In this document: piece after piece, positions 1 through 64,000 of the stretch
Layout of the letters: each line of letters starts with the position of its first letter
How positions within the stretch are numbered: the stretch's first letter is position 1
Assembly (NCBI GenBank): GCA_963840455.1
Contig: CAWIYV010000011.1
Span: forward strand, 533,066 to 597,065
Source: Nitrospirota bacterium
GTDB taxonomy: Bacteria; Nitrospirota; UBA9217
Direction of reading: 5' to 3'
Length of the DNA stretch: 64,000 bases
Translations under genes and position numbers: made by a program
Notes under the pieces: generated by a model
What the model was told of the DNA's origin: nothing
The model's database searches: none
Seen by the model: the letters and a program-made list of their open reading frames with translations, nothing else

Positions 1-112
1 GCAGGATCTCTTCGTATCGGAACCATGGCATGACCTCCTTACGACCCTTTCCGACAGCCTCGGTTTTTCTCTAAGCGTCTATGCACAGACGGGAAGACTT
101 ATCTTCGCTCCG

Positions 113-2002
113 TTGACCGAGCATTCACAATGCGGTAGTTTCCTCGCAACCTCACCCGGCCTCGAATCTCAGTGCAAAGTATACTGCCATCCCCGCATCA
201 TGAACGTTCTCGCAACGGGCAAGCCTGACGTCTATAAATGCCTCGCAAAGATCATATGCTTTGCACTCCCCGTCGAATACCTGGGGGAAAAAGCGGTGAT
301 CCTGGGGCGCGGGTCCTTCTCCTCGTATGAGGATTTCCGCGAATACATGAATCTCGCGACAGCCGGTGGCGTAGACGCGATCGCGATAAGAGCGCCGCTC
401 ACGTTCACCAGCCAAGAGCAGGCGTGGAAAGTATGTCGTTTTGTTCATGATACGGTGAACCGGTCCCTCCTAAACATGCAGGAGACCGCGGCACTGAGAA
501 AGAAGTTCGATAGTCTCATGAGCGTCTTCTCGCTGTGGGGCTCTGCTACCGTGGAGCAGCCCGAAATGCGGTACCAGGACATGCTCTATAATCTTTCAAC
601 GCTGCTTGACATCAATCATATCACCATCCTCGCTCTCGATCGGGAGGCGGGCAGATATACCGGTCTGTACGGCATCTCCAAGAGCGGAGCCCCGACCGAG
701 GCGATCACCATCGACGAGAATGACACCGTCGTCAAAGAGCTGCTCAGCGGAAAACCATATATTCGCACCATGACACAGGTTGCCGGACCGTCCTCCAAAG
801 CGCCTGCCGACCGCGAGTCCCGGTTTCTTTTCCCGATCCTGGTGAACAAGACCCTGGGGGGGATCCTCTGCATCACCAACCAGATCCTTCTCGATCGAGA
901 CCGGCAGATCATCGCCGGATTCTGCAAGCAGACCGCGCTTTTCATAGAGAACTATCACTTGCACCAGGACCTCTATAAAAAGTTCAACCGGTTCGCCTTG
1001 ATGTCGGAGCTAAACCGGGCGATAACGCCGATCCAGAACTATGACACACTTCTCCAGATGATCCTTGACAAGTCCGCCGAGCTGCTGAAGGCGGAGCAGG
1101 GATCGCTCATGATGCTCGACCAGAAGACCGACGCCCTGCTCCTCGAAGCGAAGAAAGGCATCATTCAGGGAGTCTCGGGGAAGATCAGCATCCAGCGCGG
1201 CGTGGGAATCGCCGGCAGAGTGGCAGAACGCGGCGAACCCTACCTGGTGAAGGACCTCGAGGACGATCCGCGTATCAAGCAGAAGAACCGGAATCATTAC
1301 CGGACCCGGTCGTTCGTCAGCGTGCCGCTCAAGATCGCAGACCGGGTCATCGGCGTGCTTAACCTGTCGGATAAGACGACCGGCGAGGTCTTCGACGAGG
1401 AGGACCTGAAGCTCATCCAGTCCATTGCGACCCACGCCGCCGTCGTCGTGGAGCGGAACGAATTTTATGCAAAATCGGAGGAGCTCAAGAAGTTGACGAT
1501 CACCGATACCCTGACCGGCCTCTTGAACCGCAGATACCTGCAAGAACGGCTCAAAGACGAACTGGCGCGGTCGGAGCGGCATATCCACCCGATGAGCCTT
1601 CTCATGCTAGACCTGGACGGATTCAAATCCTGCAATGATAGCGAAGGGCACCTCGTGGGCGACAAGATTCTTCAGGAGGTAGCCGAGACCTTATTGAAGA
1701 CGGTGCGGTCCATGGACATCGTGGCACGGTATGGCGGGGACGAGTTTATGGTGATCCTGCCGGAAACCGGCGAGCCGGTTGCAATCGAGATCGGTGAGCG
1801 CCTACGCAACAGCGTGTCCACGGGTACAGCGTGGACCCGGAAAGCGGGTTCGGGTCTGGAGCCCTGTTCCTTGACGGCCAGCATCGGCATTGTCTGTTAT
1901 CCGGAGCACGGAGAGACCGGCGAACTCCTGCTCGAGAACGTTGATAAAGCGCTGTACCGCGCCAAGAACAAGGGGAAGAACAGGATCGAGGTATTCTCTT
2001 AG
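113..2002 (+). CDS. GAF-domain diguanylate cyclase (GGDEF)
   Basis: 629-aa ORF. C-terminal GGDEF active-site motif RYGGDEFMVIL, with an upstream region of GAF-like composition. The stop at 2000-2002 directly abuts the next gene. Confidence 0.85.
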   Translation: MTEHSQCGSFLATSPGLESQCKVYCHPRIMNVLATGKPDVYKCLAKIICFALPVEYLGEKAVILGRGSFSSYEDFREYMNLATAGGVDAIAIRAPLTFTSQEQAWKVCRFVHDTVNRSLLNMQETAALRKKFDSLMSVFSLWGSATVEQPEMRYQDMLYNLSTLLDINHITILALDREAGRYTGLYGISKSGAPTEAITIDENDTVVKELLSGKPYIRTMTQVAGPSSKAPADRESRFLFPILVNKTLGGILCITNQILLDRDRQIIAGFCKQTALFIENYHLHQDLYKKFNRFALMSELNRAITPIQNYDTLLQMILDKSAELLKAEQGSLMMLDQKTDALLLEAKKGIIQGVSGKISIQRGVGIAGRVAERGEPYLVKDLEDDPRIKQKNRNHYRTRSFVSVPLKIADRVIGVLNLSDKTTGEVFDEEDLKLIQSIATHAAVVVERNEFYAKSEELKKLTITDTLTGLLNRRYLQERLKDELARSERHIHPMSLLMLDLDGFKSCNDSEGHLVGDKILQEVAETLLKTVRSMDIVARYGGDEFMVILPETGEPVAIEIGERLRNSVSTGTAWTRKAGSGLEPCSLTASIGIVCYPEHGETGELLLENVDKALYRAKNKGKNRIEVFS

Positions 2003-2003
2003 C

Positions 2004-3674
2004 ATGCTATTCAGCTCACTCCCGGAAAAGGATTTCGTCGGCAAACAGGAAGAGCTGGACGGGCTCACGAAGCGGATCGTCCTTGCGCACGGAAGCCAGG
2101 CCAGGAGCGCGGTTCTGTCAGGCCCCCGGGGCATGGGGAAGACGGAGCTGCTCAAGCAGCTTTTCGGGCGCCTGTTCTGGGGGCATGACCGCGTCGCCCC
2201 GTTCTTTTATGCGGCCAGTCCGGCGGTGCTGTCCGCGAAAGCCTTTTCCCGCACCTATCTGGTCCAGTTCCTGTCCCAGAGGCTCGCGTATCAGAAAAAG
2301 GAACAGGCCCTTCTCTACCATGACGGGATTTCGATCGATGATATAGCGACGCTCGCGGAGGAGCGGGGGGCGACGTGGGCAAGGGACATCCTTGACCGCT
2401 ATGAACGGAGCGCCTCTGAACCTCTCGATGCGCTGCGCATTGCCCTCAATGCTCCCCACCTGTCAGTGCTGGCCACCGGGACGCCGGTAGCGGTCCTGAT
2501 CGATGAGTTTCAGCGGCTCAAAGGCATCACGATCGAAGGGAACCCCGACCCCAAGCTGGTCTCTCTCTTCGAAGAGCCGATGGCTTCCGGGAAAACGCCC
2601 CATCTGATCTCCGGGAACGATCCGGAGATCCAGGAAATGGCCGTTGCGCAAGGCCTTGAACGGATACCCGTCCAGCCGCTGGGAGCCGAGAGCGCAATGT
2701 CGAGGGCTCGCGCGCTCCTCGCTGTGCATGGGGCCGAAGGCACCATACCCCATCTTCTCCTGCGGCATCTCGGCGGCAATCCCTTTTACCTGGCGTGTGT
2801 CATACGGACGGCATGTGCGAAGAAGGTCCTTGACGAGAAGGATTTCTGGAATGCCTATGTCCGGGAGATCATGGAAGGTCCTCTCTCGCTCTCGTGGTCC
2901 GCTGTCCTCAAGGACTTTTTCCCGGACCTGGAGGTGCGCAGGGCCGCCCTCGCAATGGCCTTCATGATGTGCCACGCGGCGGACCCCCACCCCCGCCGAT
3001 GGTTCGCAAAATCCCTTGGGCTGACAGACGCTCAGGTGAGCGCCACGGCGCACTCCTTGTATCTCGCCGGTCTCATCCGCGGGGAGTTCGGTGTATTCAG
3101 GGCAACGGAAGACCGGGTCGTCCGGGATATCCTTGAGGAGCTCTACCAGAAGGAGATCCTCGCAAAGTCCCGCCATGAACGGGAACGGCTCTTCCTTGAA
3201 TCATTGCTCCCGCAAAAGGAGAACGCCGTTCACTTTGAAATGACCATCCCCATGGTCAAGGAATCAGAGCTTGTCGTCGCGCAATGTCTCGAGCAGATCG
3301 GCAAGAACCTCCAACTCAACGAGGACGCCATAGGACAGATGCAGATAGCCGTGATCGAGGCATGCATCAACGCCATAGAACATGGCAAGGGAATGGATAA
3401 TAAGGTCCGGATAGTCGTTGCCGTGGAGATGGGCCGCCTTGAGGTATCGATCGAAAGCGCTGGGCCGGAGTTCATCGTGCAGGAGACCGGCGAGCCGTTT
3501 GGCGACCAGGCGGCTGCGAAGGCGTCGGGCAGAGGATGGGGCGTAAAGCTCATGAAACGCTTTGCCGATGAGGTCGTGTTCGAAAGGACCGCCCAGGGTA
3601 CGCGGACGGTCCTTATTAAAAATCTTGGAACATCCACTGGTGCGCGGAAGGAGGATACGGCAAATCGTGAGTAA
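2004..3674 (+). CDS. AAA/STAND-like NTPase fused to an RsbW/SpoIIAB-type anti-sigma serine kinase (GHKL ATPase)
   Basis: ATG at 2004 lies 2 nt after the upstream stop. N-terminal Walker A GPRGMGKTELL and Walker B VAVLIDEF. C-terminal IAVIEACINAIEHG...GRGWGVKLMKRFADEV is typical of HATPase_c anti-sigma kinases. Confidence 0.75.
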   Translation: MLFSSLPEKDFVGKQEELDGLTKRIVLAHGSQARSAVLSGPRGMGKTELLKQLFGRLFWGHDRVAPFFYAASPAVLSAKAFSRTYLVQFLSQRLAYQKKEQALLYHDGISIDDIATLAEERGATWARDILDRYERSASEPLDALRIALNAPHLSVLATGTPVAVLIDEFQRLKGITIEGNPDPKLVSLFEEPMASGKTPHLISGNDPEIQEMAVAQGLERIPVQPLGAESAMSRARALLAVHGAEGTIPHLLLRHLGGNPFYLACVIRTACAKKVLDEKDFWNAYVREIMEGPLSLSWSAVLKDFFPDLEVRRAALAMAFMMCHAADPHPRRWFAKSLGLTDAQVSATAHSLYLAGLIRGEFGVFRATEDRVVRDILEELYQKEILAKSRHERERLFLESLLPQKENAVHFEMTIPMVKESELVVAQCLEQIGKNLQLNEDAIGQMQIAVIEACINAIEHGKGMDNKVRIVVAVEMGRLEVSIESAGPEFIVQETGEPFGDQAAAKASGRGWGVKLMKRFADEVVFERTAQGTRTVLIKNLGTSTGARKEDTANRE

Positions 3675-3714
3675 TTTTTCGTTGTCATCAAAATCAACAA
3701 AGGACGCGGTCGTC

Positions 3715-4032
3715 ATGATGCCCAAAGGGTACATCAATGACATGGGAGCGGTGAGCCTGGAGCAGACAAGCGAACAGCTCCTCGGGAAGGGTGCAAAAAC
3801 GCTCATCGTGAATTTCGCCGACGTCCAATATATAAACACCATCGGGGTCTCCATTTTTACCGGCATGGTTCATAAGACACAGGAACACAACAGCGTGCTC
3901 TGCTTTACCAATTTGAAGAAGGTCCACCGGGATGTATTTGAGATGATGGGCCTGATAAAGCACGTAAAGGTGTTTAACAACGAAGAGGACGCCCTGAGGT
4001 CCTTGAGGCGAAAGGAGAGCAATGCTGAATAA
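3715..4032 (+). CDS. STAS-domain anti-sigma factor antagonist (RsbV/SpoIIAA-like)
   Basis: ~105-aa product with a STAS-like pattern (TLIVNFADVQYINTIGVSIF). AGGA lies ~10 nt upstream of the ATG. The gene sits immediately downstream of the RsbW-like kinase. Confidence 0.75.
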   Translation: MMPKGYINDMGAVSLEQTSEQLLGKGAKTLIVNFADVQYINTIGVSIFTGMVHKTQEHNSVLCFTNLKKVHRDVFEMMGLIKHVKVFNNEEDALRSLRRKESNAE

Positions 4033-5245
4033 GAAACTGGATCTCAAGCGGTTGCTGTTCAGCATGGCGTCACTGGTCGACCTGGGACAGGAAGCGACCT
4101 CCTCGAAGGACCTCAGTGCGAAAATGAAGGCGGCGCTCTACGTCATCACGGGCATGTTTTCCGTGCCGACGGCGGCCCTGTTCGTGTACCACCCTCAGCG
4201 AAAACTTCTCCGGCTCTTCGTCGAAAAAGGGCGCCGGGTCAGGGAACGGCAAGTCAAAGGGCTTCCCCTCCTTCCGGAGCACATCAAGCGATTCCGGATG
4301 AATGATCCGCATACGCTTCGCGACATGGCAGAGAGCGCCTTCTTTGTCCGGAATAAGGAGGTGTTCAGCGATCTGCAGACAACGATCTTTCTTCCCCTTT
4401 TTGCTAAAGGCGATTTCGTCGGCGCCATCGCGCTCGGCCAGAAGCTGGGGAGAGCACCCTTCCGCCAAGGGGAAAAGGACGTCCTCCGGGTGATCGCGCA
4501 TCAAATGGCGATAACCCTTCACAATGCGCGGCTGTTCCTGGAGGTGGCCAAAAAGGCCGCGGAAAACAAAAAACTCTATTCCAGCATGCAGCAGATCTAC
4601 CAGGACACCATTCAGGCCTTTGCTACCGCGATCGACGCCAAGGACGAGTATACCAAGGACCATTCTTACCGGGTGGCCAGCTATGCCGTCGCGATCGCGC
4701 GCGAGCTCGGCTGGAAAAAGAAGGATGTCGAGGGCATCTATATCGCCGGCCTTCTCCATGACATCGGGAAGATCATTATTGATGTCAAGGTCATCAATAA
4801 GGGAGCAACACTTTCGACCCCTGAGTTGACGGAGATCAGAAAGCATCCTCAGATATCGTACGATATCCTGTCAAAGATCAGGTTCCCGTGGAAAAATATC
4901 GAGAACTTCGTCCGGCACCACCATGAGCGCATGGACGGGAAAGGGTATCCCGATTCACTGAAGGAGGCGGAATTGAGCGATGGCGTAAAGATCCTCGCGC
5001 TGGTAGACGCCTTTGACGCCATGACATCAGACCGGCCATACCGGGACAAGCTTCCTGTCAGCGAGGCATTGAAGGAAGTAATGCGGTGCAAAGGGACCCA
5101 GTTCGACACCAAGATCACGAACACGTTCTTCAATGTCCTGCGCAAGGAACTGAACGGCGAGGTCAAAGAACCCCATATCCTTCCTCATTTGCATAGCCTG
5201 GACAGCAGCAAGTTCAAGGCACTTTCATCGAATTCCGCCAGGTGA
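4022..5245 (+). CDS. GAF-domain HD-GYP phosphodiesterase (c-di-GMP hydrolysis)
   Basis: HD motif LLHDIGK and HHERMDGKGYP (HD-GYP) in the C-terminal half, with a GAF-like N-terminal half. AAGGAG RBS. Start overlaps the STAS gene stop. Confidence 0.85.
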   Translation: MLNKKLDLKRLLFSMASLVDLGQEATSSKDLSAKMKAALYVITGMFSVPTAALFVYHPQRKLLRLFVEKGRRVRERQVKGLPLLPEHIKRFRMNDPHTLRDMAESAFFVRNKEVFSDLQTTIFLPLFAKGDFVGAIALGQKLGRAPFRQGEKDVLRVIAHQMAITLHNARLFLEVAKKAAENKKLYSSMQQIYQDTIQAFATAIDAKDEYTKDHSYRVASYAVAIARELGWKKKDVEGIYIAGLLHDIGKIIIDVKVINKGATLSTPELTEIRKHPQISYDILSKIRFPWKNIENFVRHHHERMDGKGYPDSLKEAELSDGVKILALVDAFDAMTSDRPYRDKLPVSEALKEVMRCKGTQFDTKITNTFFNVLRKELNGEVKEPHILPHLHSLDSSKFKALSSNSAR

Positions 5246-5723
5246 TCAGCGCATCGGGTCGCTCTTCCGTAGGTCGTTTCAATATCAATGGTGCAGGATC
5301 ATTTCTGGCAGCGCCTTCTTCGGCGCTGCCGTGCACAGCTGGCGCAATGCCTCCCGCCATCCTGCATATCACGATCAGTTCCTCACTGAGCCCGGTCCTT
5401 TACCCCTGTCTGCGGTCCTTCGCGTCGCTCAGAGCCTGTCCTGAGCATAGCGAAGATGGCTGTCCGCCTCGCTCTGCAACCGCTTGTCCTGAATCCTGTC
5501 TGTTTTTTTCCATGAACCACGCCTCCAGGCACTCTCCTGCCCCCTGATATTGTCACCGTATAAGAGTACAGGTCCGGCCATTCGAAAATCGAATACCCAC
5601 CCTCCGAGAATCATACAACGGCCTGACACACGGGGCGTATTTCCTGATGATGCATGCTCCCCGCTGGAGCACAACATCCTGTTCCTGAACGTTTTTTTTC
5701 ATCGCACGCAATACGGCGCCTTC

Positions 5724-5739
5724 TGGCACGGACAATGCA
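5724..5739 (+). promoter_or_regulatory. candidate sigma-54 (-24/-12) promoter TGGCACGGACAATGCA
   Basis: GG and GC dinucleotides separated by exactly 10 nt, in a TGGCAC-N5-xTGCA context. Lies ~50 bp upstream of the PP2C gene start at 5787. A sigma-54-dependent activator gene is present in the window (15596..16942). Confidence 0.4.
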
Positions 5740-5786
5740 ATCTATCAGACCAGTAGTACGGAAAAAATCAGCTTTGGGGGTGCCTC

Positions 5787-6695
5787 ATGATGCAACGGAT
5801 CGCCAATTTCGTCAGAGCGCTCTTCGGAATGGAGACATCCTGGAGCATCATGACTCTTTCCCGCGTCGGGATCGATCCGGTCACCGCGCGCTCTCTGACA
5901 CAGGTGCTCCAGCCCGCACACACGATACGGCTGAGACCGGAACCGGCGGAGGAAGACCCTGCAGCCGGCGTCCCCGGGCTTCTTTGGCACGGGATCACCG
6001 ACACCGGCCTCGTGAGAGACCATAATGAGGACAGCTTTTCGCTCCTCGATCTGGGGAACCGTGCGCTGTTCGTCGTGGCCGACGGCATGGGCGGCCATGA
6101 TGCCGGCGAAGTGGCGAGCCGCATCGCCGTTGATGCGGTGCGCCGGGAAGTACGCAACAACACCATGCCTTACGAGGCCCCCCTCATGACCGTTGAACGG
6201 GCGGTTCAGCAGGCAAATGCGGAGGTCAGGCGCGAAGCAGCGCGCAAGGGATCGAACATGGGCACGACGCTCTGCGTAGCGCTCGTAACCGACGGCGCGG
6301 CATATATCGGCAGCGTGGGGGACAGCAGGGCCTACTGGATGGAGAACGGTTCCATCTCCCAGATCACCGAGGACCACTCCCTGGTGGCGAAGCTGGTGGC
6401 AGCCGGGAAGTTGTCACAACAGGAGGCCAGGAACCACCCCCGGTCCAACCTGCTCTACCGCACCATCGGGACCGACGAAACGGTCAAGGCCGGCATGTTC
6501 CGGGTCGAACTGAAGAAAGGCGGCACGCTCCTGCTCTGCACTGACGGGCTCTGGGGGGATGTGGATGAGGAAGAGATCCGCAGGATCTGCACCGAAGAGC
6601 CGTATACCGAGATCGTTTGCGCCAGGCTGGTACAGCGTGCGAACGCGAACGGCGGCAAGGACAACATCACCGCAGTGGTGGTTAAGGTCCTCTGA
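5787..6695 (+). CDS. PP2C-family Ser/Thr protein phosphatase
   Basis: Motifs VVADGMGGHDAGEVAS, GTTL and TDGLW...GGKDNITAVVV. A ~70-aa N-terminal extension precedes the catalytic domain, so the true start may be internal. Confidence 0.85.
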   Translation: MMQRIANFVRALFGMETSWSIMTLSRVGIDPVTARSLTQVLQPAHTIRLRPEPAEEDPAAGVPGLLWHGITDTGLVRDHNEDSFSLLDLGNRALFVVADGMGGHDAGEVASRIAVDAVRREVRNNTMPYEAPLMTVERAVQQANAEVRREAARKGSNMGTTLCVALVTDGAAYIGSVGDSRAYWMENGSISQITEDHSLVAKLVAAGKLSQQEARNHPRSNLLYRTIGTDETVKAGMFRVELKKGGTLLLCTDGLWGDVDEEEIRRICTEEPYTEIVCARLVQRANANGGKDNITAVVVKVL

Positions 6696-6768
6696 TGGCG
6701 AAGCCCCGCGCATGGCTCCTGGAATGAATGAAATACAAGGTCCAACGTTGTAAAAGGAGGTACAGAAC

Positions 6769-8019
6769 ATGAAGAACGAACTGAACATCCGATGCGTCAT
6801 GAGCAAGGATGCGCTGACGGTGACCGGGGCGGAGCAGGCGGTCTATGCGCTCGTGGATATCAAGGCGGTGAGCAGCGGACAGCACCGCACCATGCCGGCG
6901 AACTTCGGCCTGGTGCTCGACCGGAGCGGCTCCATGGACGGCGAGAAGATGGAGAATCTGAAGGAGGCAGCGGGCTACGTGGTGGACCACTTGAATGATA
7001 ACGACCTCGTTTCCGTTACGGTCTTCGATGACCAGGTCGAGACGATTATCCCGAACCAGCCCCTGAAGGACCGCGAAGAGGTCAAGTCCCGGCTCGGATC
7101 GGTCATCCCCCGCGGCGGCACCCAGATCTCGGACGGGCTCAAGGCCGGTCTGGCGGAGGCCTGGAAGGGATTCTCCAAGGACCGCGTAAACCGCATACTC
7201 CTGCTCACCGACGGCCAGACGTGGGACGATGAGGCCGCGTGCCTCACGCTCGCCGACGAGGCAGGAAGAAAGGGCATCGCCGTTACGAGCATCGGCATCG
7301 GCGATGAGTGGAATGAGAAGCTCCTGCTCCAGCTCGCCGAGCGCTCTCACGGCAATTCGCACTGGATCCAGAATCCCATCGCCATCCTCGACGCGTTCCG
7401 GCAGGAGGTCGAGGGGGCGCAATCTGTCGCGGCAACGAACCTCAGCATGACGGCGCGCATGAGCCCGGGAGTCAAACCGGTGAAGGCATACGCCACCATG
7501 CCCATGATCTCCGACATGAGCACGAAGGCCGTGAACGGTCAGAACATCATGGCCGACCTGGGCTCCCTGGACAGCAGGCGGGGACAGGCAATGCTCATTG
7601 AAGTGCGAGTACCGCCCCAAAAGGCCGGCAAATTCCGGCTGGGCCAGGTAGAGGTCACCTATGACGTGCCCTCCCGGGGGATCAAGGGGCAAAGCGTCAA
7701 GGCGGACCTGTTCGTCATGTTCACTGATGACGCCGCAGCCGCGGCAAAGGTGAACGCCGAGGCGATGAACCTCGTTGAGAAGGTGAGCGCTTTCAAGCTC
7801 CAGACCCGGGCGCTCACCGAGGCCGAGGCGGGCAATATCGCCGCAGCGACGCAGAAGCTTCAGTCCGCTGCCACGGTACTTCTGAACCTGGGCGAGGACG
7901 AGCTCGCCGAGGCGGCGGAGAAGGAGATCCTGTCGCTCAAGAGGACCGGGGCCTTCACCGCAGCAGGGACGAAGAAGCTCGAATACGGCACCCGAAAACT
8001 GACGCAGGCATTGAAATAA
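6769..8019 (+). CDS. von Willebrand factor type A (vWA) domain protein
   Basis: MIDAS motif LVLDRSGSMDG, plus ILLLTDGQTWDDE. Strong AGGAGG RBS before the ATG. The C-terminal half is helical and low-complexity. Confidence 0.8.
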   Translation: MKNELNIRCVMSKDALTVTGAEQAVYALVDIKAVSSGQHRTMPANFGLVLDRSGSMDGEKMENLKEAAGYVVDHLNDNDLVSVTVFDDQVETIIPNQPLKDREEVKSRLGSVIPRGGTQISDGLKAGLAEAWKGFSKDRVNRILLLTDGQTWDDEAACLTLADEAGRKGIAVTSIGIGDEWNEKLLLQLAERSHGNSHWIQNPIAILDAFRQEVEGAQSVAATNLSMTARMSPGVKPVKAYATMPMISDMSTKAVNGQNIMADLGSLDSRRGQAMLIEVRVPPQKAGKFRLGQVEVTYDVPSRGIKGQSVKADLFVMFTDDAAAAAKVNAEAMNLVEKVSAFKLQTRALTEAEAGNIAAATQKLQSAATVLLNLGEDELAEAAEKEILSLKRTGAFTAAGTKKLEYGTRKLTQALK

Positions 8020-8110
8020 TTGCATAGGGCAGAGAGATGACCGCAATGGCTTGAACGCCATGCTCTCTGCGCCATGCGCTATGCATGATCCTAAAAAGGA
8101 GGACATACCC

Positions 8111-8554
8111 ATGAAATGCACAGAGTGTCAGACGGAGTACATCGAAGGCGCGCTCTTCTGCGAGGAATGCGGGGCGAAGATCGGGACCGCGAGTCAACTG
8201 ATTGACGCTGCAGGAACAATGGCCGATAAAGGGACGGCCCTGGTGCTCGCGTCCCCCGGCGGCGGTACGCTGGACATCCCGGACAAGGACGAAGTGGTCA
8301 TCGGCAGGGAAGACCCCATCAGCGAGGTGTTCCCCGACGTGGACCTGACAGACCTCGGCGGCATGGAGAACGGTGTATCGCGCAAGCACGCGGTCATCCA
8401 TCGGTCAGGAACGGACTATACCGTTGAGGACATGGGCTCCACGAACGGGACCTATATCAATAAAAAACGCATCCAGCCCCATGTGCCGCAGGCGATCAAG
8501 GCCGGCGACGAGGTCAGGTTCGGCAAACTGGCATTCTCGCTCGAGGCGGCATAA
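8111..8554 (+). CDS. zinc-ribbon plus FHA domain protein
   Basis: N-terminal CTECQ...FCEECGAK zinc ribbon. C-terminal FHA pattern (VVIGRED...GVSRKHAVI...STNGTYIN...VRFG). AAGGAGG RBS before the ATG at 8111; the ORF is open further upstream but without an RBS. Confidence 0.75.
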   Translation: MKCTECQTEYIEGALFCEECGAKIGTASQLIDAAGTMADKGTALVLASPGGGTLDIPDKDEVVIGREDPISEVFPDVDLTDLGGMENGVSRKHAVIHRSGTDYTVEDMGSTNGTYINKKRIQPHVPQAIKAGDEVRFGKLAFSLEAA

Positions 8555-8665
8555 CGCGAATGCAGAGCGCGGAATTCGGAGTGCGGAGTGATGAATCTAA
8601 AGAAGGAACCTGTTCTTATTCCGCATTCCGCACTCACCATTCCGCATTATGAAACGGAGGTACCA

Positions 8666-10918
8666 ATGCCCAGGCTCACTTATAAGACACTCGTCTACGG
8701 CGCGGCAGGGGCTTTCGGCGGATCAGCCGCCTGGGCCTTTGTCCTGGCCTTGTCCCAGACCATGCGCAGCGGTCTCCTGACCGAGATAGCGCTCGGCTCG
8801 ATCGTGGGCATGTTCATCGGCGGGTTCGTCTGGAGCCACGAGGCCATTACCGGAAGGCAGTTCCGCACCGCGCTCGAGCGCGCGGCCTTCGGCGCTCTGG
8901 CCGGCATCCTGGGCGGAGGGCTCGGCGCGGGTCAAGGCAATACGGTCTTTTCCGCACTCGGACGATACGTAGCGAACCTGGGCGGGTTCCGCGCGTCCCT
9001 GGGCATTGCCCTCTCCGTGGCCCTGGGATGGGCGGTCCTGGGGGCCGCGATCGGCATCAGCGGCGGCTTAATGGTCCGCTCCCGCTCGCGCGCCTGGTAC
9101 GGCCTGGCCGGCGGATCCCTGGGAGGATTTCTCGGAGGCTTTCTGTTCAATGCCCTCTCGACAACGAACGTCTGGTCGGCCCTGGCAGGTCTTACCCTGC
9201 TCGGGCTTTCCATCGGCGCTTTCATCAGTCTCGTCGAGGAAGCCTTTGTCTCGGCAAAGGTGAAAGTGATCAAGGGACGGCACCTGGGCAGGGAGTTCCC
9301 GCTCCTCAAGGAACTGAGCGTCATCGGCCGCGATGACCGCTCAGATGTCTGTCTTTCCGGCGCCGAAGGCGTAGCGAACCAGCACGCAGGCATCCGGCGG
9401 AACAACGGCCATTTCATCATCGAGACCGACGAAGAGGGAAAACCCGTGTACGTGAACCAGAAGATGACGCGGAACAGCAGGCTCGCCGATGGCGATGTCA
9501 TCCGCGTGGGCAGCATCCTGCTCATGTTCTCGGCGGTCAGGAAAGCAGTGGCGATCGCAGCCGTGACCGTCATGCTGTGCCTCTCCGTGGTGGCAGGGAG
9601 TACGGCACTGGCGGCCGGACCCGCATCAGCCCAGATCACCCAGTTCGACCTGAGCGGTTTCCCGACAGTGAAGATGTATGTTTCCGTACTTGATGCGGAC
9701 GGCAACCCGGTCCGCGGCCTGAGCAAGGAAGCGGTGACGCTCAGCGAGAACGGACGCCCCGTCGCGGTGGACGCGATGCAGATGACCGGGACGAAAGTCA
9801 CGCGCGAGCCCTTGAGCCTTGCCATTGTGGTGGACCGGAGCGAGTCCATGACCGGCGAAAAAATCGAACACGCCAGGGAATCGGTCGACCGTTTTCTTTC
9901 GCTCATGCAGCAGGGAGACCGGGCAGCCCTCATCGCCTTCAGCGATTCCATCGTGAAGCTCGAATCACTGACTGACAACATCGGACTTCTCAGGCAGGCG
10001 ACGGCCGCCATCCGGCCCGGCGGGCACACTGCGCTCTACGATGCCGTGGTTGCCGGCGTGGCCTCGGTCCAGGGAGTACCGGGCAGGCGGGCAGTGATCG
10101 TCCTGACCGACGGGATCGCCAACCGCGGCTCCCTCGACATCGACCAGGCAATCGCCGCAGCTGCTAAAGAGTACGTCTCAGTCTCCGTCATCGGCCTGGG
10201 CAAGGACGTCCGGGCATCTCGGCTCGAGCGGATCGCCATAGAGACCGGGGGCTCCTACTTTTTTACGCCCTCCGCCGTCGGACTGATGGATATCTACGAT
10301 ACCATCGGCAACAGGATCCGGAACGAGTACGCCGTCACCTTCGTGACCGAAAAGCGGGCTGCATACCTCCGTAACCTTTGGCTCACCCTTGCTTCAGGCC
10401 AACATGCAACACGCTCCTATTTCCAGCCCCAGTCCTCGCTCTTCGGTGCCGGTAGCATGCTGCCCCCATGGGCCTTTGCCGTCCCTCTTGCGAGCATACT
10501 GGGGCTTGTGGCCGTCTCGCTCCGCAGGGTGGAGCGGTACTACGAGACCGGCCATCTGAGCCTCGTGCGCGGCACGGGCACGAAGAAGGACATCAATATC
10601 AATTCCCGTGTGACCATTGGAAGGGACGAGCGTAATACCCTCGGCCTCTTCAAGGACAGCGGCATCGACCAGCGGCACGCCGAGGTCGTCCGGGAGAGCG
10701 GCAAATATATTATCGAGGACAAGGGTTCTGCTGCCGGGACCTACGTGAACAAGACCCGCGTCGCGGGCAGGCAGGCGCTTCAGGACGGCGACGTCATCAC
10801 CATGGGCAACGCCACCATCATATTCAGCGAGGAGACCAGGCCGACCTGTCCTGACTGCGGCGGCGCCCTGAGGCCGAAGGCGAAGTTCTGCGCCAAGTGT
10901 GGAGCGAAACAGGCTTAG
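8666..10918 (+). CDS. large membrane protein with Gly-zipper TM segments, FHA, vWA, second FHA and a C-terminal double zinc ribbon
   Basis: GGAGG RBS before the ATG at 8666. Domain order read from the translation: a Gly/Ala-rich TM block, FHA-like (SVIGRDDRSDVCL...VANQHAGI...VIRVG), another TM segment, vWA MIDAS (LAIVVDRSESMTG...VIVLTDG), a further TM segment, a second FHA (VTIGRDERNTL...RHAEV...GTYVNKTRV), then CPDCGG...FCAKCGAK. Confidence 0.75.
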   Translation: MPRLTYKTLVYGAAGAFGGSAAWAFVLALSQTMRSGLLTEIALGSIVGMFIGGFVWSHEAITGRQFRTALERAAFGALAGILGGGLGAGQGNTVFSALGRYVANLGGFRASLGIALSVALGWAVLGAAIGISGGLMVRSRSRAWYGLAGGSLGGFLGGFLFNALSTTNVWSALAGLTLLGLSIGAFISLVEEAFVSAKVKVIKGRHLGREFPLLKELSVIGRDDRSDVCLSGAEGVANQHAGIRRNNGHFIIETDEEGKPVYVNQKMTRNSRLADGDVIRVGSILLMFSAVRKAVAIAAVTVMLCLSVVAGSTALAAGPASAQITQFDLSGFPTVKMYVSVLDADGNPVRGLSKEAVTLSENGRPVAVDAMQMTGTKVTREPLSLAIVVDRSESMTGEKIEHARESVDRFLSLMQQGDRAALIAFSDSIVKLESLTDNIGLLRQATAAIRPGGHTALYDAVVAGVASVQGVPGRRAVIVLTDGIANRGSLDIDQAIAAAAKEYVSVSVIGLGKDVRASRLERIAIETGGSYFFTPSAVGLMDIYDTIGNRIRNEYAVTFVTEKRAAYLRNLWLTLASGQHATRSYFQPQSSLFGAGSMLPPWAFAVPLASILGLVAVSLRRVERYYETGHLSLVRGTGTKKDININSRVTIGRDERNTLGLFKDSGIDQRHAEVVRESGKYIIEDKGSAAGTYVNKTRVAGRQALQDGDVITMGNATIIFSEETRPTCPDCGGALRPKAKFCAKCGAKQA

Positions 10919-10935
10919 GGTAGGACCGATAACCC

Positions 10936-10964
10936 TTGACACGGACAAGGGCGGATCTTACATA
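10936..10964 (+). promoter_or_regulatory. candidate sigma-70 promoter (TTGACA-17-TACATA) for the kinase gene
   Basis: TTGACAcggacaagggcggatctTACATA lies ~110 bp upstream of the kinase start. Confidence 0.3.
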
Positions 10965-11075
10965 TGAAGAAGCATGATCAAAACTTTGCCCTATCAGCTC
11001 TTTTTTCAGGGTTCTGATCGGCCTCGATCAGCATCAAAGATCTTCTTTAAAGTGGCTATGTACGGAGGTCATACT

Positions 11076-12260
11076 ATGAGCCGGCTGCTGAAAAATAGAT
11101 ACGAGATCATCGGCCTCCTCGGTACGGGCGGGATGGGCTCTGTCTACAAGGTCGCTGACCGGGACTGGAAAGGCAGGATCCTGGCTGCCAAGGAGCTCCG
11201 TTCCGACGGGCTTTCTCTGGTGAAGGCGCAGGAGGCCCTCACCCAGTTCCAGACCGAAGCAAGGATCCTGGCGCGGCTCACGCACCCGAACCTTCCCAAG
11301 GTCTACGACTACTTCAGCTTGCCGGGAAGGCATTACATCATCATGGAATACGTGAAGGGAAAGACGCTGGAAGCGTTGCTTCGCAGCCGCAAGGGGCAGC
11401 CCGTGGATGAACGACTGGCCCTGTCCTGGGCGCTCCAGATCTGCCGGGCCATGCAGTTCCTGAGCGTCCAGAAGCCGCCCGTCGTGTTCCGCGACCTCAA
11501 GCCCTCAAACATCATGATCGAACCGGACGGCAAGGTCAAGTTGATCGATTTCGGCATCGCCCGGTTCTTCAAGGAGGATAAGCGGGAGGACACTTATGTG
11601 TACGGCACGCCGGGGTATGCTGCGCCCGAGCAGTACGGCACAGGCCAGACCAATGTGCGCTCCGACATCTTCTCCCTTGGCGCCACGCTCCACCACTGCC
11701 TTACTGGAAGGGATCCCTCGGAAAGCCCTCTCGAGTTTCCTGATGCTCGGTCGCTGAACCCAAATTTGAACAAGGGAACCTCCCGGATCCTCACGAAGGC
11801 GCTCGACCTGGAGATGGGCAGGCGGTACAAAACACCCCTCGATATGAAACGGGCGCTCCAGAGCGTGCTCCGGAACATCGAGATATTGCCGCGGGGTGTT
11901 GACAACGTCATCCATGCCGAGCCGGGAAAGCCCATCACGTTGCCGTGGTGGAAGAAGACCAGTTGGGTGAGCGTGCCGGTGATGGCACTCGGATGCAGCG
12001 GTACAACGGGTACGCTGTCGTCCGATGACCGTTGGCTCCATCCCAGGCCCAAGGCCTTCAGCCACGGTTCGTCGCAGCTTCTGTTCCGCGTCGACGGGGC
12101 AAAGCTCAGGATGGGAAGGGAGTACCACCCGCGGATCACCGTGTGCACCGATGCCGGCATTCTCCGGCCGCAGTTGTCCTTCAAGCGGCCATGGCCATGG
12201 ATGCTGATCGAAGCGGCGATCATTGCGGCGGCTCTAGCAGGGTTGTTCATGATAAGGTAA
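11076..12260 (+). CDS. Hanks-type Ser/Thr protein kinase with a C-terminal TM anchor
   Basis: Motifs GLLGTGGMGSVYK, HPNLPKVYDYF, FRDLKPSNIMI, KLIDFGIAR and GTPGYAAPEQ. GGAGG RBS 7 nt before the ATG at 11076. Hydrophobic C-terminus. Confidence 0.85.
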   Translation: MSRLLKNRYEIIGLLGTGGMGSVYKVADRDWKGRILAAKELRSDGLSLVKAQEALTQFQTEARILARLTHPNLPKVYDYFSLPGRHYIIMEYVKGKTLEALLRSRKGQPVDERLALSWALQICRAMQFLSVQKPPVVFRDLKPSNIMIEPDGKVKLIDFGIARFFKEDKREDTYVYGTPGYAAPEQYGTGQTNVRSDIFSLGATLHHCLTGRDPSESPLEFPDARSLNPNLNKGTSRILTKALDLEMGRRYKTPLDMKRALQSVLRNIEILPRGVDNVIHAEPGKPITLPWWKKTSWVSVPVMALGCSGTTGTLSSDDRWLHPRPKAFSHGSSQLLFRVDGAKLRMGREYHPRITVCTDAGILRPQLSFKRPWPWMLIEAAIIAAALAGLFMIR

Positions 12261-12784
12261 GGAAAAGACTCACTGACGAGAAGATTCCGCTTGTTGCGCA
12301 AACCTTCTCGTATAGGGAACATCATCATTAGCACTATTTAACAGCCTGTTCGTGCTTCTCCTCCCATTGCGCCAAGCAACAGGGATAACAACTTCCCCCA
12401 TATATCCGAAAAGTTTTGCAGATTGCTGAAAGAGTCCAGGATTGTCATTGCGAGGAGCGATTTGTGCGACGAAGCAATCTCTAAGCACCTGATATGTTTA
12501 ACTGCAAGATTGCTTCGCTACGCTCGCAAAGACAGTAAATAAGTCTTTTTCAATGACCTGTTAAATCCGCACCATGATCTCCTGCACTGATCCTGTACGA
12601 TGACCTGTAATGACCTCCCAGAACCAATAAGCCCGCACTGAAGGGTATCTTCACCTCTCTAGATATAAATATACAATAAATACAATATGTTATATGCTTG
12701 TCTAGCAAAAAACAAATTAAACTTGACAAAACTATTAAAATTAGTTAAGCTATTTACCATAGAACTACAAAGGAGGGACCTGAT

Positions 12785-13507
12785 ATGAAAGATCGACTGA
12801 TCGCGCTATTTGCCGCCCTGTTTACTGCATTTATCGCCCTGATTCTTGGAGGGTCATTGCTCGGCTTCGCCTATGGAGATCCCGGCGCCATCGGTGGCGG
12901 ATATCCAGCAACGAATCAGCCCGTCATCAATGAAAAGACCGGCGAGCTGGGAACAGACATCTTCAGACTGGTCGGCGATGGCCAGGCCCCCGTACTTTCG
13001 GAGGATGGAACACAGATCGCCTACTACGACGACAACTATCAGATCTGGACAGTGCAGGTAAACGGCAGCGGGCGTACGAAGCTTACCTCAGGGTACTTCG
13101 ATCTGTACCCTTCCTGGTCGCCGGACGGAAAGAGGATCGCCTTTCGTCGCAGCACCATGATCGAAGGCAGCAGTCACAGCGACATCTGGATCATGAACAG
13201 TGATGGCTCCGATCAGATGCCGTTGACCGATGCCCTGAGTACGCAAGGGGCCTATGACCGACCTGCATGGTCGCCCGATGGAACGAAGATCGCCATGGAG
13301 GCTGCTGTCGACGGAATGATGAGCGAGATCTATATCATCGACGTCAACACGAAAGTGCTCTTTAACGTGACCGCCGGGAACAGCCGGGACAGCAATAGGA
13401 TCAACCACCAGTCCCCCTCATGGCTTGCGGATGGCGAGCAGATCGCTCTTATCCGGAACGATGACTTTGCCATCATAAGGACTGACGGCACGGGACTGAA
13501 ACAGTGA
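12785..13507 (+). CDS. TolB-like periplasmic beta-propeller (PD40/WD40-like repeat) protein with an N-terminal TM segment
   Basis: Repeated PSWSPDGKRIAF / PAWSPDGTKIA motifs. AAGGAGG RBS. Preceded by an AT-rich promoter island. Confidence 0.7.
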   Translation: MKDRLIALFAALFTAFIALILGGSLLGFAYGDPGAIGGGYPATNQPVINEKTGELGTDIFRLVGDGQAPVLSEDGTQIAYYDDNYQIWTVQVNGSGRTKLTSGYFDLYPSWSPDGKRIAFRRSTMIEGSSHSDIWIMNSDGSDQMPLTDALSTQGAYDRPAWSPDGTKIAMEAAVDGMMSEIYIIDVNTKVLFNVTAGNSRDSNRINHQSPSWLADGEQIALIRNDDFAIIRTDGTGLKQ

Positions 13508-13579
13508 ATCGGAGGGAAGAACGTCAGGCGCGCGGAACTGGCAGAGAATACCGTCCTAGGTATTATGGTGTAAATTCAC

Positions 13580-13621
13580 TAACCGTTATGATATAATGGC
13601 GTTACTTGAGTAACCGTTATG
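13580..13621 (+). promoter_or_regulatory. pilin promoter region: TATAAT box flanked by two TAACCGTTATG direct repeats
   Basis: Repeat copies at 13580-13590 and 13611-13621. TATAAT at 13592-13597. The second repeat ends 10 nt before the pilin ATG. Confidence 0.4.
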
Positions 13622-13631
13622 CGGTAAGATT

Positions 13632-13835
13632 ATGATGAAGAACATGAAGGGCTTTACGCTTATCGAACTCCTGATTGTGGTGGCCATCATCGCCGTTCTG
13701 GCGGCAGTTGCCATCCCGCAGTTCGCGTCATATCGTGTGAAGGCCTACAACGCAGCGGCCCAAACCGATCTCAGAAATTTCAAGGCTCAGATGGAATCCG
13801 TAATGGTTGAACGGATGGTCTATCCTACCTTTTAA
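13632..13835 (+). CDS. pilA: truncated type IVa major pilin (Geobacter PilA-N / e-pilin type)
   Basis: 67-aa product. Class III signal peptide ends in G, followed by FTLIELLIVVAIIAVLAAVAIPQFASYRVKAYNAAAQTDLRNF. Closely resembles the short Geobacter sulfurreducens PilA as remembered (not verified here). Confidence 0.8.
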   Translation: MMKNMKGFTLIELLIVVAIIAVLAAVAIPQFASYRVKAYNAAAQTDLRNFKAQMESVMVERMVYPTF

Positions 13836-14044
13836 CAAACCAAAACAACCTTAACGCGGACCTGGCCATTGCTGGTCATTGATGCTGGTTTAATCGTGGT
13901 GCTGTCGCGGTAATGCTGATGGTGAAGTAGAGCAGGTGGAGACACTGAGGGATTCACCTACAATCTGAAACGGTGACGGTCAATGGGAAATGCAGAATAT
14001 CAGTTGAAACATGCACATAACGAAAATCCAGCGGGGATATTGAT

Positions 14045-14076
14045 CCCCGCTGGATTGATTTGAGCAATAGGCTCCT
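14045..14076 (-). terminator. perfect 14-bp stem / 4-nt loop hairpin, likely terminator of the 14165..15283 gene
   Basis: AATCCAGCGGGGAT-attg-ATCCCCGCTGGATT. The minus-sense transcript would continue UUUUCGUU after the stem. Confidence 0.45.
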
Positions 14077-14164
14077 AAATGGTTGTCATTGTTTTATGGC
14101 ATCACAATTATTGCACTATGAAGTCTCGCTGCAATAACCTTATGCCCTGCTGCAACACTGCAGT

Positions 14165-15283
14165 TTAATCTTCGGTGTTCTTTTCCTTCTTGTGATCAAT
14201 CGGCTCTGTACACTCATATTCAACTTCTACCCTGGCTGCAAGGAAGTTGGTGCTTGCGCTATCATATCCGTACAGCTTGACCTCAATCCATGCGTCGTTG
14301 GCAAGAGTTCCCTTGACAACTGCCTTGCTGAAGTCAACAGTCATCGTTTTTCCCTTTTTGTAGGTGAGGGTTAAGGTATGGTTCGTTGTCGTATAATTTG
14401 AAACCAATCCCTCCACTTTCACAAAGATCTCGGATGCCTCGATAGTCTTGTTAGCATAATCGATGGTCGAGGTCGTAACCAGTGTTCTCAAGCCATCCTG
14501 CTGAGCACGTTGGAGAAGATCGTCAAGAGCCGGTTGCTGAGACGATGTGATGCCCGAATACAACACCGTGAACGAACGAGGATGCCTCGAAAGGGTGAAT
14601 GCATCGGTTGATGTGGTCAGATTCACGACGAGGCCGGTAATTGCCTCGTGACGGTAAAGGCGCTCGAACTCATTTCCGTGGATAGGCGACACTTTCATGG
14701 TTACAGAGCACGACGGGGTGCCGAAGTTATCGACATCAAAATCTTTCAGCCTGAAATCGAGCGCAACTTTGTTGTAGTGGTTTACCAGCACGTTGACTGC
14801 GCCGTTGATGTCCAGTGAGCAAGAGTCTCCGTTGCAATACAGCCTGTTCACATGGTTGGCTTCGTCCTTATAGGATGTGAAGGAGCAAGTCGACTTGGTC
14901 ACGGCACTGTCCATGAGTTCAACGGACTTGTCAAATTCGATATGCAGCCTGTTGTAAGGCACTGCAGGGCATTCGGCAATGCTCAAAAGCTGCAACACAT
15001 TAGATAGATTAGCAATGTCGATCTTCAGCGGCGTCGATGGCGTCGTCATTGTCGTCAATACGTCACAAGTTGCGGTGCTGCCTGTATTCAGGACGGTCAC
15101 CTTGTTGATGGTCACGATCACCTGCTTATAATCCGACATGTTATCGGTGGCGTAGAGAGCCACCGTGCCGGTCGAAGCTCCTCCCCCGCTGTTCCCGCCG
15201 CTGCAGGAGTTGAACACGGTGACCGCTATAATGAGCAGTACTGTTCCCGCAATGACACTGATAAATGCATTTCTTTTACTCAT
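14165..15283 (-). CDS. secreted hypothetical protein (signal peptide, Thr/Ser/Asn-rich)
   Basis: 372-aa ORF. N-terminal hydrophobic signal followed by CSGGNSGGG. No recognisable catalytic motif. Convergent with the pilin gene. Confidence 0.55.
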   Translation of the reverse strand: MSKRNAFISVIAGTVLLIIAVTVFNSCSGGNSGGGASTGTVALYATDNMSDYKQVIVTINKVTVLNTGSTATCDVLTTMTTPSTPLKIDIANLSNVLQLLSIAECPAVPYNRLHIEFDKSVELMDSAVTKSTCSFTSYKDEANHVNRLYCNGDSCSLDINGAVNVLVNHYNKVALDFRLKDFDVDNFGTPSCSVTMKVSPIHGNEFERLYRHEAITGLVVNLTTSTDAFTLSRHPRSFTVLYSGITSSQQPALDDLLQRAQQDGLRTLVTTSTIDYANKTIEASEIFVKVEGLVSNYTTTNHTLTLTYKKGKTMTVDFSKAVVKGTLANDAWIEVKLYGYDSASTNFLAARVEVEYECTEPIDHKKEKNTED

Positions 15284-15595
15284 GACGCACCTCCTCCTTT
15301 TCTCGTCAGATGTTACGGCAGCGTTTGCTTGGCATCTTCATGATGTGTAATTCTGCGGTAGTAATATAATATATTTTATTATACCACTGAAAATGGCGCC
15401 CTTGTGTAACGGCCCCGGTTTTCTTGGACACGGATCTGTGGTAAATCATATGTCCGAGTTGAAGTATTTCAGAAAAATGAGAAGACGGGTAATTGAGGGG
15501 ATGACGAATTACGACTAAATGAGACATTGAATATTACAAAGAATTGAAACAACAACAGTTACAGGAAGTTGCTCGCTCGTCGTCAGACGCTACTG

Positions 15596-16942
<1,347 letters not shown>

Positions 16943-17146
16943 ATCGACATTGTATCACAAGACAGGGGAAATGATGATACCGAAGAGATCGGCCGACCAT
17001 GCCCTCATTGAAGTTCCCTGAAGCAAGCTGCTAGGAATACCTCGCTCCTGGATTCAGGGGTACGACGCATGCTTTGACCTTGACCTTTCCCCGGGAGTGT
17101 CTTATCATATTTTCCATCTGACCTTGGAACGCGGAGGGAACGACCG

Positions 17147-17545
17147 ATGGGACCTGCGGCAGGAGACGACAAGACCCGGATAAGTACTCCATCAGTATCA
17201 AAACAGAAGATCCCGGCGCGGTACCAGGCTTCCGTAGTGATCGTGCAGGGATACGCCGAGGGCATGGAATATTCCGTCGACAGAACGTACGCCGTGATCG
17301 GCAGGAACAAGGACGCTGCGGTCCCGCTAAGGGACCCCCTCGCCTCGCGTGAGCACGCTGTCATCGTGTTCCATGACGGCGTTTTCGTCCTGAAGGACCT
17401 GGAGAGCACCAACGGCACGCACATGCGGGGCGCGTCCATCAGGCAGCGGAAACTGCGCCACGGCGACAAGTTCCGCGTGGGAGACACGGTCCTCCAGTTC
17501 ATCCTCCAGGACAGCGGCAGGGCCAGGACCTACGAGATCGCGTAG
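17147..17545 (+). CDS. FHA domain protein
   Basis: 132-aa product with YAVIGRNKDAAVPL...SREHAVI...STNGTHMRGASI...FRVG. Confidence 0.8.
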   Translation: MGPAAGDDKTRISTPSVSKQKIPARYQASVVIVQGYAEGMEYSVDRTYAVIGRNKDAAVPLRDPLASREHAVIVFHDGVFVLKDLESTNGTHMRGASIRQRKLRHGDKFRVGDTVLQFILQDSGRARTYEIA

Positions 17546-18307
17546 ATGAAGCTCATTACCTTCGGTGCGACCGACCCCGGAAGGAAGCGGGCCAACAACG
17601 AAGACGCCTATCTCCTTGATGACCGGCTGCGCCTGTACGCCGTTGCCGATGGGGTGGGCGGCGTCGAAGGCGGCGAGGTCGCGAGCCGGATCGCCGTGGA
17701 AACGCTAGGGGAGGCGATGCCGGACCTGCTCGGCGACAGGGACCGCACCCCGCCCGCCGGACGCTCTTCCGGCGAGGGGACGGAATTGACTGCGTTGCGC
17801 TCGGCGGTCTCCTTCGCCCACCGAACCATTCGCGCCGCAGTCGGGAAGGCGCCCGGTCTTGCCGACATGGGTACAACGCTCACGGCGCTACTGCTGGCGA
17901 ATAAACGAGCGTACCTGGTCCATATCGGGGACAGCCGGGCCTATCTCCTCCGTGCCGGCGAACTCACCCAAATAACGAACGACCACTCCGTCGTTGCGGA
18001 GCAGGTACGTGCGGGACGTCTCACGGCCGGAGAAGCGAAGACCAGCCCCTACCGCCACGTGATCACCCGGGCGCTCGGCATCGCCGAGGATGCCGCCCCC
18101 GACCTTGCGGAGCGGCCGATACAGAAGAACGACACGTTCCTGCTGTGCTCCGACGGCCTGACCGAGATGGTGGATGACGCCGGTATCAGGACGATCCTCT
18201 CCGGATTCCCTACCCGGGATGCAGTGAAAAAGCTGATCGACGCGGCGAACGGCAGGGGCGGCGTGGACAATATCACCGCTGTCGTGGTGCAGGTGCTGGA
18301 GATCTAG
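17546..18307 (+). CDS. PP2C-family Ser/Thr protein phosphatase
   Basis: YAVADGVGGVEGGEVAS, GTTL, CSDGL and GGVDNITAVVV. Start abuts the FHA gene stop. Confidence 0.85.
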   Translation: MKLITFGATDPGRKRANNEDAYLLDDRLRLYAVADGVGGVEGGEVASRIAVETLGEAMPDLLGDRDRTPPAGRSSGEGTELTALRSAVSFAHRTIRAAVGKAPGLADMGTTLTALLLANKRAYLVHIGDSRAYLLRAGELTQITNDHSVVAEQVRAGRLTAGEAKTSPYRHVITRALGIAEDAAPDLAERPIQKNDTFLLCSDGLTEMVDDAGIRTILSGFPTRDAVKKLIDAANGRGGVDNITAVVVQVLEI

Positions 18308-18584
18308 CTGCACAGAACAACGCCTCGTGGAAGCACGGGTCCCGGCACCGTTGGGATGCACAGATCAGAGAAGAGCTCTACATACGTTGACCACGGAGGC
18401 CACCGAGGACCCAGAGGAACGCGAAACACCTCTCGTCCGGGCTTTTTTCGGTGAGCTCTGTTATCTCAGCGGAAAAGATTCGCTTTTGTATCAAGGAATC
18501 ATCGTTCTTATTCGTGTTCCCGCGCACCTGCGGGACCGTGGTTAAGAGGCAGTGGTCCGGGCATCTCCCGATCAGGATGGCAGT

Positions 18585-19892
18585 ATGGCGATCCAGCAGC
18601 TCAAGGATGAATACGAGATCCAGGACGAGATCGGCTCAGGCGGCATGGCCACGGTGTACAAGGCTGTCCAGAAGTCCCTCGCCCGTCCGGTGGCGATCAA
18701 GCAGCTGAAGCGGTCCTACCACGCCGACGAGCAGATCGTCCGGCGCTTCGAGCGCGAGAGCAGGGTGGCCGCCTCGCTCCAGCACGAGAACATCGTCCAC
18801 ATCTACGACTACTGGAAAAAGCCGACGTACGCCATCGTGATGGAGTACGTTGATGGCGCCAACCTTGCCGACGTCATCGAGAAGACCGGCGCCCTGCCCG
18901 TTGACGTGGGCGTCATGATCTCCATCCAAGTGTGCAGCGCCCTGGAGTACGCCCACATGCGCGGACTCGTCCACCGCGATATCAAGCCGAGCAACATCAT
19001 GATCAAACGGAACGGCGAGGTCAAACTCATGGACTTCGGCATCGCCCACACCCGGCACCTTGACGCCCTCACCCTGCCCGGCACGCTCATCGGGACGCCG
19101 GCCTACATGTCACCTGAACAGATCCTCGGCCATCAGCTCGATGTCAGGTCTGACATCTTTTCTCTCGGCATCGTGTTGTACGAGATGTTCACCGGGGTCA
19201 AGCCTTTTGCCGACGACGAGAAGCGGCCGGTAACGGCAAAGATCGTGCATGATGACTTCCTCGCCCCCCGCCGCGTGAATGGAGACCTCCCCCGGCGGCT
19301 GCAGTGGCTCATCAAGAAGTGCCTCCGGAAGAAGCCGAAGCGGCGCTATGCTTCCATGCTGGAGGTCGAGCGCAAACTGGGAAAGCGGCTCGCGGGCAGA
19401 ACGACGAAGGCTGCCTCGCTCCAGCGGATCTCGGACTGCCTCGTCTCGCGCAAGGTCTTTGAGGCAGCGCCGGAACAGGATACGATGATTGTCCCGCCGG
19501 AAGCGAAGTTGTCTGGACGGCTCAAGGCGTCGATCGCGGCTGTTACAGCGCTCATCGTCCTGGCAGTAGGAGTAGGGCTCTACTATCAGCGGATGCGGAC
19601 AGACCAGGCAACGGTACGGCCTCCTGCTGCGCCGGCCACTCTGCCGTCAGCTGCCGGGCCGCCCCTGTCACGGCCCGTGGAGACCGCTCCGGCCCGCCTG
19701 CCAGCGCCGCTGGGTCAGGCTACCGGGACAGCGGGTACCCTCAGCCAACCGGCCCCGTCAACTCCTCCCTTGTCGGTCGAGCAGAGGAAAGAACCGACCG
19801 TCGAAAAAAAGACAGCCACGACCAAAAAGAAGAAGAAAAAGAAAGCGCCTCCCGCAACGACCAGCATGATAACCCCGCCCCCTTTAGCATGA
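18585..19892 (+). CDS. Hanks-type Ser/Thr protein kinase with a TM segment and a Pro/Ala/Thr-rich, poly-Lys C-terminal tail
   Basis: IGSGGMATVYKA, VAIKQL, HRDIKPSNIMI, DFGIAH and GTPAYMSPEQ. The first in-frame ATG is at 18552; 18585 gives MAIQQLKDEYEI directly before the kinase domain. Confidence 0.8.
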   Translation: MAIQQLKDEYEIQDEIGSGGMATVYKAVQKSLARPVAIKQLKRSYHADEQIVRRFERESRVAASLQHENIVHIYDYWKKPTYAIVMEYVDGANLADVIEKTGALPVDVGVMISIQVCSALEYAHMRGLVHRDIKPSNIMIKRNGEVKLMDFGIAHTRHLDALTLPGTLIGTPAYMSPEQILGHQLDVRSDIFSLGIVLYEMFTGVKPFADDEKRPVTAKIVHDDFLAPRRVNGDLPRRLQWLIKKCLRKKPKRRYASMLEVERKLGKRLAGRTTKAASLQRISDCLVSRKVFEAAPEQDTMIVPPEAKLSGRLKASIAAVTALIVLAVGVGLYYQRMRTDQATVRPPAAPATLPSAAGPPLSRPVETAPARLPAPLGQATGTAGTLSQPAPSTPPLSVEQRKEPTVEKKTATTKKKKKKKAPPATTSMITPPPLA

Positions 19893-20255
19893 AGAGGGCA
19901 CTGTTCCTGATTCACACCCGGAATGCAAACTGCGCCTTCGTCTTTTCGAAGACTCCCCTGCCGGCACAGCGCTCATCGCTGGTACAGGACAAAAAAAAGC
20001 GTCAACCCAGTCGGGCTGACGCCGTTCCTGCTGCTCCCACTCCCGCTCGATCACTGCTCAGGCATCCGGAACCTTGCACACTTCTCGGGAGCTGGTCCGC
20101 GATGATCTGCCGGGGCAGGTACAGGGCTCCGTTCCCGCCACACCCCTTGTTCCGCACGACATCCACGGTTTAGCTGCTCATGAATATCGCCTAGACCTTC
20201 GGCCAGGACATCCTGATCCGGTCACCGACCGCCTTACCGTTCATTGTCAGCACGG

Positions 20256-20642
20256 CTAGCGGTGGTCACGATGCACCGGCGCGACACCGCCGCCCGGCTC
20301 TATAAGCGAATTGTAGAATTCCTCCCATTCTTTCCGGTCGATCTTATTGTCCCTGTTCTTGTCCGCCTTGTTGAACAGATACGCCTTCAGCTCATCGTCC
20401 GAGAGCTTGCCGTCCCTGCCCGGTGCGAGGTCCTGTGGTTGAGCATAGGGAAGCGCCCGGACGTGCTCCAGCTTGTAGAACTCGCATGCCGAGAACTCGT
20501 CAAAGGTGATCTCGCGGTTGTTGTTCTTATCTAGACGGCAGAACTCCTGCTCGGACGCGTTCTTCTTCTCCTCGGGAGGCGTGATCGCTCCCTGCAGGGC
20601 GAACGAAAGGGCGAGCATAAGGATGAGCATGTGGTAACGCAT
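20256..20642 (-). CDS. secreted EF-hand calcium-binding protein
   Basis: Signal peptide, then three canonical EF-hand loops (DKNNNREITFDEF, GRDGKLSDDELKAY, DKNRDNKIDRKEWEEF). Confidence 0.7.
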   Translation of the reverse strand: MRYHMLILMLALSFALQGAITPPEEKKNASEQEFCRLDKNNNREITFDEFSACEFYKLEHVRALPYAQPQDLAPGRDGKLSDDELKAYLFNKADKNRDNKIDRKEWEEFYNSLIEPGGGVAPVHRDHR

Positions 20643-20692
20643 GAGTGACCTCCGCTTGGTGTGCCGTCTTCGGCAGGCTGCCGCTTCCGCTG

Positions 20693-23092
20693 CTACGCGT
20701 CCAGGACCTCGCGGACCTTCCTGAGCAACTGATCCGGGAAGATGGGCTTGGGAAGGAACGGTATCCCGTCATTGGTGATGCCCTTGCTCTGGATGATGTC
20801 CGCAGTGTAGCCGCTCATGAAAATGACCTTGATACCGGGTTTCACGGCCCTGATCTGTTCATAGGCAGCCTTCCCGTTCTTTTTCGGCATGATCACATCG
20901 GAGAGGAACAGCGAGAGAGAACCTGCATGCTCCGTGAACTGCTGCACGGCTTCCTCGCCGTCGACCGATTCGATGACGGTATACCCCGCTTCCCGCAGCA
21001 CGATCGTGATCAGCGCCCTGACATCGTTCTCGTCCTCCGCGAGCAGGATGGTCTCCCTGCCGCCAGCGGGCCGGTCCTCGATCCGGGCTGCCGGGGATTC
21101 TCCGGCGATCTCGATCGCGGGCAGGTATATCTTGAATGTCGTCCCCTTCCCCGGCTCGCTATAGACGTTGATCGTCCCGTTATGCTGCTTGACGATCCCA
21201 TAGACGATGGAAAGTCCCAGGCCCGTGCCCTTCCCGACCTCTTTCGTCGTGAAAAAGGGCTCAAAGATCTGCTTACGGGTCCCTTCGTCCATGCCGGCGC
21301 CGGTATCAGACACGCATATGACGCCATATCGTCCCGCCCGGTCGAGGTAGTTCACCTTCCGGGACCTCTCGTCGAACTCGACCAGGTCGGTCTCGATGAT
21401 CAGCTGGCCGCCATGTGGCATGGCGTCCCGGGCATTGGTGCAGAGGTTCAGCAGGACCTGTTCCATCTGGCCGCTGTCCGCCAGGACGTTCATACTTTTG
21501 TCGCGGAGGAACGTCCGGAACTCGATGTCTTCGCCGATCAGCCGCTTCGCGATCTTGGTGACGCTCTGCACGATCTCGTTCAGGTCCACCGGCTTCGGTT
21601 CGATCACCTGCTTCCGGCTGAAGGCGAGGAGGCTTTTGGTCAGCCGCGCGGCCCGGTCGCCTGCCGAGAGGATCTGGCTGGCATAGAAGGCGAGCTGCTC
21701 GTCGGCCGGCACTTTTTTTTTCATCATGTTGGCATAGCCGATGATCGCCGTCAGGATGTTGTTGAAATCGTGGGCCATGCCGCCGGCGAGGTGCCCGACG
21801 GCCTCCATCTTCTGTGCCTGGAGCAGCTGTGAATGGAGCTTTTCCTGCTCCTGCTCCGCCATCATCCGCTGGTAGATATTGAACCCGAGGACCGCGATGC
21901 CGCCGGCCAGGAGAAGGAAGATCCCCAGGGTCGTGGCTACGAGCCCTGGATGCTTTGCTGCGAACGATACCGGCCGGTTGACGATGACTGCGCCGGCAGG
22001 CAGGGACCGGAGCGGGATGTTGAAGCGGACCAGCTGGTTGTGATCGAACATCATGCGTGTCGGGCTTTTCAGGTCGACCGGGATGTCGGACGCAGGTTCT
22101 CCCGCAAGGACCCGGGCCGCCAGCTCCGCGGCCCTCGCCCCCTGCAGCTTGCCGCCGACCAGGCTGCCTCCGACGATGCCGTAGCCGAGCCGCTCCTCGT
22201 GCAGTCCGTAGACCGGCACAGGCGCACTCTGGCTCAGGAGCCGGGCGATCTTCTCGTGATTGATCACCTGGCCGTCCTTGTCAAGGCTGTACGACAGGGC
22301 AAGCACCAGGCTTTCGGCGGGAAGCCCCTGGAGGTGCTCCACCAGTTCAGCGGCGGACAGGTTCGGCAGGTACTGGATCTCGACCCTCCCGGCAAAGGGC
22401 TTGAGCTGCTCCTCGGTCTCCCGTTTAGTCGCAAGGCCCGTGATGGTGTAGTCATGGACCACGACGACCTTCCGCGCACCGGGATGAAGTTTGAGGGCCT
22501 GCTCCAGAGTATCGCCCGCATCGAGGATCTCCGCGACGCCGGTCACATTATCATGGCCTTCGATCGTCTTTGCATCAAATCCGTTGATCCCGCAGAAAAC
22601 GATGGCAGCACGGGGAAACAGCTGTGGCCGGTATTTGAGCGCGAACTGCAGCGCAGGATTGTCGGCAACGATGACAACAGGGAAGTCCTTGCCGCCATAT
22701 TTCTGGAGGAAGAGATCGCGGAGCCGGTCAAAATGCTCCATCTTGGGGTAATGCTTGCAGTCCAGGAAATCGATTCGCGGCTGGATCCTCGCATCGGCCT
22801 TCATGAGCCTTTCGACGATCCCCCGCATCTCGTTGTCGGACCAGGAATAGCCGAGATGGTAGGAATTGAGGATCAGGACCTCCCGGCTGTCCCTGCCCGG
22901 GACGGCCATTGATCCCATCATGCTGGATATGCGCTGTTGATCGACGGGGAGTTCGATGTTCGACGCCGTGCGGACCTGATACCACAGGAGGGCCATCAGC
23001 ATCAGGATGCCGAGAATAAAGAGCGATGCGATCCAGCCGGCGCGGGGCGAACGATTGAGGATCATGCGGAGTTTGCGGATCGCGGTCGTCAA
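20693..23092 (-). CDS. hybrid sensor histidine kinase / response regulator with a periplasmic ABC-substrate-binding-like sensor domain
   Basis: N-terminal TM segment and a large periplasmic domain. HisKA H-box [17 protein letters not shown]. HATPase_c (GTGLGLSIV). C-terminal receiver ([11 protein letters not shown]...D). Confidence 0.85.
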
Positions 23093-23292
23093 TCGTCGCT
23101 CCTTTCACGGGCCTGGCACTATAGATTGACCCTCTCTGGCTGCAGCAGGACCAGCGTGTCACAGGATAAGTATAACAAAAAGAGTGCCGGGCGCGGAGTG
23201 TTCTTCGTGCCCAGTCGGCACGGTCTTCCCGCTGCATGGGCGCATGCGATACGGCGCAGGAAGGCTTGCTTTGAGAGGAGGATGGCGAGCGG

Positions 23293-24831
23293 TCAGGAGC
23301 GCTTCATGTCCCGCTCGCGGTACCAGACGCGGAGCTCTTTCTTCATGATCTTGCCTGTCGCGGTGCGGGGCAGCTCTTCGGTGAAGATGAACCGCCGCGG
23401 GATCTTGTAGTGGGCAACGTGTTCGGCGAGATAATCACGGAGGTCCTTCGCCGTGGCGTTCTTGCTTTCCTGGAGCACCACGTACATGATGCCCAGCTCC
23501 TTCCCCTCCTCGTGCTCGTGGGGAACGCCGATCATGGAGCAGTCCTTGACCGCAGGATGCCGGTACAGGACCTCCTCCACCTCGTAGGGATATACGTTCA
23601 GGCCATCGACAATGATCAGGTCCTTCTTCCGGTCGATGATCCTGATGTACCCGTCCTCGTCGAGTGCGGCGATGTCGCCGGTAAAAAGCCATCCGTCCCT
23701 GATGGTCTTGGCCGTGTCCTCGGGGCGGTTCAGATATCCCTTCATCACATTGGGCCCTTTGACGACGAGTTCGCCGGGCGTTCCGACAGGAAGCGGTGCA
23801 CCTGCATCGTCCACGATCATCACGTCGATCCCCGGGAGGGGCTTGCCGACCGTGCCGGGCTTGCTCATCCCCTTTTCCAGCGGATTGATGGATACAACCG
23901 GCGAAGCCTCGGTCAGACCGTAGCCTTCGAGCAATGGGACCTTGAAAGCCGCCTCGAACTCCCGGATGACCTTCACCGGCAGTGGCGCAGCGCCGGAGAC
24001 GCACAGCCGGAGGTTCAGCAGGAGCTTGATGAAGAAGGGCATGTCCTTCTCGGCCAGGATCTTGTAGACCGTGGGGATGGCTACGAAGAGCGTGATGCGG
24101 TCCATGATGAGGCTCTTCACAACGCGCTGGAACGGCCGCACGCCCGGCAGCAGCGAGAGCATGGCGCCCCGCAGGAGCGGCAGCACCACGCAGACCGTGT
24201 AGGTGAAGGAATGGAACAGCGGCAGGAAAACCACGAAGCGGTCCTTCGAAGAGATGTGGATGACCTCGCAGGCAGCGAGCGCGTTGGCGATGATGTTCCG
24301 GTGGGTCAGGAGCGCGCCCTTGGGCCTGCCGGTCGTGCCGGACGTGTACAGGATGGTCGAGACCTCATCGGGGTCGGTCCGGGGGAACGCGGGCTGGGCA
24401 CCCGCTCCCGAGGACCGCAGCGCGACCTCCGGCAGCGAGTGATACCGCCGGTTACCCCGCTCGCGCTGCATGAGCTTCTGCACCGTCGCGGAACACTCGG
24501 CGTCGTGGAACACGGTGACAACGCCCGCGTCCTCGAGGATAAAGTCCACTTCTTCGTGGGTCAGCAGATTATTGACCGGCAGGACGCAGCCCCCTGCGCG
24601 GATGATGCCGAAGTAGGCCGCGATGTATTCGTAACAATTGCAGCTCAGGAGGGCGATCCGGTCGCCCCGCCTGAACCCCTGCTCCAGAAGGAACGACGCG
24701 AACACCGAGGCAAGCCGGTCCATTTCCCGGTAGGAATATTTCCTGCCTTCGAACTTAACGAACGTCTTCCGGGGGATCCGCCGGGCCTGCTCTCCCAGCA
24801 TCTGGTCGAGAGGTAGAATCTCCTTTTTCAT
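23293..24831 (-). CDS. long-chain acyl-CoA synthetase (AMP-binding, FadD-like)
   Basis: AMP-binding signature YTSGTTGRPKGALLTHRN, plus C-terminal ...GDIA...DRKKDLII and ...TATGKIMKKEL. Confidence 0.85.
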   Translation of the reverse strand: MKKEILPLDQMLGEQARRIPRKTFVKFEGRKYSYREMDRLASVFASFLLEQGFRRGDRIALLSCNCYEYIAAYFGIIRAGGCVLPVNNLLTHEEVDFILEDAGVVTVFHDAECSATVQKLMQRERGNRRYHSLPEVALRSSGAGAQPAFPRTDPDEVSTILYTSGTTGRPKGALLTHRNIIANALAACEVIHISSKDRFVVFLPLFHSFTYTVCVVLPLLRGAMLSLLPGVRPFQRVVKSLIMDRITLFVAIPTVYKILAEKDMPFFIKLLLNLRLCVSGAAPLPVKVIREFEAAFKVPLLEGYGLTEASPVVSINPLEKGMSKPGTVGKPLPGIDVMIVDDAGAPLPVGTPGELVVKGPNVMKGYLNRPEDTAKTIRDGWLFTGDIAALDEDGYIRIIDRKKDLIIVDGLNVYPYEVEEVLYRHPAVKDCSMIGVPHEHEEGKELGIMYVVLQESKNATAKDLRDYLAEHVAHYKIPRRFIFTEELPRTATGKIMKKELRVWYRERDMKRS

Positions 24832-25138
24832 GGCGGGGAGTATAACATAGTCGCCCGCAAGGGGAAAAGTAAAAAAACACGCCTGCCGTCACGCGCGCCC
24901 CGCTTCCCGTGCCTGGAGACCGGAAGGATTTCCCTTGACATAATACAGGATTTATATTATCTTCATTGACAGAAGAAACGCGGCATCTGCCGCAAGGCAT
25001 CATCCGCGAGAAGCGCCACAGGGGATAGCAGATGGGCAGGGAGACAGGCTCCCTGCCCGGTTTTTTCCGTGGTCGCGTAAAAAAGAAAAGGCAGGCCACC
25101 TGACGGTGAACCTGCCTTTATTGGTTGATGGGTGGTGC

Positions 25139-25339
25139 TCAGACCTTTACGACATTCGCTGCCTTCGGGCCCTTCGGGCTGTCTTCAATGTCGAACGTCA
25201 CTGCCTGACCTTCGGCCAGGGACTTGAAGCCAGCGTCCTGGATCGCAGAAAAGTGAACGAACACGTCTGCGCCGTCCTCTGCGGCAATGAATCCAAAACC
25301 CTTGGAGTCATTGAACCACTTCACGGTTCCTTTTGCCAT
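25139..25339 (-). CDS. cspA: cold-shock protein (CspA family)
   Basis: [18 protein letters not shown]...[10 protein letters not shown], ~66 aa. AAGGAGG RBS. The ORF track extends it upstream, but the conserved start is the internal M. Confidence 0.85.
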
Positions 25340-25390
25340 GTGTGCAGAACCTCCTTCCGTGAGAATTGAAGAAGCGGAAACGTGCGTCAC

Positions 25391-25420
25391 AAAAAAACCG
25401 CAAAGATGGGATCTTTGCGG
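25391..25420 (-). terminator. intrinsic-terminator-like hairpin between the cupin gene stop and the csp start
   Basis: Plus strand AAAAAAA-CCGCAAAGAT-ggg-ATCTTTGCGG. A minus-sense RNA gives a 10-bp stem then a U7 run. Lies ~60 nt after the cupin stop and ~55 nt before the csp ATG. Confidence 0.55.
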
Positions 25421-25482
25421 CCGCGTGAACGACAAAGACTTCCGAACTTCAGTGCCGATACTCGCATATCCCCCGGCCAAAG

Positions 25483-25854
25483 TCAAGAATTATTTTCCAC
25501 AACCTCTTCGTCCTCTTTCCGCCAGGCGGGATCAACGATGCAAAGAAACGCCAGGTCCACAGAACCGCTGTTCGTGATCTGCTGCTTCGCCTTCGGCGGG
25601 ATGTAGATCGTGTCCCCTGCCACTATCCGCTTCGATCCGCCGTCGATGTGCATGATAGCCTCGCCGGACAGGATGTAATAGACCTCCGATGTCCTGAGGG
25701 CATGGAGCCACGTGGTCTGGCCGGGGGCTACCACGGCATGCGCGAGGCTGTACCGGAGCGCAAGTTCCGCCTTATCCGGATGCAGGATCTCCCGGAGCGT
25801 GCAGTTGTCGCCTGCGGTGAAGGCGGGACAGTCGTTCAAGCTGCGAATGAACAT
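25483..25854 (-). CDS. cupin-domain protein
   Basis: 123 aa with two conserved-barrel His-containing motifs (HP..AEL..H; GEA.MHIDG). Confidence 0.6.
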
Positions 25855-25859
25855 GGCTC

Positions 25860-27740
25860 CTAGGTACCTCCGCTCCTGATGACCGCTGCCACGACCTCGG
25901 AAAGGTCGCGCAGCCGGTAGGGCTTGGTCACCACCCCCTGGAACCCGTAGGAGCGAAAATCGGACATGACCGGATCATGCGAATACCCGCTGGACACGAT
26001 GATCCGTGCCGCCGGGTCGATCTCGAGCAGTTTCCGGACGGCCTCTTTTCCTCCCATGCCTCCGGGGACCGTAAGGTCCATGATGACCGCACCAAAGGGG
26101 CGGCCCGCTTCCTGCGCCTGCCGGTACTTGGCAATGGCCTCACCGCCCTCGCCTGCGTGGTCCACAGTGTAGCCCAACCGCATTAGCATGTCCCCCGTGG
26201 TGTTCCGCATCTCCTCCTCGTCGTCCATGACCAGGATATGCCCGTTCCCCTTCGTGAACGTGTTGTCCCGCCATGCATAGGTGACATCCCCCTGTGACGC
26301 GGGCAGGTAGACATGGAAAGTTGTGCCTCTGCCCGGCTCGGATTCAACGGTAATGAGGCCTTCATGCTTCCGGATGATCGAGTAGCTGGCTGCAAGCCCG
26401 AGCCCGCTCCCCTTCTGCTTGGTGGTGAAGAAGGGATCGAAGACCTTCGCAATGTGCTCCGCGGGAATGCCGGTGCCTTCGTCCGCGACCGATATCTTCA
26501 CGTACCGCCCCGCGCCGAGCGGGAGGTCGTTGCCCGGCCCGAGGGTGATGTTCTGCGCGGAGATCCGGATGATCCCGCCCGAAGGCATGGCCTGGTCGGC
26601 GTTGATCAGCAGGTTATTGAAGACCTGCATCATCTGCCCTTCGTCGGCCTCGACGGGCCACAGGCCCCTCGGGATCGCGAGCTCGTGCAGGACGCGGGAG
26701 CCCTGCAGGGAGATCCCGGCCGCCTCGGAAATGACGCCGGAAAGTGCTATGAGCTTCTTGACCGGCGCGCCGCCGCGCGAGAAGGTGAGCAGCTGCCGGG
26801 TAAGCTCCTGCGCCCGGAGGGAGGCCTGTTCCGCCTTGGCGAGCTGATGAGCGGCTGGGTTCGCCGGGTCCACGTCAAGCATGGCCAGCGATAAATTTCC
26901 CATGATGGCGCCCAGGAGGTTGTTGAAATCGTGCGCAATACCGCCGGCGAGCAGTCCCAGGGATTCCAGCTTCGACGCCCGGGTCAGCTCGAATTCCATG
27001 CGCTCCCGCTCGACGATCTCCTGTTGAAGCCGGACATTGGCCTTCTTGAGCTCCGCGGTCCGTTCTTCCACAAGGTCCTCGAGCCGTTCTCGGTGCTTCT
27101 TCAGCTCCTCTTCGGCCTGTTTGCGCTCCGTTATGTTGCGTACCGCCTCGATGCCGGCGATGATCTCGCCTTTCGCGTTCCGGAGAGGGGAAGAGCTTAT
27201 CTCGATATGACTTTTCCCGTTCTGGGAAGGCACGCTCTTCACCAGGACATGGTTGCCGCCGTCCTCAAAGGAGCGCGCCACCGGGCATCCCGGGCAGATG
27301 GTATCGCGGCCGGCATACTTTTCATAGCAGACCTTTCCCAGCTGGTCCCCAACCATGTCCCGGTGGACCTGGTTCTGGTACAGCACTCGATAGTTCCGGT
27401 CCAGAATGCTGATACCGTCGGGGATGGCCGCGACGACCGCGTCGGTCTTGGCCTTTTCGTCCTCAAGCCGGGCCAGTGCCTTCCGGAGTTCCTCTTCGAC
27501 GAACTTGCGCCGCGTCAGGGTGCGCGAGGTCATGACCCCGAAGAGAAAGATGACCAGAAGAAGAAAGAGCCGGAAATAGAGCTCGTGAGGAGTGATCTCC
27601 AGGATCAGGGTGTCCAGGAACGTGGCTTGGGAAAACACAAGGGAATCGATCAAGGCGTCCAGGACCCAGGCGCCCATGCCGACCAGGATCGAGACGAGTA
27701 CGACCTTTTCCTCGTACCGGAAATGTGACGGTTTTATCAT
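25860..27740 (-). CDS. PAS-sensor hybrid histidine kinase / response regulator
   Basis: N-terminal TM helices, coiled coil and PAS region. H-box LAGGIAHDFNNLLGAI. HATPase_c (GSGLGLA). C-terminal receiver (ILVMDDEEEMR). Start taken at MIKPSH (GAGGA RBS); an alternative ATG is at 27767. Confidence 0.85.
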   Translation of the reverse strand: MIKPSHFRYEEKVVLVSILVGMGAWVLDALIDSLVFSQATFLDTLILEITPHELYFRLFLLLVIFLFGVMTSRTLTRRKFVEEELRKALARLEDEKAKTDAVVAAIPDGISILDRNYRVLYQNQVHRDMVGDQLGKVCYEKYAGRDTICPGCPVARSFEDGGNHVLVKSVPSQNGKSHIEISSSPLRNAKGEIIAGIEAVRNITERKQAEEELKKHRERLEDLVEERTAELKKANVRLQQEIVERERMEFELTRASKLESLGLLAGGIAHDFNNLLGAIMGNLSLAMLDVDPANPAAHQLAKAEQASLRAQELTRQLLTFSRGGAPVKKLIALSGVISEAAGISLQGSRVLHELAIPRGLWPVEADEGQMMQVFNNLLINADQAMPSGGIIRISAQNITLGPGNDLPLGAGRYVKISVADEGTGIPAEHIAKVFDPFFTTKQKGSGLGLAASYSIIRKHEGLITVESEPGRGTTFHVYLPASQGDVTYAWRDNTFTKGNGHILVMDDEEEMRNTTGDMLMRLGYTVDHAGEGGEAIAKYRQAQEAGRPFGAVIMDLTVPGGMGGKEAVRKLLEIDPAARIIVSSGYSHDPVMSDFRSYGFQGVVTKPYRLRDLSEVVAAVIRSGGT

Positions 27741-27852
27741 AGGTCCTCGGGATGGCAAGAGGTGCATCTGCGACGATTTGCAATTTATCGCGGTGCCGTG
27801 AACTTGTCAATGAAATTGTATCGGACCGTCCGGTCCAAGGCGTCCTTTCCTC

Positions 27853-28692
27853 TTGCAGTCCTGCACGGAACTATGGTACATACTCCCACTTGCCATGAAC
27901 GCTGACACCGTCGCCCAATACCGCTCCTGGTTCTCCCGCTTCGTTCAGGACCACGCTGCGCGGAACGAGCAGGACCAGCAGAACATCGCGCTGAAGGAAG
28001 AGCACACCCTTCAGGTCTGCGGCAACGCCCGGCGGATCGCCGCGGAGCTGGGGCTTGATGAACGCGCAGCCGCGATCGCCGAGACCATCGCGCTTTTCCA
28101 TGATATCGGGCGGTTCCCGCAGTACCATCGCTACCGGACCTTCCAGGACAGCCTGTCAGTGAACCACGCGGTCCTGGGCGCACAGGTCCTGCTCGAGCGT
28201 AATGTCCTCCGGGACCTTCCGAGGCTGGAGAGGTCCCTGATCGTCCGTGCCGTGGCCTTGCACAACGTTTTCGCCTTACCGCAGGGCCTCGCCGTTGAGG
28301 TCCTCCTGCAGGCAAAATTGGTCCGCGACGCGGACAAGCTCGATATCTGGCGCGTGTTCATGGAGCTCCTCGACCGGGACACGACTGACTGGCCGTCGGC
28401 CGCGGGCCTCGGCCTCCCCGATACACCGGAGCACTCACCCGGCATCCTCGACTCCCTCGAACGGCGCGAAATGGTACGGCTCACAAGCCTCCGGACCCTG
28501 AACGACTTCAAGCTGCTCCAGCTCGCCTGGATCTACGACCTGAACTTCGCCCCAAGCCTGCGCATGGTCGTCGAACGGGGTGTCATCGACCGGCTGTCCG
28601 CGACGGTGCCGCAGACCCCCGAGGTCGGGCGGGCCCTCGGGAAGCTCCGGCAGTTCGTGGCCGTTCGGCTTGCCGCCGGGACCGCGGCCTGA
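27853..28692 (+). CDS. HD-domain phosphohydrolase family protein
   Basis: HD signature ALFHDIGR...H, with a downstream DADKLD. Start uncertain (internal Met at 27895). Confidence 0.65.
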   Translation: MQSCTELWYILPLAMNADTVAQYRSWFSRFVQDHAARNEQDQQNIALKEEHTLQVCGNARRIAAELGLDERAAAIAETIALFHDIGRFPQYHRYRTFQDSLSVNHAVLGAQVLLERNVLRDLPRLERSLIVRAVALHNVFALPQGLAVEVLLQAKLVRDADKLDIWRVFMELLDRDTTDWPSAAGLGLPDTPEHSPGILDSLERREMVRLTSLRTLNDFKLLQLAWIYDLNFAPSLRMVVERGVIDRLSATVPQTPEVGRALGKLRQFVAVRLAAGTAA

Positions 28693-28800
28693 ATCCAGGA
28701 GCGAGCGCATTCCCCGTAGTTTGCTACGGGGTCAGCGAGCGATTAGAATAAAATATTACCTTGAGGATCGAAGCTCCATGCATCTTGCTTCGGGGAGTTT
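28692..28800 (+). repeat. copy 1 of a ~110-bp hairpin-containing intergenic repeat family
   Basis: AATCCAGGAGCGAGCGCATTCCCCGTAGTTTGCTACGGGGTCAGCG...CCTTGAGGATCGAAG... begins 1 nt after the HD gene. Nearly identical 5' 50 nt to copy 2. Confidence 0.85.
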
Positions 28801-28801
28801 C

Positions 28802-28918
28802 AATCCAGGAGCGAGCGCATTCCCCGTAGTTTGCTACGGGGTCAGCGGGCGATGAGAAGAACGACAACTACCTTGAGGATCGAAGATTCCCTGCAGCTTG
28901 CTGAAGGGAGCTTCAACG
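28802..28918 (+). repeat. copy 2 (tandem) of the same repeat family
   Basis: Direct tandem copy. Conserved 5' module and CCTTGAGGATCGAAG box. Divergent AT-rich centre. Confidence 0.85.
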
Positions 28919-28971
28919 CCGTCAGAAGGCCCTTCCCGGGCGTTCGGAAGCCCTTTCATTCCTTTTTTGCC

Positions 28972-29000
28972 TTGAAATCACCCGGGTGTTCTGCTATGAT
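28972..29000 (+). promoter_or_regulatory. candidate sigma-70 promoter TTGAAA-17-TATGAT upstream of the RDD gene
   Basis: Consensus-like hexamers with 17-nt spacing. GAGGAGG RBS and the ATG at 29021 follow. Confidence 0.4.
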
Positions 29001-29020
29001 GTGCGGGCCTGAGGAGGCGC

Positions 29021-29545
29021 ATGCAGAAGACGGACCTCACAACCAGAACGGTCGCGGGCTTCATCGATCTTCTGATCGTCATCGGACTGGCGAGGCTGCC
29101 CGACGTGGTCGGCTACCTCGCCGCTACTGGCTATATCCTTGTGCGGGACGGACTGTTCAGCCAGCAGAGCGCCGGGAAAAGGGTCATCGGCCTGCGTGTC
29201 GTTTCTGCCGACGACCCGGGCAGGGCCCTGTCCTTCCGGGAGTCCATCATCCGGAACATGCCGCTGGCAATCGCCTTCCTGCTGTTCCAGATCCCCTATG
29301 CCGGCTGGATACTCTGCCCGCTGGTCCTGGGCGTGGAGGCCCTCGCCGCGCTCGGCGACGAGCGGGGGATGCGCATTGGTGACCTCCTCGCGCGGACCTG
29401 CGCTGTGCAGGCAGGACCGTCGGTCTCCCCGGCCCCGGTCACTGCGGGGGTCCCCGACGCGGCCGTTGCAGCGGTTTCTGCAGTGGCCCCGCAGACAGGA
29501 GACGGGCCGGCTTCCGGGAATGACAATCCGCAGAACGTCTCGTGA
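29021..29545 (+). CDS. RDD-family membrane protein
   Basis: Hydrophobic segments with an R..D..D spacing pattern (RTVAGFIDLLIV...ILVRDG...IGDLLARTC). Confidence 0.55.
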   Translation: MQKTDLTTRTVAGFIDLLIVIGLARLPDVVGYLAATGYILVRDGLFSQQSAGKRVIGLRVVSADDPGRALSFRESIIRNMPLAIAFLLFQIPYAGWILCPLVLGVEALAALGDERGMRIGDLLARTCAVQAGPSVSPAPVTAGVPDAAVAAVSAVAPQTGDGPASGNDNPQNVS

Positions 29546-29722
29546 CGGGAGACCGCAGACTCCTGACTGCAGAATAAAGAACATCACCGCCATGCCGGAG
29601 AGCGCGCGATGAGGTGCCTGAGCTTTGGACCTGATCGCAGGTCGCATCGCATCGGCTGAACACGCAGCGGTCGTACCGTTACTCAGTCCGGTATTTGCAA
29701 TCGAAAGGAGCTTCACACGACA

Positions 29723-30748
29723 ATGTTCATCAATTCCATCATGGGCTGGTTCTCCAACGACATGGCCATCGACCTCGGCACGGCTAACACGCTCGTCTAC
29801 GTCAAGGGCAGGGGCATCGTCTGCAACGAGCCTTCGGTCGTCGCCAAGTCCGTCAAATCGGGCAAGGTCCTTGCCGTAGGAGCCGAGGCAAAGAAGATGC
29901 TTGGCAGGACACCCGGCGATGTCCAGACGATCCGGCCCATCAAGGACGGCGTCATCTCCGACTTCGATGTGACCGGCGAGATGCTCCGGTATTTCATCCA
30001 GCGGGTGCATAACCGCAAGTCCTTCATGCGGCCCCGCATCGTCATCGGCGTCCCCTCGGGGATCACCCAGGTGGAGCAGCGCGCCGTGAAGGACGCCGCC
30101 ATCTCGTCGGGCGGCCGCGAAGTCTACCTCATCGAGGAGCCGGTGGCGGCGGCCATCGGCACCGGACTCCCTATCTCCGAGCCCTCGGGCAACATGATCG
30201 TCGACATTGGCGGCGGCACCACGGACATCGCCGTTATTTCCATGGACGGCGTCGTGTACAGCAAGGCCATCCGCGTAGGCGGGGACAAGATGGACGAGGC
30301 CATCATCAACTACATCAAGCGCAAGTACAACCTCCTCATCGGCGAGATGATGGCCGAGACGATCAAGATGGAGCTCGGCTCCGCGTACAAGATCGACAGC
30401 ACGCGCCAGACCATGGAGATCAAGGGGCGCGACCTCGTGTCTGGGATCCCCAAGACTCTGATCCTCGATGACGACGAAGTGCGCGAGTCCCTTGCCGAGC
30501 CCGTGAGCCAGATCCTGAACGGCATCAAGCTGGCGCTCGAGAACACACCGCCGGAGCTCTCGGCGGACATTGTGGACAAAGGCATCGTGCTTGCCGGCGG
30601 TGGCGCGCTCCTCAAGGGACTCGACGTCTTCCTGCGCGAGGAGACCTCGCTCCCGATCATCATCGCCGAGGACCCCCTCACCTGCGTCGCCCTCGGCGCG
30701 GGCAAGGTGCTGGACGACCTCGACGTCCTCAGAAAAGTCATGATGTAG
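29723..30748 (+). CDS. mreB: rod shape-determining protein MreB
   Basis: [25 protein letters not shown] and [15 protein letters not shown] actin-like motifs. AAAGGAG RBS. Confidence 0.9.
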
Positions 30749-30765
30749 ATCGAAACGGCGTCAGC

Positions 30766-31572
30766 ATGCCCGGTTTCTTCGACAAGAACAAAAAATACAT
30801 CGCCATCCTGGCACTGTTCCTCCTCCTCTTCTGGCTGGTCACCATCCAGGTGAAGGCCGGGCGGTTCATGGTGCTGGAAACGCCGGTCCTGGCCGTTTCG
30901 GGGTTCTTCGAGCGTATCATCACCGGTACTTACAACGGCATTGCCGGCCTCGGCAGGGGCTACGTGTTCCTGGTCCGCGCGGAGCGGGAGAACCGGCGCC
31001 TCGCCAAGGAGCTTGGCAATCTCCGGCTGGAGAACCAGATCACGAACGAACTGCTTTCGGAGAACGAGCGTCTCCGCGAGGCCCTGGGTTTCAGGAAGCT
31101 CAATCCGCCCGCGTCGGTCACGGCGCAGGTCATCGGCAGGGACTCCTCGCCCTCATCGAGCACGGTCACGGTGAACAAGGGCTCCCTCGCCGGCATCGAC
31201 CGGGACCTCGCGGTCATCACGCCCGACGGCGTTGTGGGCAGGGTCCAGGCGGTCCTGCCCGGCACCGCGCGCGTGCAGCTCCTGACCGATCCGGGCATCA
31301 CCATCGCCGTGCGGGTGCAGCGGAACCGGGAAGAGGGCCTGCTCGAGGGCAAGCTCGACCGGTGCGCTCTCAAGTATGTTTCTTTCTACGTCGATGTCCA
31401 GGAGGGAGATCTCCTGGTAACCTCGGGCCTCGACGGCATCTACCCCAAGGGACTGCCGGTGGCCAGGGTGTCCACGGTGCGGAAGCACGAGGCCAGTTCG
31501 TTCCAGACCGTCTATGCCAATCCCGTCGTAAGGATCTCCCGCCTCGAAGAGGTGCTGGTGTTCAAAAAATGA
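30766..31572 (+). CDS. mreC: rod shape-determining protein MreC
   Basis: N-terminal TM segment, coiled coil and a beta-rich C-terminal domain. Immediately downstream of mreB. Confidence 0.8.
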   Translation: MPGFFDKNKKYIAILALFLLLFWLVTIQVKAGRFMVLETPVLAVSGFFERIITGTYNGIAGLGRGYVFLVRAERENRRLAKELGNLRLENQITNELLSENERLREALGFRKLNPPASVTAQVIGRDSSPSSSTVTVNKGSLAGIDRDLAVITPDGVVGRVQAVLPGTARVQLLTDPGITIAVRVQRNREEGLLEGKLDRCALKYVSFYVDVQEGDLLVTSGLDGIYPKGLPVARVSTVRKHEASSFQTVYANPVVRISRLEEVLVFKK

Positions 31573-32081
31573 AGCCCCGGATGTATTTCATCGTTCTCCT
31601 GCTGCTCCTCCCGCTCCAGGCAAGCCTGTTCGGCCCCCTCCCCCTTGGCAGCATCACACCTGACCTGGGACTTGCCGTCCTCTACTGCATCGGGCTGTTG
31701 ACCGGCCCGGTGGAAGCGGCCCTTGCCGGCGTTGCAATCGGCCTTTTGCAGGACGTGGGCTCGGCAAGCCTCATCGGGTTCTCCGGTCTCACCCGAGGGG
31801 TCGTGGGGCTCTTCGCGGGATTCCTGGGGAAGCGTGTCCTTGACCTCCAGAGCTCGTCGAACATCTTTTTTCTCGTCGGCTTCTGCCTTGCCGAATCGCT
31901 CTTCTCCGCGCTGTTCCTGGAGATCACCTACGGATCGGTCCCGCTCGTGGGCCTCTTCTTCGGCCACATGGTCCCCCGTGCGGTCACCACGGCCCTGGTC
32001 GGATACGCGTTCCTGCGGCTCATGACCGGCAAGAACGTCCTTACATGGATGCTGCGGCGCGAGCTGCAGAAGGAGCTTTAG
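31570..32081 (+). CDS. mreD: rod shape-determining protein MreD
   Basis: Small polytopic membrane protein between mreC and PBP2. ATG overlaps the mreC stop (ATGA). The ORF track starts it further upstream, inside mreC. Confidence 0.65.
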
Positions 32082-33890
32082 ATGCAGCAGGACAGCCCCA
32101 TCGACATCCAGAAACGGCTGCCACTCCTCGCGGCCTTCATCGTCCTGTTCGCCGTCGTCCTTTTCTTCCGGCTGTGGTTCCTCCAGGTCGTGAAAGGAGC
32201 GACGTACCAGGAACTCGCTGAAAGCAACCGCATCCGTCCCATAAAGCTCCGGCCGCCGCGCGGCATCATCTACGACCGGAACGGCAGACCCATGGTGGAG
32301 AATGTCCTCACCTTCGATGTTTCCCTGGTGCCGGAGGATGCGGCTTCCCTCGAGGACTCCATCGCTCGGCTCGCGCCCATCGTCCGCATGAAGCCCGAGG
32401 CGATCCAGAAGGCGCTCGATGACGCTGAGGCCGTGCGCAACAAGTACGAACCGGTGAAGATCGTCGAGGAAGCGCCCTGGGAAGAGGTGGCGGCCGTGGA
32501 GGCACGGCAGGACGATCTTCCCGGCGTCATCGTTGAACCCGAACACCGCAGGTATTATCCATACGGCGGTATGGCATCGCACCAGTTCGGCTACATCGGC
32601 AAGGTGAGCCAGGTCCAGAAGAAGCAGGAGCAGGCGGACACCGGACTGCTCATTGGCCAGGGAGGGCTCGAGAAGGTCTACGACAGGCTCCTGCGGGGCA
32701 CGGCCGGCAGGCGCATGATCCAGGTGAACGCCGCGGGCATGAAGGTGAAGGACCTGGGCATTGACGAGCCGAAGCCGGGAACCGACCTTTACCTCACCCT
32801 GGACCTCGATGTCCAGCGCGCGGCCGAAGAGGCGCTCGGTGACCGCGCCGGTGCCGTTGTGGCTATGGACCCGAACTCCGGCGAGGTCCTGGCGCTCGTG
32901 AGCCACCCCACCTATGATCCGAACCTTTTTCCGCGGGGCATTTCGCCCAAGGACTGGGTGAAGCTCTCGAACGATCCCTCGCACCCCCTTTACAACCGTG
33001 CGGTCCAGAGCGTATATCCGCCCGGCTCCACGTTCAAGGTCGTGGTTTCCCTTGCGGGACTCGATTCCGGCAAGATCGACCCCCATGACACGGTCACCTG
33101 CAACGGCTCCCTCCGCACGGGCCGCAAGGTCTTCCGGTGCTGGAAGAGGGGCGGCCACGGCGTCGTTGATTTTCACAAGGCGCTCGTGGAGTCCTGCGAC
33201 GTCTATTTCTACACCATGGGCGACCGCATGGGCTTTGACCATGTCGCGCAGTACGCCAGAAAGCTGGGTCTGGGGAGCAAAACGGATATCGTCCTGGCGG
33301 ATGAGAAGCCCGGCCTCGTCCCGACCGCCGCATGGAAGCGGGAAAAGGTCCATGAGCCCTGGTATCCCGCCGACAATTTCATGAATGCCATCGGCCAGGG
33401 ATTCCTGCAGGTAAGCCCCATCCAGGCGGCCCAGTTGATCGGCGCCGTGGCGAACGGCGGCGTGTTCTACCAGCCCCTGCTGCTGAAACGGACAAGGAAC
33501 CGGGAGACCGGCGCCGAGAAGGTCTTCGCGCCCATAGAGAAGCGGCGGGAGGTCTTCGCGCCCGAGGCGCTCGAGGAGGTGCGAAGCGCGCTGCTCGGCG
33601 TCACATCCGAGGCGGGAGGCACCGCCCACGGTGCTGCGACGCCGCTCGCGCCGGTCGCCGGCAAGACCGGTACGGCACAGGTCATCGCCCAGAAGGTCCC
33701 GGGCACCAAGCTCACGGAATCAACGCAGGACCACGCCTGGTTCATAGGATATGCCCCCGCGAAGGACCCGAAGATCGCCGTGGCCGTCTTGGTGGAGCAC
33801 GGGGGACACGGCGGAGCAGCGGCCGCACCGGTGGCGCGGAAGGTCATCGAGGAGTATTTACTACATGCTGGAACGAAGACTGCTCAGTAA
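32082..33890 (+). CDS. mrdA: penicillin-binding protein 2 (elongasome transpeptidase)
   Basis: N-terminal TM segment and dimerisation domain. Transpeptidase motifs STFK (PPGSTFKVV), a KTGTAQV K(T/S)G motif and the S-x-N region. Position between mreD and rodA. Confidence 0.9.
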   Translation: MQQDSPIDIQKRLPLLAAFIVLFAVVLFFRLWFLQVVKGATYQELAESNRIRPIKLRPPRGIIYDRNGRPMVENVLTFDVSLVPEDAASLEDSIARLAPIVRMKPEAIQKALDDAEAVRNKYEPVKIVEEAPWEEVAAVEARQDDLPGVIVEPEHRRYYPYGGMASHQFGYIGKVSQVQKKQEQADTGLLIGQGGLEKVYDRLLRGTAGRRMIQVNAAGMKVKDLGIDEPKPGTDLYLTLDLDVQRAAEEALGDRAGAVVAMDPNSGEVLALVSHPTYDPNLFPRGISPKDWVKLSNDPSHPLYNRAVQSVYPPGSTFKVVVSLAGLDSGKIDPHDTVTCNGSLRTGRKVFRCWKRGGHGVVDFHKALVESCDVYFYTMGDRMGFDHVAQYARKLGLGSKTDIVLADEKPGLVPTAAWKREKVHEPWYPADNFMNAIGQGFLQVSPIQAAQLIGAVANGGVFYQPLLLKRTRNRETGAEKVFAPIEKRREVFAPEALEEVRSALLGVTSEAGGTAHGAATPLAPVAGKTGTAQVIAQKVPGTKLTESTQDHAWFIGYAPAKDPKIAVAVLVEHGGHGGAAAAPVARKVIEEYLLHAGTKTAQ

Positions 33891-34995
33891 CGTGCCCTGG
33901 GGCATGGTGGCCCTCATCATCGGTATCGCCATGATGGGGCTCGCGGCGGTGTACAGCGCCACCTATACCGCGCACGGTCCTTCATCGCTTTTCACCAAGC
34001 AGATCATCTGGGTCTGCCTCGGCATCACGGTCATGTTCGCCGCGCTCATCCCGGACTACCACACCGTGGGCCGTTACGCCTACATCCTCTATGCGCTCTC
34101 CCTGATCTTCCTGCTCCTCGTGGCCTTCGTGGGCAAGACCGGCATGGGAGCCCAGCGCTGGCTCCCCATCGGCTCCTTTGCGTTCCAGCCCTCGGAGTTC
34201 GCAAAGCTGTCGCTTGTCCTCGCGCTGACCCGGTATTTCGCCGAGGACCCGAAACAGGGCGGGTACGAGCTCAAGGACCTGCTCGTGCCAGGGGTCATGC
34301 TCCTCGTCCCGCTTGTGCTCGTCATGAAGCAGCCGGACCTCGGCACAGCCCTCATGCTTGTCTTCACCTCGTCGCTCATCGTCATCCTGGCCGGGATCCG
34401 GTTCAAGACCGTGATGACCATTGTCGTCCTTGGCGCGGTCGTGGCGTCGGCGGTATTCCTGGTCCCGCCCGTGCGCCACAAGATCTGGAAATCGCTCAAA
34501 CCCTACCAGCAGAAGCGCATCACCGCCTTCATCGACCCGTCCTCGGACCCCTTGGGGAGCGGCTATCACGCCACGCAGGCCAAGATCGCCGTTGGCTCGG
34601 GCCAGACCACGGGCAAGGGCTTCCGCAGGGGCACCCAGAGCCAGATGGCATTCCTGCCCGAGCGCCACACGGACTTCATCTTCGCGGTCATCGCCGAAGA
34701 ACGGGGGTTCATCGGATCAAGCTTCCTCATCGTGCTGTACGTCATTCTGCTCCTGGTGGGAGTGGACGCTGCCAAGAGCGCCAAGGACAAGATGGGCACG
34801 CTCATGGCGGGCGGCATCGTGTCCATGCTCACGCTCTACGTCTTCATCAATATCGGCATGGCCGCGGGCATCCTTCCGGTCGTGGGCGTGCCGCTCCCCC
34901 TGGTAAGCTACGGCGGCACGTCCATCATCACCACCTTCCTCGCCATCGGATTGCTCTTGAACATCCGTTCGCGCCGGTTTATGCTGTTCTACTAA
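33865..34995 (+). CDS. rodA: SEDS-family peptidoglycan glycosyltransferase RodA
   Basis: Polytopic membrane protein with RodA/FtsW-like loops (PDLGTALML, GSGY...AKIAVGSGQ.TGKG). Start set at MLERRL; the ORF is open from 33751 and overlaps the mrdA 3' end. Confidence 0.85.
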   Translation: MLERRLLSNVPWGMVALIIGIAMMGLAAVYSATYTAHGPSSLFTKQIIWVCLGITVMFAALIPDYHTVGRYAYILYALSLIFLLLVAFVGKTGMGAQRWLPIGSFAFQPSEFAKLSLVLALTRYFAEDPKQGGYELKDLLVPGVMLLVPLVLVMKQPDLGTALMLVFTSSLIVILAGIRFKTVMTIVVLGAVVASAVFLVPPVRHKIWKSLKPYQQKRITAFIDPSSDPLGSGYHATQAKIAVGSGQTTGKGFRRGTQSQMAFLPERHTDFIFAVIAEERGFIGSSFLIVLYVILLLVGVDAAKSAKDKMGTLMAGGIVSMLTLYVFINIGMAAGILPVVGVPLPLVSYGGTSIITTFLAIGLLLNIRSRRFMLFY

Positions 34996-35073
34996 AACAG
35001 AGGATCAAGGGGCATGGGTCCAGGGTCACGGCACGGCACTTCATGACCCCTGACCCGCACTTGAGGTCTTTCC

Positions 35074-37565
35074 ATGTACGAAGATTTTCTCCCGCTCGTC
35101 AGCAAACCGGCCCGGTACATCGACTCCGAGGTCAACGCAGTGCACAAGGACCCCGGGTCTATGCGGACGAAGGTCTGTCTCCTCTTCCCCGACACCTACG
35201 AGGTCGGCATGTCGCACCTCGGCCTGCGCATCCTGTACGATATCATCAACAAACGGCCGGACGCCGTCTGCGAGCGCGTGTTCTCGCCCTGGACCGATTA
35301 CGAGGCGAAGCTCCGCGCGTCGGGCCGCCCCCTCCGGAGCCTGGAGTCGAACCTCCCGGTCAGGGAGTTCGACATCGTCGGCGTGACGCTCCAGTACGAA
35401 CTCTCGTATTCCAATATCCTGACCGCCCTCGACCTATCGCACATCCCTCGACGATCCATGGACCGGAACGACAGCCATCCGGTCATCGTGGCCGGCGGTC
35501 CGTGCAGTGTGAATCCCGAGCCGCTTGCGGATTTCATCGACGTCTTCTTCATCGGCGAGGCCGAGGAGGCGGTGAATGAGCTCATCGAACTGAAACAGGA
35601 ACACGGGGCACGTCAGCTATTCTTCGAGGCCCTGGCAAAACGGACAGGCTTTTATGTTCCCGTCGCTGGGAAAGACCGCTGTCCGCCGCCGGTTTCTCAC
35701 GAGCATCGATGCCGCGCCCTATCCTGCAAAGCCCCTCGTGCCACTGATGAAGCCCATCCATGACCGGGTCACGGTCGAAGTGGCGCGCGGCTGCATCCGC
35801 GGCTGCCGCTTCTGCCAGGCAGGCATCATCTACCGGCCCTACCGCGAGCGGCGCCCGGAAACGGTGAAGGACCTCCTGCACGGGTCGCTCGCATGCACGG
35901 GGTACGAAGAGCTCTCCCTCGCCTCCCTGAGCACCGGCGACTACTCGGACATCGAACCGCTCATCACCGGACTGATGAAGACCTATAAGGACAGCCGCGT
36001 CTCGGTCTCGCTCCCCTCGCTCCGCGTCGGCACGCTCACGCCCGCCATGATCGAGGCCATTGCCGGGACCAGGAAGACCGGGTTCACTCTGGCGCCTGAG
36101 GCAGGGACCGAGCGGCTGCGCCGGGTGATCAACAAGCCCGTGACCGACATGGATCTCATGGACGCGGCAGAGACCATCTTCGCGAACGGCTGGAGCACGC
36201 TCAAGCTCTACTTCATGATCGGCCTGCCCACGGAGACCGACGAGGACCTCGACGGCATCATCCGGCTGGCAAACGAGCTCTTTGCCAGGGGCAGGCGTTC
36301 TTCGAAGCGCCATGTACAGCTCAACGTCAGCGTCTCGACCTTCGTTCCCAAGCCACACACGCCCTTCCAGTGGCTGGGCCAGGCGCCCATCGAGGAGGTC
36401 CGCAGAAAACAGGCATACCTTGCCCAACGGCTCCGTAAACGCGGCATCGTGCTCAAGGTCCACGACCCCGAGACGAGCCAGCTTGAAAGCGCCTTTGCCC
36501 GTGGCGACGCGTCGCTCGGGAGGGTGATCGAGAAGGCCGTTGACCTCGGCTGCCGCTTCGACGGCTGGACGGAGTCCTTCGACTATCAGAAATGGACCGA
36601 GGCCTTTGCAGCATGCGGCATCGATCTCCGCAGCCTGTGCCGGCAGGACGTTCGATCTTTCGGAAGCGCTGCCCTGGGGCCACATCAAGAGCGGCGTGAC
36701 CACGGAATTTCTCCGAAAGGAATACCGGCGCGCCATGGAGGCAACGGTCACGGAGAACTGCCGGACCGAGTGCGAACATTGCGGCATAGGGTGCAAGGAC
36801 GGCGGAACGCTCGGGCTCGGCAAGCCTGCTGCACCTGCCCGAGGAGAACGAGAGGCTGCTCCGCTGCCTGCGGAGAAGCTGTCCTCTGCCCCTCCGGAGA
36901 TCACAACGCGCATCAGGATGAAGTTCTCTCGCCTCGGCCGCATCCGCTTTCTGTCCCATCTCGACTTCATGACCCTGTTCCACCGGACAACGGTCCGCGC
37001 AGGAGTGCCCGTCGCCTTCTCCCAGGGCTTCAACCCCCACCCGAAGATAGCATTCGGTCCTGCCCTGTCCGTGGGCATGGAGAGCGTGGCCGAGTTCCTC
37101 GATATGGAGACCGATCCATTCATTGACCTGATGCAGGTGACAAAGTCGTTAAACAGCGCCCTGCCCGATGGCGTCAGGGTCCTGGAGGCCCGGATCATTC
37201 CGAAGCAAGCAGGGTCGCTTTCCGGCAGCATCGGCAGATACCTCTACGAGGTCAACGTGCCTGCCGACCGGACAGCGGATGTTGAAGAGCGGATCATCGT
37301 ATTCCTGGAGCGTGATGCAGTGATCGTGGAAAAGGACGGCAAGCAGAAGGACATCAGGCCGGGGATCGAGGCGATCGCGGTCAAAGGACCTGCCCAGCTC
37401 GAGATAACGATCCAGGACTCGGAAATGGTCAAGCCCCGCATCCAGGATGTCATCGAGAAGCTTTTCGATATCGGCCACGATCAGGCCGTGCTGTTCAACA
37501 TCAAGCGGACAGCCATGTTCGTGAAGGAGAACGGGACCTGGCAGAGCCCGATGGATGCGACGTAA
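35074..37565 (+). pseudogene. radical SAM protein (TIGR03960-like B12-binding-like N-domain plus CxxxCxxC core) continuous with a DUF2344-like C-terminal domain; reading frame interrupted twice
   Basis: Three overlapping ORFs in frames 1, 2 and 3 (35074..35763, 35654..37126, 36540..37565) read as one protein. The FYVP|SLGKT junction lies at ~35665. The CGIDLR|AGRTFDLSEALPWGHI junction lies at ~36640. Core motif VEVARGCIRGCRFCQAG. The tails after each shift are Arg/Pro-rich and look out of frame. Confidence 0.6.
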
Positions 37566-37980
37566 GAACCACCGAATAGCCACAGAGGCACGGAGAATGG
37601 CAAGTTCATTTTCACCGCCAGGGCGCACAGGTCGCGAAGAATAATCTTTAATTCTTTGTTTTAATACAGGAACAATTAATTGCCTTCCTTGGCGTACTTC
37701 GCGCCTTTGCGGTTCCAAGGTTTTAGTTCCGGCCTGTCCGGGTTCGGTCGATTATCCAAAGAGTATCGCAGTTATCCAGTCTTATACTCCTTTCTTCGTA
37801 ACCACCTTGTCCTCTCTGTTTTTTCATTCCGCAATCATTGCTCCACACTCCTCATTCACTAATCCGGTGCTATTTTTTCAGTAGAAAGAGATTCCGAAGA
37901 AAGGAGGCGAGCACTATGAAGCGGCCCGTCAAGAAAAGCGGAACAAGCCGGAACGGGAAACACTGACCGAGGCCTACGAG

Positions 37981-38166
37981 GTGAGGGCGTTCAGGGATGA
38001 GTCAGAGGTGCCCAAGGTTATGGAAGCAGCCCTACCCGAAGTCCCGCCTGCAGAGCCGGGTGCGCTGCAGGCCATTAAGAAGACGGCCAAGGGACATGGC
38101 GAGCAGACGGTCCTGCCTGATGACTGCCAGTTCGGCGACAATGACCTGTGCTATGTAGATGCGTAA
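37981..38166 (+). CDS. small hypothetical protein (61 aa, GTG start) with a C-terminal CQFGDNDLCYVDA
   Basis: ORF in an AT-rich island. A 16-aa ORF (37916..37966) with a perfect AAGGAGG RBS precedes it in another frame. Confidence 0.3.
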   Translation: MRAFRDESEVPKVMEAALPEVPPAEPGALQAIKKTAKGHGEQTVLPDDCQFGDNDLCYVDA

Positions 38167-38299
38167 GGCAGCGTGAGCTGTGATCGTTTAAGGCGGGGTT
38201 CGTTAGAAGGTGAAGGTGTGTCTATGGCATTATTATTTCCCACTACAATATAGATCAAATAATCTTAACACCTATCTACTGACTACTTCATGAAATATT

Positions 38300-38408
38300 G
38301 AAGCTCCCTAAGCTGCAGGGAATCTTCGATCCTCAAGATAGAACTATTTATTCTAATCGCTCGCTAACCCCGCAGCAAGCTACGGGGAATGCGCTCGCTC
38401 CTGGATTC
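38300..38408 (-). repeat. copy 3 (inverted orientation) of the ~110-bp repeat family
   Basis: Reverse complement reads GAATCCAGGAGCGAGCGCATTCCCCGTAGCTTGCTGCGGGGTTAGCGAGCGATTAGAATAAA...CTTGAGGATCGAAGATTCCCTGCAGCTT. Sits just downstream (in sense) of the minus-strand START-domain gene. Confidence 0.85.
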
Positions 38409-38471
38409 ACCTGAGGGCGACTTTTATGCGTGTAATCAACAGGAAGAAATCAACGTTATGATGTTGGTCTT

Positions 38472-39218
38472 TTACCGGTCGATTGTCCCACGTTCAAGTA
38501 CCGTGGAGAAATGCGTGTCGACCGAGAGGTCGGATTTCAGGACTTCCTTTCGCAAATTCCTGAAAGTCCTCTTCGGCCAGTCCTCAAGGAAAAAATTAAC
38601 GAGCCATTTCGGAATCCACCCTTTTGGATCGCAAAGGAACGCGGCATCGATCCTGGTCGCCCTATCGTTATCGATAGAGCTCAGGATAAAGGTCATGTCG
38701 ATCACTTCGCCACGGATATAGTCGGTACGCGGAGCAGAGGGATCGTCTGTTGACTGATAGTGAAAAACCATCTGTTTCTTGGGCAGATCGACGCTCATGG
38801 TAATTTTCGATACAAAATCACGCTCGTTCATGAAGAATGGCATTTCAATATGGTCATACTCAATGAAATTGTCCTTGTCTTCCCAACGGAGGAGTCTGGA
38901 GTCGACAAGGCCCTCTACCCATTCCCGCCGCCTGTCAGTATCAAAGATGACCGTCGCTACTAAGGGCAATGGTGCTTCGACATCGCCGATACCCCGAAAC
39001 GCAATCAGTCCGCTGCCGCTTCCTTCTTTCCTAAAGATCTGAATTCCGTCGGTCGTATTGTCAACAGATTGCCATTCAGACGCATGGCTTAGATGCGCTA
39101 AGAGCACAAAAAGTACGATAGATAACCCTACCATCCGTCCAAAGCGACGACGAGAATCGCTCTGAGAGAATTCTCGAGGTACTCCCCATTTTAGATGATT
39201 ATGGTCACACATTTTCAT
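38472..39218 (-). CDS. secreted START/Bet-v1-like (lipid-binding fold) protein
   Basis: Signal peptide (MVGLSIVLFVLLAHLSHA; start probably at 39134). Composition and length suggest a START/SRPBCC-like domain. This call is weak. Confidence 0.5.
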   Translation of the reverse strand: MKMCDHNHLKWGVPREFSQSDSRRRFGRMVGLSIVLFVLLAHLSHASEWQSVDNTTDGIQIFRKEGSGSGLIAFRGIGDVEAPLPLVATVIFDTDRRREWVEGLVDSRLLRWEDKDNFIEYDHIEMPFFMNERDFVSKITMSVDLPKKQMVFHYQSTDDPSAPRTDYIRGEVIDMTFILSSIDNDRATRIDAAFLCDPKGWIPKWLVNFFLEDWPKRTFRNLRKEVLKSDLSVDTHFSTVLERGTIDR

Positions 39219-39365
39219 GCATTATTGTCTTTTCTTGCTTTCGAATAAGTCGGGGGCTACCAAACTCGGCTTGTAACGTTATAATGCTCAATGGAGGAAA
39301 ACTACAGCTGCTTCAGAAAGTAGTCTATGGTTTTCCATTCGAGCCGTCAACTGTCAATTATTCCA

Positions 39366-39926
39366 TCAGGGCTTCTTTTGTAACGCACCCCTTGCCCACT
39401 CGTCGATCCGCACTGCCCGATAGCGGAAAATATCCTCGAGCTGCCTCCTGACCGCGATTGCATGGACCACGTCGCCGAGAGGCCCGAAGGGCAATCGGTA
39501 GGAGACCGTGTCGCGCATGAGCGTGCCGCCGTCCGTTTCTTCGAACGTGTGGAGATGGCTCCAGGAACGGTATGGCCCGACAAGCTGCACGTCCGTGAAC
39601 TGCTCGGGCGGCTTGTAGCCGATGATCCTGCTCTTCCAGGGCATGGGGATGCCGAACCATCGGATAGTATAGTCGAACTCGGCGTCCTCGTACATCTCGG
39701 TCTTCGAGTTTTTGTCCTTCATCACGAATCTGAGCCAGTGTGGTGTGATATCGAAGAGGTTCCGCGGGTCCTCGAAGAAGAGGAACGTTTCCCTCCGAGG
39801 TAAGGGCAGGACCTGCGACGCCGAGATCCGGTGGGTGGAACGGTCCGGACGGTCGAAATTGAGGGCGAACGTTGGTGGAAATATGTTTAGCATGGAGAAA
39901 ATAGCCGCTGGTGATTGAGATCTCAA
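39366..39926 (-). CDS. SRPBCC (cyclase/dehydrase-like ligand-binding) superfamily protein
   Basis: 186 aa, no signal peptide. Secondary-structure-like pattern of a Bet v1 fold. Call by resemblance only. Confidence 0.5.
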   Translation of the reverse strand: MRSQSPAAIFSMLNIFPPTFALNFDRPDRSTHRISASQVLPLPRRETFLFFEDPRNLFDITPHWLRFVMKDKNSKTEMYEDAEFDYTIRWFGIPMPWKSRIIGYKPPEQFTDVQLVGPYRSWSHLHTFEETDGGTLMRDTVSYRLPFGPLGDVVHAIAVRRQLEDIFRYRAVRIDEWARGALQKKP

Positions 39927-39967
39927 GCCGAACCCTTCATTACTAAATCTCTCATTACTCGATCGCG

Positions 39968-40636
39968 TTACTTGATCTTCTGGATATTCTCCGCCGAGTC
40001 GTTCTTCGGCGAGTTCACCCTGGTCGACACCTCATACAATTCCAGCTCTTTGTCCGGGTAGGGCTTGAGCATTTGCAGGAGCTTCTCTTTCTCATGAACA
40101 CCCGGGGCCAGCCAGAGGCCTGTCTCATCCATGGGAAGGATGACCGGCATTCGGTCGTGGATGGGCTTCAAGGACTCATTCGCGTCAGTCGTGATGATGG
40201 TGCTGGTGCAGACCTGCTCGCCCTCGGGCGAGGTCCAGAGGTTGTACAGGCCGGCCATGCCGAAGGGCTTGCCGCTCTTCAGGTGCACATAGACGGGCTT
40301 CTTCTTCCCGCCCTCGTTCTTCCATTCATAGAACCCGTCGGCAACGACGAGGCACCGGTGCCTGCTGAAGGCCTGCTGGAAGCTCGGCTTCTCAGCAACG
40401 GTCTCCGACCGGGCGTTGATCATCTTGTAGCCATCGTTCAGCTCCTTGCACCAGGACGGCACGAACCCCCAGTGGCAGGTCACGAGCCGGTTCGTCCCGC
40501 CCTCGTTCACGACGATGGCGATGTCCTGGCCGGGCGCGATGTTGTAGCTCGCCGGAAAGGCGCTCACACCCCCGGTGAGACCGAAGATCTGGGCGATGAT
40601 CTCAAAGGCACTATGCAGTTCGAACCGTCCGCACAT
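39968..40636 (-). CDS. SOS-response-associated peptidase (SRAP/YedK family; abasic-site DNA-protein crosslink)
   Basis: Hallmark N-terminus MCGRF (catalytic Cys2), plus conserved ...NARSET... and ...PSFQ..F motifs. 222 aa. Confidence 0.85.
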   Translation of the reverse strand: MCGRFELHSAFEIIAQIFGLTGGVSAFPASYNIAPGQDIAIVVNEGGTNRLVTCHWGFVPSWCKELNDGYKMINARSETVAEKPSFQQAFSRHRCLVVADGFYEWKNEGGKKKPVYVHLKSGKPFGMAGLYNLWTSPEGEQVCTSTIITTDANESLKPIHDRMPVILPMDETGLWLAPGVHEKEKLLQMLKPYPDKELELYEVSTRVNSPKNDSAENIQKIK

Positions 40637-40874
40637 GAAGGTACCTCAATGATACCGTCGCCATCAAAAACTCTCTCCATAGAGAACACAGAGTGCACAG
40701 AGAACGGCAAGTTTCTGTTCTGAGGGCAACTGCCTTGTTACCAAATTTTTTCACATCAACCAAAAGCTGCGCATCTGCGCGGACAAAGCTTCGTTGTTCC
40801 GCTTCTCACATCCGCGTCTTCTGTCCTTGTCTCTTGGCCCCTCGACTCTGTACCCTAGACCCTTGCCCCTCCTT

Positions 40875-43595
40875 CTACGGTCCCGTCTGCCCCGCTGCCT
40901 GTCTCCGCAGCACCGCCTTCAGCGCCTCCATGGACAGCAGCACGACCGCGCTGATAGCCATGACTGTGGCAAGGTCCTTAAACGTGGGAAGCCTGATCCC
41001 GAAGGTCTCGCGCAGCGCAGGGATCTGGATAAGTCCGAAGGCCAGCACCAGTTCCCAAAAGATCGCCAAGAGCAGCCACTTGTGGGGCGGCGCCTTGAAG
41101 ATGCTGTACTTGAGCGAGCGGAAGCTCATGGCGATGACCAGCTCGACCACGATGAAGAGGAAGAACATCTCGGTCCGCATGTGTTCGATCTCTCCCAGGT
41201 CATGGAAGAAGAGCCAGAAGAAAAGCGGAGCCTCCACGACGAGCGCCAGCAGGATGAAGGTCATCACTTCCCGGGTGAACACGCTTTCCTTCGGGTCCCG
41301 CGGCGGCCGCTGCATGATGTCCGGGTCGGGCGGCGACACGCCCAGGGCGAGAGCCGGCAGGCCATCGGTCGCCAGGTTGATGTAGAGGATGGCGGCGGGC
41401 AGGAGCGGCAGATATTCCGGCCCCATCATCAGCACCACGCCGCCGATGACGGCCACCTCGGTGATGTTGGCGCGCAGGAGATAGGTGAGATACTTCTTGA
41501 TGTTGTCGTAGATCCAGCGGCCGCGCTCGATCGCCGAAACGATGGTGGCGAAGTTGTCGTCCGTCAGCACCATGTCCGCCGCCTCCTTCGTCACCTCGGT
41601 CCCGGTGATGCCCATGGCGATGCCGATGTCGGCGTGCTTCAGCGCCGGGGCGTCGTTCACGCCGTCACCGGTCATGGCCACCACGTCGCCGCGCTGCTTC
41701 CAGGCCTTCACGATCTTGAGCTTGTCCATGGGCGACACGCGTGCGTAGACGGTGACGGTCTGCACGATCGCGGCGAACGCTTCGTCCGACAACTTCTCCA
41801 GTTCCTCCCCCGTGAGGACCCGGTCGCCCTCCTGGTGAATGCCCATCTCCCGGGCAATGGCCACGGCAGTAAGCTTGTGGTCGCCGGTGATCATGACCGG
41901 TTTGATGTGCACCTGCTTGCAGACCCGGATCGCCTCAATGGCCTCGGGCCGAGGCGGATCCATCATGCCGGCAAGGCCGAGGAAGACCATGTCGTTCTCC
42001 ACATCATCCTCGGACAAGGCGGCGCCCGCCGGCAGGTCGCGGGAGGCCAGGCCGAGCACACGCAGAGCATCCTTTGCCATGCTCTCATTCGCGGCGAGTA
42101 TGGCATCCCGGCCCTCGGGCGTGAGCGCACGCGGCCCGCTCTCCTCCATCACATGGCTGCACCGCCCCAACACCAGCTCAGGGGCTCCCTTCATGCAGGC
42201 GGTGCGCTGTCCGGCCTTTTCATGGATCGTGGTCATGCGCTTCCGTTCCGAACTGAAGGGGATCTCCTCCACCCGCGGGCTCCCGAGCCTCGTCTCGCGA
42301 ACGCGCATGTCCGCCTTGGCCGCAGCCACGACGAGCGAGCCTTCGGTGGGATCTCCGGTGACGCGCCACTGTCCGTCCTTCTCCTGCAGGTCCGAATCGT
42401 TGCACAGGACCCCGCACTTGAGGAACTCCTCGAGGGGACGGTTCCCGACAGCCTTGAGAGTCTCTCCGCGCGCGGTGAACCCGCCCTCCGGCGCGTACCC
42501 CGCCCCGCTTACCTCGATCATCGTGCCCGGCAGATACAACTTCCGGACGGTCATCTCTCCCCGCGTGAGCGTGCCGGTCTTGTCGGTGCAGATCACCGTG
42601 GTGCAGCCCAGCGTTTCAACAGCAGGCATCTTGCGCACCAGCGCGTGCTCCTTCGCCATCTGGCGCATACCGATGGCGAGCGCGCCGGTCACGATGGCGG
42701 CGAGGGCCTCGGGAACCGCGGCAACGGCGAGGGCGATGGCGAACATGGTGATCGTCACGATGAAAGGCAGTTCAACGGTCCCCTTGGTGAGATATTCACG
42801 GGCGATGCTGATGCCCGCGACCAGGATGCAGATGCCGAGGGCGATCATGCCGAGCCATCTGCCGATCTCCTCGGTCCGCTTCTCCAGCGGCGTCTTCTCC
42901 GTCTTGACCGTGGAGACTTCCTCGGCGATCTTGCCGAACTCGGTCCCCATGGCCGTTGCGGTGACCACGGCCCTTCCCCGGCCGTAGGTGACCGTCGTTC
43001 CCGTAAAGACCATATTCCGCCGGTCGTTGACCCGCGTCGCTTCAGGGAGCGCGTCCGCGGACTTGCCCGCGGGCATGGATTCTCCGGTGAGCGATGCCTC
43101 GTCGCACTTCAGAGAGTGCCCCTCCACAATGCGGCCGTCAGCCGGGATCTTGTCGCCTGCCTCGAGGACCATGATGTCGCCGGGCACCAGGTCCTTCGAC
43201 GGCACATCCTCCTCCCGTCCGGCCCGCAGGACCGTGATCGTCGGGGAGAGCATCTTCTTGAGCGCCTCGATCGCGCGCTCGGCGCGGTACTCCTGGATGA
43301 AGCCGAGGACCGCCACGAAGACCACGATCACGGCAATGATGGCCGCGTCCATGACCTCGCCGACCAGCGCGGACAGCGCAATGGCGACCAGCAGGATGAT
43401 GACCAGCACGTTCTTGAACTGACCCAGGAACAGGGCAAAGGGCGAGACGCCCTCCTCCTTCCGGAGCTCGTTCGGACCGTACTGACCCAGCCGCCGGGCC
43501 GCCTCCGCCGCGGAGAGGCCCTTCCGCGCGTCTGTTTTCAGCTCTGCGATGACCTGGGCTGATTCGCGTGCATGCCATGCCTGTTGTGTCATTCG
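40875..43595 (-). CDS. P-type cation-transporting ATPase (PIIA Ca2+/Mg2+-type)
   Basis: Phosphorylation motif ICTDKTGTLT, plus TGDHKLTA, MTGDGVNDAPALK and 10 predicted TM helices. Start set at MTQQAW (GGAGA RBS); an alternative start lies 17 codons upstream. Confidence 0.9.
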   Translation of the reverse strand, partial: RMTQQAWHARESAQVIAELKTDARKGLSAAEAARRLGQYGPNELRKEEGVSPFALFLGQFKNVLVIILLVAIALSALVGEVMDAAIIAVIVVFVAVLGFIQEYRAERAIEALKKMLSPTITVLRAGREEDVPSKDLVPGDIMVLEAGDKIPADGRIVEGHSLKCDEASLTGESMPAGKSADALPEATRVNDRRNMVFTGTTVTYGRGRAVVTATAMGTEFGKIAEEVSTVKTEKTPLEKRTEEIGRWLGMIALGICILVAGISIAREYLTKGTVELPFIVTITMFAIALAVAAVPEALAAIVTGALAIGMRQMAKEHALVRKMPAVETLGCTTVICTDKTGTLTRGEMTVRKLYLPGTMIEVSGAGYAPEGGFTARGETLKAVGNRPLEEFLKCGVLCNDSDLQEKDGQWRVTGDPTEGSLVVAAAKADMRVRETRLGSPRVEEIPFSSERKRMTTIHEKAGQRTACMKGAPELVLGRCSHVMEESGPRALTPEGRDAILAANESMAKDALRVLGLASRDLPAGAALSEDDVENDMVFLGLAGMMDPPRPEAIEAIRVCKQVHIKPVMITGDHKLTAVAIAREMGIHQEGDRVLTGEELEKLSDEAFAAIVQTVTVYARVSPMDKLKIVKAWKQRGDVVAMTGDGVNDAPALKHADIGIAMGITGTEVTKEAADMVLTDDNFATIVSAIERGRWIYDNIKKYLTYLLRANITEVAVIGGVVLMMGPEYLPLLPAAILYINLATDGLPALALGVSPPDPDIMQRPPRDPKESVFTREVMTFILLALVVEAPLFFWLFFHDLGEIEHMRTEMFFLFIVVELVIAMSFRSLKYSIFKAPPHKWLLLAIFWELVLAFGLIQIPALRETFGIRLPTFKDLATVMAISAVVLLSMEALKAVLRRQAAGQTGP

Positions 43596-43628
43596 ATTCT
43601 CCTGTCGCCCAATGGTTGCTGCTGGAAC

Positions 43629-43672
43629 AAAAAAGACCTTTACCACGGTTGTTCCTTAACGTGGTAAAGGTC
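43629..43672 (-). terminator. strong intrinsic-terminator hairpin ~35 nt upstream of the P-type ATPase start
   Basis: Plus strand AAAAAA-GACCTTTACCACG-(12 nt loop)-CGTGGTAAAGGTC. Perfect 13-bp stem then U6 on the minus-sense RNA. Confidence 0.55.
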
Positions 43673-43817
43673 TCGCATATCAGGCTCACCTGACCAGTGA
43701 TGCCGGTCCCGCTATCGCGGAACGTGATGACGATCATCACTGCAGAACGCTACTCCCCTTTACAGACCAAGTGTAGCAGAGCGCGCGGGACGGTGTCAAG
43801 GCCGTCCGCGCTGCCGG

Positions 43818-44126
43818 TCACTTCGAGAAAACGCTGAACAGCTTGTCGAGGGAGCTCTTTTCGAGATTGATGATCTGGGCCAGTTCGCCGCTGTCCAGCC
43901 AGACCCCCTCGCAGGCGGAGCACCGGTCGACCTTGATGGACTTGTAGTCGATCTCCACCAGGTTCATGCCGCACTTGGGGCATTTCATGTGATGGAGCTC
44001 CCTGGCCTTCTGCCGCTCGGCGTCGGCGAGCTTCTTTTGCTTCTCCTGCTCGACCTTCTGTTTCTTCTCGAACATCTCCCGGGCAAAATACTCTTCTTCC
44101 TTCTCGCTCGGCTTCCTCAGGGTCAT
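43818..44126 (-). CDS. small zinc-ribbon protein (TFIIB-type zinc finger, PF13453-like) with a Lys/Glu-rich N-terminus
   Basis: CPKCG...VDRCSACEGVWLDSGEL. 102 aa. Confidence 0.6.
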   Translation of the reverse strand: MTLRKPSEKEEEYFAREMFEKKQKVEQEKQKKLADAERQKARELHHMKCPKCGMNLVEIDYKSIKVDRCSACEGVWLDSGELAQIINLEKSSLDKLFSVFSK

Positions 44127-44234
44127 GACCTAGATCCTCCTTACCGTGTGTCGTTCAAAATAGATCGCGGTGCTCCGCGTTCTCGTATCCCGTTCATCCG
44201 TGCCTCAGCGCGGTGCAAGGGTCCCGCTGTTCCG

Positions 44235-46256
44235 TTACTTCTTCTCGATCACGAACAGCAGCTGCTTCTCGCGCACCGTCTCGTTGAGCTTCACACAGAC
44301 CTCGGCGATCCTGCCGTCGAAGGGCGCCAGGATGGCATTCTCCATCTTCATGGCCTCGAGGTTCGCCATTTCCTCGCCCTTGTGAACGATATCGTCCACC
44401 TTCAGGACGCCGCGCGCCGGATTGCCAATGCGCCATACGCTCCCGTTGATCGGCGCGCCCACGTCGCCGGCGGTCTTGGCCAGCCGCACTTCGACCTTCT
44501 TGGCCCGCGGCGTCTCGACCGTGTAGACCCGCGTCTTGTTGTTCACGCGCATCACCACGTCGATGATGCCGCTATGCTCGGCGCCGATGGAGACGAGCTC
44601 GATCGAGTAAGGCTTGCCCCAGAGCTCGAAGTCGACGCGTTCGCCCGGCTTCCGGAGCCCTTCCCGCCACACGCCCGTGGGGAGGACCAGCGGAGCCTCG
44701 CCGAACTTTTCGCGGAACTCGAAATACTCCAGCGCGTCCTTGGGGTGCATGAGCCAGAGGATGAACTCCTCATCCGTCACGTCCCGTCCGAGGTTTGCGC
44801 CAAGCTCCTGCCGCAGCCGTGCAAGGTCGTCCTCCGCTACGGACTCGAGCGGCGATAGCTCCTTCCGGTCCTTGAGCTTCGTCTGCCACTCGTCGCCGAA
44901 GGCACTCCGGTAGACCCAGTCAGCGGGCCAGCCCACGGGCATGCGGCCGTAGTTGCCCAGCAGGAGGTTCTTGAAGTCGCCGGGCGCGTTGCGAAAGAGC
45001 GTCAGCAGTTCGTCCTGCTCCGCCGGCGTCATCGCGCCGAGGTCCTGCGCCTTCTCCTCGACGAACTTCACCATAAGATCGATGACGTGCTTCACGCCCG
45101 CGTCGCCCTTCTCCTTGGCGTACTTGTTCACGATGCCGCTGCAGGTGACCCAGGTGATCTGGGAGCCCGGCGTCACGTCGAAGTACTTCACGATGCGGTT
45201 GTACAGCGACATGAGCTTCAGGATCGCGGGCATGAGATGGAGGAACTCCGCCTTCTGCGCCTGCTCGAAGGAGCTCGGGAACGCACCGCCGGGCATCTTG
45301 TGGAGCGTGACCGTATGGTCGAAGCCCTTAAAGGGAGACTCGGCCCACTCGTAGTCAGCGATCCATTCGCGCACCTTTCGGACCGCGGCCTCGGCCTCCT
45401 GACGGTCCAGGTGGACCGGGATGCCCGACTCCTCGAAGATCGCCTGCACCGCCAGAATGGGCGAGTGGCCGTAGAACCGGACCAGTGAGTCCTCCTCGAC
45501 GTCGAAGATCGCGGCGCCCGCCTTGGCCGCCGCCAGCATAGCCGGGATGGCCAGGCCGTCGGTGATATGCCGGTGGTAGTTGATAACCAGGCCGGGGTGG
45601 GCCTGCTTGATGGCGCTGATCAGGCTGCCGATGCGGGTCACGTCTCCCACGCCGGCCATGTCCTTCACGCACAGGACGATCTCGTCCGTGCCCCCGCAGA
45701 GGTCCACGATGTCCCGCACCACCTTGAGATAGTAGTCGTTCGTGGTCCAGTCCGCCGAGGTGAAGGAGATGGTCGGCTCGAACAGCCTGCCCCGCTTCAT
45801 CACCACCTCGGCAACGGCGCGCATGTTCCTCACGTCGTTCAGGAAGGAGAAGCACCGCCACACGTCGATGTCCACCGCGCCCACGGCCTCTTCGATCACG
45901 TTCCGGGGATAGGGGCGATAGCCCCAGAGGTTCGTCTCGCGGATGAGGGTCTGGAGCAGCACGGTCGGCATGAGCTGCCGGAGGAGCGCAGTCTCCTCAA
46001 AGGGGCTCTCCCGGCGGTTCATGATGCCCACGTGCCACCGGGCGCCGCCGTGGCACTCGGCGCTGAACAGGCCCATGCGATCATAGTGCGGCGCCAGGGT
46101 CTTCAGGTCGTGGATGCGGTGGCGGTTCTTGAAGTCCGACTGACCCGCGTCGCGCATGCCCACCGAGGTGAGGCAGGCGCCCTTCAGGCCGCGGACGGCC
46201 TTCACGATCTCTTTCGGCGACATCCCGGGTTTGACGAATATGTTATTTGCCATCAC
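44235..46256 (-). CDS. pycB: pyruvate carboxylase subunit B / oxaloacetate decarboxylase alpha-type carboxyltransferase with a C-terminal biotinyl domain
   Basis: TIM-barrel carboxyltransferase N-domain (FRDAHQS-like region) and C-terminal biotin attachment motif EAMKMEN. A biotin carboxylase gene lies in the same operon. Confidence 0.8.
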   Translation of the reverse strand: MMANNIFVKPGMSPKEIVKAVRGLKGACLTSVGMRDAGQSDFKNRHRIHDLKTLAPHYDRMGLFSAECHGGARWHVGIMNRRESPFEETALLRQLMPTVLLQTLIRETNLWGYRPYPRNVIEEAVGAVDIDVWRCFSFLNDVRNMRAVAEVVMKRGRLFEPTISFTSADWTTNDYYLKVVRDIVDLCGGTDEIVLCVKDMAGVGDVTRIGSLISAIKQAHPGLVINYHRHITDGLAIPAMLAAAKAGAAIFDVEEDSLVRFYGHSPILAVQAIFEESGIPVHLDRQEAEAAVRKVREWIADYEWAESPFKGFDHTVTLHKMPGGAFPSSFEQAQKAEFLHLMPAILKLMSLYNRIVKYFDVTPGSQITWVTCSGIVNKYAKEKGDAGVKHVIDLMVKFVEEKAQDLGAMTPAEQDELLTLFRNAPGDFKNLLLGNYGRMPVGWPADWVYRSAFGDEWQTKLKDRKELSPLESVAEDDLARLRQELGANLGRDVTDEEFILWLMHPKDALEYFEFREKFGEAPLVLPTGVWREGLRKPGERVDFELWGKPYSIELVSIGAEHSGIIDVVMRVNNKTRVYTVETPRAKKVEVRLAKTAGDVGAPINGSVWRIGNPARGVLKVDDIVHKGEEMANLEAMKMENAILAPFDGRIAEVCVKLNETVREKQLLFVIEKK

Positions 46257-46454
46257 TTCCTCTTAAGATCGCTGCAATAGTTAACCACGGACGAACACGG
46301 CACAACCTCTGTCAAGACGCTGGAACCGCCAGGGCGCAAAGGGTCGCGAGGAAGGCCGTACTATAAAAAAGCTAGTGTCCTGATCGATTTTGACGTCCTT
46401 GCGTCCTTCGCGCCTTCGCGGTGAGATGCTTTTATTTCTGTTTCCTGATTCTTG

Positions 46455-47045
46455 TCACTTGCTGCTCTTGGCAGCAGCTCCGCTTCGCTTCACCTTCAGG
46501 TCCTTGATGAGGCCGTCGGAGATCGAATAGATCCACCCGTGGATGTAGAGCTTCCGGCCCCGCTCCCAGGCCTTCTGGACGATGGTGTTGTGCGCCAGGT
46601 TCTCCACCTGTTGCTTCACGTTCAGTTCGCACAGCTCGTTCAGCGAGATCCGCTTGTGCTTCCGCGCGGAGATCTGCACGCTCTCGAGCCAGTGTTCCAA
46701 CACGCCGGTGGCGGCGTTCTTCCTGACGGCCGCGATGCCGCCGCATCCGTAATGGCCGCACACGATGATGTGCCTGACCTTCAGGACCTCAACGGCGTAC
46801 TGCAGGACGCACATCAGGTTCATGTCTGTATTGATGACCTGATTGGAGATGTTCCGATGGACGAAGACCTCGCCCGGCAGCAGTCCCGTGATCTGGTTCG
46901 CCGGCACCCGGCTGTCGGAACAGCCGATCCACAGGTACTTGGGCCGCTGCTGCTTCCGAAGCTTGCCGAAGAACCCGGGGTTCTCGATCTCGACCTGCCG
47001 GGCCCATTCCCTGTTGTTCTCCAGCAGCTTGTTAATGTCCTTCAT
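46455..47045 (-). CDS. beta-class carbonic anhydrase
   Basis: Zinc-ligand motifs CSDSRV and HYGCGG. 196 aa. Confidence 0.85.
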   Translation of the reverse strand: MKDINKLLENNREWARQVEIENPGFFGKLRKQQRPKYLWIGCSDSRVPANQITGLLPGEVFVHRNISNQVINTDMNLMCVLQYAVEVLKVRHIIVCGHYGCGGIAAVRKNAATGVLEHWLESVQISARKHKRISLNELCELNVKQQVENLAHNTIVQKAWERGRKLYIHGWIYSISDGLIKDLKVKRSGAAAKSSK

Positions 47046-47078
47046 TCCCGGACCCCTGTCTCCTGACCCCGATACTTC

Positions 47079-48542
47079 TTACATCCACTTCTGCGGCCCC
47101 AGCGCCGAGATCTCGGCGACGTAGCGCGCAATCTTGAGCACCTCGTCCTCGCTGTTGTCATCGCTGAACATGGAGATCAGTTCATCCATGTGCTCTTCGA
47201 TGAACCGCGTGGAAAATTCACCGGAGATGAACGACGGGTGGCGGATGATGCTGAGCAGCAGCGGCTGGAGCGTCTTGATGCCCTCGACGCGGAGGTTCCT
47301 GCCCAGGCAGCGGTCCATTACCCGGATGGCGTCCTTGCGGTCCGCGCCGGCCGTCATGAGCAGCATGAAGAGGGAGTCATAGTACGGCGGGATGTCCCCG
47401 CCCTCGTACACGCCCGAGGCGACCCGCACGTTGGGGCCCATGGGGGTCTGGAGCCGGGAAATCTTCCCGAAGGAGGGGCTGAAGGTCTTCGGGTCCTCGG
47501 CGTTCAGCCGGACCTCAAGGGCCCAGCGGTTCGGCCGGATGTCGGCCTGCTTGAACGGCAGCTTCTTGCCCAACGCCGTGTCGATCATGATGCCGACGAT
47601 GTCGAGACCCGTGATGAGCTCGGTGATGCCGTGCTCCACCTGGAGCCGGGTGTTCACCTCGAGGAAGTAGAACTTCCGCGTCGCCGAATCGAAGATGTAC
47701 TCGACCGTGCCCGCGGTGACGTACCCGATCTCGCGCATGAGCTGCGCCGCGGTAGAGCAGATATCCTCGCGCAGCTTCTCGTCGAGGCTCGGAGACGGCG
47801 CCTCCTCGATGATCTTCTGATTCCTGCGCTGGAGTGTGCATTCGCGTTCGTAGAGGTGCCGCACGTTCCCGTGGCTGTCGGCCACGATCTGGACTTCGAT
47901 GTGCCGGCCCCGCTCGATGTACTTCTCCACCAGGATCGTCTCGTCGCCGAAAGACTTCTTCGCCTCGGACCGGGCCTGGGCCAGGGCCAGGGCGATGTCC
48001 TCTGCACGGTCGACCTTGATCATGCCCTTGCCGCCGCCGCCTGCCGAGGCCTTGATAATGATGGGGAACACGACCTGCTCGTCGCGCATCCACGACCTGA
48101 TCTGCGCCGGGTCGGTCACGTTGCTGACACCGGGAATGACCGGCACGCCTGCCTTGCGCGCCAGCTGCTTCGCCTGGATCTTGTCCCCCATGAGGTGGAT
48201 GACCTTGGGCGGCGGGCCGATCCACAGGAGGCCCGCGTCCATCACTTTCTTCGCAAAGGTCTCGTTCTCGGCCAGGAAGCCCCAACCCGGATGGATGGCG
48301 TCAGAGCCGCTCCGGAGCGCGGCCTCGACCATCCGATCCATATTGAGATAGGATTCGATGGGCGGGGCCTCGCCGATGTGCACGGCCGAATCGGCCATGA
48401 ACACGTGGTGGGCCAGCCGGTCGGGCGAGCTGTACACAGCCGTGGTGGGGATGTTCCGGTCGCGGCAGGTGTGCATGACCCGCACCGCGGGAACGCCGCG
48501 GTTCGCCACCAGCACTTTTTTGATCGTTCGCTCCATGGACAT
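47079..48542 (-). CDS. pycA: biotin carboxylase (pyruvate carboxylase subunit A / AccC-like)
   Basis: KVLVANRG start region and ATP-grasp motifs (GGGGKGM, EVNTRLQVEH). AAGGAG RBS before ATGTCCATGGAG at 48542. The ORF track starts 44 codons upstream without an RBS. Confidence 0.85.
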   Translation of the reverse strand: MSMERTIKKVLVANRGVPAVRVMHTCRDRNIPTTAVYSSPDRLAHHVFMADSAVHIGEAPPIESYLNMDRMVEAALRSGSDAIHPGWGFLAENETFAKKVMDAGLLWIGPPPKVIHLMGDKIQAKQLARKAGVPVIPGVSNVTDPAQIRSWMRDEQVVFPIIIKASAGGGGKGMIKVDRAEDIALALAQARSEAKKSFGDETILVEKYIERGRHIEVQIVADSHGNVRHLYERECTLQRRNQKIIEEAPSPSLDEKLREDICSTAAQLMREIGYVTAGTVEYIFDSATRKFYFLEVNTRLQVEHGITELITGLDIVGIMIDTALGKKLPFKQADIRPNRWALEVRLNAEDPKTFSPSFGKISRLQTPMGPNVRVASGVYEGGDIPPYYDSLFMLLMTAGADRKDAIRVMDRCLGRNLRVEGIKTLQPLLLSIIRHPSFISGEFSTRFIEEHMDELISMFSDDNSEDEVLKIARYVAEISALGPQKWM

Positions 48543-48577
48543 TGCTCCTTCGCTCCCGCACAAGGCGGGGCGCTCGC

Positions 48578-49030
48578 TCAGATCTTTTTTCCGATCCAGC
48601 CGAAGGCAATCAGCGAGGCGGACACCGCTGCCACGGCAATTCCGAAGTAGAGCATCCCCAGCGGGTCCTTCCATTCTACCAGGTGCTCCAGAAAGGTGAC
48701 CGCCATCACCAGGATCATGACGCTCGAGAGCTTCACCTTCAGGTCATCGAGGTTATGGACCACCAGCCATTCGGGAAGTTTGATTTCCTCAATGAACAGC
48801 TCATACAGGCCGAGCGCGAAGATGAGCAGCGCCGTGGCGATCAGGAACGAATCCATCAGCGCGATGAGCTCCACTGATGCCACCGGTGATGCGGCCGTGC
48901 TCAGCACAAGGTGTTTGATGACGAGCACGGTCTTGACGGCACCCCAGACGGATGCCGCAAGCGCGGCGAGCAGCGAGAACACCACGCTGATCAGCACCAG
49001 GTATACGCTCTTTTCGAGCAGTTTTTTCAT
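48578..49030 (-). CDS. YqhA-like (UPF0114) small membrane protein
   Basis: Four hydrophobic helices. GGAGG RBS before MKKLLEK; the upstream part of the ORF is Arg/Gly-rich and probably not translated. Confidence 0.55.
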   Translation of the reverse strand: MKKLLEKSVYLVLISVVFSLLAALAASVWGAVKTVLVIKHLVLSTAASPVASVELIALMDSFLIATALLIFALGLYELFIEEIKLPEWLVVHNLDDLKVKLSSVMILVMAVTFLEHLVEWKDPLGMLYFGIAVAAVSASLIAFGWIGKKI

Positions 49031-49240
49031 CAGGGAAGAGGCCTCCGGCAATGAATATTTGAATCCGGGAAAAAGTAACGATGAAAATACCATTATTCTG
49101 AGAACTTGTAAAGAGGCTGTTTCACCTTCGCCGGAGCCTCCCGCTGCAGATTCGTGATTCTTCCCCGGCCGCGCCGTGGTATAATGACGCTGTTCCGGAG
49201 CAGCCCTGGTTGCACCTTTCCTTAACAACAGGAGGACCGG

Positions 49241-49816
49241 TTGATGAAGCGTTTTTCCGCAGCCCTTGGCATACTCTGCGTCCTGTCTCTGCTGTCCGTC
49301 GTCGCGGCAGCGGCCGATGTGTCAAAGGACGAGAGGAACCTCGAGCGGGAGGCGAAGCGCCTGAACGACACGGCAGCGAAGCCCGACGGCGAGAAAGCCG
49401 TGGTCAAGCGGCTTGCCGTGGAGTTCAAGACGACCGAATCCCAGGTGCAAGCGCTCCGGGACCGGCAGCTCGGCTACGGCGAGGTCGCGATCGTGCTGTC
49501 GCTCGCTCAGACCCTGCCGGGGAGCGCCACGGACGCTAACGTGAAGAGGGTGCTCGCCCTGAGGCAGGGCCCGCCGATCATAGGGTGGGGGCAGGTCGCC
49601 CAGCAGCTCGGGACGAAGCTTGGCAAGACCGTGAGCCAGGTCAGGAAGGCGGCGAACAACGCGAACCGGGACATCAAGAACGACCATGCCCGCGCGGGCA
49701 AGGCCCCGAAGCAGGTGCCGGTCGAACAAAACCAGCAGGAACAAAAGAACCCGGAACCACCGCGCTCGTACCAGGGCGACGGCCGTCTCCTGCGGCAGGG
49801 CGGCAGTGCGCAGTGA
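49241..49816 (+). CDS. secreted hypothetical protein, Lys/Arg/Gln-rich
   Basis: Signal peptide MMKRFSAALGILCVLSLLSVVAAAA. No recognisable motifs. Confidence 0.5.
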   Translation: MMKRFSAALGILCVLSLLSVVAAAADVSKDERNLEREAKRLNDTAAKPDGEKAVVKRLAVEFKTTESQVQALRDRQLGYGEVAIVLSLAQTLPGSATDANVKRVLALRQGPPIIGWGQVAQQLGTKLGKTVSQVRKAANNANRDIKNDHARAGKAPKQVPVEQNQQEQKNPEPPRSYQGDGRLLRQGGSAQ

Positions 49817-49851
49817 TCGTTCACGCTAGCTATTGATCGTTGCTGTCCGGC

Positions 49852-50703
49852 TCACCGTCGGTCAGCAACGCCTCGGAAATGTCGGTTCACCACAGTCTCG
49901 ATGTTCCTGCCGATGTTCTCCTTTGCGTTCACTATGAAGATGCGTTCCTGAACGTGAAAGAGCTCACGTTCCAGCCGCAGGACCGGCGGTGGCTCGCTGC
50001 TCCTCTTTGCCAGCTCCTGCTCGAACATCGGCACCAGTTTATCCTTCATCCTAAGCTCCGTGTCCATCAGAAAAATCGATAACTCCGGTGCCAGGTCTTC
50101 CACGCGGTCGAGGAACGCGGCGACCTCGCTTTCCGTGACCTGCTTGGGCGGCGAGGACTTCGCTTCCACGTACAGGAGCGAACCGTCCATCTTTGCCAGC
50201 ACGTCGTAATCTCCCCCCACCTTCGGACGTTTGAACTTGACGCCCCAGAGAACTTCGGCGCCGAACTCCCGATGGAGCAGCTCTGCGATGTACCATTCCA
50301 GCGTCGGCCCGAAGCTCGTGATTCCTGACCGAGAAAGGACATACCCCGCCGCTCCCTCGGTGATCAGCCTGATTTCCCGAAGATAACCAAGGTAGGACCG
50401 GATGACCCGAGCGGTCGAATACCGCGTCACCTGTTCGAGCGTGAACCGGTCCTGGTGCTTGATGACGTCGCGGAGCAGCAACCGAAAGGAATATTTATGC
50501 AGCATGTCGAAGAAGCTGCCGAGGAACGGTTCGTCGGGCACGAGGAGATCGTCGGTCGGTTCCTTTTTAAAAACCCGGAAACCGCGGCGTTTGAGGATCG
50601 TCTCGAGAGAGGGAGTGAGGCGGTTCAGCGCCTGCCGCAGCCGCTTCACTTCTTCGCGAAGGAGCATTAACTCCACTGCATCATGGTCATCAAGTGTTGC
50701 CAT
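49852..50703 (-). CDS. hypothetical protein with a putative PD-(D/E)xK nuclease-like motif
   Basis: 283 aa. C-terminal half contains GGDYDVLAKMDGSLLYVEAKS (D...D...E-x-K arrangement). N-terminal coiled-coil / wHTH-like region. Confidence 0.45.
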   Translation of the reverse strand: MATLDDHDAVELMLLREEVKRLRQALNRLTPSLETILKRRGFRVFKKEPTDDLLVPDEPFLGSFFDMLHKYSFRLLLRDVIKHQDRFTLEQVTRYSTARVIRSYLGYLREIRLITEGAAGYVLSRSGITSFGPTLEWYIAELLHREFGAEVLWGVKFKRPKVGGDYDVLAKMDGSLLYVEAKSSPPKQVTESEVAAFLDRVEDLAPELSIFLMDTELRMKDKLVPMFEQELAKRSSEPPPVLRLERELFHVQERIFIVNAKENIGRNIETVVNRHFRGVADRR

Positions 50704-50745
50704 GGCACGGTTTGAGGCGCGTGATAAAGGGAGTTCCTGCTGTCG

Positions 50746-52212
50746 TTATGAATCCCAATCCAGCAGCCGTTTCTGGCCTTCTAGCTTCCTGATGTCCGTC
50801 ACGTCCTGGCTCACTTCGAGCGTCCCCCGGTACGCCCCCTTCTCGTCGCGCACCGCGAAATACTGGATCAACAGGAACCTGCCCTTCATCTGGATCCAGA
50901 AATCAGCTTTGTCGCGCCTGCCTGCCCGGAACTCATCCAGGATCTTCTGCACCATGCCAAAGCTCTTGGGCGGGTGGCAGTTCTGGACCTTCCGGCCGAT
51001 GACGCCGGGGCTGCGCGGGAAGATGCGGTCCTTCGTCGCGGAGTAGTACCGAACCTCGTCCTTCTCGTCAACGAAGGAAATATCCACCGGCATATGCTTC
51101 AGAAGCATATTGACCTGCTCCGCGGTCATTACCCCGGTGTCGAGCATGACCTCACTTTCCTGGCCGGCGGGCCGTTCCTTCGCCTCTTCGGCGCTCATAG
51201 TCCAGTCCGCCTCCGGCCTGATCCATGCATAGCCGATCTCCTCCTCGCCCTGCCGCACCTTGCCCCACTCCTTGTCGGTCAGGAGGTCCTTCGCCATGGG
51301 GAAGAGGATGTGCTCTTCCTTATAGATCATGTCGCGCATGCTCTTCGACAGGTATTGCAGCGTGCTCATCACATCGGGAACGAGCGCGTCCCTGACGCCG
51401 GCCTTAGCGCTCTTCACGGCCACGCGGATGTCGTCGTGGAGCGCCCACATGACCTGCGAAGGCCCGGTGATGCCATGGACCTCGAGCACCGGGAACAGCT
51501 GGTTCTCCTTCCGGAGGTAATGAAGGTCGATGGTGCTGAGCTGTTCGACGAGCTTTGCCAGCACCTCCCGCTCCTTTTCAAAGGCAGCCTTTTCCGGAGC
51601 TTCGCCGAGCCTCGCCAGGACGTGGTCCAGCCCGTGCAAGATGCCCTCAGCGGCCCGGTTCTCGAGCATATAGGTATGGAGCGGATGGCCCGGCGGGACC
51701 ACCGGTGCGTCCTGCGCTGAAAGCGACTCCTTGAACACCTCCACGTGCACATCGCAGAGCCGTTTCACCTCGCTCTCGGGCATTCCCTCTGCCATGAGCC
51801 GCTGCTCCATCTTCGCGATCTCGGACGGATCGATGTCCTTGATGAGCTCGTGGAACCGGTGCTTGAGAACGGACATCTCAACGTCTTTGTGCAGGTCCCG
51901 GATGATGTCCTTCAGCAGCTCCTGGCGGGCATCGGCGTCCATGAGCGGGGCGCTCCCGGCCGTCGCGGACCCGATCGCCACGTCCGTGCCGGTCCGCTTC
52001 CTGATCTCCGCCGCGATATCCGCCAGCAGCGCGGTCAGTTCGATGTTGCCGATGGATGCTGCCTGCGCAACCGTCGCCACCTTTCCCACGGTCTTCCGCA
52101 TGACCGCGTTTTCCAGCAGCTTGAACTTGGGCGAGCGGGCGATCAGGAATTCCATCAGGAAGGGGTATTCCTTCAGCAGGTCGTCGATCTTCGTGTTGGC
52201 ATTCAGCTCCAT
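50746..52212 (-). CDS. DUF1858/DUF438-hemerythrin-PAS sensory protein
   Basis: N-terminal DUF1858-like segment (IDDLLKEYPFLMEFL). Central hemerythrin-like His/Glu-rich helices. C-terminal PAS-like region. This architecture is common in anaerobes. Confidence 0.6.
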   Translation of the reverse strand: MELNANTKIDDLLKEYPFLMEFLIARSPKFKLLENAVMRKTVGKVATVAQAASIGNIELTALLADIAAEIRKRTGTDVAIGSATAGSAPLMDADARQELLKDIIRDLHKDVEMSVLKHRFHELIKDIDPSEIAKMEQRLMAEGMPESEVKRLCDVHVEVFKESLSAQDAPVVPPGHPLHTYMLENRAAEGILHGLDHVLARLGEAPEKAAFEKEREVLAKLVEQLSTIDLHYLRKENQLFPVLEVHGITGPSQVMWALHDDIRVAVKSAKAGVRDALVPDVMSTLQYLSKSMRDMIYKEEHILFPMAKDLLTDKEWGKVRQGEEEIGYAWIRPEADWTMSAEEAKERPAGQESEVMLDTGVMTAEQVNMLLKHMPVDISFVDEKDEVRYYSATKDRIFPRSPGVIGRKVQNCHPPKSFGMVQKILDEFRAGRRDKADFWIQMKGRFLLIQYFAVRDEKGAYRGTLEVSQDVTDIRKLEGQKRLLDWDS

Positions 52213-52273
52213 GGTGCCTCCTCATTGTTTTCTTCAATGGTAGCATAAAAAAACCGTCGGGTCATCCAGGGCT

Positions 52274-52932
52274 TCATGATATGCCAGGGCAGTTCGCAGA
52301 GCTATGATGCAGATCAGGAGGAACGAGAAAACGGCAGGCGGCTACTTCCCGCTCCTGCCTTCGATGAGGAGATAGGTGTCCTGCTTGACAAAGCGTGTTC
52401 CGGTCGAACCGCGCGCCGTTGACCTTCTCCACGAGGGGCGCGAAGAAGTCCTGCCGTTTGCGGTGCGACCGGTCCTTCGAATAGACCATCTCGAGGAGGC
52501 AGAACCGGCCGCCGGGCTTCATCACCCGGCTGATCTGGCTGAGCGCCTGGTCCTGGAACTCGAAGGGCAGCGCGCAGCAGAGGAAGCAGGCCACGACCCA
52601 ATCGAACTGGTCCGGAGGGATCGAGGATATGGTGCAGACATCGTCCTGAACGAACAGGACCGGACAGGACGCTCCGTCCGCTCACGCCGGGCATGCTGGA
52701 GCATGGCAGGGCTGAAGTTGAGGGCGGTCAGGTGTGTCACTCCCGGAGGGTAGTAGCGCAAATTCCGTCCGGTGCCCGCCCCCACCTCGAGTACGTTTAC
52801 CGATACGCCGGACAGGAGCTGGGGCCGCCATTTGCGGTACTGCATCTCCCAAGGAAGATCAAGGATGTCGTAGAACCAGGCGGTAATATTGTACCGCTTC
52901 AGGTTCTCGAGGTTCGTTGGATGGAGGTCCAT
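52274..52932 (-). pseudogene. class I SAM-dependent methyltransferase, frameshifted
   Basis: N-terminal ORF (52522..52932) has SAM-binding motif VLEVGAGTGRNL and ...SPAML..AR. The C-terminal ORF (52274..52594, other frame) continues as FVQDDVCTISSIPPDQFDWVVACF...MKPGGRFCLLE. The shift lies near 52650-52700. Confidence 0.6.
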
Positions 52933-52979
52933 TTCAGTAACGACTCAGTAACGCCGTTCTTGCGGAATAGGAAGCCCTA

Positions 52980-53483
52980 TCATGTGCAGCTGCCGGGGTC
53001 CTTGTGGCAGGCATCTTTCTTGTTCCGTTCTCCGAGCCGTGTCTCCCGCCGGGTCTTTCCCTCCCGATGGCGACGCCGCTCTTCGTCGCTCTCGAGGATC
53101 AGCGGCGGGACCTCGACGGGGTGTCCCTTCTTATCGATGGCCACGTAGGTCAAATAGGCAGATGCTGCATGGCTCACCGCGCCGGTCATGAGGTTCTCGG
53201 CCTCAACGCGCACGCCGATCTCCATGGATGTCTTGCCCACATAGTTGAGGCAGGCCTTGAAAAAGAGCAGGTCGCCGACGAAGATAGGAAGGTGGAAATC
53301 CATCCGGTCGATGGAAGCGGTGACCACGTTGCAGCGCGAGTGCCGCGCAGCGACCACGCCGGCGGCCTCGTCGATGATCTTGACCACGACGCCGCCGTGC
53401 ACGTTGCCCGCAGGATTGGCGTCCTGAGGGATCATCATCTGGGCGGTGATAACGCTGCTGTCCTTGACTCGTTTGCCTTCCAT
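52980..53483 (-). CDS. hotdog-fold acyl-CoA thioesterase (YciA-like)
   Basis: NPAGNVHGG.VVKIIDEAAGVVAARH motif. GGAGG RBS before MEGKRV. Confidence 0.8.
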   Translation of the reverse strand: MEGKRVKDSSVITAQMMIPQDANPAGNVHGGVVVKIIDEAAGVVAARHSRCNVVTASIDRMDFHLPIFVGDLLFFKACLNYVGKTSMEIGVRVEAENLMTGAVSHAASAYLTYVAIDKKGHPVEVPPLILESDEERRRHREGKTRRETRLGERNKKDACHKDPGSCT

Positions 53484-53912
53484 AAAGAATACCTCCGGTA
53501 CGTTATCTGACGTATAGTACCACAAACACGGCCAAAAAGAACGATTTGAGAAAACAGTAAGGAAGAACAGCCGATAGGGCGGAAGGATCGCCGGCGTGGC
53601 ATCGAGGATATCTCTGCAGCAGCCGGTCTCCTTTTGCGACGACAGAAGAGGGCGTTCCGTCGGAATTGCCGCTGGCGCGGGAGAAGAGTTAAAACAGTAG
53701 CAACATCAAAGGACATGCATAGGTAATCTGCATGATGATATTTTACGTCGTATAGGAAAAGAGGAAATTCGTAACTGTGTGATGACATCATGATTGATGT
53801 GCACTAGTCACGAATTGTGTTTACAGCTGAAGACTCCTAAGAGTTGAGGTGTCATGGCCTTCCGGTTAAGATAGTTTTGCGAAAACACATCTTAACCTTA
53901 GGAGGAAGGACC

Positions 53913-54005
53913 ATGACTCAACAGCAGTATATCATAGGACGAAAGCTCAACATTCTGGAATTAGGCACCACCTCGGCAATATTCGTGAAGCCTGTTAACG
54001 ATTAG
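53913..54005 (+). CDS. candidate 30-aa small ORF (MTQQQYIIGRKLNILELGTTSAIFVKPVND)
   Basis: Perfect AGGAGG RBS 7 nt upstream. Immediately preceded by a 34-bp hairpin/palindrome (53864-53897) in a 560-bp AT-rich intergenic island. Confidence 0.25.
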   Translation: MTQQQYIIGRKLNILELGTTSAIFVKPVND

Positions 54006-54084
54006 GTGTCAGCCGACAACACTATTACGACATCATGCAGATTCCCCTGTCCATTCAACAGCGTTAGTTTGCACCTTGCGGTGG

Positions 54085-54981
54085 CTAATAGCTGAATCTG
54101 ACACCTACGCTGAAGATATTATCGTTACTGCTCGTGCCCGGGACGTTCGAATCACTCATCTGATGATCATATTGAGCATCTATAAACCATCGTTTGGCAA
54201 ACTCCTGCGCAACACCCGCGGAAATGGTATTCGACGTAACCTGGAAACCTGCAGGCTCATCATAATCGCGCACGAGGTGGTTGTACCCGAGAAGAAGCGT
54301 TGTTTTTGGCAGAACTAGGTAACCTCCCCAGATCCCGATGAAGTTTCCCGTGTAGGTGAAGAACGCCGAATCTGCATTGTTCTTTTCATAGTAATAGCTT
54401 TCCTTCAGCCAGAGTAACGGCGTGAACTGCTCCTTGAAGGTCACTATCGGGCCGAACGCTGAGCTGTCTCGCAGTGAATCCGTGTATCGTTTGATGGCGC
54501 CATTGATCGCGAGTCTGACCGTGACGATATCGCCCAGATTCTTATCAATACCGGCGGTCAAGCCTCCGATGGTGTTATCGAATTCGTTAAAGCTGTTGTA
54601 AGAAGTGTGCTGTGCGCTGCCAATCAGGAACAGGTATGTCCCGGAGGCTATGTCGGTCGAACCGCCGATGTCCGCGAAATAATTGATCGAGAAATCGCTC
54701 TTCGATTGCACTCCCGTATCTTGCGGGATACTGCCTCCCATGCCGCCCATACCCCCCGGGCCCATTACAGCGCCCATCATCCCGGGACCGGTTGCAGGCA
54801 TTCCCGCCGTGCCGCCGCGCTTGTCTGATAAGAGACCTACAACATTGTCTTCATAGGTACCTCTAATTGCCACGTCATAGAATATTCCGGCCTGCGCGAC
54901 TGAAGCAATAGTGAGATACAGGAACAGAACAATGCAGCCGGTGATCGCCGCATTTACCGCCCGATGAGATCGCATGTGCAT
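54085..54981 (-). CDS. putative outer-membrane beta-barrel protein
   Basis: Signal peptide. Gly-rich loop. Alternating amphipathic strands. C-terminal ...VGVRFSY aromatic terminus. AGGAGAGG RBS. Confidence 0.5.
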   Translation of the reverse strand: MHMRSHRAVNAAITGCIVLFLYLTIASVAQAGIFYDVAIRGTYEDNVVGLLSDKRGGTAGMPATGPGMMGAVMGPGGMGGMGGSIPQDTGVQSKSDFSINYFADIGGSTDIASGTYLFLIGSAQHTSYNSFNEFDNTIGGLTAGIDKNLGDIVTVRLAINGAIKRYTDSLRDSSAFGPIVTFKEQFTPLLWLKESYYYEKNNADSAFFTYTGNFIGIWGGYLVLPKTTLLLGYNHLVRDYDEPAGFQVTSNTISAGVAQEFAKRWFIDAQYDHQMSDSNVPGTSSNDNIFSVGVRFSY

Positions 54982-55152
54982 TTCCTCTCCTACGCTCACG
55001 CCAGTATACTTTTGTTGTGTATATCAGAAATAATAAAAATCGACTTGTTATAAGTATAACAGGGCAAAATATTAAAAAAGGCAGCCGCATGGTGCGACTG
55101 CCATATGAGGTTGGTTTGCTTATGGTCATGTAAACAGCGGATCTTCGTTACG

Positions 55153-55845
55153 TTACCGTTTTGGCCCGCCCATGCCAGGCCCCATGCCGGAACCATGATC
55201 CATTCCCATACCGCCGTGGTCCATTCCCGGCCCGGTGCCCATGTGATCACGGTCGTGCGACATATCCCGGTCATGCTGCCTGGTCCTGTCTCTGTCCATG
55301 GCCCGCGTCGCGTTGTCCGCGGCCTTGTCGGGAGGAGTTCCGGACTTTAAGTCCCCGGCATAAGCAGTCGTGGCGGCCGTTATACTGGCGGCTCCGGCCC
55401 CTTGATTGATCCCATTGGACATTACCTGCGAGGTCCTGTCGGCCGGGGCGCCTGCTGCCACAGTCTTGCCGAAAGTGTTCGTCATCTGCACCGTTTCCCG
55501 CGCAGTGTACCTATGCTGTATCGCCTCCCCTGCCACCGAGGCTGCATCTTTCCTCGCAGCGGGTCCCGCTGCCTCTATGGACCTCGCGACCTCGGCCAGG
55601 TCCTTGCCTTTCATGCCCTGGTTGATGGATGCTTCGACCACGCGGTAGGCATGATCAACAGGCACACCCTTGTCCACCAGGCTCTGCAGCGTCTTCACTG
55701 CCTGGGAGTGGTCCTGGGCATTCAACTTCTTTTCCGTAGCCTGCCTGTCAATGTTGGTCTTTGCTTCATCCACGGTAAGAGCGAATGCCGTCATACCGAA
55801 CAGCAGAATGCTCCCTGTCACAATTATCGTCAGTAGCTTTTTCAT
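55153..55845 (-). CDS. secreted protein with helical repeats and a Met/Gly/His-rich C-terminal tail
   Basis: Signal peptide MKKLLTIIVTGSILLFGMTAFA. C-terminus HDRDHMGTGPGMDHGGMGMDHGSGMGPGMGGPKR. GGAGG RBS. Confidence 0.6.
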   Translation of the reverse strand: MKKLLTIIVTGSILLFGMTAFALTVDEAKTNIDRQATEKKLNAQDHSQAVKTLQSLVDKGVPVDHAYRVVEASINQGMKGKDLAEVARSIEAAGPAARKDAASVAGEAIQHRYTARETVQMTNTFGKTVAAGAPADRTSQVMSNGINQGAGAASITAATTAYAGDLKSGTPPDKAADNATRAMDRDRTRQHDRDMSHDRDHMGTGPGMDHGGMGMDHGSGMGPGMGGPKR

Positions 55846-55892
55846 GTTGGCACCTCCTCGATTATCTAGCTTGATTTAAGGACTGCTCCTGC

Positions 55893-56810
55893 TTACTTCC
55901 GCCCGCCCATGCCTGACATGCCTCCCATGCCGCCGGAGGCAGGCTCGTGCATCGTCCCTCCTCCGGACCTGTCCTGCATCTGCATGTCACGCATCCCTTC
56001 GCCCCGCTCCATGCGGGAGTTCATGCCGGAAACAACATCGTTCATGGGGCGATCCTTCCTGAGCTCGTTGACCATGTAGCGCTCCATGGCCTCCAGGTCT
56101 CCTTCGGAATAGCCCTTGTCCACTGCCGTATGGACCATTTTCGCGGCCTGTCCGGCAGTCATGCCGCTCCCAGCAAAGGTGGTCATCGTATCCACCGCCC
56201 GGCTGAACAACCCGAGCGATCCTTTGCGATCCCTTACTTTCTCTCCGGTCTTCATGATAGCATCCTGCGGGATCGACTTTTCCATCGCTCTCGCCGCGGT
56301 CTCGATCGCATCATCGTACGCTTTTGCATGGGGTGCCTTTACGCCCCCGCTCTCCACCCTGTTCACGAGCGGTTTGGCAGCGGCAAGGTACCCGGAAAGC
56401 CGTTGCGTAACGCCTGATATCTTCTCCGCAGGTACGCCCTTGGCAAGCCCCTGCTCGGTCCGGTCAAGGATGAGCCTGACCGGCAAGCCCTGTCCTTTTG
56501 CCCTCGTTGCAGTTTCGAGGAAACCCTCAACATGGCGGCTCTCTACGCCCTGATCCAAGCCGCGGGTGATAATGATGGAGACATCCTCGGCCGGAATGCC
56601 CGCAGCCACCGCCTGACCGGCCTTGGTCAGTATGCCGGCCTTGGCTTCCTTCGAGAGCGAGGACCTTTCTACAGCGATCCTTGCCTGTTCAAGATGCTTC
56701 GATCCCGCCTCTTCCGCCCTGGCGGGCGGCGCCGCCGTCAGGAGCGCTGCTGCGGCCAGCAGCAGGACAATCAGAATGTTAAAAATGCCCTCTGTCATGT
56801 TCCTTTTCAT
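55893..56810 (-). CDS. paralogous secreted protein with a Met/Gly-rich C-terminal tail
   Basis: Signal peptide. Repeated ~35-aa G.P.E....G motifs similar to 55153..55845. C-terminus MQMQDRSGGGTMHEPASGGMGGMSGMGGRK. Confidence 0.6.
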   Translation of the reverse strand: MKRNMTEGIFNILIVLLLAAAALLTAAPPARAEEAGSKHLEQARIAVERSSLSKEAKAGILTKAGQAVAAGIPAEDVSIIITRGLDQGVESRHVEGFLETATRAKGQGLPVRLILDRTEQGLAKGVPAEKISGVTQRLSGYLAAAKPLVNRVESGGVKAPHAKAYDDAIETAARAMEKSIPQDAIMKTGEKVRDRKGSLGLFSRAVDTMTTFAGSGMTAGQAAKMVHTAVDKGYSEGDLEAMERYMVNELRKDRPMNDVVSGMNSRMERGEGMRDMQMQDRSGGGTMHEPASGGMGGMSGMGGRK

Positions 56811-57466
56811 GTCTTGACCCTCATCACAGCATTTTTGTTTCCGAAGCCGTCATCGCGGTAGGTCTCCGCGTTCGGGTCGGTCACCCATGCCTTTCCATCC
56901 ACAATGAACATGTAACTGTACTCCCCGGGCTTCAGAGGTATGCTGACCGTCCAAACCCCGTTTTCCTGCTTCGTGAGCATATGTGCATCAGCCTTCCACT
57001 TATTGAACGTGCCCGCAACCGCCACTCGATGAGCTTCCGGCGCGTGCAGGTTCATGGTCACCGTCACGACTTGTTCCTGCCGGGGAACGGCTGCGGTCTC
57101 AACAGGCGCGTTCCGGGTGCGAACGACCTGGGTGAAGACCAGGGCGAAGAGCACCGCAGCCGCAAATGCCGTGGCCATGTTCCACCTGAGCACCCGTCCC
57201 TTGAGCAGGAAATCCCGTATCCGGTTCGTGATCGTCGCTTTTCGTGCGGGCAGCCGCCGCATGACCTCTGCGGTAAAGAAGGGAGGGGCCTGCATCCTCT
57301 CGCTCGTCTCGATCGTACGGAGCGCTCCCGTAATACCGTCGAGCTCTTCCTTAAACGCAGGATCCGACTGAACTCGGTCCAAAAGCACCTTCTTTTCGTC
57401 AGGGCCGAGGTCCCCGTCCAGCATCCGGTGAATAAGTTCCCTATCGATTTCTTGTCTATCCGTCAT
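56807..57466 (-). CDS. anti-sigma factor (single TM) with a periplasmic AMPK-beta/CBM48-like glycogen-binding-type domain
   Basis: N-terminal anti-sigma helix region and one TM segment. C-terminal VAVAGTFNKW...GVWTVSIPLKPGEYSYMFIVDGKAWVTDP...DDGFGNKNAV. Overlaps the ECF sigma gene stop (translational coupling). Confidence 0.7.
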   Translation of the reverse strand: MTDRQEIDRELIHRMLDGDLGPDEKKVLLDRVQSDPAFKEELDGITGALRTIETSERMQAPPFFTAEVMRRLPARKATITNRIRDFLLKGRVLRWNMATAFAAAVLFALVFTQVVRTRNAPVETAAVPRQEQVVTVTMNLHAPEAHRVAVAGTFNKWKADAHMLTKQENGVWTVSIPLKPGEYSYMFIVDGKAWVTDPNAETYRDDGFGNKNAVMRVKT

Positions 57467-58023
57467 AAGCCAACCCCCATGCCTTCCAGGAGCTTTCTGA
57501 GCATCTCTCTTCCCCTGTGTGCACGTACTTTGAGAGCGCTGACCGAGACACCCAATGCGTCGGAGATCTCCTGATAATCAAGCCCCTCAATATGCTTCAG
57601 GACGATCACCTCGCGGTAGTCAGGGGGCAGCCCGTTCAGTGCGTGCTGGACCGCGTCCCCGGTCTGGCGGCAGGAAGCAATCTTCTCCGGCGAGGGGTCC
57701 GGCCCTGCGGTATAGTCGCAGATCTCATCTACCGGCACGGTCTCCTTGCCTGCTCTGAAATGATCGCGGCACTTGTTCACCACGATCCGGTACAGCCAGG
57801 AGGAAAACCGGGAATTGAACTTAAAATCCCCGAGTGCATTATAGGCTGAAATAAAGCCTTCCTGCGCCATATCCTTGGCCGCATCAGAATCACCGAGCAT
57901 CCGAAAGGCGATATTGTATGCCATGTCCTTGTACCTGTCCACCAGCACTGCATATTGGTCGGAGTCGCCGGCGAGGCACTTTCTGATAACGGCATATTCT
58001 TCTTCAACGCTATCTGCGCTCAT
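57463..58023 (-). CDS. ECF-family RNA polymerase sigma factor
   Basis: Region 2 (YKDMAYNIAFRMLGD...DMAQEGFISAY...FSSWLYRIVVN) and region 4 (LPPDYREVIVLKHIEGLDYQEISDALGVS). Confidence 0.9.
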   Translation of the reverse strand: MSADSVEEEYAVIRKCLAGDSDQYAVLVDRYKDMAYNIAFRMLGDSDAAKDMAQEGFISAYNALGDFKFNSRFSSWLYRIVVNKCRDHFRAGKETVPVDEICDYTAGPDPSPEKIASCRQTGDAVQHALNGLPPDYREVIVLKHIEGLDYQEISDALGVSVSALKVRAHRGREMLRKLLEGMGVGL

Positions 58024-58058
58024 GTTGTACCTATTAGACGATGATTGACTCGAAAAGG

Positions 58059-58446
58059 TTACAGCCCGGGATTCTCTTCCGGTACAATAAGAACGGAATT
58101 CTTCCCGCCGAACCCGTCGTCAATTTCCGGGACAGAAGGGTCTGGCTGCCACTTTTTCCCGTCTACGATGAACAGATATTCGTACCGCCCTTCAGGGAGG
58201 GGGATGATAATGTTCCAGACACCCTTATTATCGGCTCCGGACAACCTGTTCTTATGAGTGTCCCAGGCATTGAAAGCTGCCGGCAATCGCGACACTGCTT
58301 GCCTCTGGCGCATAAAAGGTGAAAGAGACGCCCTCTTTCGTCAGCTCCGGGCCCAGGTGCTTCGGTCCGCAGGCTGATATGAGCGAGCAAAAGAACAGGA
58401 TCGATATCATGGACAGGCGCGGTTTCATGGTTATTGTAGATTTCAC
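58059..58446 (-). pseudogene. lipoprotein consisting of a CBM48-like domain, interrupted by a 1-bp frameshift
   Basis: ORF 58252..58446 (lipobox LISAC, ...VSFTFYAPEASSVAIAGSF) and ORF 58059..58313 (NAWDTHKNRL...GVWNIIIPLPEGRYEYLFIVDGKKWQPDP) join as ...AIAGSFNAWDTH... if one T is removed from a TTT run near 58265. Confidence 0.55.
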
Positions 58447-58530
58447 TATATGTTTATGATACCGCTCGTTTCACAAGGTTTGCAAGGTAAACATTGATTT
58501 ACATGGCCTGGACAGGGAAAACAGGACGGC

Positions 58531-58564
58531 AAAAAAGCGGCAGCCGGACCTTTATCCGGCTGCC
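58531..58564 (-). terminator. intrinsic terminator after the Met-rich lipoprotein gene
   Basis: Plus strand AAAAAA-GCGGCAGCCGGA-ccttta-TCCGGCTGCC. 9-10 bp GC stem then U6 on the minus-sense RNA, 32 nt after the stop. Confidence 0.6.
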
Positions 58565-58595
58565 CTAAGTTTACAGCAGTTTAAGTAAGGATGCT

Positions 58596-60338
58596 TTAGA
58601 TCGCCCCGTTGGTGGTGCTCAACTGGTTGATGAGCGTTTGCATGTTGGTCGTGGTAAGGGTTGATCTGTTCATGGCAGAACCCAGGAACGAAGTCATTGC
58701 ACTCGCCAATCCGCTGGTCCCTGCCGTGGACTGCATCATGGTACCGCCGCCACCCATCATGCCACCACCCATACCACCCATGGTTATCTGGGTGCTTCCC
58801 ATCTGACCGTTCATGATGCCGTCCGAAGCATCGTTCATCATGGACAAGATCAGGGCTGCGGGGTCCGTCATGCTGATGGTCTGTGCATACTGAGACATGG
58901 CGGCAATGGCAACGCCGTAGTTCTTCATGTCCACAGTAGCAGTACCGCCGGATCCTAGTACTGCCGCATTCATCGGGACGGTTTCAAGTATGTTGGACAC
59001 CATGAAGTAGTTGCCAACCGCCGTGTTTGCTGCCGTAATATTGGCATCAGTCATACCGCCTGCCATTGCCTGGGCACGGGCCTGCGCCATAGACGTAAGA
59101 GGAGTCATCTGAATGCCCGTGATCGTGGCTCCGCTTGAGATGGTTGGAATGACTGCGGTCATCACATCGCCGGCCGACATGGTCATGGTTGTGCCGGTTG
59201 CCAGGTTGTTATACGACCCCCCGCTCATCTTGAGCATGACCGGCCCGGAATAGGCGCCGAGGGACAGGCTGAAGCTGCCCATGCTGTTCGTGGTCCCGCT
59301 AGCCAATTGAGCGCCCAGAGAGCCGCCACTCACTGCGTATGCCATGACCGTGGCGTTGCCCATCGTTCCGTTGAAGACCGATCCGCCGACCATCCCGCTC
59401 ATCGGCGTTCCTCCGCCACTCGGAATGCTGCCGGTCGCCGAAGTAGTCAACTTGTTCATGAGCGCCGTCATGTCTCCAGCAGTTACGCCTGACTTATTCA
59501 GGGTGGAGGTCATGAACGTCGCCATTTCCGTGGCGAGCCCGCTCGTCCCCGCAGTTGTCGTCATCATGGAGCTGCCGGCCATCATTCCGCCCATCATGAC
59601 CGGGGTACCTCCCATCAAGCCGTTCATAACGCCGTCCGACGCGTCATTCATCATGGCCGTGACCATGTTGGAGGAAGAGGTCATTCCCATGTCCTTCGCG
59701 GATTGCGACATTGCCGCGATGGCCATGCCGTAGTTTTTCATGTCCTGGGTCGCGGTGCCGCTTGATCCGGACACAAGCGGGCTCATGGGTGGCGTATGCA
59801 GGATATCGTTCACGATGAAGTAATTTCCTATTGCGGTGTTTGCTGCCGTGATATTTACATCCATCATGCCGCCCGCCATATTATTTGCCATTGCCTGGGC
59901 CATGGAGGTCAGAGGGGTTACTTGAATTCCGGTAACCGTCGAGCCGGTAGATAGCGTTGTCATAACAGCGGTCATCACATCACCGGGAGCCATGGATACG
60001 GTAACGCCGGTCGCCTCATCCACGTATGTTCCACCGCCCATCTGAAGCATAATGGAGCCTGCATAGTCGCCAACTAATATATTGAAATTTCCCTGACTGT
60101 CCGTTGCTCCACTGGCGAGTTGCATGCCCATGGTCCCATTGGTGATGGCATATGCCGTTACTGTCCCTCCGCTAATCGGTCCCTTGACCGCCGTACCACT
60201 GATCATTCCGTTAGCGCCTGTTGTTCCTCCAGGAGTCGTCGCACTGCTCCCTCCTCCGCCACAACCATAAAGAAGCGACATTGACCCGATTAAGAGAGTG
60301 AGAGTTAACATTACCTTGAGTTTCTTGTGCTTTTGCAT
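58596..60338 (-). CDS. extremely methionine-rich lipoprotein with an internal tandem duplication
   Basis: Signal peptide plus LLYGC lipobox. 69 Met in 580 residues by hand count (~12%). Also Gly/Thr/Ala/Ser-rich, no Cys after the lipobox, 1 His. Two ~250-aa repeat units (GNFNILVGDYAGSIMLQM... versus GSFSLSLGAYSGPVMLKM...). Confidence 0.7.
   Translation of the reverse strand: MQKHKKLKVMLTLTLLIGSMSLLYGCGGGGSSATTPGGTTGANGMISGTAVKGPISGGTVTAYAITNGTMGMQLASGATDSQGNFNILVGDYAGSIMLQMGGGTYVDEATGVTVSMAPGDVMTAVMTTLSTGSTVTGIQVTPLTSMAQAMANNMAGGMMDVNITAANTAIGNYFIVNDILHTPPMSPLVSGSSGTATQDMKNYGMAIAAMSQSAKDMGMTSSSNMVTAMMNDASDGVMNGLMGGTPVMMGGMMAGSSMMTTTAGTSGLATEMATFMTSTLNKSGVTAGDMTALMNKLTTSATGSIPSGGGTPMSGMVGGSVFNGTMGNATVMAYAVSGGSLGAQLASGTTNSMGSFSLSLGAYSGPVMLKMSGGSYNNLATGTTMTMSAGDVMTAVIPTISSGATITGIQMTPLTSMAQARAQAMAGGMTDANITAANTAVGNYFMVSNILETVPMNAAVLGSGGTATVDMKNYGVAIAAMSQYAQTISMTDPAALILSMMNDASDGIMNGQMGSTQITMGGMGGGMMGGGGTMMQSTAGTSGLASAMTSFLGSAMNRSTLTTTNMQTLINQLSTTNGAI
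58600..60175 (-). repeat. intragenic tandem duplication (two ~0.75-0.8 kb units) inside the Met-rich lipoprotein gene
   Basis: Protein-level repeat units ~45% identical with conserved blocks (DVMTAV, TGIQ.TPLTSMAQA, ITAANTA.GNYF, DMKNYG.AIAAMSQ, MMNDASDG.MNG). Unit boundaries are approximate. Confidence 0.6.
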
Positions 60339-60386
60339 TTGTTACATCCCCCTAAATTAAACTAATTTTACTGCCATTGTGATTTA

Positions 60387-60412
60387 GACGAGGTAACGAC
60401 TAAAAGGTTACA
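60387..60412 (-). promoter_or_regulatory. candidate ECF-sigma-type promoter TGTAAC-N16-CGTC upstream of the Met-rich lipoprotein gene
   Basis: Minus-strand sequence TGTAACcttttagtcgttacctCGTCTAA. Predicted start site ~40 nt before the ATG at 60338. GGGGGA RBS follows. Confidence 0.4.
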
Positions 60413-61039
60413 AATAACTTCACGACGAGTTATTCCTTAAATATCGTCTCATCTATCTTTGAATACTGCAAAACAGGATAATTGTCGATTTCAAGCAGCG
60501 GATAGTTGAAAAAAGAGCCCACTCGACGCATGCCAGATTATTGGGATTTCCTTCGGGAAGAACAACGGCTTGACGTGATGGTATTAGGTCTACGTAAGGC
60601 TAGTTCTCTGAAGAAACTACACTCCAGTGACCAAAAATCAAATGTTGAAGGATGAGGCTCTTTCTTATCTCTTTGCCGCTTGCCTCCTCCCAGGCTAAAC
60701 ATCTGCGCCCTGCCGACTGTTTCGATGTTATGCAACTCTGTATGTTCCGACTCTGCGCAAACGAAGTCAATAATAAAAGCGAAATGCATGGATAAATAGA
60801 TTGCGACTGTTGCACATTTAAACGATGTTGTACTCGCAGTCATATATAATCGCCGCTTCCTGCCGCTATTATCGCAACTTCAAATCAGCGCAAGACAAAT
60901 CCATACATGTTTACCTGTAACCTTTTATGATTTGTTTCGTCTCATATGGCATCAACCCGGAAGAAGAATATTTTATCGGAGCTCCAAAGAAAGAATAATA
61001 TTTTTTATTCTAACGTGTTTACTGCGAGGGAGTCGCATT

Positions 61040-61540
61040 ATGAAAATGAAGAGGTTATTGATTGCATATTTTCTGAGCGGTGTGTTTGCTGTTTTTGGAC
61101 TGTTCTCTCCGGTTGCTGGCAATGCGGGGATAAATGTAGACATTAATGTTCCCCTGCCCGACATCGCCATAGCCGGACCGCCAGCCATGGTGGTTGTCCC
61201 CGGCGCCTATGTGTACTTTGCCCCTGATGTTGAAGCTGACCTTTTTTTCTATCACGGATACTGGTACCGGCCCCATCAGGGAGGATGGTATTATTCGCTC
61301 GGATACAACGGGCCCTGGGGCCGCATAACGATCGGGAATGTGCCGCCGCCGCTGGTCAGTCTGCGGCCCGGCTATCGGAATGTACCTCCAGCCTATGAGC
61401 GCATGCCCTACCCTGTGGTACAGAGGTACTGGAGACAATGGGAAGAGGAACGGTACTGGGATTCCTATCAGAGAAGTGATGAGCATCCAGCGCCCCATCG
61501 GGGTCATGGTATGGGTATGGGCAGGGGAATGGGAATGTAG
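61040..61540 (+). CDS. secreted Tyr/Trp/Pro-rich protein with a C-terminal GHGMGMGRGMGM tail
   Basis: Start set at MKMKRLLIAYFLSGVFAVFG (signal peptide); the ORF is open from 60932. C-terminal (MG)n run. Confidence 0.5.
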   Translation: MKMKRLLIAYFLSGVFAVFGLFSPVAGNAGINVDINVPLPDIAIAGPPAMVVVPGAYVYFAPDVEADLFFYHGYWYRPHQGGWYYSLGYNGPWGRITIGNVPPPLVSLRPGYRNVPPAYERMPYPVVQRYWRQWEEERYWDSYQRSDEHPAPHRGHGMGMGRGMGM

Positions 61541-61844
61541 AGGCGTGGGGACTGATGGTCTAATTAGTATCGTATCGACGATGCGGATTTCGTCAAGTAT
61601 ACTTGCTGGTCTGCACTGCCAATTTTGCGGCGGAGCAAAGAATTCATGATGTAATATGCCCTTGAGCGAGCGGAAAAACGTGGTGTGACAAAATAAGAGC
61701 TAATTCCTGATTGGAATTTTCAGAGAAAGCCACGGGATCGGCCAGTCCCGGGATGATCCTAATCGCCGATTCCGGGCCTTCTTAAAAGATGCAACTTTCC
61801 TATTGCATCTATCCCGTGCGCGGGGGTAAAATTTATAAGAGGTT

Positions 61845-62666
61845 TTGCTCATGGCCTTGACGGCATTCCTTCCACCTTCGAACCCTCATCAGCCGCAAGC
61901 CTCTATACGGAACATTCGCATGCACATGTCCGACCTCTTATCGACAGATCTTCCCGCGACCGACGCCGCGCCGCAGCCGATGTTCTGCGCGGCCATTGCC
62001 GGGTTCATCCGTTGCGCCTTCCGGCGCCCTGTCGCGGGACGGGTCCTCGCCGTCGCCGCGCTCATGGCCGCTGCGCATGCCCCTGGAACAGCCCGGGCAA
62101 CGGAGCTGGCGTCCCTAAACTTTACGGTCGTTCATCCGGCACAGCGTTGGTCCTCGGCGCCGCTCGTCCGGGAGACCTACGACACGTACAATGTCCACGG
62201 CACCAGCATTCCCGAGCTGTGCGCCTGCCTAAGCCGTAACGGCGTCCGGATGAATAACGGCGACATTTACGATGCCCTGACCAGCTGGGATGTGAAGTGG
62301 GAGTACGACTACGATCGCTCCCCTGGCGGATGCTCGGTGGATGACTTCCGCGCAGTCGTGGACGTGACCATCCGCTACCCCCGCTGGGTTTCGAACGATG
62401 ACGCCCCTGCTCCGCTGGCAAATGCCTGGGACGCCTTTCTGCACAGCCTCATCCAGCATGAACAGGTCCACCGCGATATCGCTGTGGCAGCCGCCGACGG
62501 GCTGATCCGCGCCGCTACCGCGATCCCGCCTGCGGCCACCTGCGCTGACTTGGACCGGGCCGTGGAAGCCCTTGGCCGATCATTCATGAAGCAGCTCACG
62601 CTGGACCAGCATGCCTATGATGCTGAAACCAGCCATGGCGCCATGCAGGGCGCCGTCCTTCCCTAG
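61845..62666 (+). CDS. DUF922-like putative secreted zinc metalloprotease (HExxH)
   Basis: HEQVHRDI HExxH motif near the C-terminal third. Probable signal peptide if the start is the internal Met near 61980. Confidence 0.55.
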   Translation: MLMALTAFLPPSNPHQPQASIRNIRMHMSDLLSTDLPATDAAPQPMFCAAIAGFIRCAFRRPVAGRVLAVAALMAAAHAPGTARATELASLNFTVVHPAQRWSSAPLVRETYDTYNVHGTSIPELCACLSRNGVRMNNGDIYDALTSWDVKWEYDYDRSPGGCSVDDFRAVVDVTIRYPRWVSNDDAPAPLANAWDAFLHSLIQHEQVHRDIAVAAADGLIRAATAIPPAATCADLDRAVEALGRSFMKQLTLDQHAYDAETSHGAMQGAVLP

Positions 62667-62811
62667 CACCCTTCAGCGCCTTACATCCACACCGATAGTT
62701 GTCACCATGAGCAAACAGAAAGAGCAGGCTGCTGTTTCGCCTGCTCTTCAAGCTGTGGTAACTTGCATGTTTTTCCGTCCTTCCCGGACGGTCATGGTGC
62801 ACTGTGGTCCG

Positions 62812-63042
62812 CTACGGCAGACCAGAGCCAGGGCCGAAGAAGGACTCCCAGATGCGGGTGTGCTCATCGACCTCCTTTACCGCTCCTTTGCCTTCCGCTG
62901 CCAAGCCAAACGCTGCGACCTCCTTCTCATGGACGAGGTTCTCCTCATACATCGCAACGCCTACATCGACCGGCTTCTCCTCAGAGATGATCGTCGCCTT
63001 AATCGGCGTCGGTATCATCACTCTGCTTCTCCGGTCCCCCAC
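62812..63042 (-). CDS. small hypothetical protein (76 aa, acidic)
   Basis: Balanced composition (…EEKPVDVGVAMYEENLVHEKEVAAFGLAAEGKGAVKEVDEHT…). A hairpin at 62727-62752 with a downstream U-rich tract on the minus-sense RNA could be its terminator. It competes with a less protein-like plus-strand ORF 62706..63156. Confidence 0.3.
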   Translation of the reverse strand: MGDRRSRVMIPTPIKATIISEEKPVDVGVAMYEENLVHEKEVAAFGLAAEGKGAVKEVDEHTRIWESFFGPGSGLP

Positions 63043-63052
63043 GAACTATGCG

Positions 63053-63089
63053 AAAAAAAAGGCAGGCATCCCGTTGGATGCCGGCCTGC
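63053..63089 (-). terminator. intrinsic terminator after the partial outer-membrane protein gene
   Basis: Plus strand AAAAAAAA-GCAGGCATCC-cgtt-GGATGC(cg)GCCTGC. Bulged 10-bp stem then U8 on the minus-sense RNA, ~50 nt after the stop at 63140. Confidence 0.5.
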
Positions 63090-63139
63090 GTTCTGGAATT
63101 GGCGGAGCTCCTGGATTCAGGGTCCGGGAAGGAGGTTGG

Positions 63140-63985
63140 TCAGAAAGCATAACTGAGCGTACCAACGTACCTCAGCGTGTCGTTAAAGCCTGCCTCATCG
63201 CGGTGGTAGAATTGCACACCAACACTGATGTTCGCATGCTCCGTCACATATCGCAAGCCCGGCATAAGCCCTGTGGAATTCATTGCATTGACCGTGGGGA
63301 TATTTTTCTTGACCACGGTCGTATACTCAAACATCGCCTGCAGTTTGCGGCTTTCCGTGAGCGGGAAGAGCAGTCCGGCGTTCACGACCCCATACTTTTC
63401 TGAATAACTCTTGCCATCTGTCCATGGAATCTTGTCCTTGTAACAGACCTGTCCTTCAAAATAGACGCCGATAAAGTAATCCCCGGGCATCTCCTTCTCG
63501 GCAGTGCCGATTACCATGAACCGCAGGCCCATATCCTCCACGTCGTTGTATCCCTTCGCGGCATCCCCGGTCGGGAACGTATACGCGATCCCGAGCGCTA
63601 TGGCGGGCAAGGGGTCATTCTCGGACGAGATCCGCCACTTGACCAGGACATCGGTGTCACCGAAGCCGGTCTCCCGGGTCGTCGAACTGCCGAAGTTGGT
63701 CCCGATCGCCTGTGCGCGTATGCCGATCTCGATGCGATCCGTGATGCCCGCAGTGATCGTGGCGAAACCCTGTGCAATGCTGAAATTCGGATCGCTGCTG
63801 TTCTCGGCAATGGAGGCAAGACCCACGACGATGCGCCCCTTGGGCTGCGTATAGGCCGAGTTGGTAAAGATCAGCCCCGTGAGGCCCTGGATATTGGCCG
63901 GTCGGTTGATCACTGTGGAGGCATCGTCTTTCGGCACTTCTCCGGAATCAAGGTAGCTGGACCCGGCCGCCGACTGACCGATCAT
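63140..63985 (-). CDS. outer-membrane beta-barrel protein (MetA/phenol-degradation-pathway-type transporter-like), possibly 5'-truncated by the window end
   Basis: Alternating amphipathic beta strands. C-terminal ...GTLSYAF aromatic terminus. The ORF reaches within 15 nt of the window end, so the true start may lie outside. Confidence 0.55.
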   Translation of the reverse strand: MIGQSAAGSSYLDSGEVPKDDASTVINRPANIQGLTGLIFTNSAYTQPKGRIVVGLASIAENSSDPNFSIAQGFATITAGITDRIEIGIRAQAIGTNFGSSTTRETGFGDTDVLVKWRISSENDPLPAIALGIAYTFPTGDAAKGYNDVEDMGLRFMVIGTAEKEMPGDYFIGVYFEGQVCYKDKIPWTDGKSYSEKYGVVNAGLLFPLTESRKLQAMFEYTTVVKKNIPTVNAMNSTGLMPGLRYVTEHANISVGVQFYHRDEAGFNDTLRYVGTLSYAF

Positions 63986-64000
63986 GGTCAGCAGAATGAT

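Follow-up and report, generated by a model that had tools for sequence, protein, structure and literature searches.

REPs are single palindromes of 20 to 40 nt with a GTAG head; they form inverted pairs or alternate as BIMEs, and they border their RAYT gene. REP and REPIN sequences are thought to be mobilized in trans by a Y1 HUH enzyme and may protect mRNA 3' ends. Classical bacterial MITEs and mosaic repeats are often cotranscribed with their neighbors, carry terminal inverted repeats (TIRs) and target-site duplications (e.g., of TA), and originate from DDE transposons. The known ends and loci that bear bridge RNAs are much longer than the element described here. Among the guide pairings of IS608, the third joins G+19 to C-1. 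Two others are A+16:T-3 and A+17:T-4 (PMC5934647). In IS608, left cleavage is at TTAC, a site external to the IS that precedes the left hairpin by 19 nt. The right site, TCAA, is internal and 3' of the right hairpin, with cleavage 10 nt from it; insertion is 3' of the target, with DNA neither gained nor lost (PMC3201880). An orientation bias to the lagging-strand template is expected for IS200/IS605-type transposons (PMC5027513), and PATEs (palindrome-associated transposable elements), which are gene-less IS200/IS605 derivatives, are reported to encode omega RNAs in many cases (PMC10055086).

We analyzed repeats in a 64-kb stretch of DNA from a Nitrospirota bacterium (64,000 nt in full; here called the window). 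They insert precisely 3' of TGAA, end in TCAA, have neither target-site duplication nor TIRs, carry two direct subterminal hairpins, and are multicopy and polymorphic. With a probability of roughly 0.6, they are a large family of nonautonomous mobile DNA elements moving by an IS200/IS605-type single-strand route, of which the window holds decaying copies. They are probably not a dedicated regulatory RNA.

Copies in the window and alleles at the HD-RDD site

A preliminary description of this DNA reported a ~110-bp repeat with an 8-bp-stem hairpin, in two tandem copies and one inverted copy, and our searches bear this out. The window contains three occurrences of the hairpin CCCCGYAG-NNNN-CTRCGGGG against an expectation of 0 from 100 shuffles, and a repeat search returned a direct pair 110 nt apart (60 nt at 95%) and inverted pairs of 98 nt at 88% and 63 nt at 95%. 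The three-way alignment of copies 1 to 3 displays the same parts as were described before, namely, a shared 5' module, a variable A/T-rich center, the CTTGAGGATCGAAG box, and a partly degenerate second hairpin. The gene context is also as first stated: the array follows the HD gene on the plus strand, with RDD and mreB and its neighbors beyond, and copy 3 is next to the START gene on the minus strand. Copy 3 lies in the gap between the convergent DUF2344 (plus) and START (minus) genes. Each of the three long copies is 3' of a gene and in its sense orientation. A search with a covariance model (CM), filters off, found a fourth copy at 21.7 bits (E = 0.011), which reads TGAA-TCCAGGAGCGAG-GTATT-CCTAGCAGCTTGCTTCAGGG-AACTTCAA, has the architecture of 20 short forms from the genome scan, and lies ~65 nt upstream of a sigma-54 activator gene (15596-16942, minus strand). 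The features are as follows, with copy boundaries at the HD-RDD array refined against the empty site.

17008-17052, minus strand: copy 4, short single-hairpin form, 45 nt; TGAA at 17056-17053; absent from the preliminary description
28690..28693, plus strand: TGAA target of the tandem array, its TGA being the HD-gene stop codon; defined by the empty site in L118-L122
28694..28803, plus strand: copy 1, long form, 110 nt, CM match 65-82 bits; hairpin 1 28712-28731, center box GGATC-GAAG 28765-28773, degenerate hairpin 2 28774-28797, TTTCAA end 28798-28803
28804..28916, plus strand: copy 2, long form, 113 nt, CM match 80-94 bits; hairpin 1 28822-28841, hairpin 2 28889-28908 with one mismatch, TCAA end 28913-28916
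28917..29020, plus strand: right flank of the insertion, original HD-RDD intergenic DNA, conserved with the empty-site species in the alignment of the 0-, 1-, 2-, and 4-copy alleles
38298..38409, minus strand: copy 3, long form, with its TGAA (element 38405..38298, TGAA 38409-38406), CM match 90.5 bits; hairpin 1 38368-38387, read on the minus strand; 5-nt deletion in hairpin 2

The HD-RDD site occurs in relatives with no copy (L118-L122), one copy (L001), two copies (the window), and four tandem copies (L123). The empty site reads GCGGCC-TGAA-C, and in filled alleles the element, ending in TCAA, stands between the TGAA and the C; insertion was therefore precise, 3' of TGAA, and without target duplication. 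Copy 2 is common to all filled alleles, being the ortholog of the single L001 copy and of the rightmost copy in L123, while copy 1 is missing from strain L001 and found in L123. A promoter scan placed a promoter-like site of the RDD gene at 28972-29000, within the original intergenic DNA. For copy 3, look-ups by exact protein yielded no usable contig with an empty site.

Two other readings of these insertions were rejected. A preference for stop codons as targets is not borne out, since TGA serves as a stop in 17 of 184 cases against 11 to 14 in control frames. Nor do the copies form a composite transposon around mreBCD-mrdA-rodA; the loci are independent, and a relative whose genes follow the same order has no copy at the HD site.

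The copies in the window are old and in decay, with second hairpins that are deleted or mismatched. The window copies differ more from each other (identity, 0.69 to 0.78) than from copies in other genomes (0.84 to 0.91); copy 3 is 90 to 91% identical to copies in other Nitrospirota MAGs (L056 and L077). At the HD-RDD locus itself, a sister strain carries copies from which hairpin 1 has been deleted. Any effect of the copies on the 3' end of the HD mRNA would be incidental.

The family, its ends, and its covarying fold

The preliminary description knew three copies, and two scans found far more, in at least 112 genome stretches and at least 120 metagenome stretches. Among the matches listed, the hosts comprise ~60 MAG species, mostly Desulfobacterota and Nitrospirota with a few Fibrobacterota and others. 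The copies fall into two size classes, a long form of ~115 nt and a common short form of ~50 nt with a single hairpin, and at some loci up to three lie within 8 kb. Identity is 0.90 to 0.97 within one genome against a median of 0.69 between genomes, and the presence of copies is polymorphic between close strains. Subfamilies track lineages, and a 45-nt core is conserved across several phyla. No match was found on phage or viral contigs, and the only plasmid matches came from three "Ca. Manganitrophus" MAG plasmids, which carry one orthologous copy apiece. That the family is novel, as originally claimed, agrees with the database searches: the window copies and the best-conserved member (L083) had no match in Rfam 15 at the gathering score or at an E value of ≤10, and a literature search by sequence string found the element in no paper. 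The family is a previously undescribed, very widespread noncoding mobile element.

The element consists of 18 to 19 nt after TGAA, hairpin 1, an A-rich linker, UUCCUU, hairpin 2, and a terminal AGCT-TCAA. Hairpin 1 is CCCCGYAG CTTG CTRCGGGG, and hairpin 2 is CCCTGCAG CTTG CTGCAGGG; the two are nearly identical, subterminal, and in direct orientation, as the nonpalindromic CTTG loop reads the same way in both. TGAA stands directly 5' of 98 of 103 copies, and the flanks are random outside (T)TGAA...CTTCAA(T), that is, beyond -1 and +1. The distance from TGAA to the foot of hairpin 1 is 19 nt in 50 copies, 18 nt in 27, and 20 nt in 5, and the TCAA end lies 8 nt past the apical foot of hairpin 2 and 2 nt past its extended stem, in whose lower part GAAG pairs with the terminal CTTC. 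There are no TIRs beyond TTGAA/TTCAA, the left half of which is target DNA.

The fold is strongly supported by covariation. Across the alignment, 96% of cells are paired, and compensatory changes occur in 20 of 32 pairs, values that none of 500 shuffles reached; the covariation score is 0.253 compared with at most 0.053 for slid controls. The covarying pairs include a long-range helix between the element's first bases and the center strand just 5' of hairpin 2, which is missing from the minimum-free-energy DNA fold. This helix probably pairs the first bases of the element together with the target GAA to that center strand, and the UUCCUU is conserved and single stranded.

The helices are asymmetric between strands, with 119 G·T against 34 A·C pairs. 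This upholds the strand asymmetry that was first noticed from a wobble in the stem of copy 3, but not its description as a substitution, because the U·G state of that pair is the commonest in the family (44 of 88). The asymmetry is explained equally well by transposition of the top strand as single-stranded DNA and by RNA. The top strand of the element coincides with the locally G-rich strand at 108 loci against 57 (p = 1e-4), a bias confounded with gene orientation.

The IS608 pairings can also be applied to the consensus. They give C:G, A:T, and T:A between CATT and TGAA, with the left CATT fixed by both search patterns, and G:C, A:T, and T:A between GATT and TCAA, and in the consensus the left and right guides differ solely where the left and right cleavage sites differ. 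Members of the GGGTTCAA subfamily, such as L158, retain the lower hairpin 2 stem through a compensatory change while the GATT:TCAA pairing is broken, so that the guide match of the consensus may partly reflect the stem.

Proposed mobilization and competing explanations

The element would move as single-stranded top-strand DNA, by peel-and-paste as in IS200/IS605. Acting in trans, a Y1 HUH transposase would bind both hairpins, cut after TGAA on the left and after TCAA on the right, and so free a circle, which would reinsert after another TGAA, preferentially on the lagging-strand template. The head-to-tail arrays 3' of the HD gene would then have arisen by repeated insertion at one TGAA. The center strand would pair with the first bases and GAA as well as with the terminal CTTC side, so one strand could splint both ends. 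It is a doubtful extension of the proposal that this covarying strand is a built-in guide splinting the cleavage sites, or the circle junction, across the cut. Its contacts would be the terminal CTTC on one side and the target GAA with the element's first 3 to 7 bases on the other. At the DNA level, it would be an extended IS608-style guide read by the transposase; at the RNA level, it would be a gene-less omega-RNA-like or bridge-RNA-like guide for a nuclease or recombinase encoded elsewhere. Such a guide would also account for the conservation of the 45-nt core across phyla.

The search for the enzyme covered ~1.6 Mb of loci around copies plus the window. By tblastn and phmmer, no Y1_Tnp gene in this DNA is bounded by element ends, and the ~1.6 Mb around the copies showed no full-length element in which these ends enclose cargo. 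ORF clustering at 113 loci revealed no recurrent neighboring gene or transposase, and in particular no recurring TnpB- or IscB-like gene and no site-specific or DEDD recombinase gene. Using phmmer with E. coli RayT and then jackhmmer, we retrieved four Y1_Tnp genes (L210, L124, L027, and L219), each 2 to 4 kb from a copy. Clear repeats flank two of them, the RAYT-like genes of L210 and L124, and these are inverted repeats of 28 to 39 nt, particular to those genes and unrelated to the element. The loci gave no credible tblastn match to IS608 TnpA. One apparent TnpA match (L072) is DNA ligase D. The "inverted pair" of L190 is no transposase locus; its contig has ends that are inverted duplicates, and a TIR-type MITE is nested there.

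These genes bear on the possibility that the repeats are a REP/REPIN-like population kept by a single-copy domesticated Y1 transposase (RAYT) and not by an IS200/IS605 IS. The chemistry would be the same, and the repeats would be long-term, vertically inherited residents with possible host roles such as mRNA 3'-end protection. The repeats are indeed small, hairpin bearing, mostly intergenic, and abundant; no autonomous IS was found near any copy in the ~1.6 Mb of loci; RAYT-like Y1_Tnp genes occur in the same metagenomic bins; and the subfamilies follow lineages. We nevertheless consider this explanation unlikely, given that the left end of the element is distinct from the right one and its hairpins are direct, with no inverted REP pairs, no BIME-type alternation, and no GTAG head preceding the hairpin foot. 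None of the Y1_Tnp genes retrieved is flanked by the element, two of them having the unrelated repeats just mentioned, and REPINs do not typically share a near-identical core between phyla.

It is improbable that the conserved fold is that of a structured noncoding RNA whose copies were spread by transposition, which is closest to the preliminary description, with its proposal of a 3'UTR, small RNA (sRNA), or terminator function. The candidates would be a 3'UTR or stability element, an sRNA with UUCCUU as an anti-Shine-Dalgarno seed, or an omega-RNA-like scaffold read into the 3' flank. Several features suit an RNA: the strong covariation, which extends to a long-range helix missed by free-energy folding; the excess of G·U(T) on one strand; the conserved single-stranded UUCCUU; and the positions of the three long window copies. 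PATEs, moreover, are reported as frequent carriers of omega RNAs (PMC10055086). Across the family, however, 36 copies have their upstream gene in the sense orientation and 29 have it in antisense, and this near-random orientation argues against an obligate 3'UTR role. No copy has a U-tract or a terminator-like site, hairpin 2 being followed by AGCTTCAA, and a candidate internal promoter, TTGCTA-17-TAGAAT, is found in copy 1 only, its -10-like hexamer not being kept in other subfamilies. Further counterevidence comes from the lack of an Rfam match, from the free loss of hairpin 1 or hairpin 2 at the HD-RDD locus, and from the failure of a TnpB- or IscB-like gene to recur at the 113 loci. With its 0/1/2/4-copy series and precise insertion after TGAA, the repeat behaves in substance as the IS or MITE end that the preliminary description had set against its own RNA proposal.

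A mini-element of a site-specific or DEDD-type (IS110-like) recombinase, with the central strand as junction guide, is very unlikely. Crossover would take place in a shared AA core, the target being TG-AA-C and the circle junction TTC-AA-N. This accords with the specific target, the lack of TIRs and duplications, the AA common to TGAA and TCAA, and the covariation of the first bases with an internal strand, which resembles guide-donor covariation. Against it, no such gene recurs near the copies at the 113 loci, the element is far shorter than the known ends with bridge RNAs, hairpin spacing and terminal TCAA match IS608 specifically, and the strand and GC-skew asymmetries fit a single-strand mechanism.

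A classical DDE-transposase MITE or a nonmobile, locally duplicated satellite, which the ~110-bp length, intergenic position, and tandem pair might recall, is hardly credible in view of the empty-site comparison, the half target-derived TTGAA/TTCAA as the sole inverted repeat, the copies at hundreds of unrelated loci, and the closer relationship of the window copies to those of other genomes than to each other.

Two further identities were rejected. A CRISPR array does not fit, since Rfam CRISPR-DR matches reach only 15 to 16 bits against thresholds of 35 to 45, the "spacers" are conserved between copies, and copies are dispersed singly. Judged by eye, there are no R''/R' core sites or cassette arrays as in integron attC.

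Significance and comparison with known systems

If the single-strand transposition reading is right, these so far unannotated repeats rank among the most widespread small mobile elements in bacteria of anaerobic sediments and groundwater (Desulfobacterota, Nitrospirota, and others). A covariance model of the element would clean up intergenic annotation in thousands of MAGs and would also explain contig breaks and strain-level length polymorphisms. The hundreds of subfamily variants constitute a natural data set on end recognition by single-strand transposons, and for very small elements of the IS200/IS605 type, the covarying helix of first bases and center offers a testable hypothesis on end synapsis or guide function. 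The genes of the window are probably little affected by the copies, which are decaying passengers 3' of the HD gene, between START and DUF2344, and in front of the sigma-54 activator gene.

Like MITEs and mosaic repeats (Correia/NEMIS, ERIC, BOX, and RUP), the elements are dispersed, noncoding units of ~100 to 150 bp with stable secondary structure; unlike those, they have neither TIRs nor target-site duplications. With REP/REPIN sequences (RAYT, e.g., E. coli RayT), they share high abundance and the character of short GC-rich intergenic hairpin repeats, but they differ in their two direct hairpins, asymmetric ends, and head-to-tail arrays and in that RAYT-like genes were seen without them as flanks. 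As in IS110 with its bridge RNA, there is no TIR or duplication, the target is sequence specific, and an internal guide-like strand covaries with the element's own ends; however, no DEDD recombinase was found nearby at 113 loci, and the hairpin geometry is that of IS608.

From IS200/IS605 elements, these repeats differ in that no tnpA or tnpB was found with their ends in the ~1.6 Mb of loci and the window, that single-hairpin short forms are common, that the core is conserved across several phyla, and that a covarying long-range helix joins the first bases to the strand 5' of the right hairpin; a helix of this kind is not known from the ends of IS200/IS605 elements. Compared with IS608, the target is TGAA instead of TTAC, and the right cleavage point would lie 8 nt instead of 10 nt from the apical hairpin foot. 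As in IS200/IS605, insertion is precise, 3' of a fixed tetranucleotide left outside the element, and without duplication; TIRs are absent, and two similar subterminal hairpins lie on one strand; conservation of structure is strand biased, and orientation appears related to replication (by GC skew, confounded with gene orientation). Like PATEs, the elements are gene-less and multicopy. The tetranucleotide before each hairpin may, in the consensus, pair with its cleavage site by the IS608 rule, the left one having been set by the search patterns and the right match perhaps partly reflecting the stem. As in IS608, the left hairpin stands a fixed short way 3' of the left cleavage site (18 to 19 nt here, 19 nt in IS608), and the right end is the identical TCAA.

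Copies in the window and extent of the family

Three instances of the 8-bp-stem hairpin are present in the window where none is expected, which confirms the three copies of the preliminary description; a fourth, single-hairpin copy, a short distance upstream of a sigma-54 activator gene, had been overlooked and was recovered with a covariance model.

28694-28803, plus strand: copy 1, long form
28804-28916, plus strand: copy 2, long form
38298-38409, minus strand: copy 3, long form, including TGAA
17008-17052, minus strand: copy 4, 45-nt single-hairpin (short) form

Copies 1 and 2 lie head to tail with a spacing of 110 nt, and copy 3 is inverted relative to them, 9.4 kb away. A three-way alignment bears out the previously described shared 5' module, A/T-rich centre, CTTGAGGATCGAAG box, and second hairpin, and Pfam agrees with the gene assignments (HD, RDD, and mreB/C all on the plus strand; radical-SAM/DUF2344 on the plus strand, convergent with START on the minus strand). 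The window copies are less similar to one another (0.69-0.78 identity) than to copies in other Nitrospirota MAGs (0.84-0.91), which rules out local duplication as their origin and argues for independent old insertions. Named HD homologues place the host of the window in the Nitrospirota. Decay is visible at the HD-RDD locus itself (the gap between the HD and RDD genes that holds copies 1 and 2), and all three long copies in the window are decaying; the remaining copy is short.

Several other features accompany these copies. A 165-codon ORF with no Pfam match (17005-17502, minus strand) runs through the short copy and stops just past it; it looks spurious, but if it is real, its final ~16 codons are element-encoded. 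A sigma-70-like TTGCTA-17-TAGAAT lies within copy 1 (28721-28749, plus strand), built from the hairpin 1 loop and 3' arm and the A-rich linker, and its -10-like hexamer is unconserved in other subfamilies. The convergent DUF2344/START gap that contains copy 3 (37566-38471) is unusually long (~900 bp) and partly AT-rich, and a 38-nt sequence at 37692-37729 is repeated at 46401-46438 (79%). Elsewhere, the Rfam cspA thermoregulator matches the 5' leader and gene of a cold-shock protein (25086-25478, minus strand; 84.2 bits, gathering score 78). Repeats unrelated to the element comprise two tandem AT-rich 30-mers (13561-13621, 80%), an AT-rich pair in inverted orientation separated by 493 nt (60386-60417/60911-60942), and a 123-nt direct repeat (59080-59202/59893-60015, 72%).

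When one genome per species was scanned with the pattern GCGCATTCCCCGNAGNNNNCTNCGGGG, at least 112 stretches were returned, with about 60 MAG species among the matches listed; most of these were Desulfobacterota (Desulfobacterales, Syntrophales, and Syntrophobacterales) and Nitrospirota, and the minor hosts were small numbers of Fibrobacterota, Bacteroidales, and Nitrospinota plus a single contig with the label Chloroflexia. A metagenome scan with AGCGAGCGCATT-N18-24-TTAGCGAGCG, which left the hairpin unconstrained, returned at least 120. A single Desulfobacterales MAG supplied 12 stretches among the matches listed, and one 8-kb locus can hold up to three copies. Identity is 0.90-0.97 inside one genome, with a median of 0.69 between genomes. 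Phage and viral contigs gave no matches, and plasmids gave only one orthologous copy in each of three Ca. Manganitrophus MAG plasmids. The Rfam comparison proposed earlier yielded no family matching the window copies or the best-conserved member, and a search by sequence string found no paper with the core sequence in the literature collection covered.

The long form runs from (T)TGAA through 3-7 variable nt, AGCGAGCGCATT, hairpin 1 (CCCCGYAG-CTTG-CTRCGGGG), and TTAGCGAGCG to an A-rich linker, TTCCTT, variable nt, and (TC)GAAGATT, followed by hairpin 2 (CCCTGCAG-CTTG-CTGCAGGG), AG-CTTCAA, and (T). In the short form, about 18% of the scan matches listed, AGCTTCAA directly follows hairpin 1. In some copies hairpin 1 has been deleted from between two AGCGAGCG direct repeats, and some subfamilies carry an additional hairpin module ahead of hairpin 2. 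This module (TGCGAAGCACTGCCGCACGGCAGAACA or similar) lies between hairpin 2 and the 3' strand of the long-range helix P1, in the element centres of members in L042, L043, L052, L070, L112, L155, L168, L171, and L186 (retrieved stretches). In stretch L190 (150-420), a further ~270-nt element that has terminal inverted repeats of its own (GAGAGCTTTGCATAA...TTATGCAAAGCTCTC) is nested within one family member; the two ends of that contig duplicate each other in inverted orientation, which is probably an artefact of assembly.

Insertion at the HD-RDD locus

The locus was retrieved from related wetland/sediment metagenomes through exact-protein look-ups of MreB and HD homologues.

L118-L122 (HD protein 78% identical to that of the window): 0 copies; 106-bp spacer ...GCGGCC-TGAA-C-AGCGG...
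L001 (~94-98% DNA identity to the window): 1 copy
Window: 2 copies
L123 (HD protein 96% identical): 4 copies, head to tail, two without hairpin 1

The filled site reads TGAA-[TCCAGG...CTTCAA]-C, and its comparison with the empty site indicates exact insertion 3' of TGAA; no bases are duplicated, and the element ends are not inverted repeats. Throughout the family, conservation extends over (T)TGAA...CTTCAA(T), with random flanks outside. T occupies position -1 in 63% and +1 in 83%; since the empty site has C at both, we take these for preferences in the target. At the HD gene the TGA of the target doubles as the stop codon, but such use showed no enrichment across the family. Since each insertion leaves TGAA intact, tandem arrays could grow as new copies repeatedly enter the same TGAA. 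In the L123 copies at 1561-1650 and 1760-1840, hairpin 1 is missing exactly between the flanking AGCGAGCG repeats, which suggests slippage deletion.

Folding of the top strand and the RNA reading

The covariation analysis advocated in the preliminary description used a covariance model of 21 copies, with the structure specified by hand, and pair counts from 89 copies aligned to it. Standard pairs fill 96% of cells (88% shuffled, 35-52% slid), compensatory change occurs in 20 of 32 pairs, none of 500 shuffles attains any of five measures, and the covariation score is 0.253 against at most 0.053 in slid controls; fitting the alignment to the model biases it towards the structure, and the same pattern is seen in the raw sequences and in the comparison with slid and shuffled controls. 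At the level of sequence comparison, the existence of P1 is shown by covariation in all four of its pairs, which join the bases directly after TGAA to those just 5' of (TC)GAAG (successive positions include CG/UA/AU, CG/UA/AU/GC, and GC/CG/UA); P1 is absent from the minimum-free-energy DNA fold, and its support is covariation. In hairpin 2, 7 of 8 pairs covary, and its lower stem GAAG/CTTC has the variants GAAC/GTTC and AAAA/TTTT. With hairpin 1 left unconstrained, its basal CCCCG/CGGGG and loop CTTG are invariant and its apical three pairs covary. The excess of G·T pairs (119) over A·C mismatches (34) identifies the folding strand as the strand as written.

A diverged full-length member on a Ca. 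Manganitrophus plasmid (CP114557.1; L005 1426-1547) has a compensatorily altered hairpin 1 stem (CCCCGCCC/GGGCGCGGG), and the segments on either side of its hairpin 1 pair perfectly over 8 bp (CGCGCGTC/GACGCGCG); in the consensus this helix is only partial and contains tandem G·A.

In the folded top strand, the central strand ...NNN-TC-GAAG... would pair on its 3' side with the terminal CTTC and on its 5' side with the target G(A)A and the first element bases; by pairing both ends, it would bring the two cleavage points side by side. The excised junction CTTCAA|NNN would be complementary to this central strand along nearly its whole length. P1 may therefore serve in synapsis or cleavage-site presentation.

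The preliminary description correctly recognized a structured repeat family on a defined strand, but the RNA function it proposed (3' UTR element, sRNA, or REP-like terminator) is probably wrong. The G-U wobble it cited is the commonest state in the family (44/88), and the strand asymmetry, while real, is equally expected for single-strand DNA. Nor does the sense orientation to the upstream gene hold family-wide, being near even (36 sense versus 29 antisense); the mild bias between co-directional genes (25 versus 12) can be explained by replication orientation. The copies also contain no terminator or conserved promoter, and those at the HD-RDD locus decay. An exapted role in REP-like mRNA 3'-end protection, or as a gene-less guide RNA such as is reported for some PATEs (PMC10055086), is a less probable rival reading.

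Transposase search and comparison with IS608

No cognate transposase was found around the copies (about 1.6 Mb of loci), and ORF clustering around 113 copies gave no recurrent neighbour gene. A TnpA probe had no credible match, its one weak match being ligase D. E. coli RayT followed by jackhmmer identified four Y1_Tnp genes in about 1.6 Mb, 2-4 kb from copies. Two of their loci carry 28-39-nt inverted repeats of their own (perfect 28-nt or 92%-matched 39-nt), unrelated to the element, and represent another mobile or REP-like system, distinct from it, that is present in these communities.

L210 3877-4773: Y1_Tnp, IS200-like/RAYT-like, ~280 aa with C-terminal extension
L124 11701-12797: Y1_Tnp of the same description

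At 108 versus 57 loci, the locally G-rich strand is the one that carries the element's top strand (p = 1e-4), a bias that is confounded with gene orientation and has the direction expected for entry into the lagging-strand template, as reported for the IS200/IS605 family (PMC5027513). The top strand of IS608 leaves as an excised circle and enters 3' of TTAC, with DNA neither gained nor lost; TTAC is external to the IS, 19 nt 5' of the left hairpin, TCAA, where the right end is cut, is internal to it, 10 nt 3' of the right hairpin, and the guides AAAG and GAAT 5' of the hairpin foot form the pairs A+16:T-3 and A+17:T-4 (PMC3201880, PMC5934647). In our element, TGAA mostly stands 18-19 nt from hairpin 1 (19 nt in 50 copies, 18 nt in 27, and 20 nt in 5), and the right end TCAA is common to both systems. 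The tetranucleotides 5' of the element hairpins are CATT (left, preset in both search patterns) and GATT (right). A third IS608 guide pairing, position 4 with -1, is reportedly seen in the Barabas 2008 structure. Applied to the consensus, these positions give C:G, A:T, and T:A on the left and G:C, A:T, and T:A on the right, and the one difference between the two guides falls at the position that distinguishes TGAA from TCAA. In the GGGTTCAA subfamily, the lower stem is kept and the GATT:TCAA pairing is broken.

From the TGAA insertion, hairpin spacing, TCAA end, consensus guide pairing, and strand bias together, we infer peel-and-paste transposition, presumably by a Y1 HUH transposase supplied in trans. 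Such a mechanism would make the element a derivative resembling PATEs, which are an already described class (PMC10055086). The repeats are best described as a new family of small, non-autonomous, IS200/IS605-like elements that spans phyla, has TGAA as its TAM, and ends in TCAA. What makes the family of interest is how widely it occurs, the clean 0/1/2/4 series of alleles, and the covarying helix that joins the element's ends.

What the first reader, a model, noticed from the sequence alone, without database searches (positions are those of the whole stretch)
54085..61540. ECF sigma / anti-sigma centred envelope cluster encoding multiple methionine-rich secreted proteins
On one strand the cluster reads: Met-rich lipoprotein; CBM-like lipoprotein; ECF sigma; anti-sigma; two paralogous secreted helical-repeat proteins with Met/Gly tails; and an OMP. 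A divergent secreted protein with an (MG)n tail follows. An ECF-type promoter lies upstream of the first gene. The Met-rich proteins are nearly Cys-free and His-poor. Met-only clusters (MxxM / MGM) are classic Cu(I)/Ag(I) ligands and also act as sacrificial sinks for HOCl/ROS. An ECF-controlled periplasmic Met-rich system would therefore be a candidate metal or oxidant defence island. I do not recognise the cluster as a characterised system.
Basis: partly seen in the sequence, partly recalled or inferred. Interest (0 to 1): 0.7.

Follow-up and report, generated by a model that had tools for sequence, protein, structure and literature searches.

The report
ECF sigma regulon of methionine-rich envelope proteins
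An uncultured Nitrospirota bacterium carries a conserved, undescribed alarm circuit: a sigma factor and a membrane anti-sigma factor with a sugar-binding-type sensor domain switch on a set of secreted methionine-rich proteins, whose job (metal buffering, oxidant scavenging or protein holding) is still unknown.

Summary
All eight genes are present. The ECF-type promoter is one of three exact copies of TGTAACCTTTT-N11/12-CGTCT in the 64 kb window. The copies sit upstream of the Met-rich lipoprotein A, the sigma gene and the divergent gene H.

The motif and the core order (CBM48 lipoprotein, ECF sigma, CBM48 anti-sigma, helical-repeat protein E, variable small protein, outer-membrane protein) recur in about 25 Nitrospirota genomes. 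There, every extra promoter copy with a complete gene behind it drives a secreted Met/Gly(-His)-rich protein.

In distant high-GC metagenome contigs, sigma, CBM48 anti-sigma, a CBM48 envelope protein and an E-like protein again sit together. The same promoter type precedes the E-like gene there. So these four form the conserved module, and the Met-rich cargo is a Nitrospirota elaboration.

No protein except the sigma and the CBM48 domains matches Pfam or NCBIfam. E folds as a helical solenoid with a disordered tail.

The function is unproven. No msrPQ, copA or cus genes lie consistently nearby. One relative sits beside a heavy-metal ATPase island. I favour soft-metal buffering (about 0.35) over an oxidant sink or a chaperone role. 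I rate it a new variant of ECF signalling, of moderately high interest.

The parts
60386..60412 (-). ECF promoter copy 1 (TGTAACCTTTT-N11-CGTCT), 47 nt upstream of gene A
   Evidence: Exact motif. A motif of the same type precedes every A homologue in L001, L006, L008, L009, L021 and L022.
58596..60338 (-). A: Met-rich lipoprotein. 580 aa, 69 Met, lipobox LYGC. Two tandem repeats of about 265 aa.
   Evidence: The repeats are 56% identical. The AF2 model has pLDDT 78.5; each repeat is a transthyretin/CarboxypepD_reg-like beta-sandwich followed by a Met-rich helical domain. More than 832 homologues, no Pfam family.
58539..58564 (-). Intrinsic terminator after A
   Evidence: Stem of 11 bp (8 GC) followed by a T tract.
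58059..58428 (-). B: CBM48 lipoprotein, about 116 aa once repaired. Frameshifted in this window by an extra G at 58277.
   Evidence: Intact in L036-L039. Conserved upstream of the sigma gene in most loci. It lies outside the sigma promoter's transcription unit.
58036..58063 (-). ECF promoter copy 2 (TGTAACCTTTT-N12-CGTCT), autoregulatory. It ends 12 nt before the sigma start codon.
   Evidence: Conserved at the same place in nearly all loci.
57463..58023 (-). C: ECF sigma factor, 186 aa
   Evidence: Sigma70_r2 3.8e-18, Sigma70_r4_2 7.9e-18, TIGR02937 1.3e-30.
56807..57466 (-). D: single-pass anti-sigma factor, 219 aa, no Cys. Cytoplasmic RsiW-like anti-sigma domain and periplasmic CBM48 domain.
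   Evidence: AMPK1_CBM 2.3e-14. phmmer match to RsiW 5wuq at 4e-5 over residues 10-77, and to AMPK beta CBMs. W157 and W194 are invariant in 21 homologues. The start overlaps the sigma stop codon.
55893..56810 (-). E: secreted helical-hairpin repeat protein, 305 aa, with a disordered Gly/Met tail (residues 277-305). The start overlaps the stop of D (ATGA).
55153..55845 (-). F: secreted helical protein, 230 aa, with a Met/His/Asp/Gly tail (…MSHDRDHMGTGPGMDHGGMGMDHGSGMGPGMGGPKR)
   Evidence: Distant relative of the C-terminal unit of E (hhalign probability 96%). In other genomes this slot holds different small secreted proteins with similar tails.
55080..55102 (-). Intrinsic terminator after F
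   Evidence: Stem of 10 bp (7 GC) followed by TTTTTT.
54085..54999 (-). G: probable outer-membrane beta-barrel with an N-proximal Gly/Met loop. The likely true start is the ATG at 54975-54981.
   Evidence: BBP2_2 8e-4, below the gathering threshold. C-terminal ...VRFSY. Conserved downstream in about 20 loci. The loop is variable.
60916..60942 (+). ECF promoter copy 3 (TGTAACCTTTT-N11-CGTCT), about 95 nt upstream of H
   Evidence: The H homologue in L001 has the same motif 28 nt upstream.
61040..61540 (+). H: secreted Trp/Tyr/Pro-rich protein with the tail HPAPHRGHGMGMGRGMGM
   Evidence: No family hit. The homologue in L001 is 60% identical and its tail is GHGMGMGHMGH.

Best explanation
This is an autoregulated ECF sigma/anti-sigma envelope-signalling system of a type not yet described.

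**Shown by sequence and comparison**
- Sigma C is encoded with a single-pass anti-sigma D. D has an RsiW-like cytoplasmic domain and a CBM48 fold on its periplasmic side.
- A paralogous CBM48 domain sits on lipoprotein B. B has its own promoter region.
- GTAACC-N15-CGTCT promoters precede the sigma operon (C-D-E-F, perhaps reading through to G), lipoprotein A and gene H.
- The quartet of sigma, CBM48 anti-sigma, CBM48 envelope protein and E-like protein is conserved in distant lineages.

**Inferred**
- B and the periplasmic domain of D together sense an envelope cue. The cue is probably a glycan, or a change in the contact between B and D.
- D is then inactivated and C is released. C transcribes its own operon and the cargo genes.
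- The cargo is lipoprotein A, periplasmic E, F and H, and barrel G. All carry flexible Met/Gly(/His/Asp)-rich segments.
- These segments most likely act as a high-capacity periplasmic buffer for soft metal cations of the Cu(I)/Ag(I) type, with His adding Zn/Cu(II) capacity.
- E, translationally coupled to D, possibly also feeds back on the sensor, as ZraP and CpxP do on theirs.
For: **Regulon**
- Three exact promoter copies lie in the window, all correctly oriented.
- The motif is conserved upstream of the sigma gene in nearly all of 30 Nitrospirota loci.
- It also lies upstream of all A and H homologues and of other secreted Met/Gly/His-rich genes.

**Module**
- The order B-C-D-E-x-G occurs in about 25 genomes.
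- In L040, L041 and L044, sigma (31-38% identical), CBM48 anti-sigma, a protein of about 485 aa ending in CBM48, and an E-like protein lie together. L043 carries a CBM48 domain followed by an E-like gene.
- GTAACY-N14-CGTC occurs upstream of the E-like gene in L040, L043 and L044. It lies 185-200 nt upstream of sigma in L040 and L044. L041 has a GTAACG variant upstream of sigma.

**Sensor**
- The CBM48 hits are above the gathering threshold.
- Both Trp that AMPK beta1 needs for glycogen binding (W100, W133; PMC6274970) are invariant in the D family.

**Metal reading**
- The tails combine Met with His and Asp: MDH and HxxM-like motifs in F, GHGMGMG in H.
- Homologous tails in the E superfamily switch between Met-rich and His-rich forms such as HERHERHERH.
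- Met is among the better conserved residues in A and E. In A it lies at i, i+4 spacing on predicted helices: M146, M150, M154, M158.
- L035 places the cluster directly after MerR, ArsR, an HMA P1B-type ATPase, a two-component system and a ZraP/Spy-like Met-rich protein.
- One A homologue lies next to a CzcCBA-type pump.
- No methionine sulfoxide reductase gene is nearby.
Against: - There are no expression, start-site or binding data.
- Metal genes are adjacent in only two of about 30 contexts. The neighbourhood census shows no enrichment.
- Other A-family contexts are unrelated: kdp, ABC transport, transposases.
- In the wider E superfamily most tails are simply Gly/Arg-rich without Met or His. 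Metal ligands are therefore not a family-wide requirement.
- The Met loop of G is not conserved.
- The Lys that AMPK needs for glycogen binding (K126) is Met in D, so the ligand may not be a glucan, or may not be a sugar.
- B is frameshifted in this very window, although this is probably an assembly error.
Confidence: 0.35

Rival explanations
1. Oxidant sink. The Met-rich proteins are sacrificial periplasmic scavengers of HOCl or ROS, as MrpX is in the SigF/NrsF/MsrPQ system of Azospira suillum. The ECF system would sense oxidative damage to the envelope.
For: - An ECF-controlled periplasmic Met-rich protein has a direct precedent (PMC4436054).
- A has 12% Met.
- L001 carries a secreted 144-aa protein with 24% Met in the F slot, which resembles MrpX.
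- A second ECF sigma with an AhpD/CMD-like gene lies just beyond the window end in the close relative L036.
Against: - No MsrP/YedY, MsrQ or MsrA/B is in window 35-64 kb, in the annotated contexts, or among the 25 commonest families of the flanking census. Without recycling, a sink is used only once.
- The anti-sigma is not NrsF/DUF1109.
- The hosts appear to belong to anaerobic lineages such as Thermodesulfovibrio.
- His/Asp-rich and purely Gly/Arg-rich homologous tails do not fit a Met-oxidation role.
Confidence: 0.15
2. Envelope proteostasis. The regulon encodes ATP-independent periplasmic holdases, and the flexible Gly/Met tails and Met-lined helices bind unfolded envelope proteins. The comparison is with the GGM tail of GroEL, the Met bristles of the SRP54 M domain, and Spy/CpxP/ZraP. 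The sigma would then work like sigma-E, as a folding-stress responder.
For: - The architecture is that of an autoregulated envelope-stress ECF system, with an outer-membrane protein in the locus.
- E is a helical solenoid with a disordered Gly/Met tail.
- The E superfamily keeps the Gly-rich tail but not the Met or His. That fits a physical rather than a ligand-specific role.
- E is translationally coupled to the anti-sigma, like a feedback chaperone.
- The resemblance to GroEL (GGM)4M and to ZraP rests on my own knowledge and was not tested here.
Against: - There are no matches to the Spy/CpxP (LTxxQ), Skp, SurA or DegP families.
- Extreme Met content with almost no charged residues, as in A, and His-rich tails are unusual for known periplasmic chaperones.
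- No protease or foldase lies in the regulon.
Confidence: 0.2
3. Glycan-linked surface remodelling. The CBM48 domains sense an envelope or extracellular polysaccharide, and the regulon proteins are structural surface or matrix components (low-charge, Gly/Thr/Ser/Met-rich) rather than defence proteins.
For: - Two CBM48 domains with conserved sugar-stacking Trp form the sensor.
- G resembles BBP2 and PEP-CTERM-associated barrels, which are linked to exopolysaccharide loci.
- A has a surface-protein-like composition: 15% Gly, 14% Thr, 10% Ser, and only 33 charged residues in 580.
- Many tails end in a conserved basic dipeptide, which could be a sorting or recognition tag.
Against: - No glycosyltransferase, polysaccharide-export or PEP-CTERM/exosortase genes are in the loci.
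- The hits of G are below the family thresholds.
- This reading does not explain why independent, unrelated regulon members are all Met-rich.
Confidence: 0.15

Closest known systems
SigF/NrsF - MsrP(YedY)Q - MrpX reactive-chlorine response (Azospira suillum, Caulobacter, Brucella; PMC4436054)
   Same: An ECF sigma with a small local regulon whose hallmark product is a secreted Met-rich protein. The promoters lie divergently around the sigma operon. The -35 element GTAACC resembles the published SigF motif (from memory, not tested).
   Different: - The anti-sigma here is a single-pass RsiW-like protein with a CBM48 domain, not the multi-pass NrsF/DUF1109.
- No MsrP/MsrQ is nearby.
- The Met-rich proteins are large folded lipoproteins or helical proteins with tails, not a small charged peptide.
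- The conserved target is E, not a reductase.
ZraP/ZraSR and Spy/CpxP periplasmic stress modules of Enterobacteria
   Same: A helical periplasmic protein carries a Gly/Met/His C-terminal tail (ZraP ends ...GMGMGYGGCGGGGHMGMGHW, from memory). It is induced by the system it belongs to, and it is a candidate feedback partner of the sensor.
   Different: - Control is by an ECF sigma, not a two-component system.
- E and F do not match the LTxxQ/Spy family.
- E is a solenoid of about 240 residues, not a hairpin dimer.
PcoE/SilE metal sponges and PcoB/CopB Met-rich outer-membrane proteins of copper/silver resistance islands
   Same: Disordered periplasmic Met/His segments, and an outer-membrane barrel with an N-proximal Met-rich stretch. 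This is resemblance by composition only.
   Different: - No sequence homology was found.
- There is no multicopper oxidase, CopA, CusCBA or CusRS-type regulator.
- The hosts are Nitrospirota and the regulator is an ECF sigma.
Sigma-E/RseA/RseB, and FecI/FecR/FecA cell-surface signalling
   Same: - A single-pass anti-sigma whose periplasmic domain works with a second envelope protein.
- Autoregulation.
- In distant relatives the CBM48 partner domain is fused to a putative outer-membrane barrel. That recalls an outer-membrane transducer contacting the anti-sigma.
   Different: - There are no RseB, FecR, TonB-dependent transducer or PDZ-protease genes in the locus.
- The sensor fold is CBM48.
- The barrel homology is weak (hhalign E 1.5e-3, probability 17%).

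Membership tests
ECF (group IV) sigma-70 factors | Only the sigma-2 and sigma-4 domains, about 180-200 aa | tested here: met
   Sigma70_r2 3.8e-18, Sigma70_r4_2 7.9e-18, TIGR02937 1.3e-30 (above its cut-off), 186 aa.
ECF (group IV) sigma-70 factors | Co-transcribed cognate anti-sigma, and an autoregulatory AAC(-35)/CGT(-10) promoter | tested here: met
   D overlaps the stop of C. GTAACC-N15-CGTCT lies 12 nt upstream of C and is conserved across the loci. No start-site data exist.
ECF (group IV) sigma-70 factors | Assignment to a numbered ECF group (ECF Hub classification) | not testable with these tools
   The best NCBIfam equivalogs (SigW and others) are all below their cut-offs. The main text of the classification paper mentions no CBM48/AMPK-type anti-sigma, and its supplements are not held.
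Class I anti-sigma factors (RsiW/RseA-like ASD) | N-terminal anti-sigma domain followed by one transmembrane helix | tested here: met
   phmmer match to the RsiW chain 5wuq_C at E 4.1e-5 over residues 10-77. The hydrophobic stretch WNMATAFAAAVLFALVFTQVV is visible. NF052375 'antisigma' scores 32 bits, below its cut-off of 100.
Class I anti-sigma factors (RsiW/RseA-like ASD) | Zinc-binding HxxxCxxC (ZAS) motif | tested here: not met
   D has no Cys at all.
CBM48 / AMPK-beta glycogen-binding module | Domain match above Pfam gathering scores | tested here: met
   D: AMPK1_CBM 53.8 bits (cut-off 26.8), CBM_48 46.8 bits (22.4). Repaired B: 50.7 and 51.5 bits.
CBM48 / AMPK-beta glycogen-binding module | Sugar-binding residues (AMPK beta1 W100, K126, W133) | tested here: inconclusive
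   Both Trp equivalents (W157, W194) are invariant in 21 D homologues and present in B. The Lys equivalent is Met186 in D (residue roles from PMC6274970). Actual glycan binding is not testable here.
SigF/NrsF-MsrPQ-MrpX hypochlorite system | NrsF (DUF1109) multi-pass anti-sigma | tested here: not met
   D is a single-pass RsiW-like/CBM48 protein. No DUF1109 hit.
SigF/NrsF-MsrPQ-MrpX hypochlorite system | Periplasmic methionine sulfoxide reductase MsrP/YedY with MsrQ in the regulon | tested here: not met
   No Oxidored_molyb or Msr family is in window 35-64 kb, in the annotated contexts, or among the 25 commonest families of 136 flanking ORFs. The rest of the genome was not seen.
SigF/NrsF-MsrPQ-MrpX hypochlorite system | Small secreted peptide of about 20% Met and abundant charged residues | tested here: inconclusive
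   None in the window. L001 has a secreted protein of 144 aa and 24% Met in the F slot.
Spy/CpxP/ZraP (LTxxQ) periplasmic chaperones | Match to the family profile | tested here: not met
   No hit for E, F or H in Pfam or NCBIfam. One small slot protein from L010 gives Spy at E 0.022, far below the cut-off.
Pco/Cop/Sil/Cus copper-silver resistance determinants | Homology to PcoE/SilE, PcoB/CopB, CusF or CopA, or the presence of such genes in the locus | tested here: not met
   No family hits. An HMA P1B ATPase is adjacent only in L035.

The most novel reading that the evidence does not exclude
A widespread, undescribed class of trans-envelope ECF signalling. A CBM48 domain on the anti-sigma pairs with a second CBM48 domain that is anchored to, or fused with, an outer-membrane component. 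Together they read a glycan or envelope-integrity cue. The universally conserved output is a new family of periplasmic helical-solenoid proteins with disordered Gly-rich tails (E). In Nitrospirota this circuit has recruited a whole set of Met-rich 'sponge' proteins, giving an inducible periplasmic thioether buffer against soft metals or oxidants.
Probability: 0.3. Interest if true: 0.75.

Novelty: new variant of a known kind. Interest (0 to 1): 0.6.

Why it matters
ECF sigma/anti-sigma pairs are a main route by which bacteria sense their envelope, and most groups still lack a known signal or output. Three features make this system tractable.
- **A clean promoter code.** The promoter is conserved across phyla-level distances. 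The regulon can therefore be read directly from sequence, and the sigma could serve as an orthogonal synthetic-biology part.
- **An unusual sensor.** The anti-sigma carries a carbohydrate-binding-module fold, duplicated on a lipoprotein or barrel partner.
- **Outputs with no annotation.** These are a 618-representative helical-repeat family, a Met-rich lipoprotein family of more than 832 members, and several Met/His-tailed proteins.

If the Met-rich cargo is a metal or oxidant buffer, it would be a new envelope defence in anaerobic Nitrospirota, which are abundant in soils, sediments and groundwater. It would also give function to several large 'hypothetical' families.

Tried and rejected
- **Family searches.** Pfam and NCBIfam scans of A, E, F, H, distant E relatives and the alternative slot proteins gave no credible family.
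- **Exact-sequence contig look-ups.** The window's sigma, P0084 and the Anaeromyxobacter A homologue were not on record.
- **A-family contexts outside Nitrospirota.** Four contexts were checked for a recurrent metal or ECF link. They are inconsistent, and the ECF promoter is absent there.
- **Neighbourhood census.** A census of 136 flanking ORFs looked for Msr, Cu or RND enrichment. None was found. Only a type II P-type cation ATPase and acetyl-CoA-synthetase-like genes recur, which probably reflects lineage synteny.
- **Fusion-protein homology.** I tested whether the N-domain of the fusion protein is homologous to G. BLASTP was not significant. hhalign was weak (E 1.5e-3, probability 17%), so this is reported only as suggestive.
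- **Rfam.** The locus has no RNA family match.
- **Literature.** Searches for CBM48/AMPK1_CBM anti-sigma factors or an ECF group description found nothing relevant.
- **Chance or low-complexity artefact.** Rejected because of the exact triplicate promoter, the synteny across about 25 genomes, and the confident AF2 model of E.

Full report
**1. What is in the sequence**

On the minus strand between 54085 and 60338 lie seven genes. One more gene lies divergently on the plus strand.

- **A** (58596-60338) is a 580-aa lipoprotein (lipobox LYGC). It has 69 Met (11.9%), 90 Gly and 80 Thr, and only 33 charged residues (per-residue counts). It consists of two tandem repeats of about 265 aa that are 56% identical.
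- **C** (57463-58023) is an ECF sigma factor.
- **D** (56807-57466) overlaps the stop of C and is a single-pass anti-sigma. Residues 10-77 match the RsiW anti-sigma domain (E 4e-5). Residues about 135-218 match AMPK-beta and pullulanase CBM48 modules.
- **E** (55893-56810) overlaps the stop of D (ATGA). **F** (55153-55845) follows it. Both are secreted helical proteins ending in Met/Gly-rich tails.
- **G** (54085-54999) is a probable outer-membrane barrel. It gives a weak BBP2_2 hit and ends in ...RFSY. It has a Gly/Met-rich loop near the N-terminus.
- **H** (true start about 61040, to 61540, plus strand) is a secreted Trp/Tyr/Pro-rich protein ending HPAPHRGHGMGMGRGMGM.

Strong intrinsic terminators follow A and F.

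**2. The promoter claim**

The sequence upstream of A reads TGTAACCTTTT-N11-CGTCTAA. A search shows exactly three copies of TGTAACCTTTT-N11/12-CGTCT in the whole 64-kb window. Chance expectation is 0.16-0.17 even when three mismatches are allowed.

- Copy 1: 60386-60412(-), 47 nt before A.
- Copy 2: 58036-58063(-), ending 12 nt before the sigma start codon.
- Copy 3: 60916-60942(+), ahead of H.

AAC-N16-CGT is the canonical ECF promoter geometry. The locus therefore reads as one autoregulated sigma operon plus two satellite transcription units. B lies upstream of the sigma promoter and downstream of the terminator of A. It is therefore probably expressed independently, as one would expect of a sensor component.

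**3. Conservation**

- **The E family.** E has 83 close clusters. All are 'hypothetical' and none has a Pfam family.
- **Taxonomy and gene order.** The genome collection finds E almost only in Nitrospirota MAGs, including a Thermodesulfovibrio MAG. tblastn of the window proteins against 30 loci shows the order B-C-D-E-[variable small gene]-G in about 25 of them.
- **Accessory genes.** A is adjacent in a subset of loci and H in one.
- **The promoter motif.** GTAACY-N13-17-CGTCW sits just upstream of the sigma gene in nearly every locus. It also sits upstream of every A and H homologue.
- **Extra promoter copies.** Those in other genomes that are followed by a complete gene drive secreted proteins unrelated to A or H. 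These are again Met/Gly(-His)-rich. Examples are AMMGGGNGSDMSGGG......NMGTHPNPNMGT..., and AMMDCGMMGGHGSHADHGG....
- **The slot between E and G.** It holds different small secreted proteins in different genomes, each with an M/H/D/G tail. One in L001 has 24% Met.

This is a phylogenetic footprint of a regulon defined by Met-rich secreted products.

**4. The conserved core is wider than the Met-rich theme**

- **The E superfamily.** A full HMMER profile search with E finds 618 representatives at 50% clustering. None of the seven sampled distant members has a Pfam match, and neither of the two checked has an NCBIfam match.
- **Tail composition.** Their tails are always Gly-rich (27%). In 81 of 120 the last three residues include Arg or Lys. 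Only 51 of 120 contain three or more Met plus His. Some are His-rich (HERHERHERH) and many are Gly/Arg-rich.
- **Distant contigs.** A metagenome scan with a distant E subfamily returned high-GC contigs L040, L041 and L044. There a sigma (31-38% identical to C) is followed by a D-like CBM48 anti-sigma, then a protein of about 485 aa whose C-terminus is a CBM48 domain, then the E-like gene. The short contig L043 carries a CBM48 domain followed by an E-like gene.
- **Promoters in the distant contigs.** GTAACY-N14-CGTC occurs upstream of the E-like gene in L040, L043 and L044. It lies 185-200 nt upstream of sigma in L040 and L044. L041 has a GTAACG variant upstream of sigma.
- **The N-domain of the 485-aa protein.** It looks like a BBP2-type barrel (Pfam E 1.5e-3). 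Its homology to G is only weakly supported (hhalign E 1.5e-3, probability 17%).

So sigma, CBM48 anti-sigma, a second envelope-anchored CBM48 domain and E form the ancestral module. E is a direct sigma target. The Met-rich cargo (A, H, F and the slot proteins) is a Nitrospirota elaboration.

**5. Structures and residues**

- **A.** The model has pLDDT 78.5. Each repeat is a transthyretin/CarboxypepD_reg-like sandwich plus a helical domain. Met residues are spaced i, i+4 on predicted helices: M146, M150, M154, M158.
- **Met conservation.** Met is among the better conserved residues in A (0.84, against 0.77 mean column identity) and in E (0.71 against 0.64).
- **E versus F.** They are related only through their last helical unit (hhalign probability 96%, E 1.9e-9, 66 columns).
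- **D.** The two Trp that correspond to AMPK beta1 W100 and W133 are required for glycogen binding (PMC6274970). They are invariant in D, but the K126 equivalent is Met. A carbohydrate ligand is plausible but unproven.

**6. Function**

I looked for support in genomic context.

- **The window.** Window 35-64 kb holds pyruvate-carboxylase subunits, a type II P-type cation ATPase, an SRAP peptidase, a hemerythrin/PAS protein, a thioesterase, DUF922 and another barrel. It holds no Msr, CopA, Cus or multicopper oxidase gene.
- **The census.** A census of 136 flanking ORFs from 18 loci shows none of these among its 25 commonest families.
- **Isolated metal links.** In L035 the cluster directly follows MerR, thioredoxin, ArsR, an HMA P1B-type ATPase, an OmpR/HK pair and a ZraP/Spy-like protein with a Met-rich tail. 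One three-repeat A homologue lies beside a CzcCBA pump and a redoxin. Other A contexts are unrelated.
- **The closest published system.** SigF/NrsF-MsrPQ-MrpX (PMC4436054) shares the logic of an ECF sigma controlling a Met-rich periplasmic protein. Its defining parts, NrsF and MsrP/Q, are absent here.
- **Compositional arguments.** These mildly favour soft-metal binding over an oxidant sink. Met is mixed with His and Asp, homologous tails switch between Met and His, and no reductase is present. The Gly/Met tails are equally reminiscent of chaperone tails. That comparison rests on my own knowledge and was not tested.

I therefore commit to the following.
- The regulatory architecture: confidence about 0.85.
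- Metal buffering as the most likely output: about 0.35.
- Rivals: proteostasis 0.2, oxidant sink 0.15, glycan-linked surface remodelling 0.15.

**7. Data-quality note**

B carries a +1 frameshift at 58277 relative to four short-read contigs that are 96-97% identical and in which B is intact. A second single-base deletion at 52684 breaks a methyltransferase. All other indels are intergenic. Similar frame breaks appear in other long-read MAG loci. An assembly error is more likely than pseudogenisation, but this cannot be decided here.

**8. Verdict**

- The system is a new variant of ECF sigma/anti-sigma signalling. Its sensor architecture (paired CBM48 domains) and its conserved target family are undescribed in the literature and libraries I could search.
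- Interest is 0.6.

Noticed in passing
window 58277 and 52684: Two single-base indels break ORFs relative to four relatives at 96-97% identity. One is an extra G in B (the CBM48 lipoprotein). The other is a missing base in a SAM-methyltransferase, which is split into ORFs 52522-52932 and 52274-52594. All other indels are intergenic. This suggests assembly error rather than decay.
   Followed up: partly
window 58024-58063, and the same position in most loci: The -10 element of the sigma promoter ends only 11-15 nt before the sigma start codon, and no Shine-Dalgarno sequence is visible. The sigma mRNA is probably leaderless or nearly so.
   Followed up: no
window 60413-60915: A spacer of about 500 bp and low GC (about 44%) separates the divergent A and H promoters. 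It holds no convincing ORF (the 101-aa ORF at 60538-60843 has GC3 0.42) and no Rfam hit. In L001 the two promoters are only 88 bp apart. The spacer is present in the close relatives L036 and L037.
   Followed up: partly
C-termini of E and F (window), and of slot proteins in L010, L018, L025, L030 and L035: Many Gly-rich tails in the regulon end in a basic dipeptide: ...GGRK, ...GGPKR, ...GGRR, ...MQRR, ...GGWRR. In the E superfamily, 81 of 120 tails have Arg or Lys among the last three residues. This could be a recognition or sorting tag.
   Followed up: partly
L001 11164-11598: A secreted 144-aa protein with 24% Met (...MMGGQMMSQEMMRNMSGMMSQMNDMMQKM...) occupies the slot after E. A different barrel (weak Phenol_MetA_deg hit) follows it in place of G.
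   Followed up: partly
L035 379-6428: In a Thermodesulfovibrionales contig the cluster directly follows MerR, thioredoxin, ArsR, an HMA P1B-type ATPase, an OmpR/HK two-component pair and a 135-aa ZraP/Spy-like protein ending ...GGHMGGMMMSRGMMGSGMMMDMCPMMGW.
   Followed up: partly
window 40875-43646; L002 5449-8214; L021, L022, L025, L028 upstream of the cluster: A type II P-type cation ATPase (Cation_ATPase_N/C, about 920 aa) lies immediately upstream of the cluster in at least five related loci. In the window it is 15 kb away. This may be lineage synteny or a functional link to cation homeostasis.
   Followed up: partly
L041 3317-4774; L044 3220-4728; L040 about 2330-3650: In distant high-GC lineages the second CBM48 domain is the C-terminus of a secreted protein of about 485 aa. 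Its N-domain resembles a BBP2-type outer-membrane barrel. This may be a fusion of the roles that B and G play in the window.
   Followed up: partly
L036 594-1520 (just beyond window position 64000 in a 97%-identical strain): A second ECF sigma (201 aa) is followed by a CMD/AhpD-like gene, about 3 kb past the window end.
   Followed up: no
window 50746-52212: A 488-aa protein combines DUF1858, DUF438, hemerythrin and PAS_10 domains (a likely O2/NO or iron sensor). It lies 2 kb from the cluster and has no evident link to it.
   Followed up: no

Follow-up and report, generated by a model that had tools for sequence, protein, structure and literature searches.

A conserved family of methionine-rich tandem-domain lipoproteins with a putative ECF promoter and a genomic association with copper genes

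Results

Genes surrounding the Met-rich lipoprotein gene

The window, that is, the whole 64-kb stretch of Nitrospirota DNA that was analysed, contains a coding sequence for a 580-aa Met-rich lipoprotein, which is a 100% match to entry P0001 of a public protein collection. The gene and its neighbours are as follows.

58596-60338, minus strand: CDS of the 580-aa Met-rich lipoprotein (from the ORF list), stop codon at 58596-58598
58059-58446, minus strand: small lipoprotein carrying a CBM48/AMPK1_CBM-like domain, its reading frame broken by one additional T in the run at 58273-58275 (1-nt frameshift)
57463-58023, minus strand: ECF sigma factor (Sigma70_r2 + r4_2, by Pfam/NCBIfam)
56807-57466, minus strand: single-pass anti-sigma factor, periplasmic CBM48/AMPK1_CBM-like domain at the C-terminus, overlapping the sigma gene by 4 nt
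55893-56810, minus strand: p305, secreted 305-aa protein with the tail ...GMRDMQMQDRSGGGTMHEPASGGMGGMSGMGG, overlapping the anti-sigma gene by 4 nt
55153-55845, minus strand: p230, secreted 230-aa protein with the tail ...DRDHMGTGPGMDHGGMGMDHGSGMGPGMGG, carrying MDHG motifs as in the CueO Met-rich insert
54085-54999, minus strand: probable outer-membrane beta-barrel of 304 aa with an N-terminal GMPATGPGMMGAVMGPGGMGGMGG segment and weak porin-like matches
61040-61540, plus strand: p202, divergent secreted protein ending ...HRGHGMGMGRGMGM (GHGMGMG tail), its ORF listed from 60932

The small CBM48-like lipoprotein gene is intact in relatives (116-134 aa). For p202 the ATG at 61040 is the likely start; the protein has 46% identity to L003_177, with the alignment running from residue 37. 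Pfam and NCBIfam scans gave no family for p305, p230 or p202. The p305 and 304-aa barrel genes co-occur with the Met-rich gene in 8 and 6 loci, respectively. The GMDHG and GHGMGMG tails of these putatively co-regulated proteins are similar to the Met-rich insert through which E. coli CueO binds Cu(I) (AGMDHSQMMGHMGHG), and the probable barrel with its Met-rich N-terminus has the same layout as PcoB. The only P-type ATPase in the window is a Ca-type enzyme (40875-43646), and no copper gene was found within the 64 kb.

Promoters, terminator and putative ECF regulon

The sequence-only reading had proposed that the lipoprotein gene has its own ECF-type promoter and a strong terminator, and both elements were located.

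60386-60412, minus strand: ECF-type promoter P1, TGTAACCTTTT-N11-CGTCT, ~45 nt upstream of the lipoprotein ATG
58036-58063, minus strand: ECF-type promoter P2, same motif as P1, directly upstream of the ECF sigma gene
60916-60942, plus strand: ECF-type promoter P3, same motif as P1, before p202
60413-60434, minus strand: inverted repeat AATAACT-N8-AGTTATT abutting the -35 element
58539-58564, minus strand: intrinsic terminator, stem of 11 bp (8 of them G-C) and then TTTTTT, ~32 nt after the stop codon

The motif TGTAACCTTTT-N10-13-CGTCT occurs at exactly three sites in the window, with 0 expected by chance, and these sites precede the lipoprotein gene, the adjacent ECF sigma gene and p202. In 17 loci a P1-type motif is kept at a distance of 50-75 nt upstream of the homologue, and the arrangement of the motif before the sigma gene, as at P2, is also found in L009, L039 and L060. 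Since the same motif precedes the sigma gene, P1 was assigned to the neighbouring ECF sigma factor; on this motif evidence the lipoprotein gene is a putative member of its regulon, and the sigma gene is presumed to be autoregulated through P2. The putative regulon so defined is a new one, combining a CBM48-type anti-sigma factor with Met/Gly/His-tailed envelope proteins. The inverted repeat, which is kept in L003 and partly in L001, is a possible operator. A Shine-Dalgarno-like GGGGGA lies 5' of the lipoprotein ATG. An Rfam search of 58000-61200 gave no match and thus no support for a riboswitch or sRNA within the long conserved leader.

Composition and sequence features of the lipoprotein

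Recounting confirmed the earlier description of a 12%-Met protein composed otherwise largely of Gly, Thr, Ala, Ser and Asn. There are 69 Met in 580 residues (11.9%), the two runs that had been quoted, VMMGGMMAGSSMM and TMGGMGGGMMGGGGTMM, are both present, and the other main residues are G (15.5%), T (13.8%), A (11.4%), S (10.5%) and N (5.7%). Trp is absent, the only Cys is C26 of the lipobox LLYGC, His occurs twice, and 5.7% of the residues are charged. Among the 85 ORFs of at least 150 aa in the window, Met averages 2.8% (sd 1.8%), and the lipoprotein is the maximum, ~5 sd above the mean. Because Met has one codon only, this enrichment is not explicable by base composition. The spacing of Met is uneven, MxM being depleted (0.38x) and MxxxM enriched (1.66x).

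60261-60338, minus strand: lipoprotein signal peptide, residues 1-26, lipobox LLYG/C, with C26 at least 90% conserved
Residues 27-43, minus strand: Gly/Ser/Thr linker after the signal peptide, disordered in the AF2 model (pLDDT <50)
59433-60209, minus strand: repeat unit 1, residues 44-302, from self-alignment; beta-sandwich ~44-140, helical Met-rich domain ~141-300
59562-59600, minus strand: Gly/Met loop 1, VMMGGMMAGSSMM, residues 247-259, with low pLDDT at 252-256
58599-59432, minus strand: repeat unit 2, residues 303-580, from self-alignment; beta-sandwich ~315-411, helical domain ~413-575
58734-58784, minus strand: Gly/Met loop 2, TMGGMGGGMMGGGGTMM, residues 519-535, with low pLDDT at 523-531

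The signal peptide reads MQKHKKLKVMLTLTLLIGSMSLLYG/C and, together with the conserved Cys26, fits the lipoprotein assignment made earlier. The lipobox consensus of the homologues is LLFGC, and the lipobox ..ACGGGG is present in every proteobacterial homologue examined. Gly/Met loop 1 occurs as an insertion in the Met-rich subfamily only, its columns being missing in non-Met-rich relatives.

Scanning the lipoprotein against Pfam and NCBIfam gave no significant family, including none of the known periplasmic copper families (CusF, CopC/PcoC, PcoE/SilE, CopK, CopB), and no description of the Met-rich family was found in literature searches. A non-coding or low-complexity artefact is ruled out by the conservation, the confident fold prediction, the promoter, the Shine-Dalgarno sequence and the terminator. 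The ORF is real and represents a conserved, unannotated family.

Tandem duplication and predicted fold

Self-alignment of the two units of ~265 aa gave 264 aligned columns with 56% identity. The units contribute 34 and 30 aligned Met, and in 22 columns Met faces Met, which agrees with the tandem units and conserved Met positions noted in the sequence-only reading. The AF2 model of the full protein reached a pLDDT of 81; the model of one repeat unit alone was poor (pLDDT 56) and was left out of the fold search. Foldseek returned many transthyretin-like matches to the first half of the unit (E 1e-2 to 1e-3), and by this comparison the first half of each unit is probably built similarly to the CarboxypepD_reg/transthyretin-like sandwich (PF13620). 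The query itself stays below the Pfam threshold for PF13620, and a few homologues carry precomputed matches.

The non-heme domain of PgcA from Geobacter (PDB 9i0d) was matched weakly by Foldseek (E 7.8e-4, target-normalised TM-score 0.47, 18% identity over 160 columns). The match takes in the sandwich-plus-helices unit of the lipoprotein, and PgcA differs in having no verifiable Met-richness. Sequence-profile searches of the PDB, using profiles of Met-rich or Met-poor relatives, did not recover PgcA and gave chance matches only (nanobodies, P450).

Homologues and selection on Met

More than 800 close homologues were found, built of one, two or three units, and at the level of 50%-identity clusters the family amounts to ~1900 proteins. 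They occur in Nitrospirota, Anaeromyxobacter (Myxococcota), Burkholderiales, Gammaproteobacteria and Desulfobacterota. A search of plasmids returned distant relatives only. The parent domain is common as the N-terminal part of giant multidomain lipoproteins that are extracellular and carry Big, fn3 and PKD domains.

The sequence-only reading had held that homologues without Met enrichment would indicate a compositional quirk of one lineage. Close homologues speak against such a quirk, with 8.7-13.3% Met in all 120 among the matches listed and ~7-15% in the nearer 50%-cluster representatives; it is the distant relatives with the same domain that lack the enrichment (1-2% Met). The fold being common to these low-Met relatives, Met would therefore have been substituted into an existing domain. 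The placement of Met was judged by substitution patterns against the low-Met relatives. Among 33 conserved Met columns per unit, ~20 are Leu, Ile, Val or Phe in the low-Met relatives, ~10 are polar surface residues there, and 3 fall in the inserted Gly/Met loop.

The conservation of Met columns, which had been suggested as a check, was measured with 51 homologues of 52-93% identity. Met columns are conserved at 0.80, versus 0.71 for other columns, and 35 of 66 Met columns are at least 90% conserved. Because Met columns are better conserved, the listed close homologues are all Met-rich and several phyla share the trait, the comparison argues that the enrichment is selected and is not drift.

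Genomic association with copper genes

In six-frame searches, 29 of 80 homologous loci had copper-homeostasis genes no more than 10 kb away, and at least 23 of the 80 are robust (a CueO-like oxidase, or identity above 50% to CopA or CusA). Clustering of ORFs placed copper genes within 6 kb in 21 of 70 loci. Neighbours confirmed with NCBIfam comprise a Cu P-type ATPase (TIGR01511), CusA/CzcA (TIGR00914), CusB, CueO and a heavy-metal sensor kinase (TIGR01386). In L030 and L031 the stop codon of the Met-rich gene overlaps the start of a multicopper oxidase gene (translational coupling), and in L016 the Met-rich gene lies directly 3' of the oxidase gene. Such copper genes are estimated to occur in ~1-2% of random 12-20 kb genomic windows. 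About two thirds of the homologous loci have no copper gene nearby. No copper genes were found in 26 loci of non-Met-rich relatives, a small sample (26 short contigs, 160 kb) in which ~3.7 would be expected at the Met-rich rate. A Pfam census of 148 neighbours gave too scattered a picture to extend what the homology clustering had shown.

Discussion

The lipoprotein is tentatively interpreted as a high-capacity buffer of the cell envelope whose thioethers would bind soft metal ions, Cu(I) above all and possibly Ag(I), and we give this reading a probability of roughly 0.45. The protein would be anchored to the cell envelope via Cys26 on the flexible Gly/Ser/Thr tether, and its body would consist of a beta-sandwich plus helical domain that is rebuilt with Met and present twice in tandem. 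The folded scaffold would carry ~66 thioethers, in i/i+4/i+8 stripes on the helices and in the two floppy GM loops. Sitting in the periplasm or at the cell surface, the buffer would hold ions or hand them to efflux pumps or oxidases. The Nitrospirota gene would form a transcription unit of its own under the neighbouring ECF sigma factor, which would recognise its promoter and would itself be released by the anti-sigma factor with the CBM48-like periplasmic domain, and the same regulon would contain the secreted proteins and the outer-membrane protein with Met/Gly/His-rich tails. We infer the localisation, metal binding, metal specificity and inducing signal in this scheme.

Metal chelation and an oxidant sponge, the two functions raised in the sequence-only reading, each have independent comparative support as possible functions. 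Chelation is supported because copper-export or oxidase genes flank the homologues in the robust loci, and the oxidant sponge because SigF/NrsF precedes the homologue of Anaeromyxobacter oryzae and MrpX-like 23%-Met proteins adjoin 5-6 Nitrospirota homologues. In CusA, CusB and Ctr1, Cu(I)/Ag(I) is bound at three-coordinate sites made of Met alone. It was also counted in favour of a copper buffer that MsrAB lies near the gene in 1 of 70 loci only and an MsrP-like motif in none. Counted against it were the near absence of His, the depletion of MxM, the lack of a copper gene in the window, and the A. oryzae homologue, which adjoins a regulator of the oxidant-response type. Moreover, much of the Met occupies sites buried in relatives, and there it may be no more than a hydrophobic residue.

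The known Met-rich Cu(I)/Ag(I) elements (CueO insert; PcoA/CopA MDH repeats; PcoE/SilE; CusF/CusB/CusA Met triads; PcoB/CopB N-terminus) are, like the lipoprotein, thioether-rich parts of envelope proteins. Further likenesses are the genomic linkage of the lipoprotein homologues to copA, cusCBA and cueO-like genes, and the GMDHG/GHGMG tails of the putatively co-regulated neighbours, which recall the CueO insert. In those elements the Met sit in a disordered loop or a three-residue site; in the lipoprotein they are built into a folded domain, core positions among them, and both His and MxM are scarce.

A bolder form of the metal-buffer reading, which we regard as rather unlikely, takes the helical domains as Met-lined stores of many Cu(I)/Ag(I) per unit. 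These stores, with Met side chains making up the would-be hydrophobic core, would have arisen by wholesale Leu/Ile/Val/Phe-to-Met replacement in an ordinary domain of surface lipoproteins, would form an extracytoplasmic counterpart of the Csp proteins, and would be used by anaerobes and microaerophiles where O2-dependent cuprous oxidases cannot work. Csp1 and Csp3 are reportedly copper storage proteins built as Cys-lined four-helix bundles (Vita et al. 2015). The likeness is one of concept, with sulfur ligands at the inward-facing positions of a helical domain making it a Cu(I) store for many ions. It is an analogy only: the Csp ligands are Cys thiolates as opposed to Met thioethers, the sole Cys of the lipoprotein is the lipid anchor, and fold and family differ. 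No Csp structure was among the best 50 Foldseek matches listed for the lipoprotein.

The strongest competitor, somewhat unlikely in our judgement, is a sacrificial oxidant sink, in which exposed Met would scavenge hypochlorite, chloramines or peroxide and be re-reduced by a periplasmic Met sulfoxide reductase, making the protein an anchored, folded counterpart of MrpX. The MrpX peptide of Azospira suillum belongs to the SigF-NrsF/YedY (MsrP) system of hypochlorite scavenging; it is small and soluble, Met makes up 20% of its residues and charged residues 44%, and its gene is co-transcribed with yedYZ (PMC4436054). Both proteins are exported and extremely Met-rich, and the lipoprotein gene resembles mrpX in its motif-based ECF sigma/anti-sigma control, with a promoter motif common to the regulator gene and the target. 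A three-unit homologue in A. oryzae Red232 (NZ_AP025591.1, ~563.1-565.8 kb) is located directly downstream of genes for an ECF sigma factor and a genuine NrsF-family anti-sigma factor (PF06532, 49.5 bits vs a cut-off of 26.8), and the secreted Met-rich proteins flanking the gene in 5-6 Nitrospirota loci (141-144 aa, 23% Met) have an MrpX-like composition. Even the copper neighbourhoods are compatible with an oxidant sink, since copper stress is reported to oxidise periplasmic Met in E. coli (PMC9302797).

However, NrsF was found in one locus only, and the single-pass anti-sigma factor of the window matches CBM_48/AMPK1_CBM, not NrsF. No msrP was found next to the gene, and a motif-only scan of ~70-80 loci within 10 kb yielded one MsrAB and zero MsrP-like motifs. 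In contrast to the small, soluble, highly charged MrpX (PMC4436054), the lipoprotein is a lipid-anchored, folded tandem-domain protein with 11.9% Met and 5.7% charged residues, and no sequence homology between the two is implied. Many of its Met are at core-type positions and would react poorly with oxidants.

Met side chains can also make a hydrophobic surface pliable, as they do in calmodulin and the SRP54 M-domain. The lipoprotein could accordingly be a surface or periplasmic scaffold or ligand-binder for varied hydrophobic partners or minerals, extending the role of the parent domain, which we hold to be improbable. The occurrence of this domain in the giant extracellular lipoproteins, the weak match to a domain of the extracellular cytochrome PgcA, and the low charge with abundant Thr, Ser, Asn and Gly, a composition typical of surface proteins, are consistent with such a role. 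It leaves unexplained the Met at polar surface positions, the inserted loop, the copper-gene neighbourhoods and the Met/His tails of the putatively co-regulated proteins, and the PgcA similarity is invisible to sequence profiles. Least credible of all is a reserve of Met or reduced sulfur, made under certain conditions and degraded later: Met is elevated in buried as well as exposed positions, and this agrees with selection for total Met content, but export and lipid anchoring would make amino-acid recovery costly, ECF envelope-stress control and copper neighbourhoods are unexpected for a storage protein, and no conserved protease or Met-salvage genes lie nearby.

If Cu(I)/Ag(I) binding by the family is true, a widespread unannotated component would be added to bacterial copper and silver handling, especially relevant at low oxygen, where Cu(I) dominates. 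The family would also link two defences based on the same chemistry, soft-metal binding and oxidant scavenging by thioethers. It is an unusual case of protein evolution, in which a conserved fold appears to have had its hydrophobic core and parts of its surface systematically replaced by one costly amino acid, and it offers a natural test of how far Met can stand in for aliphatic residues. The carriers of homologues inhabit soil, sediment and groundwater, and the presence of homologues in cultured Anaeromyxobacter species makes the question directly testable.

Identification of the methionine-rich lipoprotein family

The sequence-only reading had proposed a methionine-rich, internally duplicated lipoprotein with its own ECF-type promoter and a strong terminator, and every particular of this observation was confirmed. 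The ORF at 58596..60338 (-) encodes 580 aa with 69 Met (11.9%), the remaining residues being mostly Gly, Thr, Ala, Ser and Asn, and the two quoted Met/Gly runs (GM loops) were found at residues 247-259 and 519-535. The lipoprotein signal peptide (residues 1-26) carries the lipobox LLYG|C, whose Cys is ≥90% conserved among homologues, and self-alignment gave two units of ~265 aa with 56% identity over 264 columns, including 22 Met-Met columns. The ribosome-binding site is GGGGGA, and the terminator, a clean 11-bp stem with a T6 run, begins ~32 nt past the stop codon. Trp is absent, His occurs twice and Cys once, and charged residues make up only 5.7% of the protein. Met averages 2.8% (sd 1.8%) over the 85 window ORFs of at least 150 aa, with this ORF the maximum; since Met has a single codon, nucleotide bias cannot yield the enrichment.

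Neither Pfam nor NCBIfam assigned a family, and a word-indexed search returned 832 homologues. The best 120 of these 832 show 51-100% identity across at least ~90% of the query, occur as 2-unit (~580 aa) and 3-unit (~840-930 aa) forms and contain 8.7-13.3% Met in every case; 1-unit forms were also found. A scan of one genome per species yielded 79 homologous loci spanning Nitrospirota, Anaeromyxobacter (including cultured A. oryzae, A. oryzisoli, A. terrae and A. soli), Burkholderiales (Polaromonas, Rhodoferax, Aquabacterium, Rubrivivax and Ramlibacter among them), Thiobacillaceae, Gammaproteobacteria, Syntrophus, Desulfurivibrionaceae and Hyphomicrobiaceae. This is a real, large and unannotated family that belongs to no named one, and the cultured Anaeromyxobacter strains open its function to experimental test. 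Among 52 aligned members, conservation was 0.80 at Met columns versus 0.71 elsewhere, and 35 of the 66 mature Met positions were ≥90% conserved, which excludes a lineage-specific compositional quirk.

Origin of the methionines and predicted fold

Homologues lacking Met enrichment had been named in advance as the sign of such a quirk; the listed close homologues proved Met-rich, whereas distant relatives with the same domain did not. Searched exhaustively with HMMER, 1.84 billion cluster representatives gave 1908 relatives. The nearer ones have ~7-15% Met; the more distant ones, which align with the same stretch of 250-300 residues (25-45% identity), have just 0.6-2.5%. Many of the latter are giant extracellular lipoproteins that combine several domains (Big, fn3, PKD-like and others). 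The substitution is directly visible in NYGLILAGLSQQAKILGLSDPFDLVIALAQDSNDGIFDG of the low-Met relative P0152 versus NYGMAIAAMSQSAKDMGMTSSSNMVTAMMNDASDGVMNG of the query. When both groups were aligned together, 33 columns in each unit were at least 50% Met within the Met-rich group; ~20 of them are core-type, being Leu/Ile/Val/Phe in low-Met relatives, ~10 are surface-type (Lys/Arg/Gln/Glu/Ser/Gly), and three lie within a Gly/Met loop that those relatives lack. Met pairs were overrepresented at i+4 (1.66x) and i+8 (1.5x), and pairs at i+2 were scarce (0.38x), so that Met forms stripes along helices. The observation is genuine. An ordinary domain of surface lipoproteins was rebuilt with methionine, and the resulting tandem-domain lipoprotein is conserved and under predicted ECF control.

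The AlphaFold2 model, from the 52-sequence alignment, was confident (mean pLDDT 81), each unit comprising a beta-sandwich (44-140; 315-411) followed by a helical domain (141-300; 413-575), with the tether and both GM loops disordered. Unit 1 alone, modelled with the same homologue set, reached pLDDT 56 with its helical domain mostly unconfident, and the helical domains of adjacent units may pack against each other. Foldseek matches in the PDB were mostly transthyretin/CarboxypepD_reg-like sandwiches. One longer match, over 160 columns, was to PgcA, an extracellular cytochrome of Geobacter (non-heme domain, 9i0d; target-normalised TM-score 0.47, E 7.8e-4); it is treated as a lead only, since sequence profiles did not recover it.

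The ECF promoter and its predicted regulon

The proposed ECF-type promoter is supported, and a common motif ties it to one particular sigma factor. The motif stands at exactly three sites in the 64-kb window versus none expected by chance.

Sites of TGTAACCTTTT-N10-13-CGTCT in the window
Site 1: ~45 nt 5' of the Met-rich gene
Site 2: directly 5' of the adjoining ECF sigma gene (57463-58023)
Site 3: other strand, 5' of a divergent secreted protein with C-terminal end HRGHGMGMGRGMGM

An ECF sigma factor usually drives transcription of its own gene, and the shared motif thus supports a predicted regulon of the adjoining sigma factor that includes the Met-rich gene. The motif is kept 50-75 nt 5' of the Met-rich gene in 17 loci, some without an adjacent sigma gene. 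Downstream of the sigma gene, with some stop and start codons overlapping, lie genes for an anti-sigma factor whose periplasmic domain is CBM48/AMPK1_CBM-like, for two secreted proteins with Met/Gly/His-rich C-termini (e.g. ...GPGMDHGGMGMDHGSGMGPGMGG) and for a probable outer-membrane barrel protein that is GM-rich at its N-terminus. The set recurs whole beside the Met-rich gene in 8-9 Nitrospirota loci.

The regulon neighbours (secreted proteins p305, p230 and p202 and a porin-like 304-aa protein; 54085-57466 (-) and 60932-61540 (+)) each have a short Met/Gly(/His)-rich segment at the tail or the head, and no Pfam or NCBIfam family matched any of them. The CBM48-like domain also occurs in a free small lipoprotein, which suggests a sensor and partner pair. 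The gene of this lipoprotein, at 58059-58446 (-) between the Met-rich and sigma genes, is split into 64-aa and 84-aa ORFs by one extra T in the run at 58273-58275 (AGCTTTCAAT versus AGCTTCAAT in L009 and L039) and is intact in relatives (116-134 aa); the extra T reflects either a sequencing error in a homopolymer or recent pseudogene formation.

A perfect inverted repeat, AATAACT-N8-AGTTATT (60413-60434), abuts the -35 element. The ~220 nt 5' of the Met-rich gene (60339-60560) are conserved, far past the promoter, among the window and loci L001 and L003, with no Rfam match, and a 101-aa ORF at 60538-60843 probably does not represent a gene. In Polaromonas and Rhodoferax (L020, L021), GAACC-N15-CGTATC lies ~60 nt 5' of the Met-rich gene; it looks like a different ECF-type promoter and hints at ECF control reaching Betaproteobacteria.

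Possible function of the lipoprotein

We favour, at a probability of roughly 0.45, a putative envelope protein that buffers or chaperones Cu(I)/Ag(I) through its thioethers. It would work like known Met-rich envelope proteins but differs from them in architecture. When ORFs within 6 kb were clustered for 70 non-redundant homologous loci, 21 had copper P1B-ATPases with a CPC motif, CusA, CusB, CusC or CueO-like multicopper oxidases, and NCBIfam confirmed the assignments, several above curated cut-offs. A six-frame search that did not rely on ORF calls detected copper genes no more than 10 kb away in 29 of 80 loci; at least 23 of these are strong matches, and they are distributed across Nitrospirota, Myxococcota, Burkholderiales, Gammaproteobacteria, Thiobacillaceae and Desulfobacterota. 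The stop codon of the Met-rich gene overlaps the oxidase start codon in L030 and L031, and in L016 the gene lies directly 3' of the oxidase gene. The co-regulated proteins have MDHG/GHGMG tails similar to the Met-rich insert with which E. coli CueO binds Cu(I) (MG1655 record). Low-Met relatives, a small control set, had copper genes on 0 of 26 short contigs versus ~3.7 expected at the Met-rich rate. No copper gene lies near the Met-rich gene in about two thirds of the homologous loci; the window has none, and its sole P-type ATPase is Ca-type.

Type-IIA P-type ATPases
Window 40875-43646 (-): Ca2+/PMR1-like, 15 kb from the Met-rich gene
L038 12166-14865 and L040 12287-14974 (related Nitrospirota loci): immediately 3' of the Met-rich gene

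The two genes may be associated repeatedly for reasons other than copper.

An MrpX-like sacrificial oxidant sink appears less probable. In Azospira suillum the ECF pair SigF/NrsF induces MrpX, a 20%-Met periplasmic peptide that is oxidised by hypochlorite, with re-reduction by YedY/MsrP proposed (PMC4436054). The chemistry would be the same here, the Met-rich gene is likewise under predicted ECF control, and MrpX-like secreted proteins, similar to MrpX in composition and without an NCBIfam family, flank it in 5-6 Nitrospirota loci.

Features related to the MrpX system
L004 12029-12463; L011 8670-9095; L012 3613-4047; L014 6314-6739: secreted proteins, 141-144 aa, 23% Met (weaker: L064, L066)
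L015 8441-9696 (Anaeromyxobacter oryzae Red232, NZ_AP025591.1): ECF sigma and NrsF-family (PF06532) genes, immediately 5' of and co-oriented with the 3-unit lipoprotein gene

The anti-sigma factor of A. oryzae is a genuine NrsF-family member (49.5 bits), but NrsF occurs at this locus only and that of the window is of another type. An Msr gene lies near just one locus and an MsrP-like motif at none (motif-only test), and in size, charge and anchoring the lipoprotein bears no resemblance to MrpX. The copper-buffer and oxidant-sink roles are not exclusive, since copper stress itself is described as oxidising periplasmic Met in E. coli (PMC9302797).

A helical, Met-lined store for many Cu(I) ions, analogous to the Cys-lined Csp copper storage proteins, is improbable. 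A scaffold, hydrophobic-ligand or storage role falls well behind the copper-buffer and oxidant-sink roles.

Further features of the window and related loci

The MrpX-like proteins have many charged residues and several His (e.g. MMGNQMMSQDMMRDMAGMMRQMNDMMGKMSGFMEH...) and adjoin the Met-rich gene in Nitrospirota. At L015 a PKD/Big-domain lipoprotein lies 3' of the 3-unit lipoprotein, and A. oryzae Red232 has a second, shorter paralogue elsewhere (L081), beside a TetR regulator. A few kb from the ECF cluster of the window is one likely sensor of O2/NO/iron:

50746-52212 (-): DUF1858 + DUF438 + hemerythrin + PAS_10 protein, 488 aa

The G+C content, ~55-64% over most of the window, falls to 48% at 60001-62000, across the divergent intergenic region and the p202 gene, with similar dips to ~51% at 12-16 kb and 38-40 kb.
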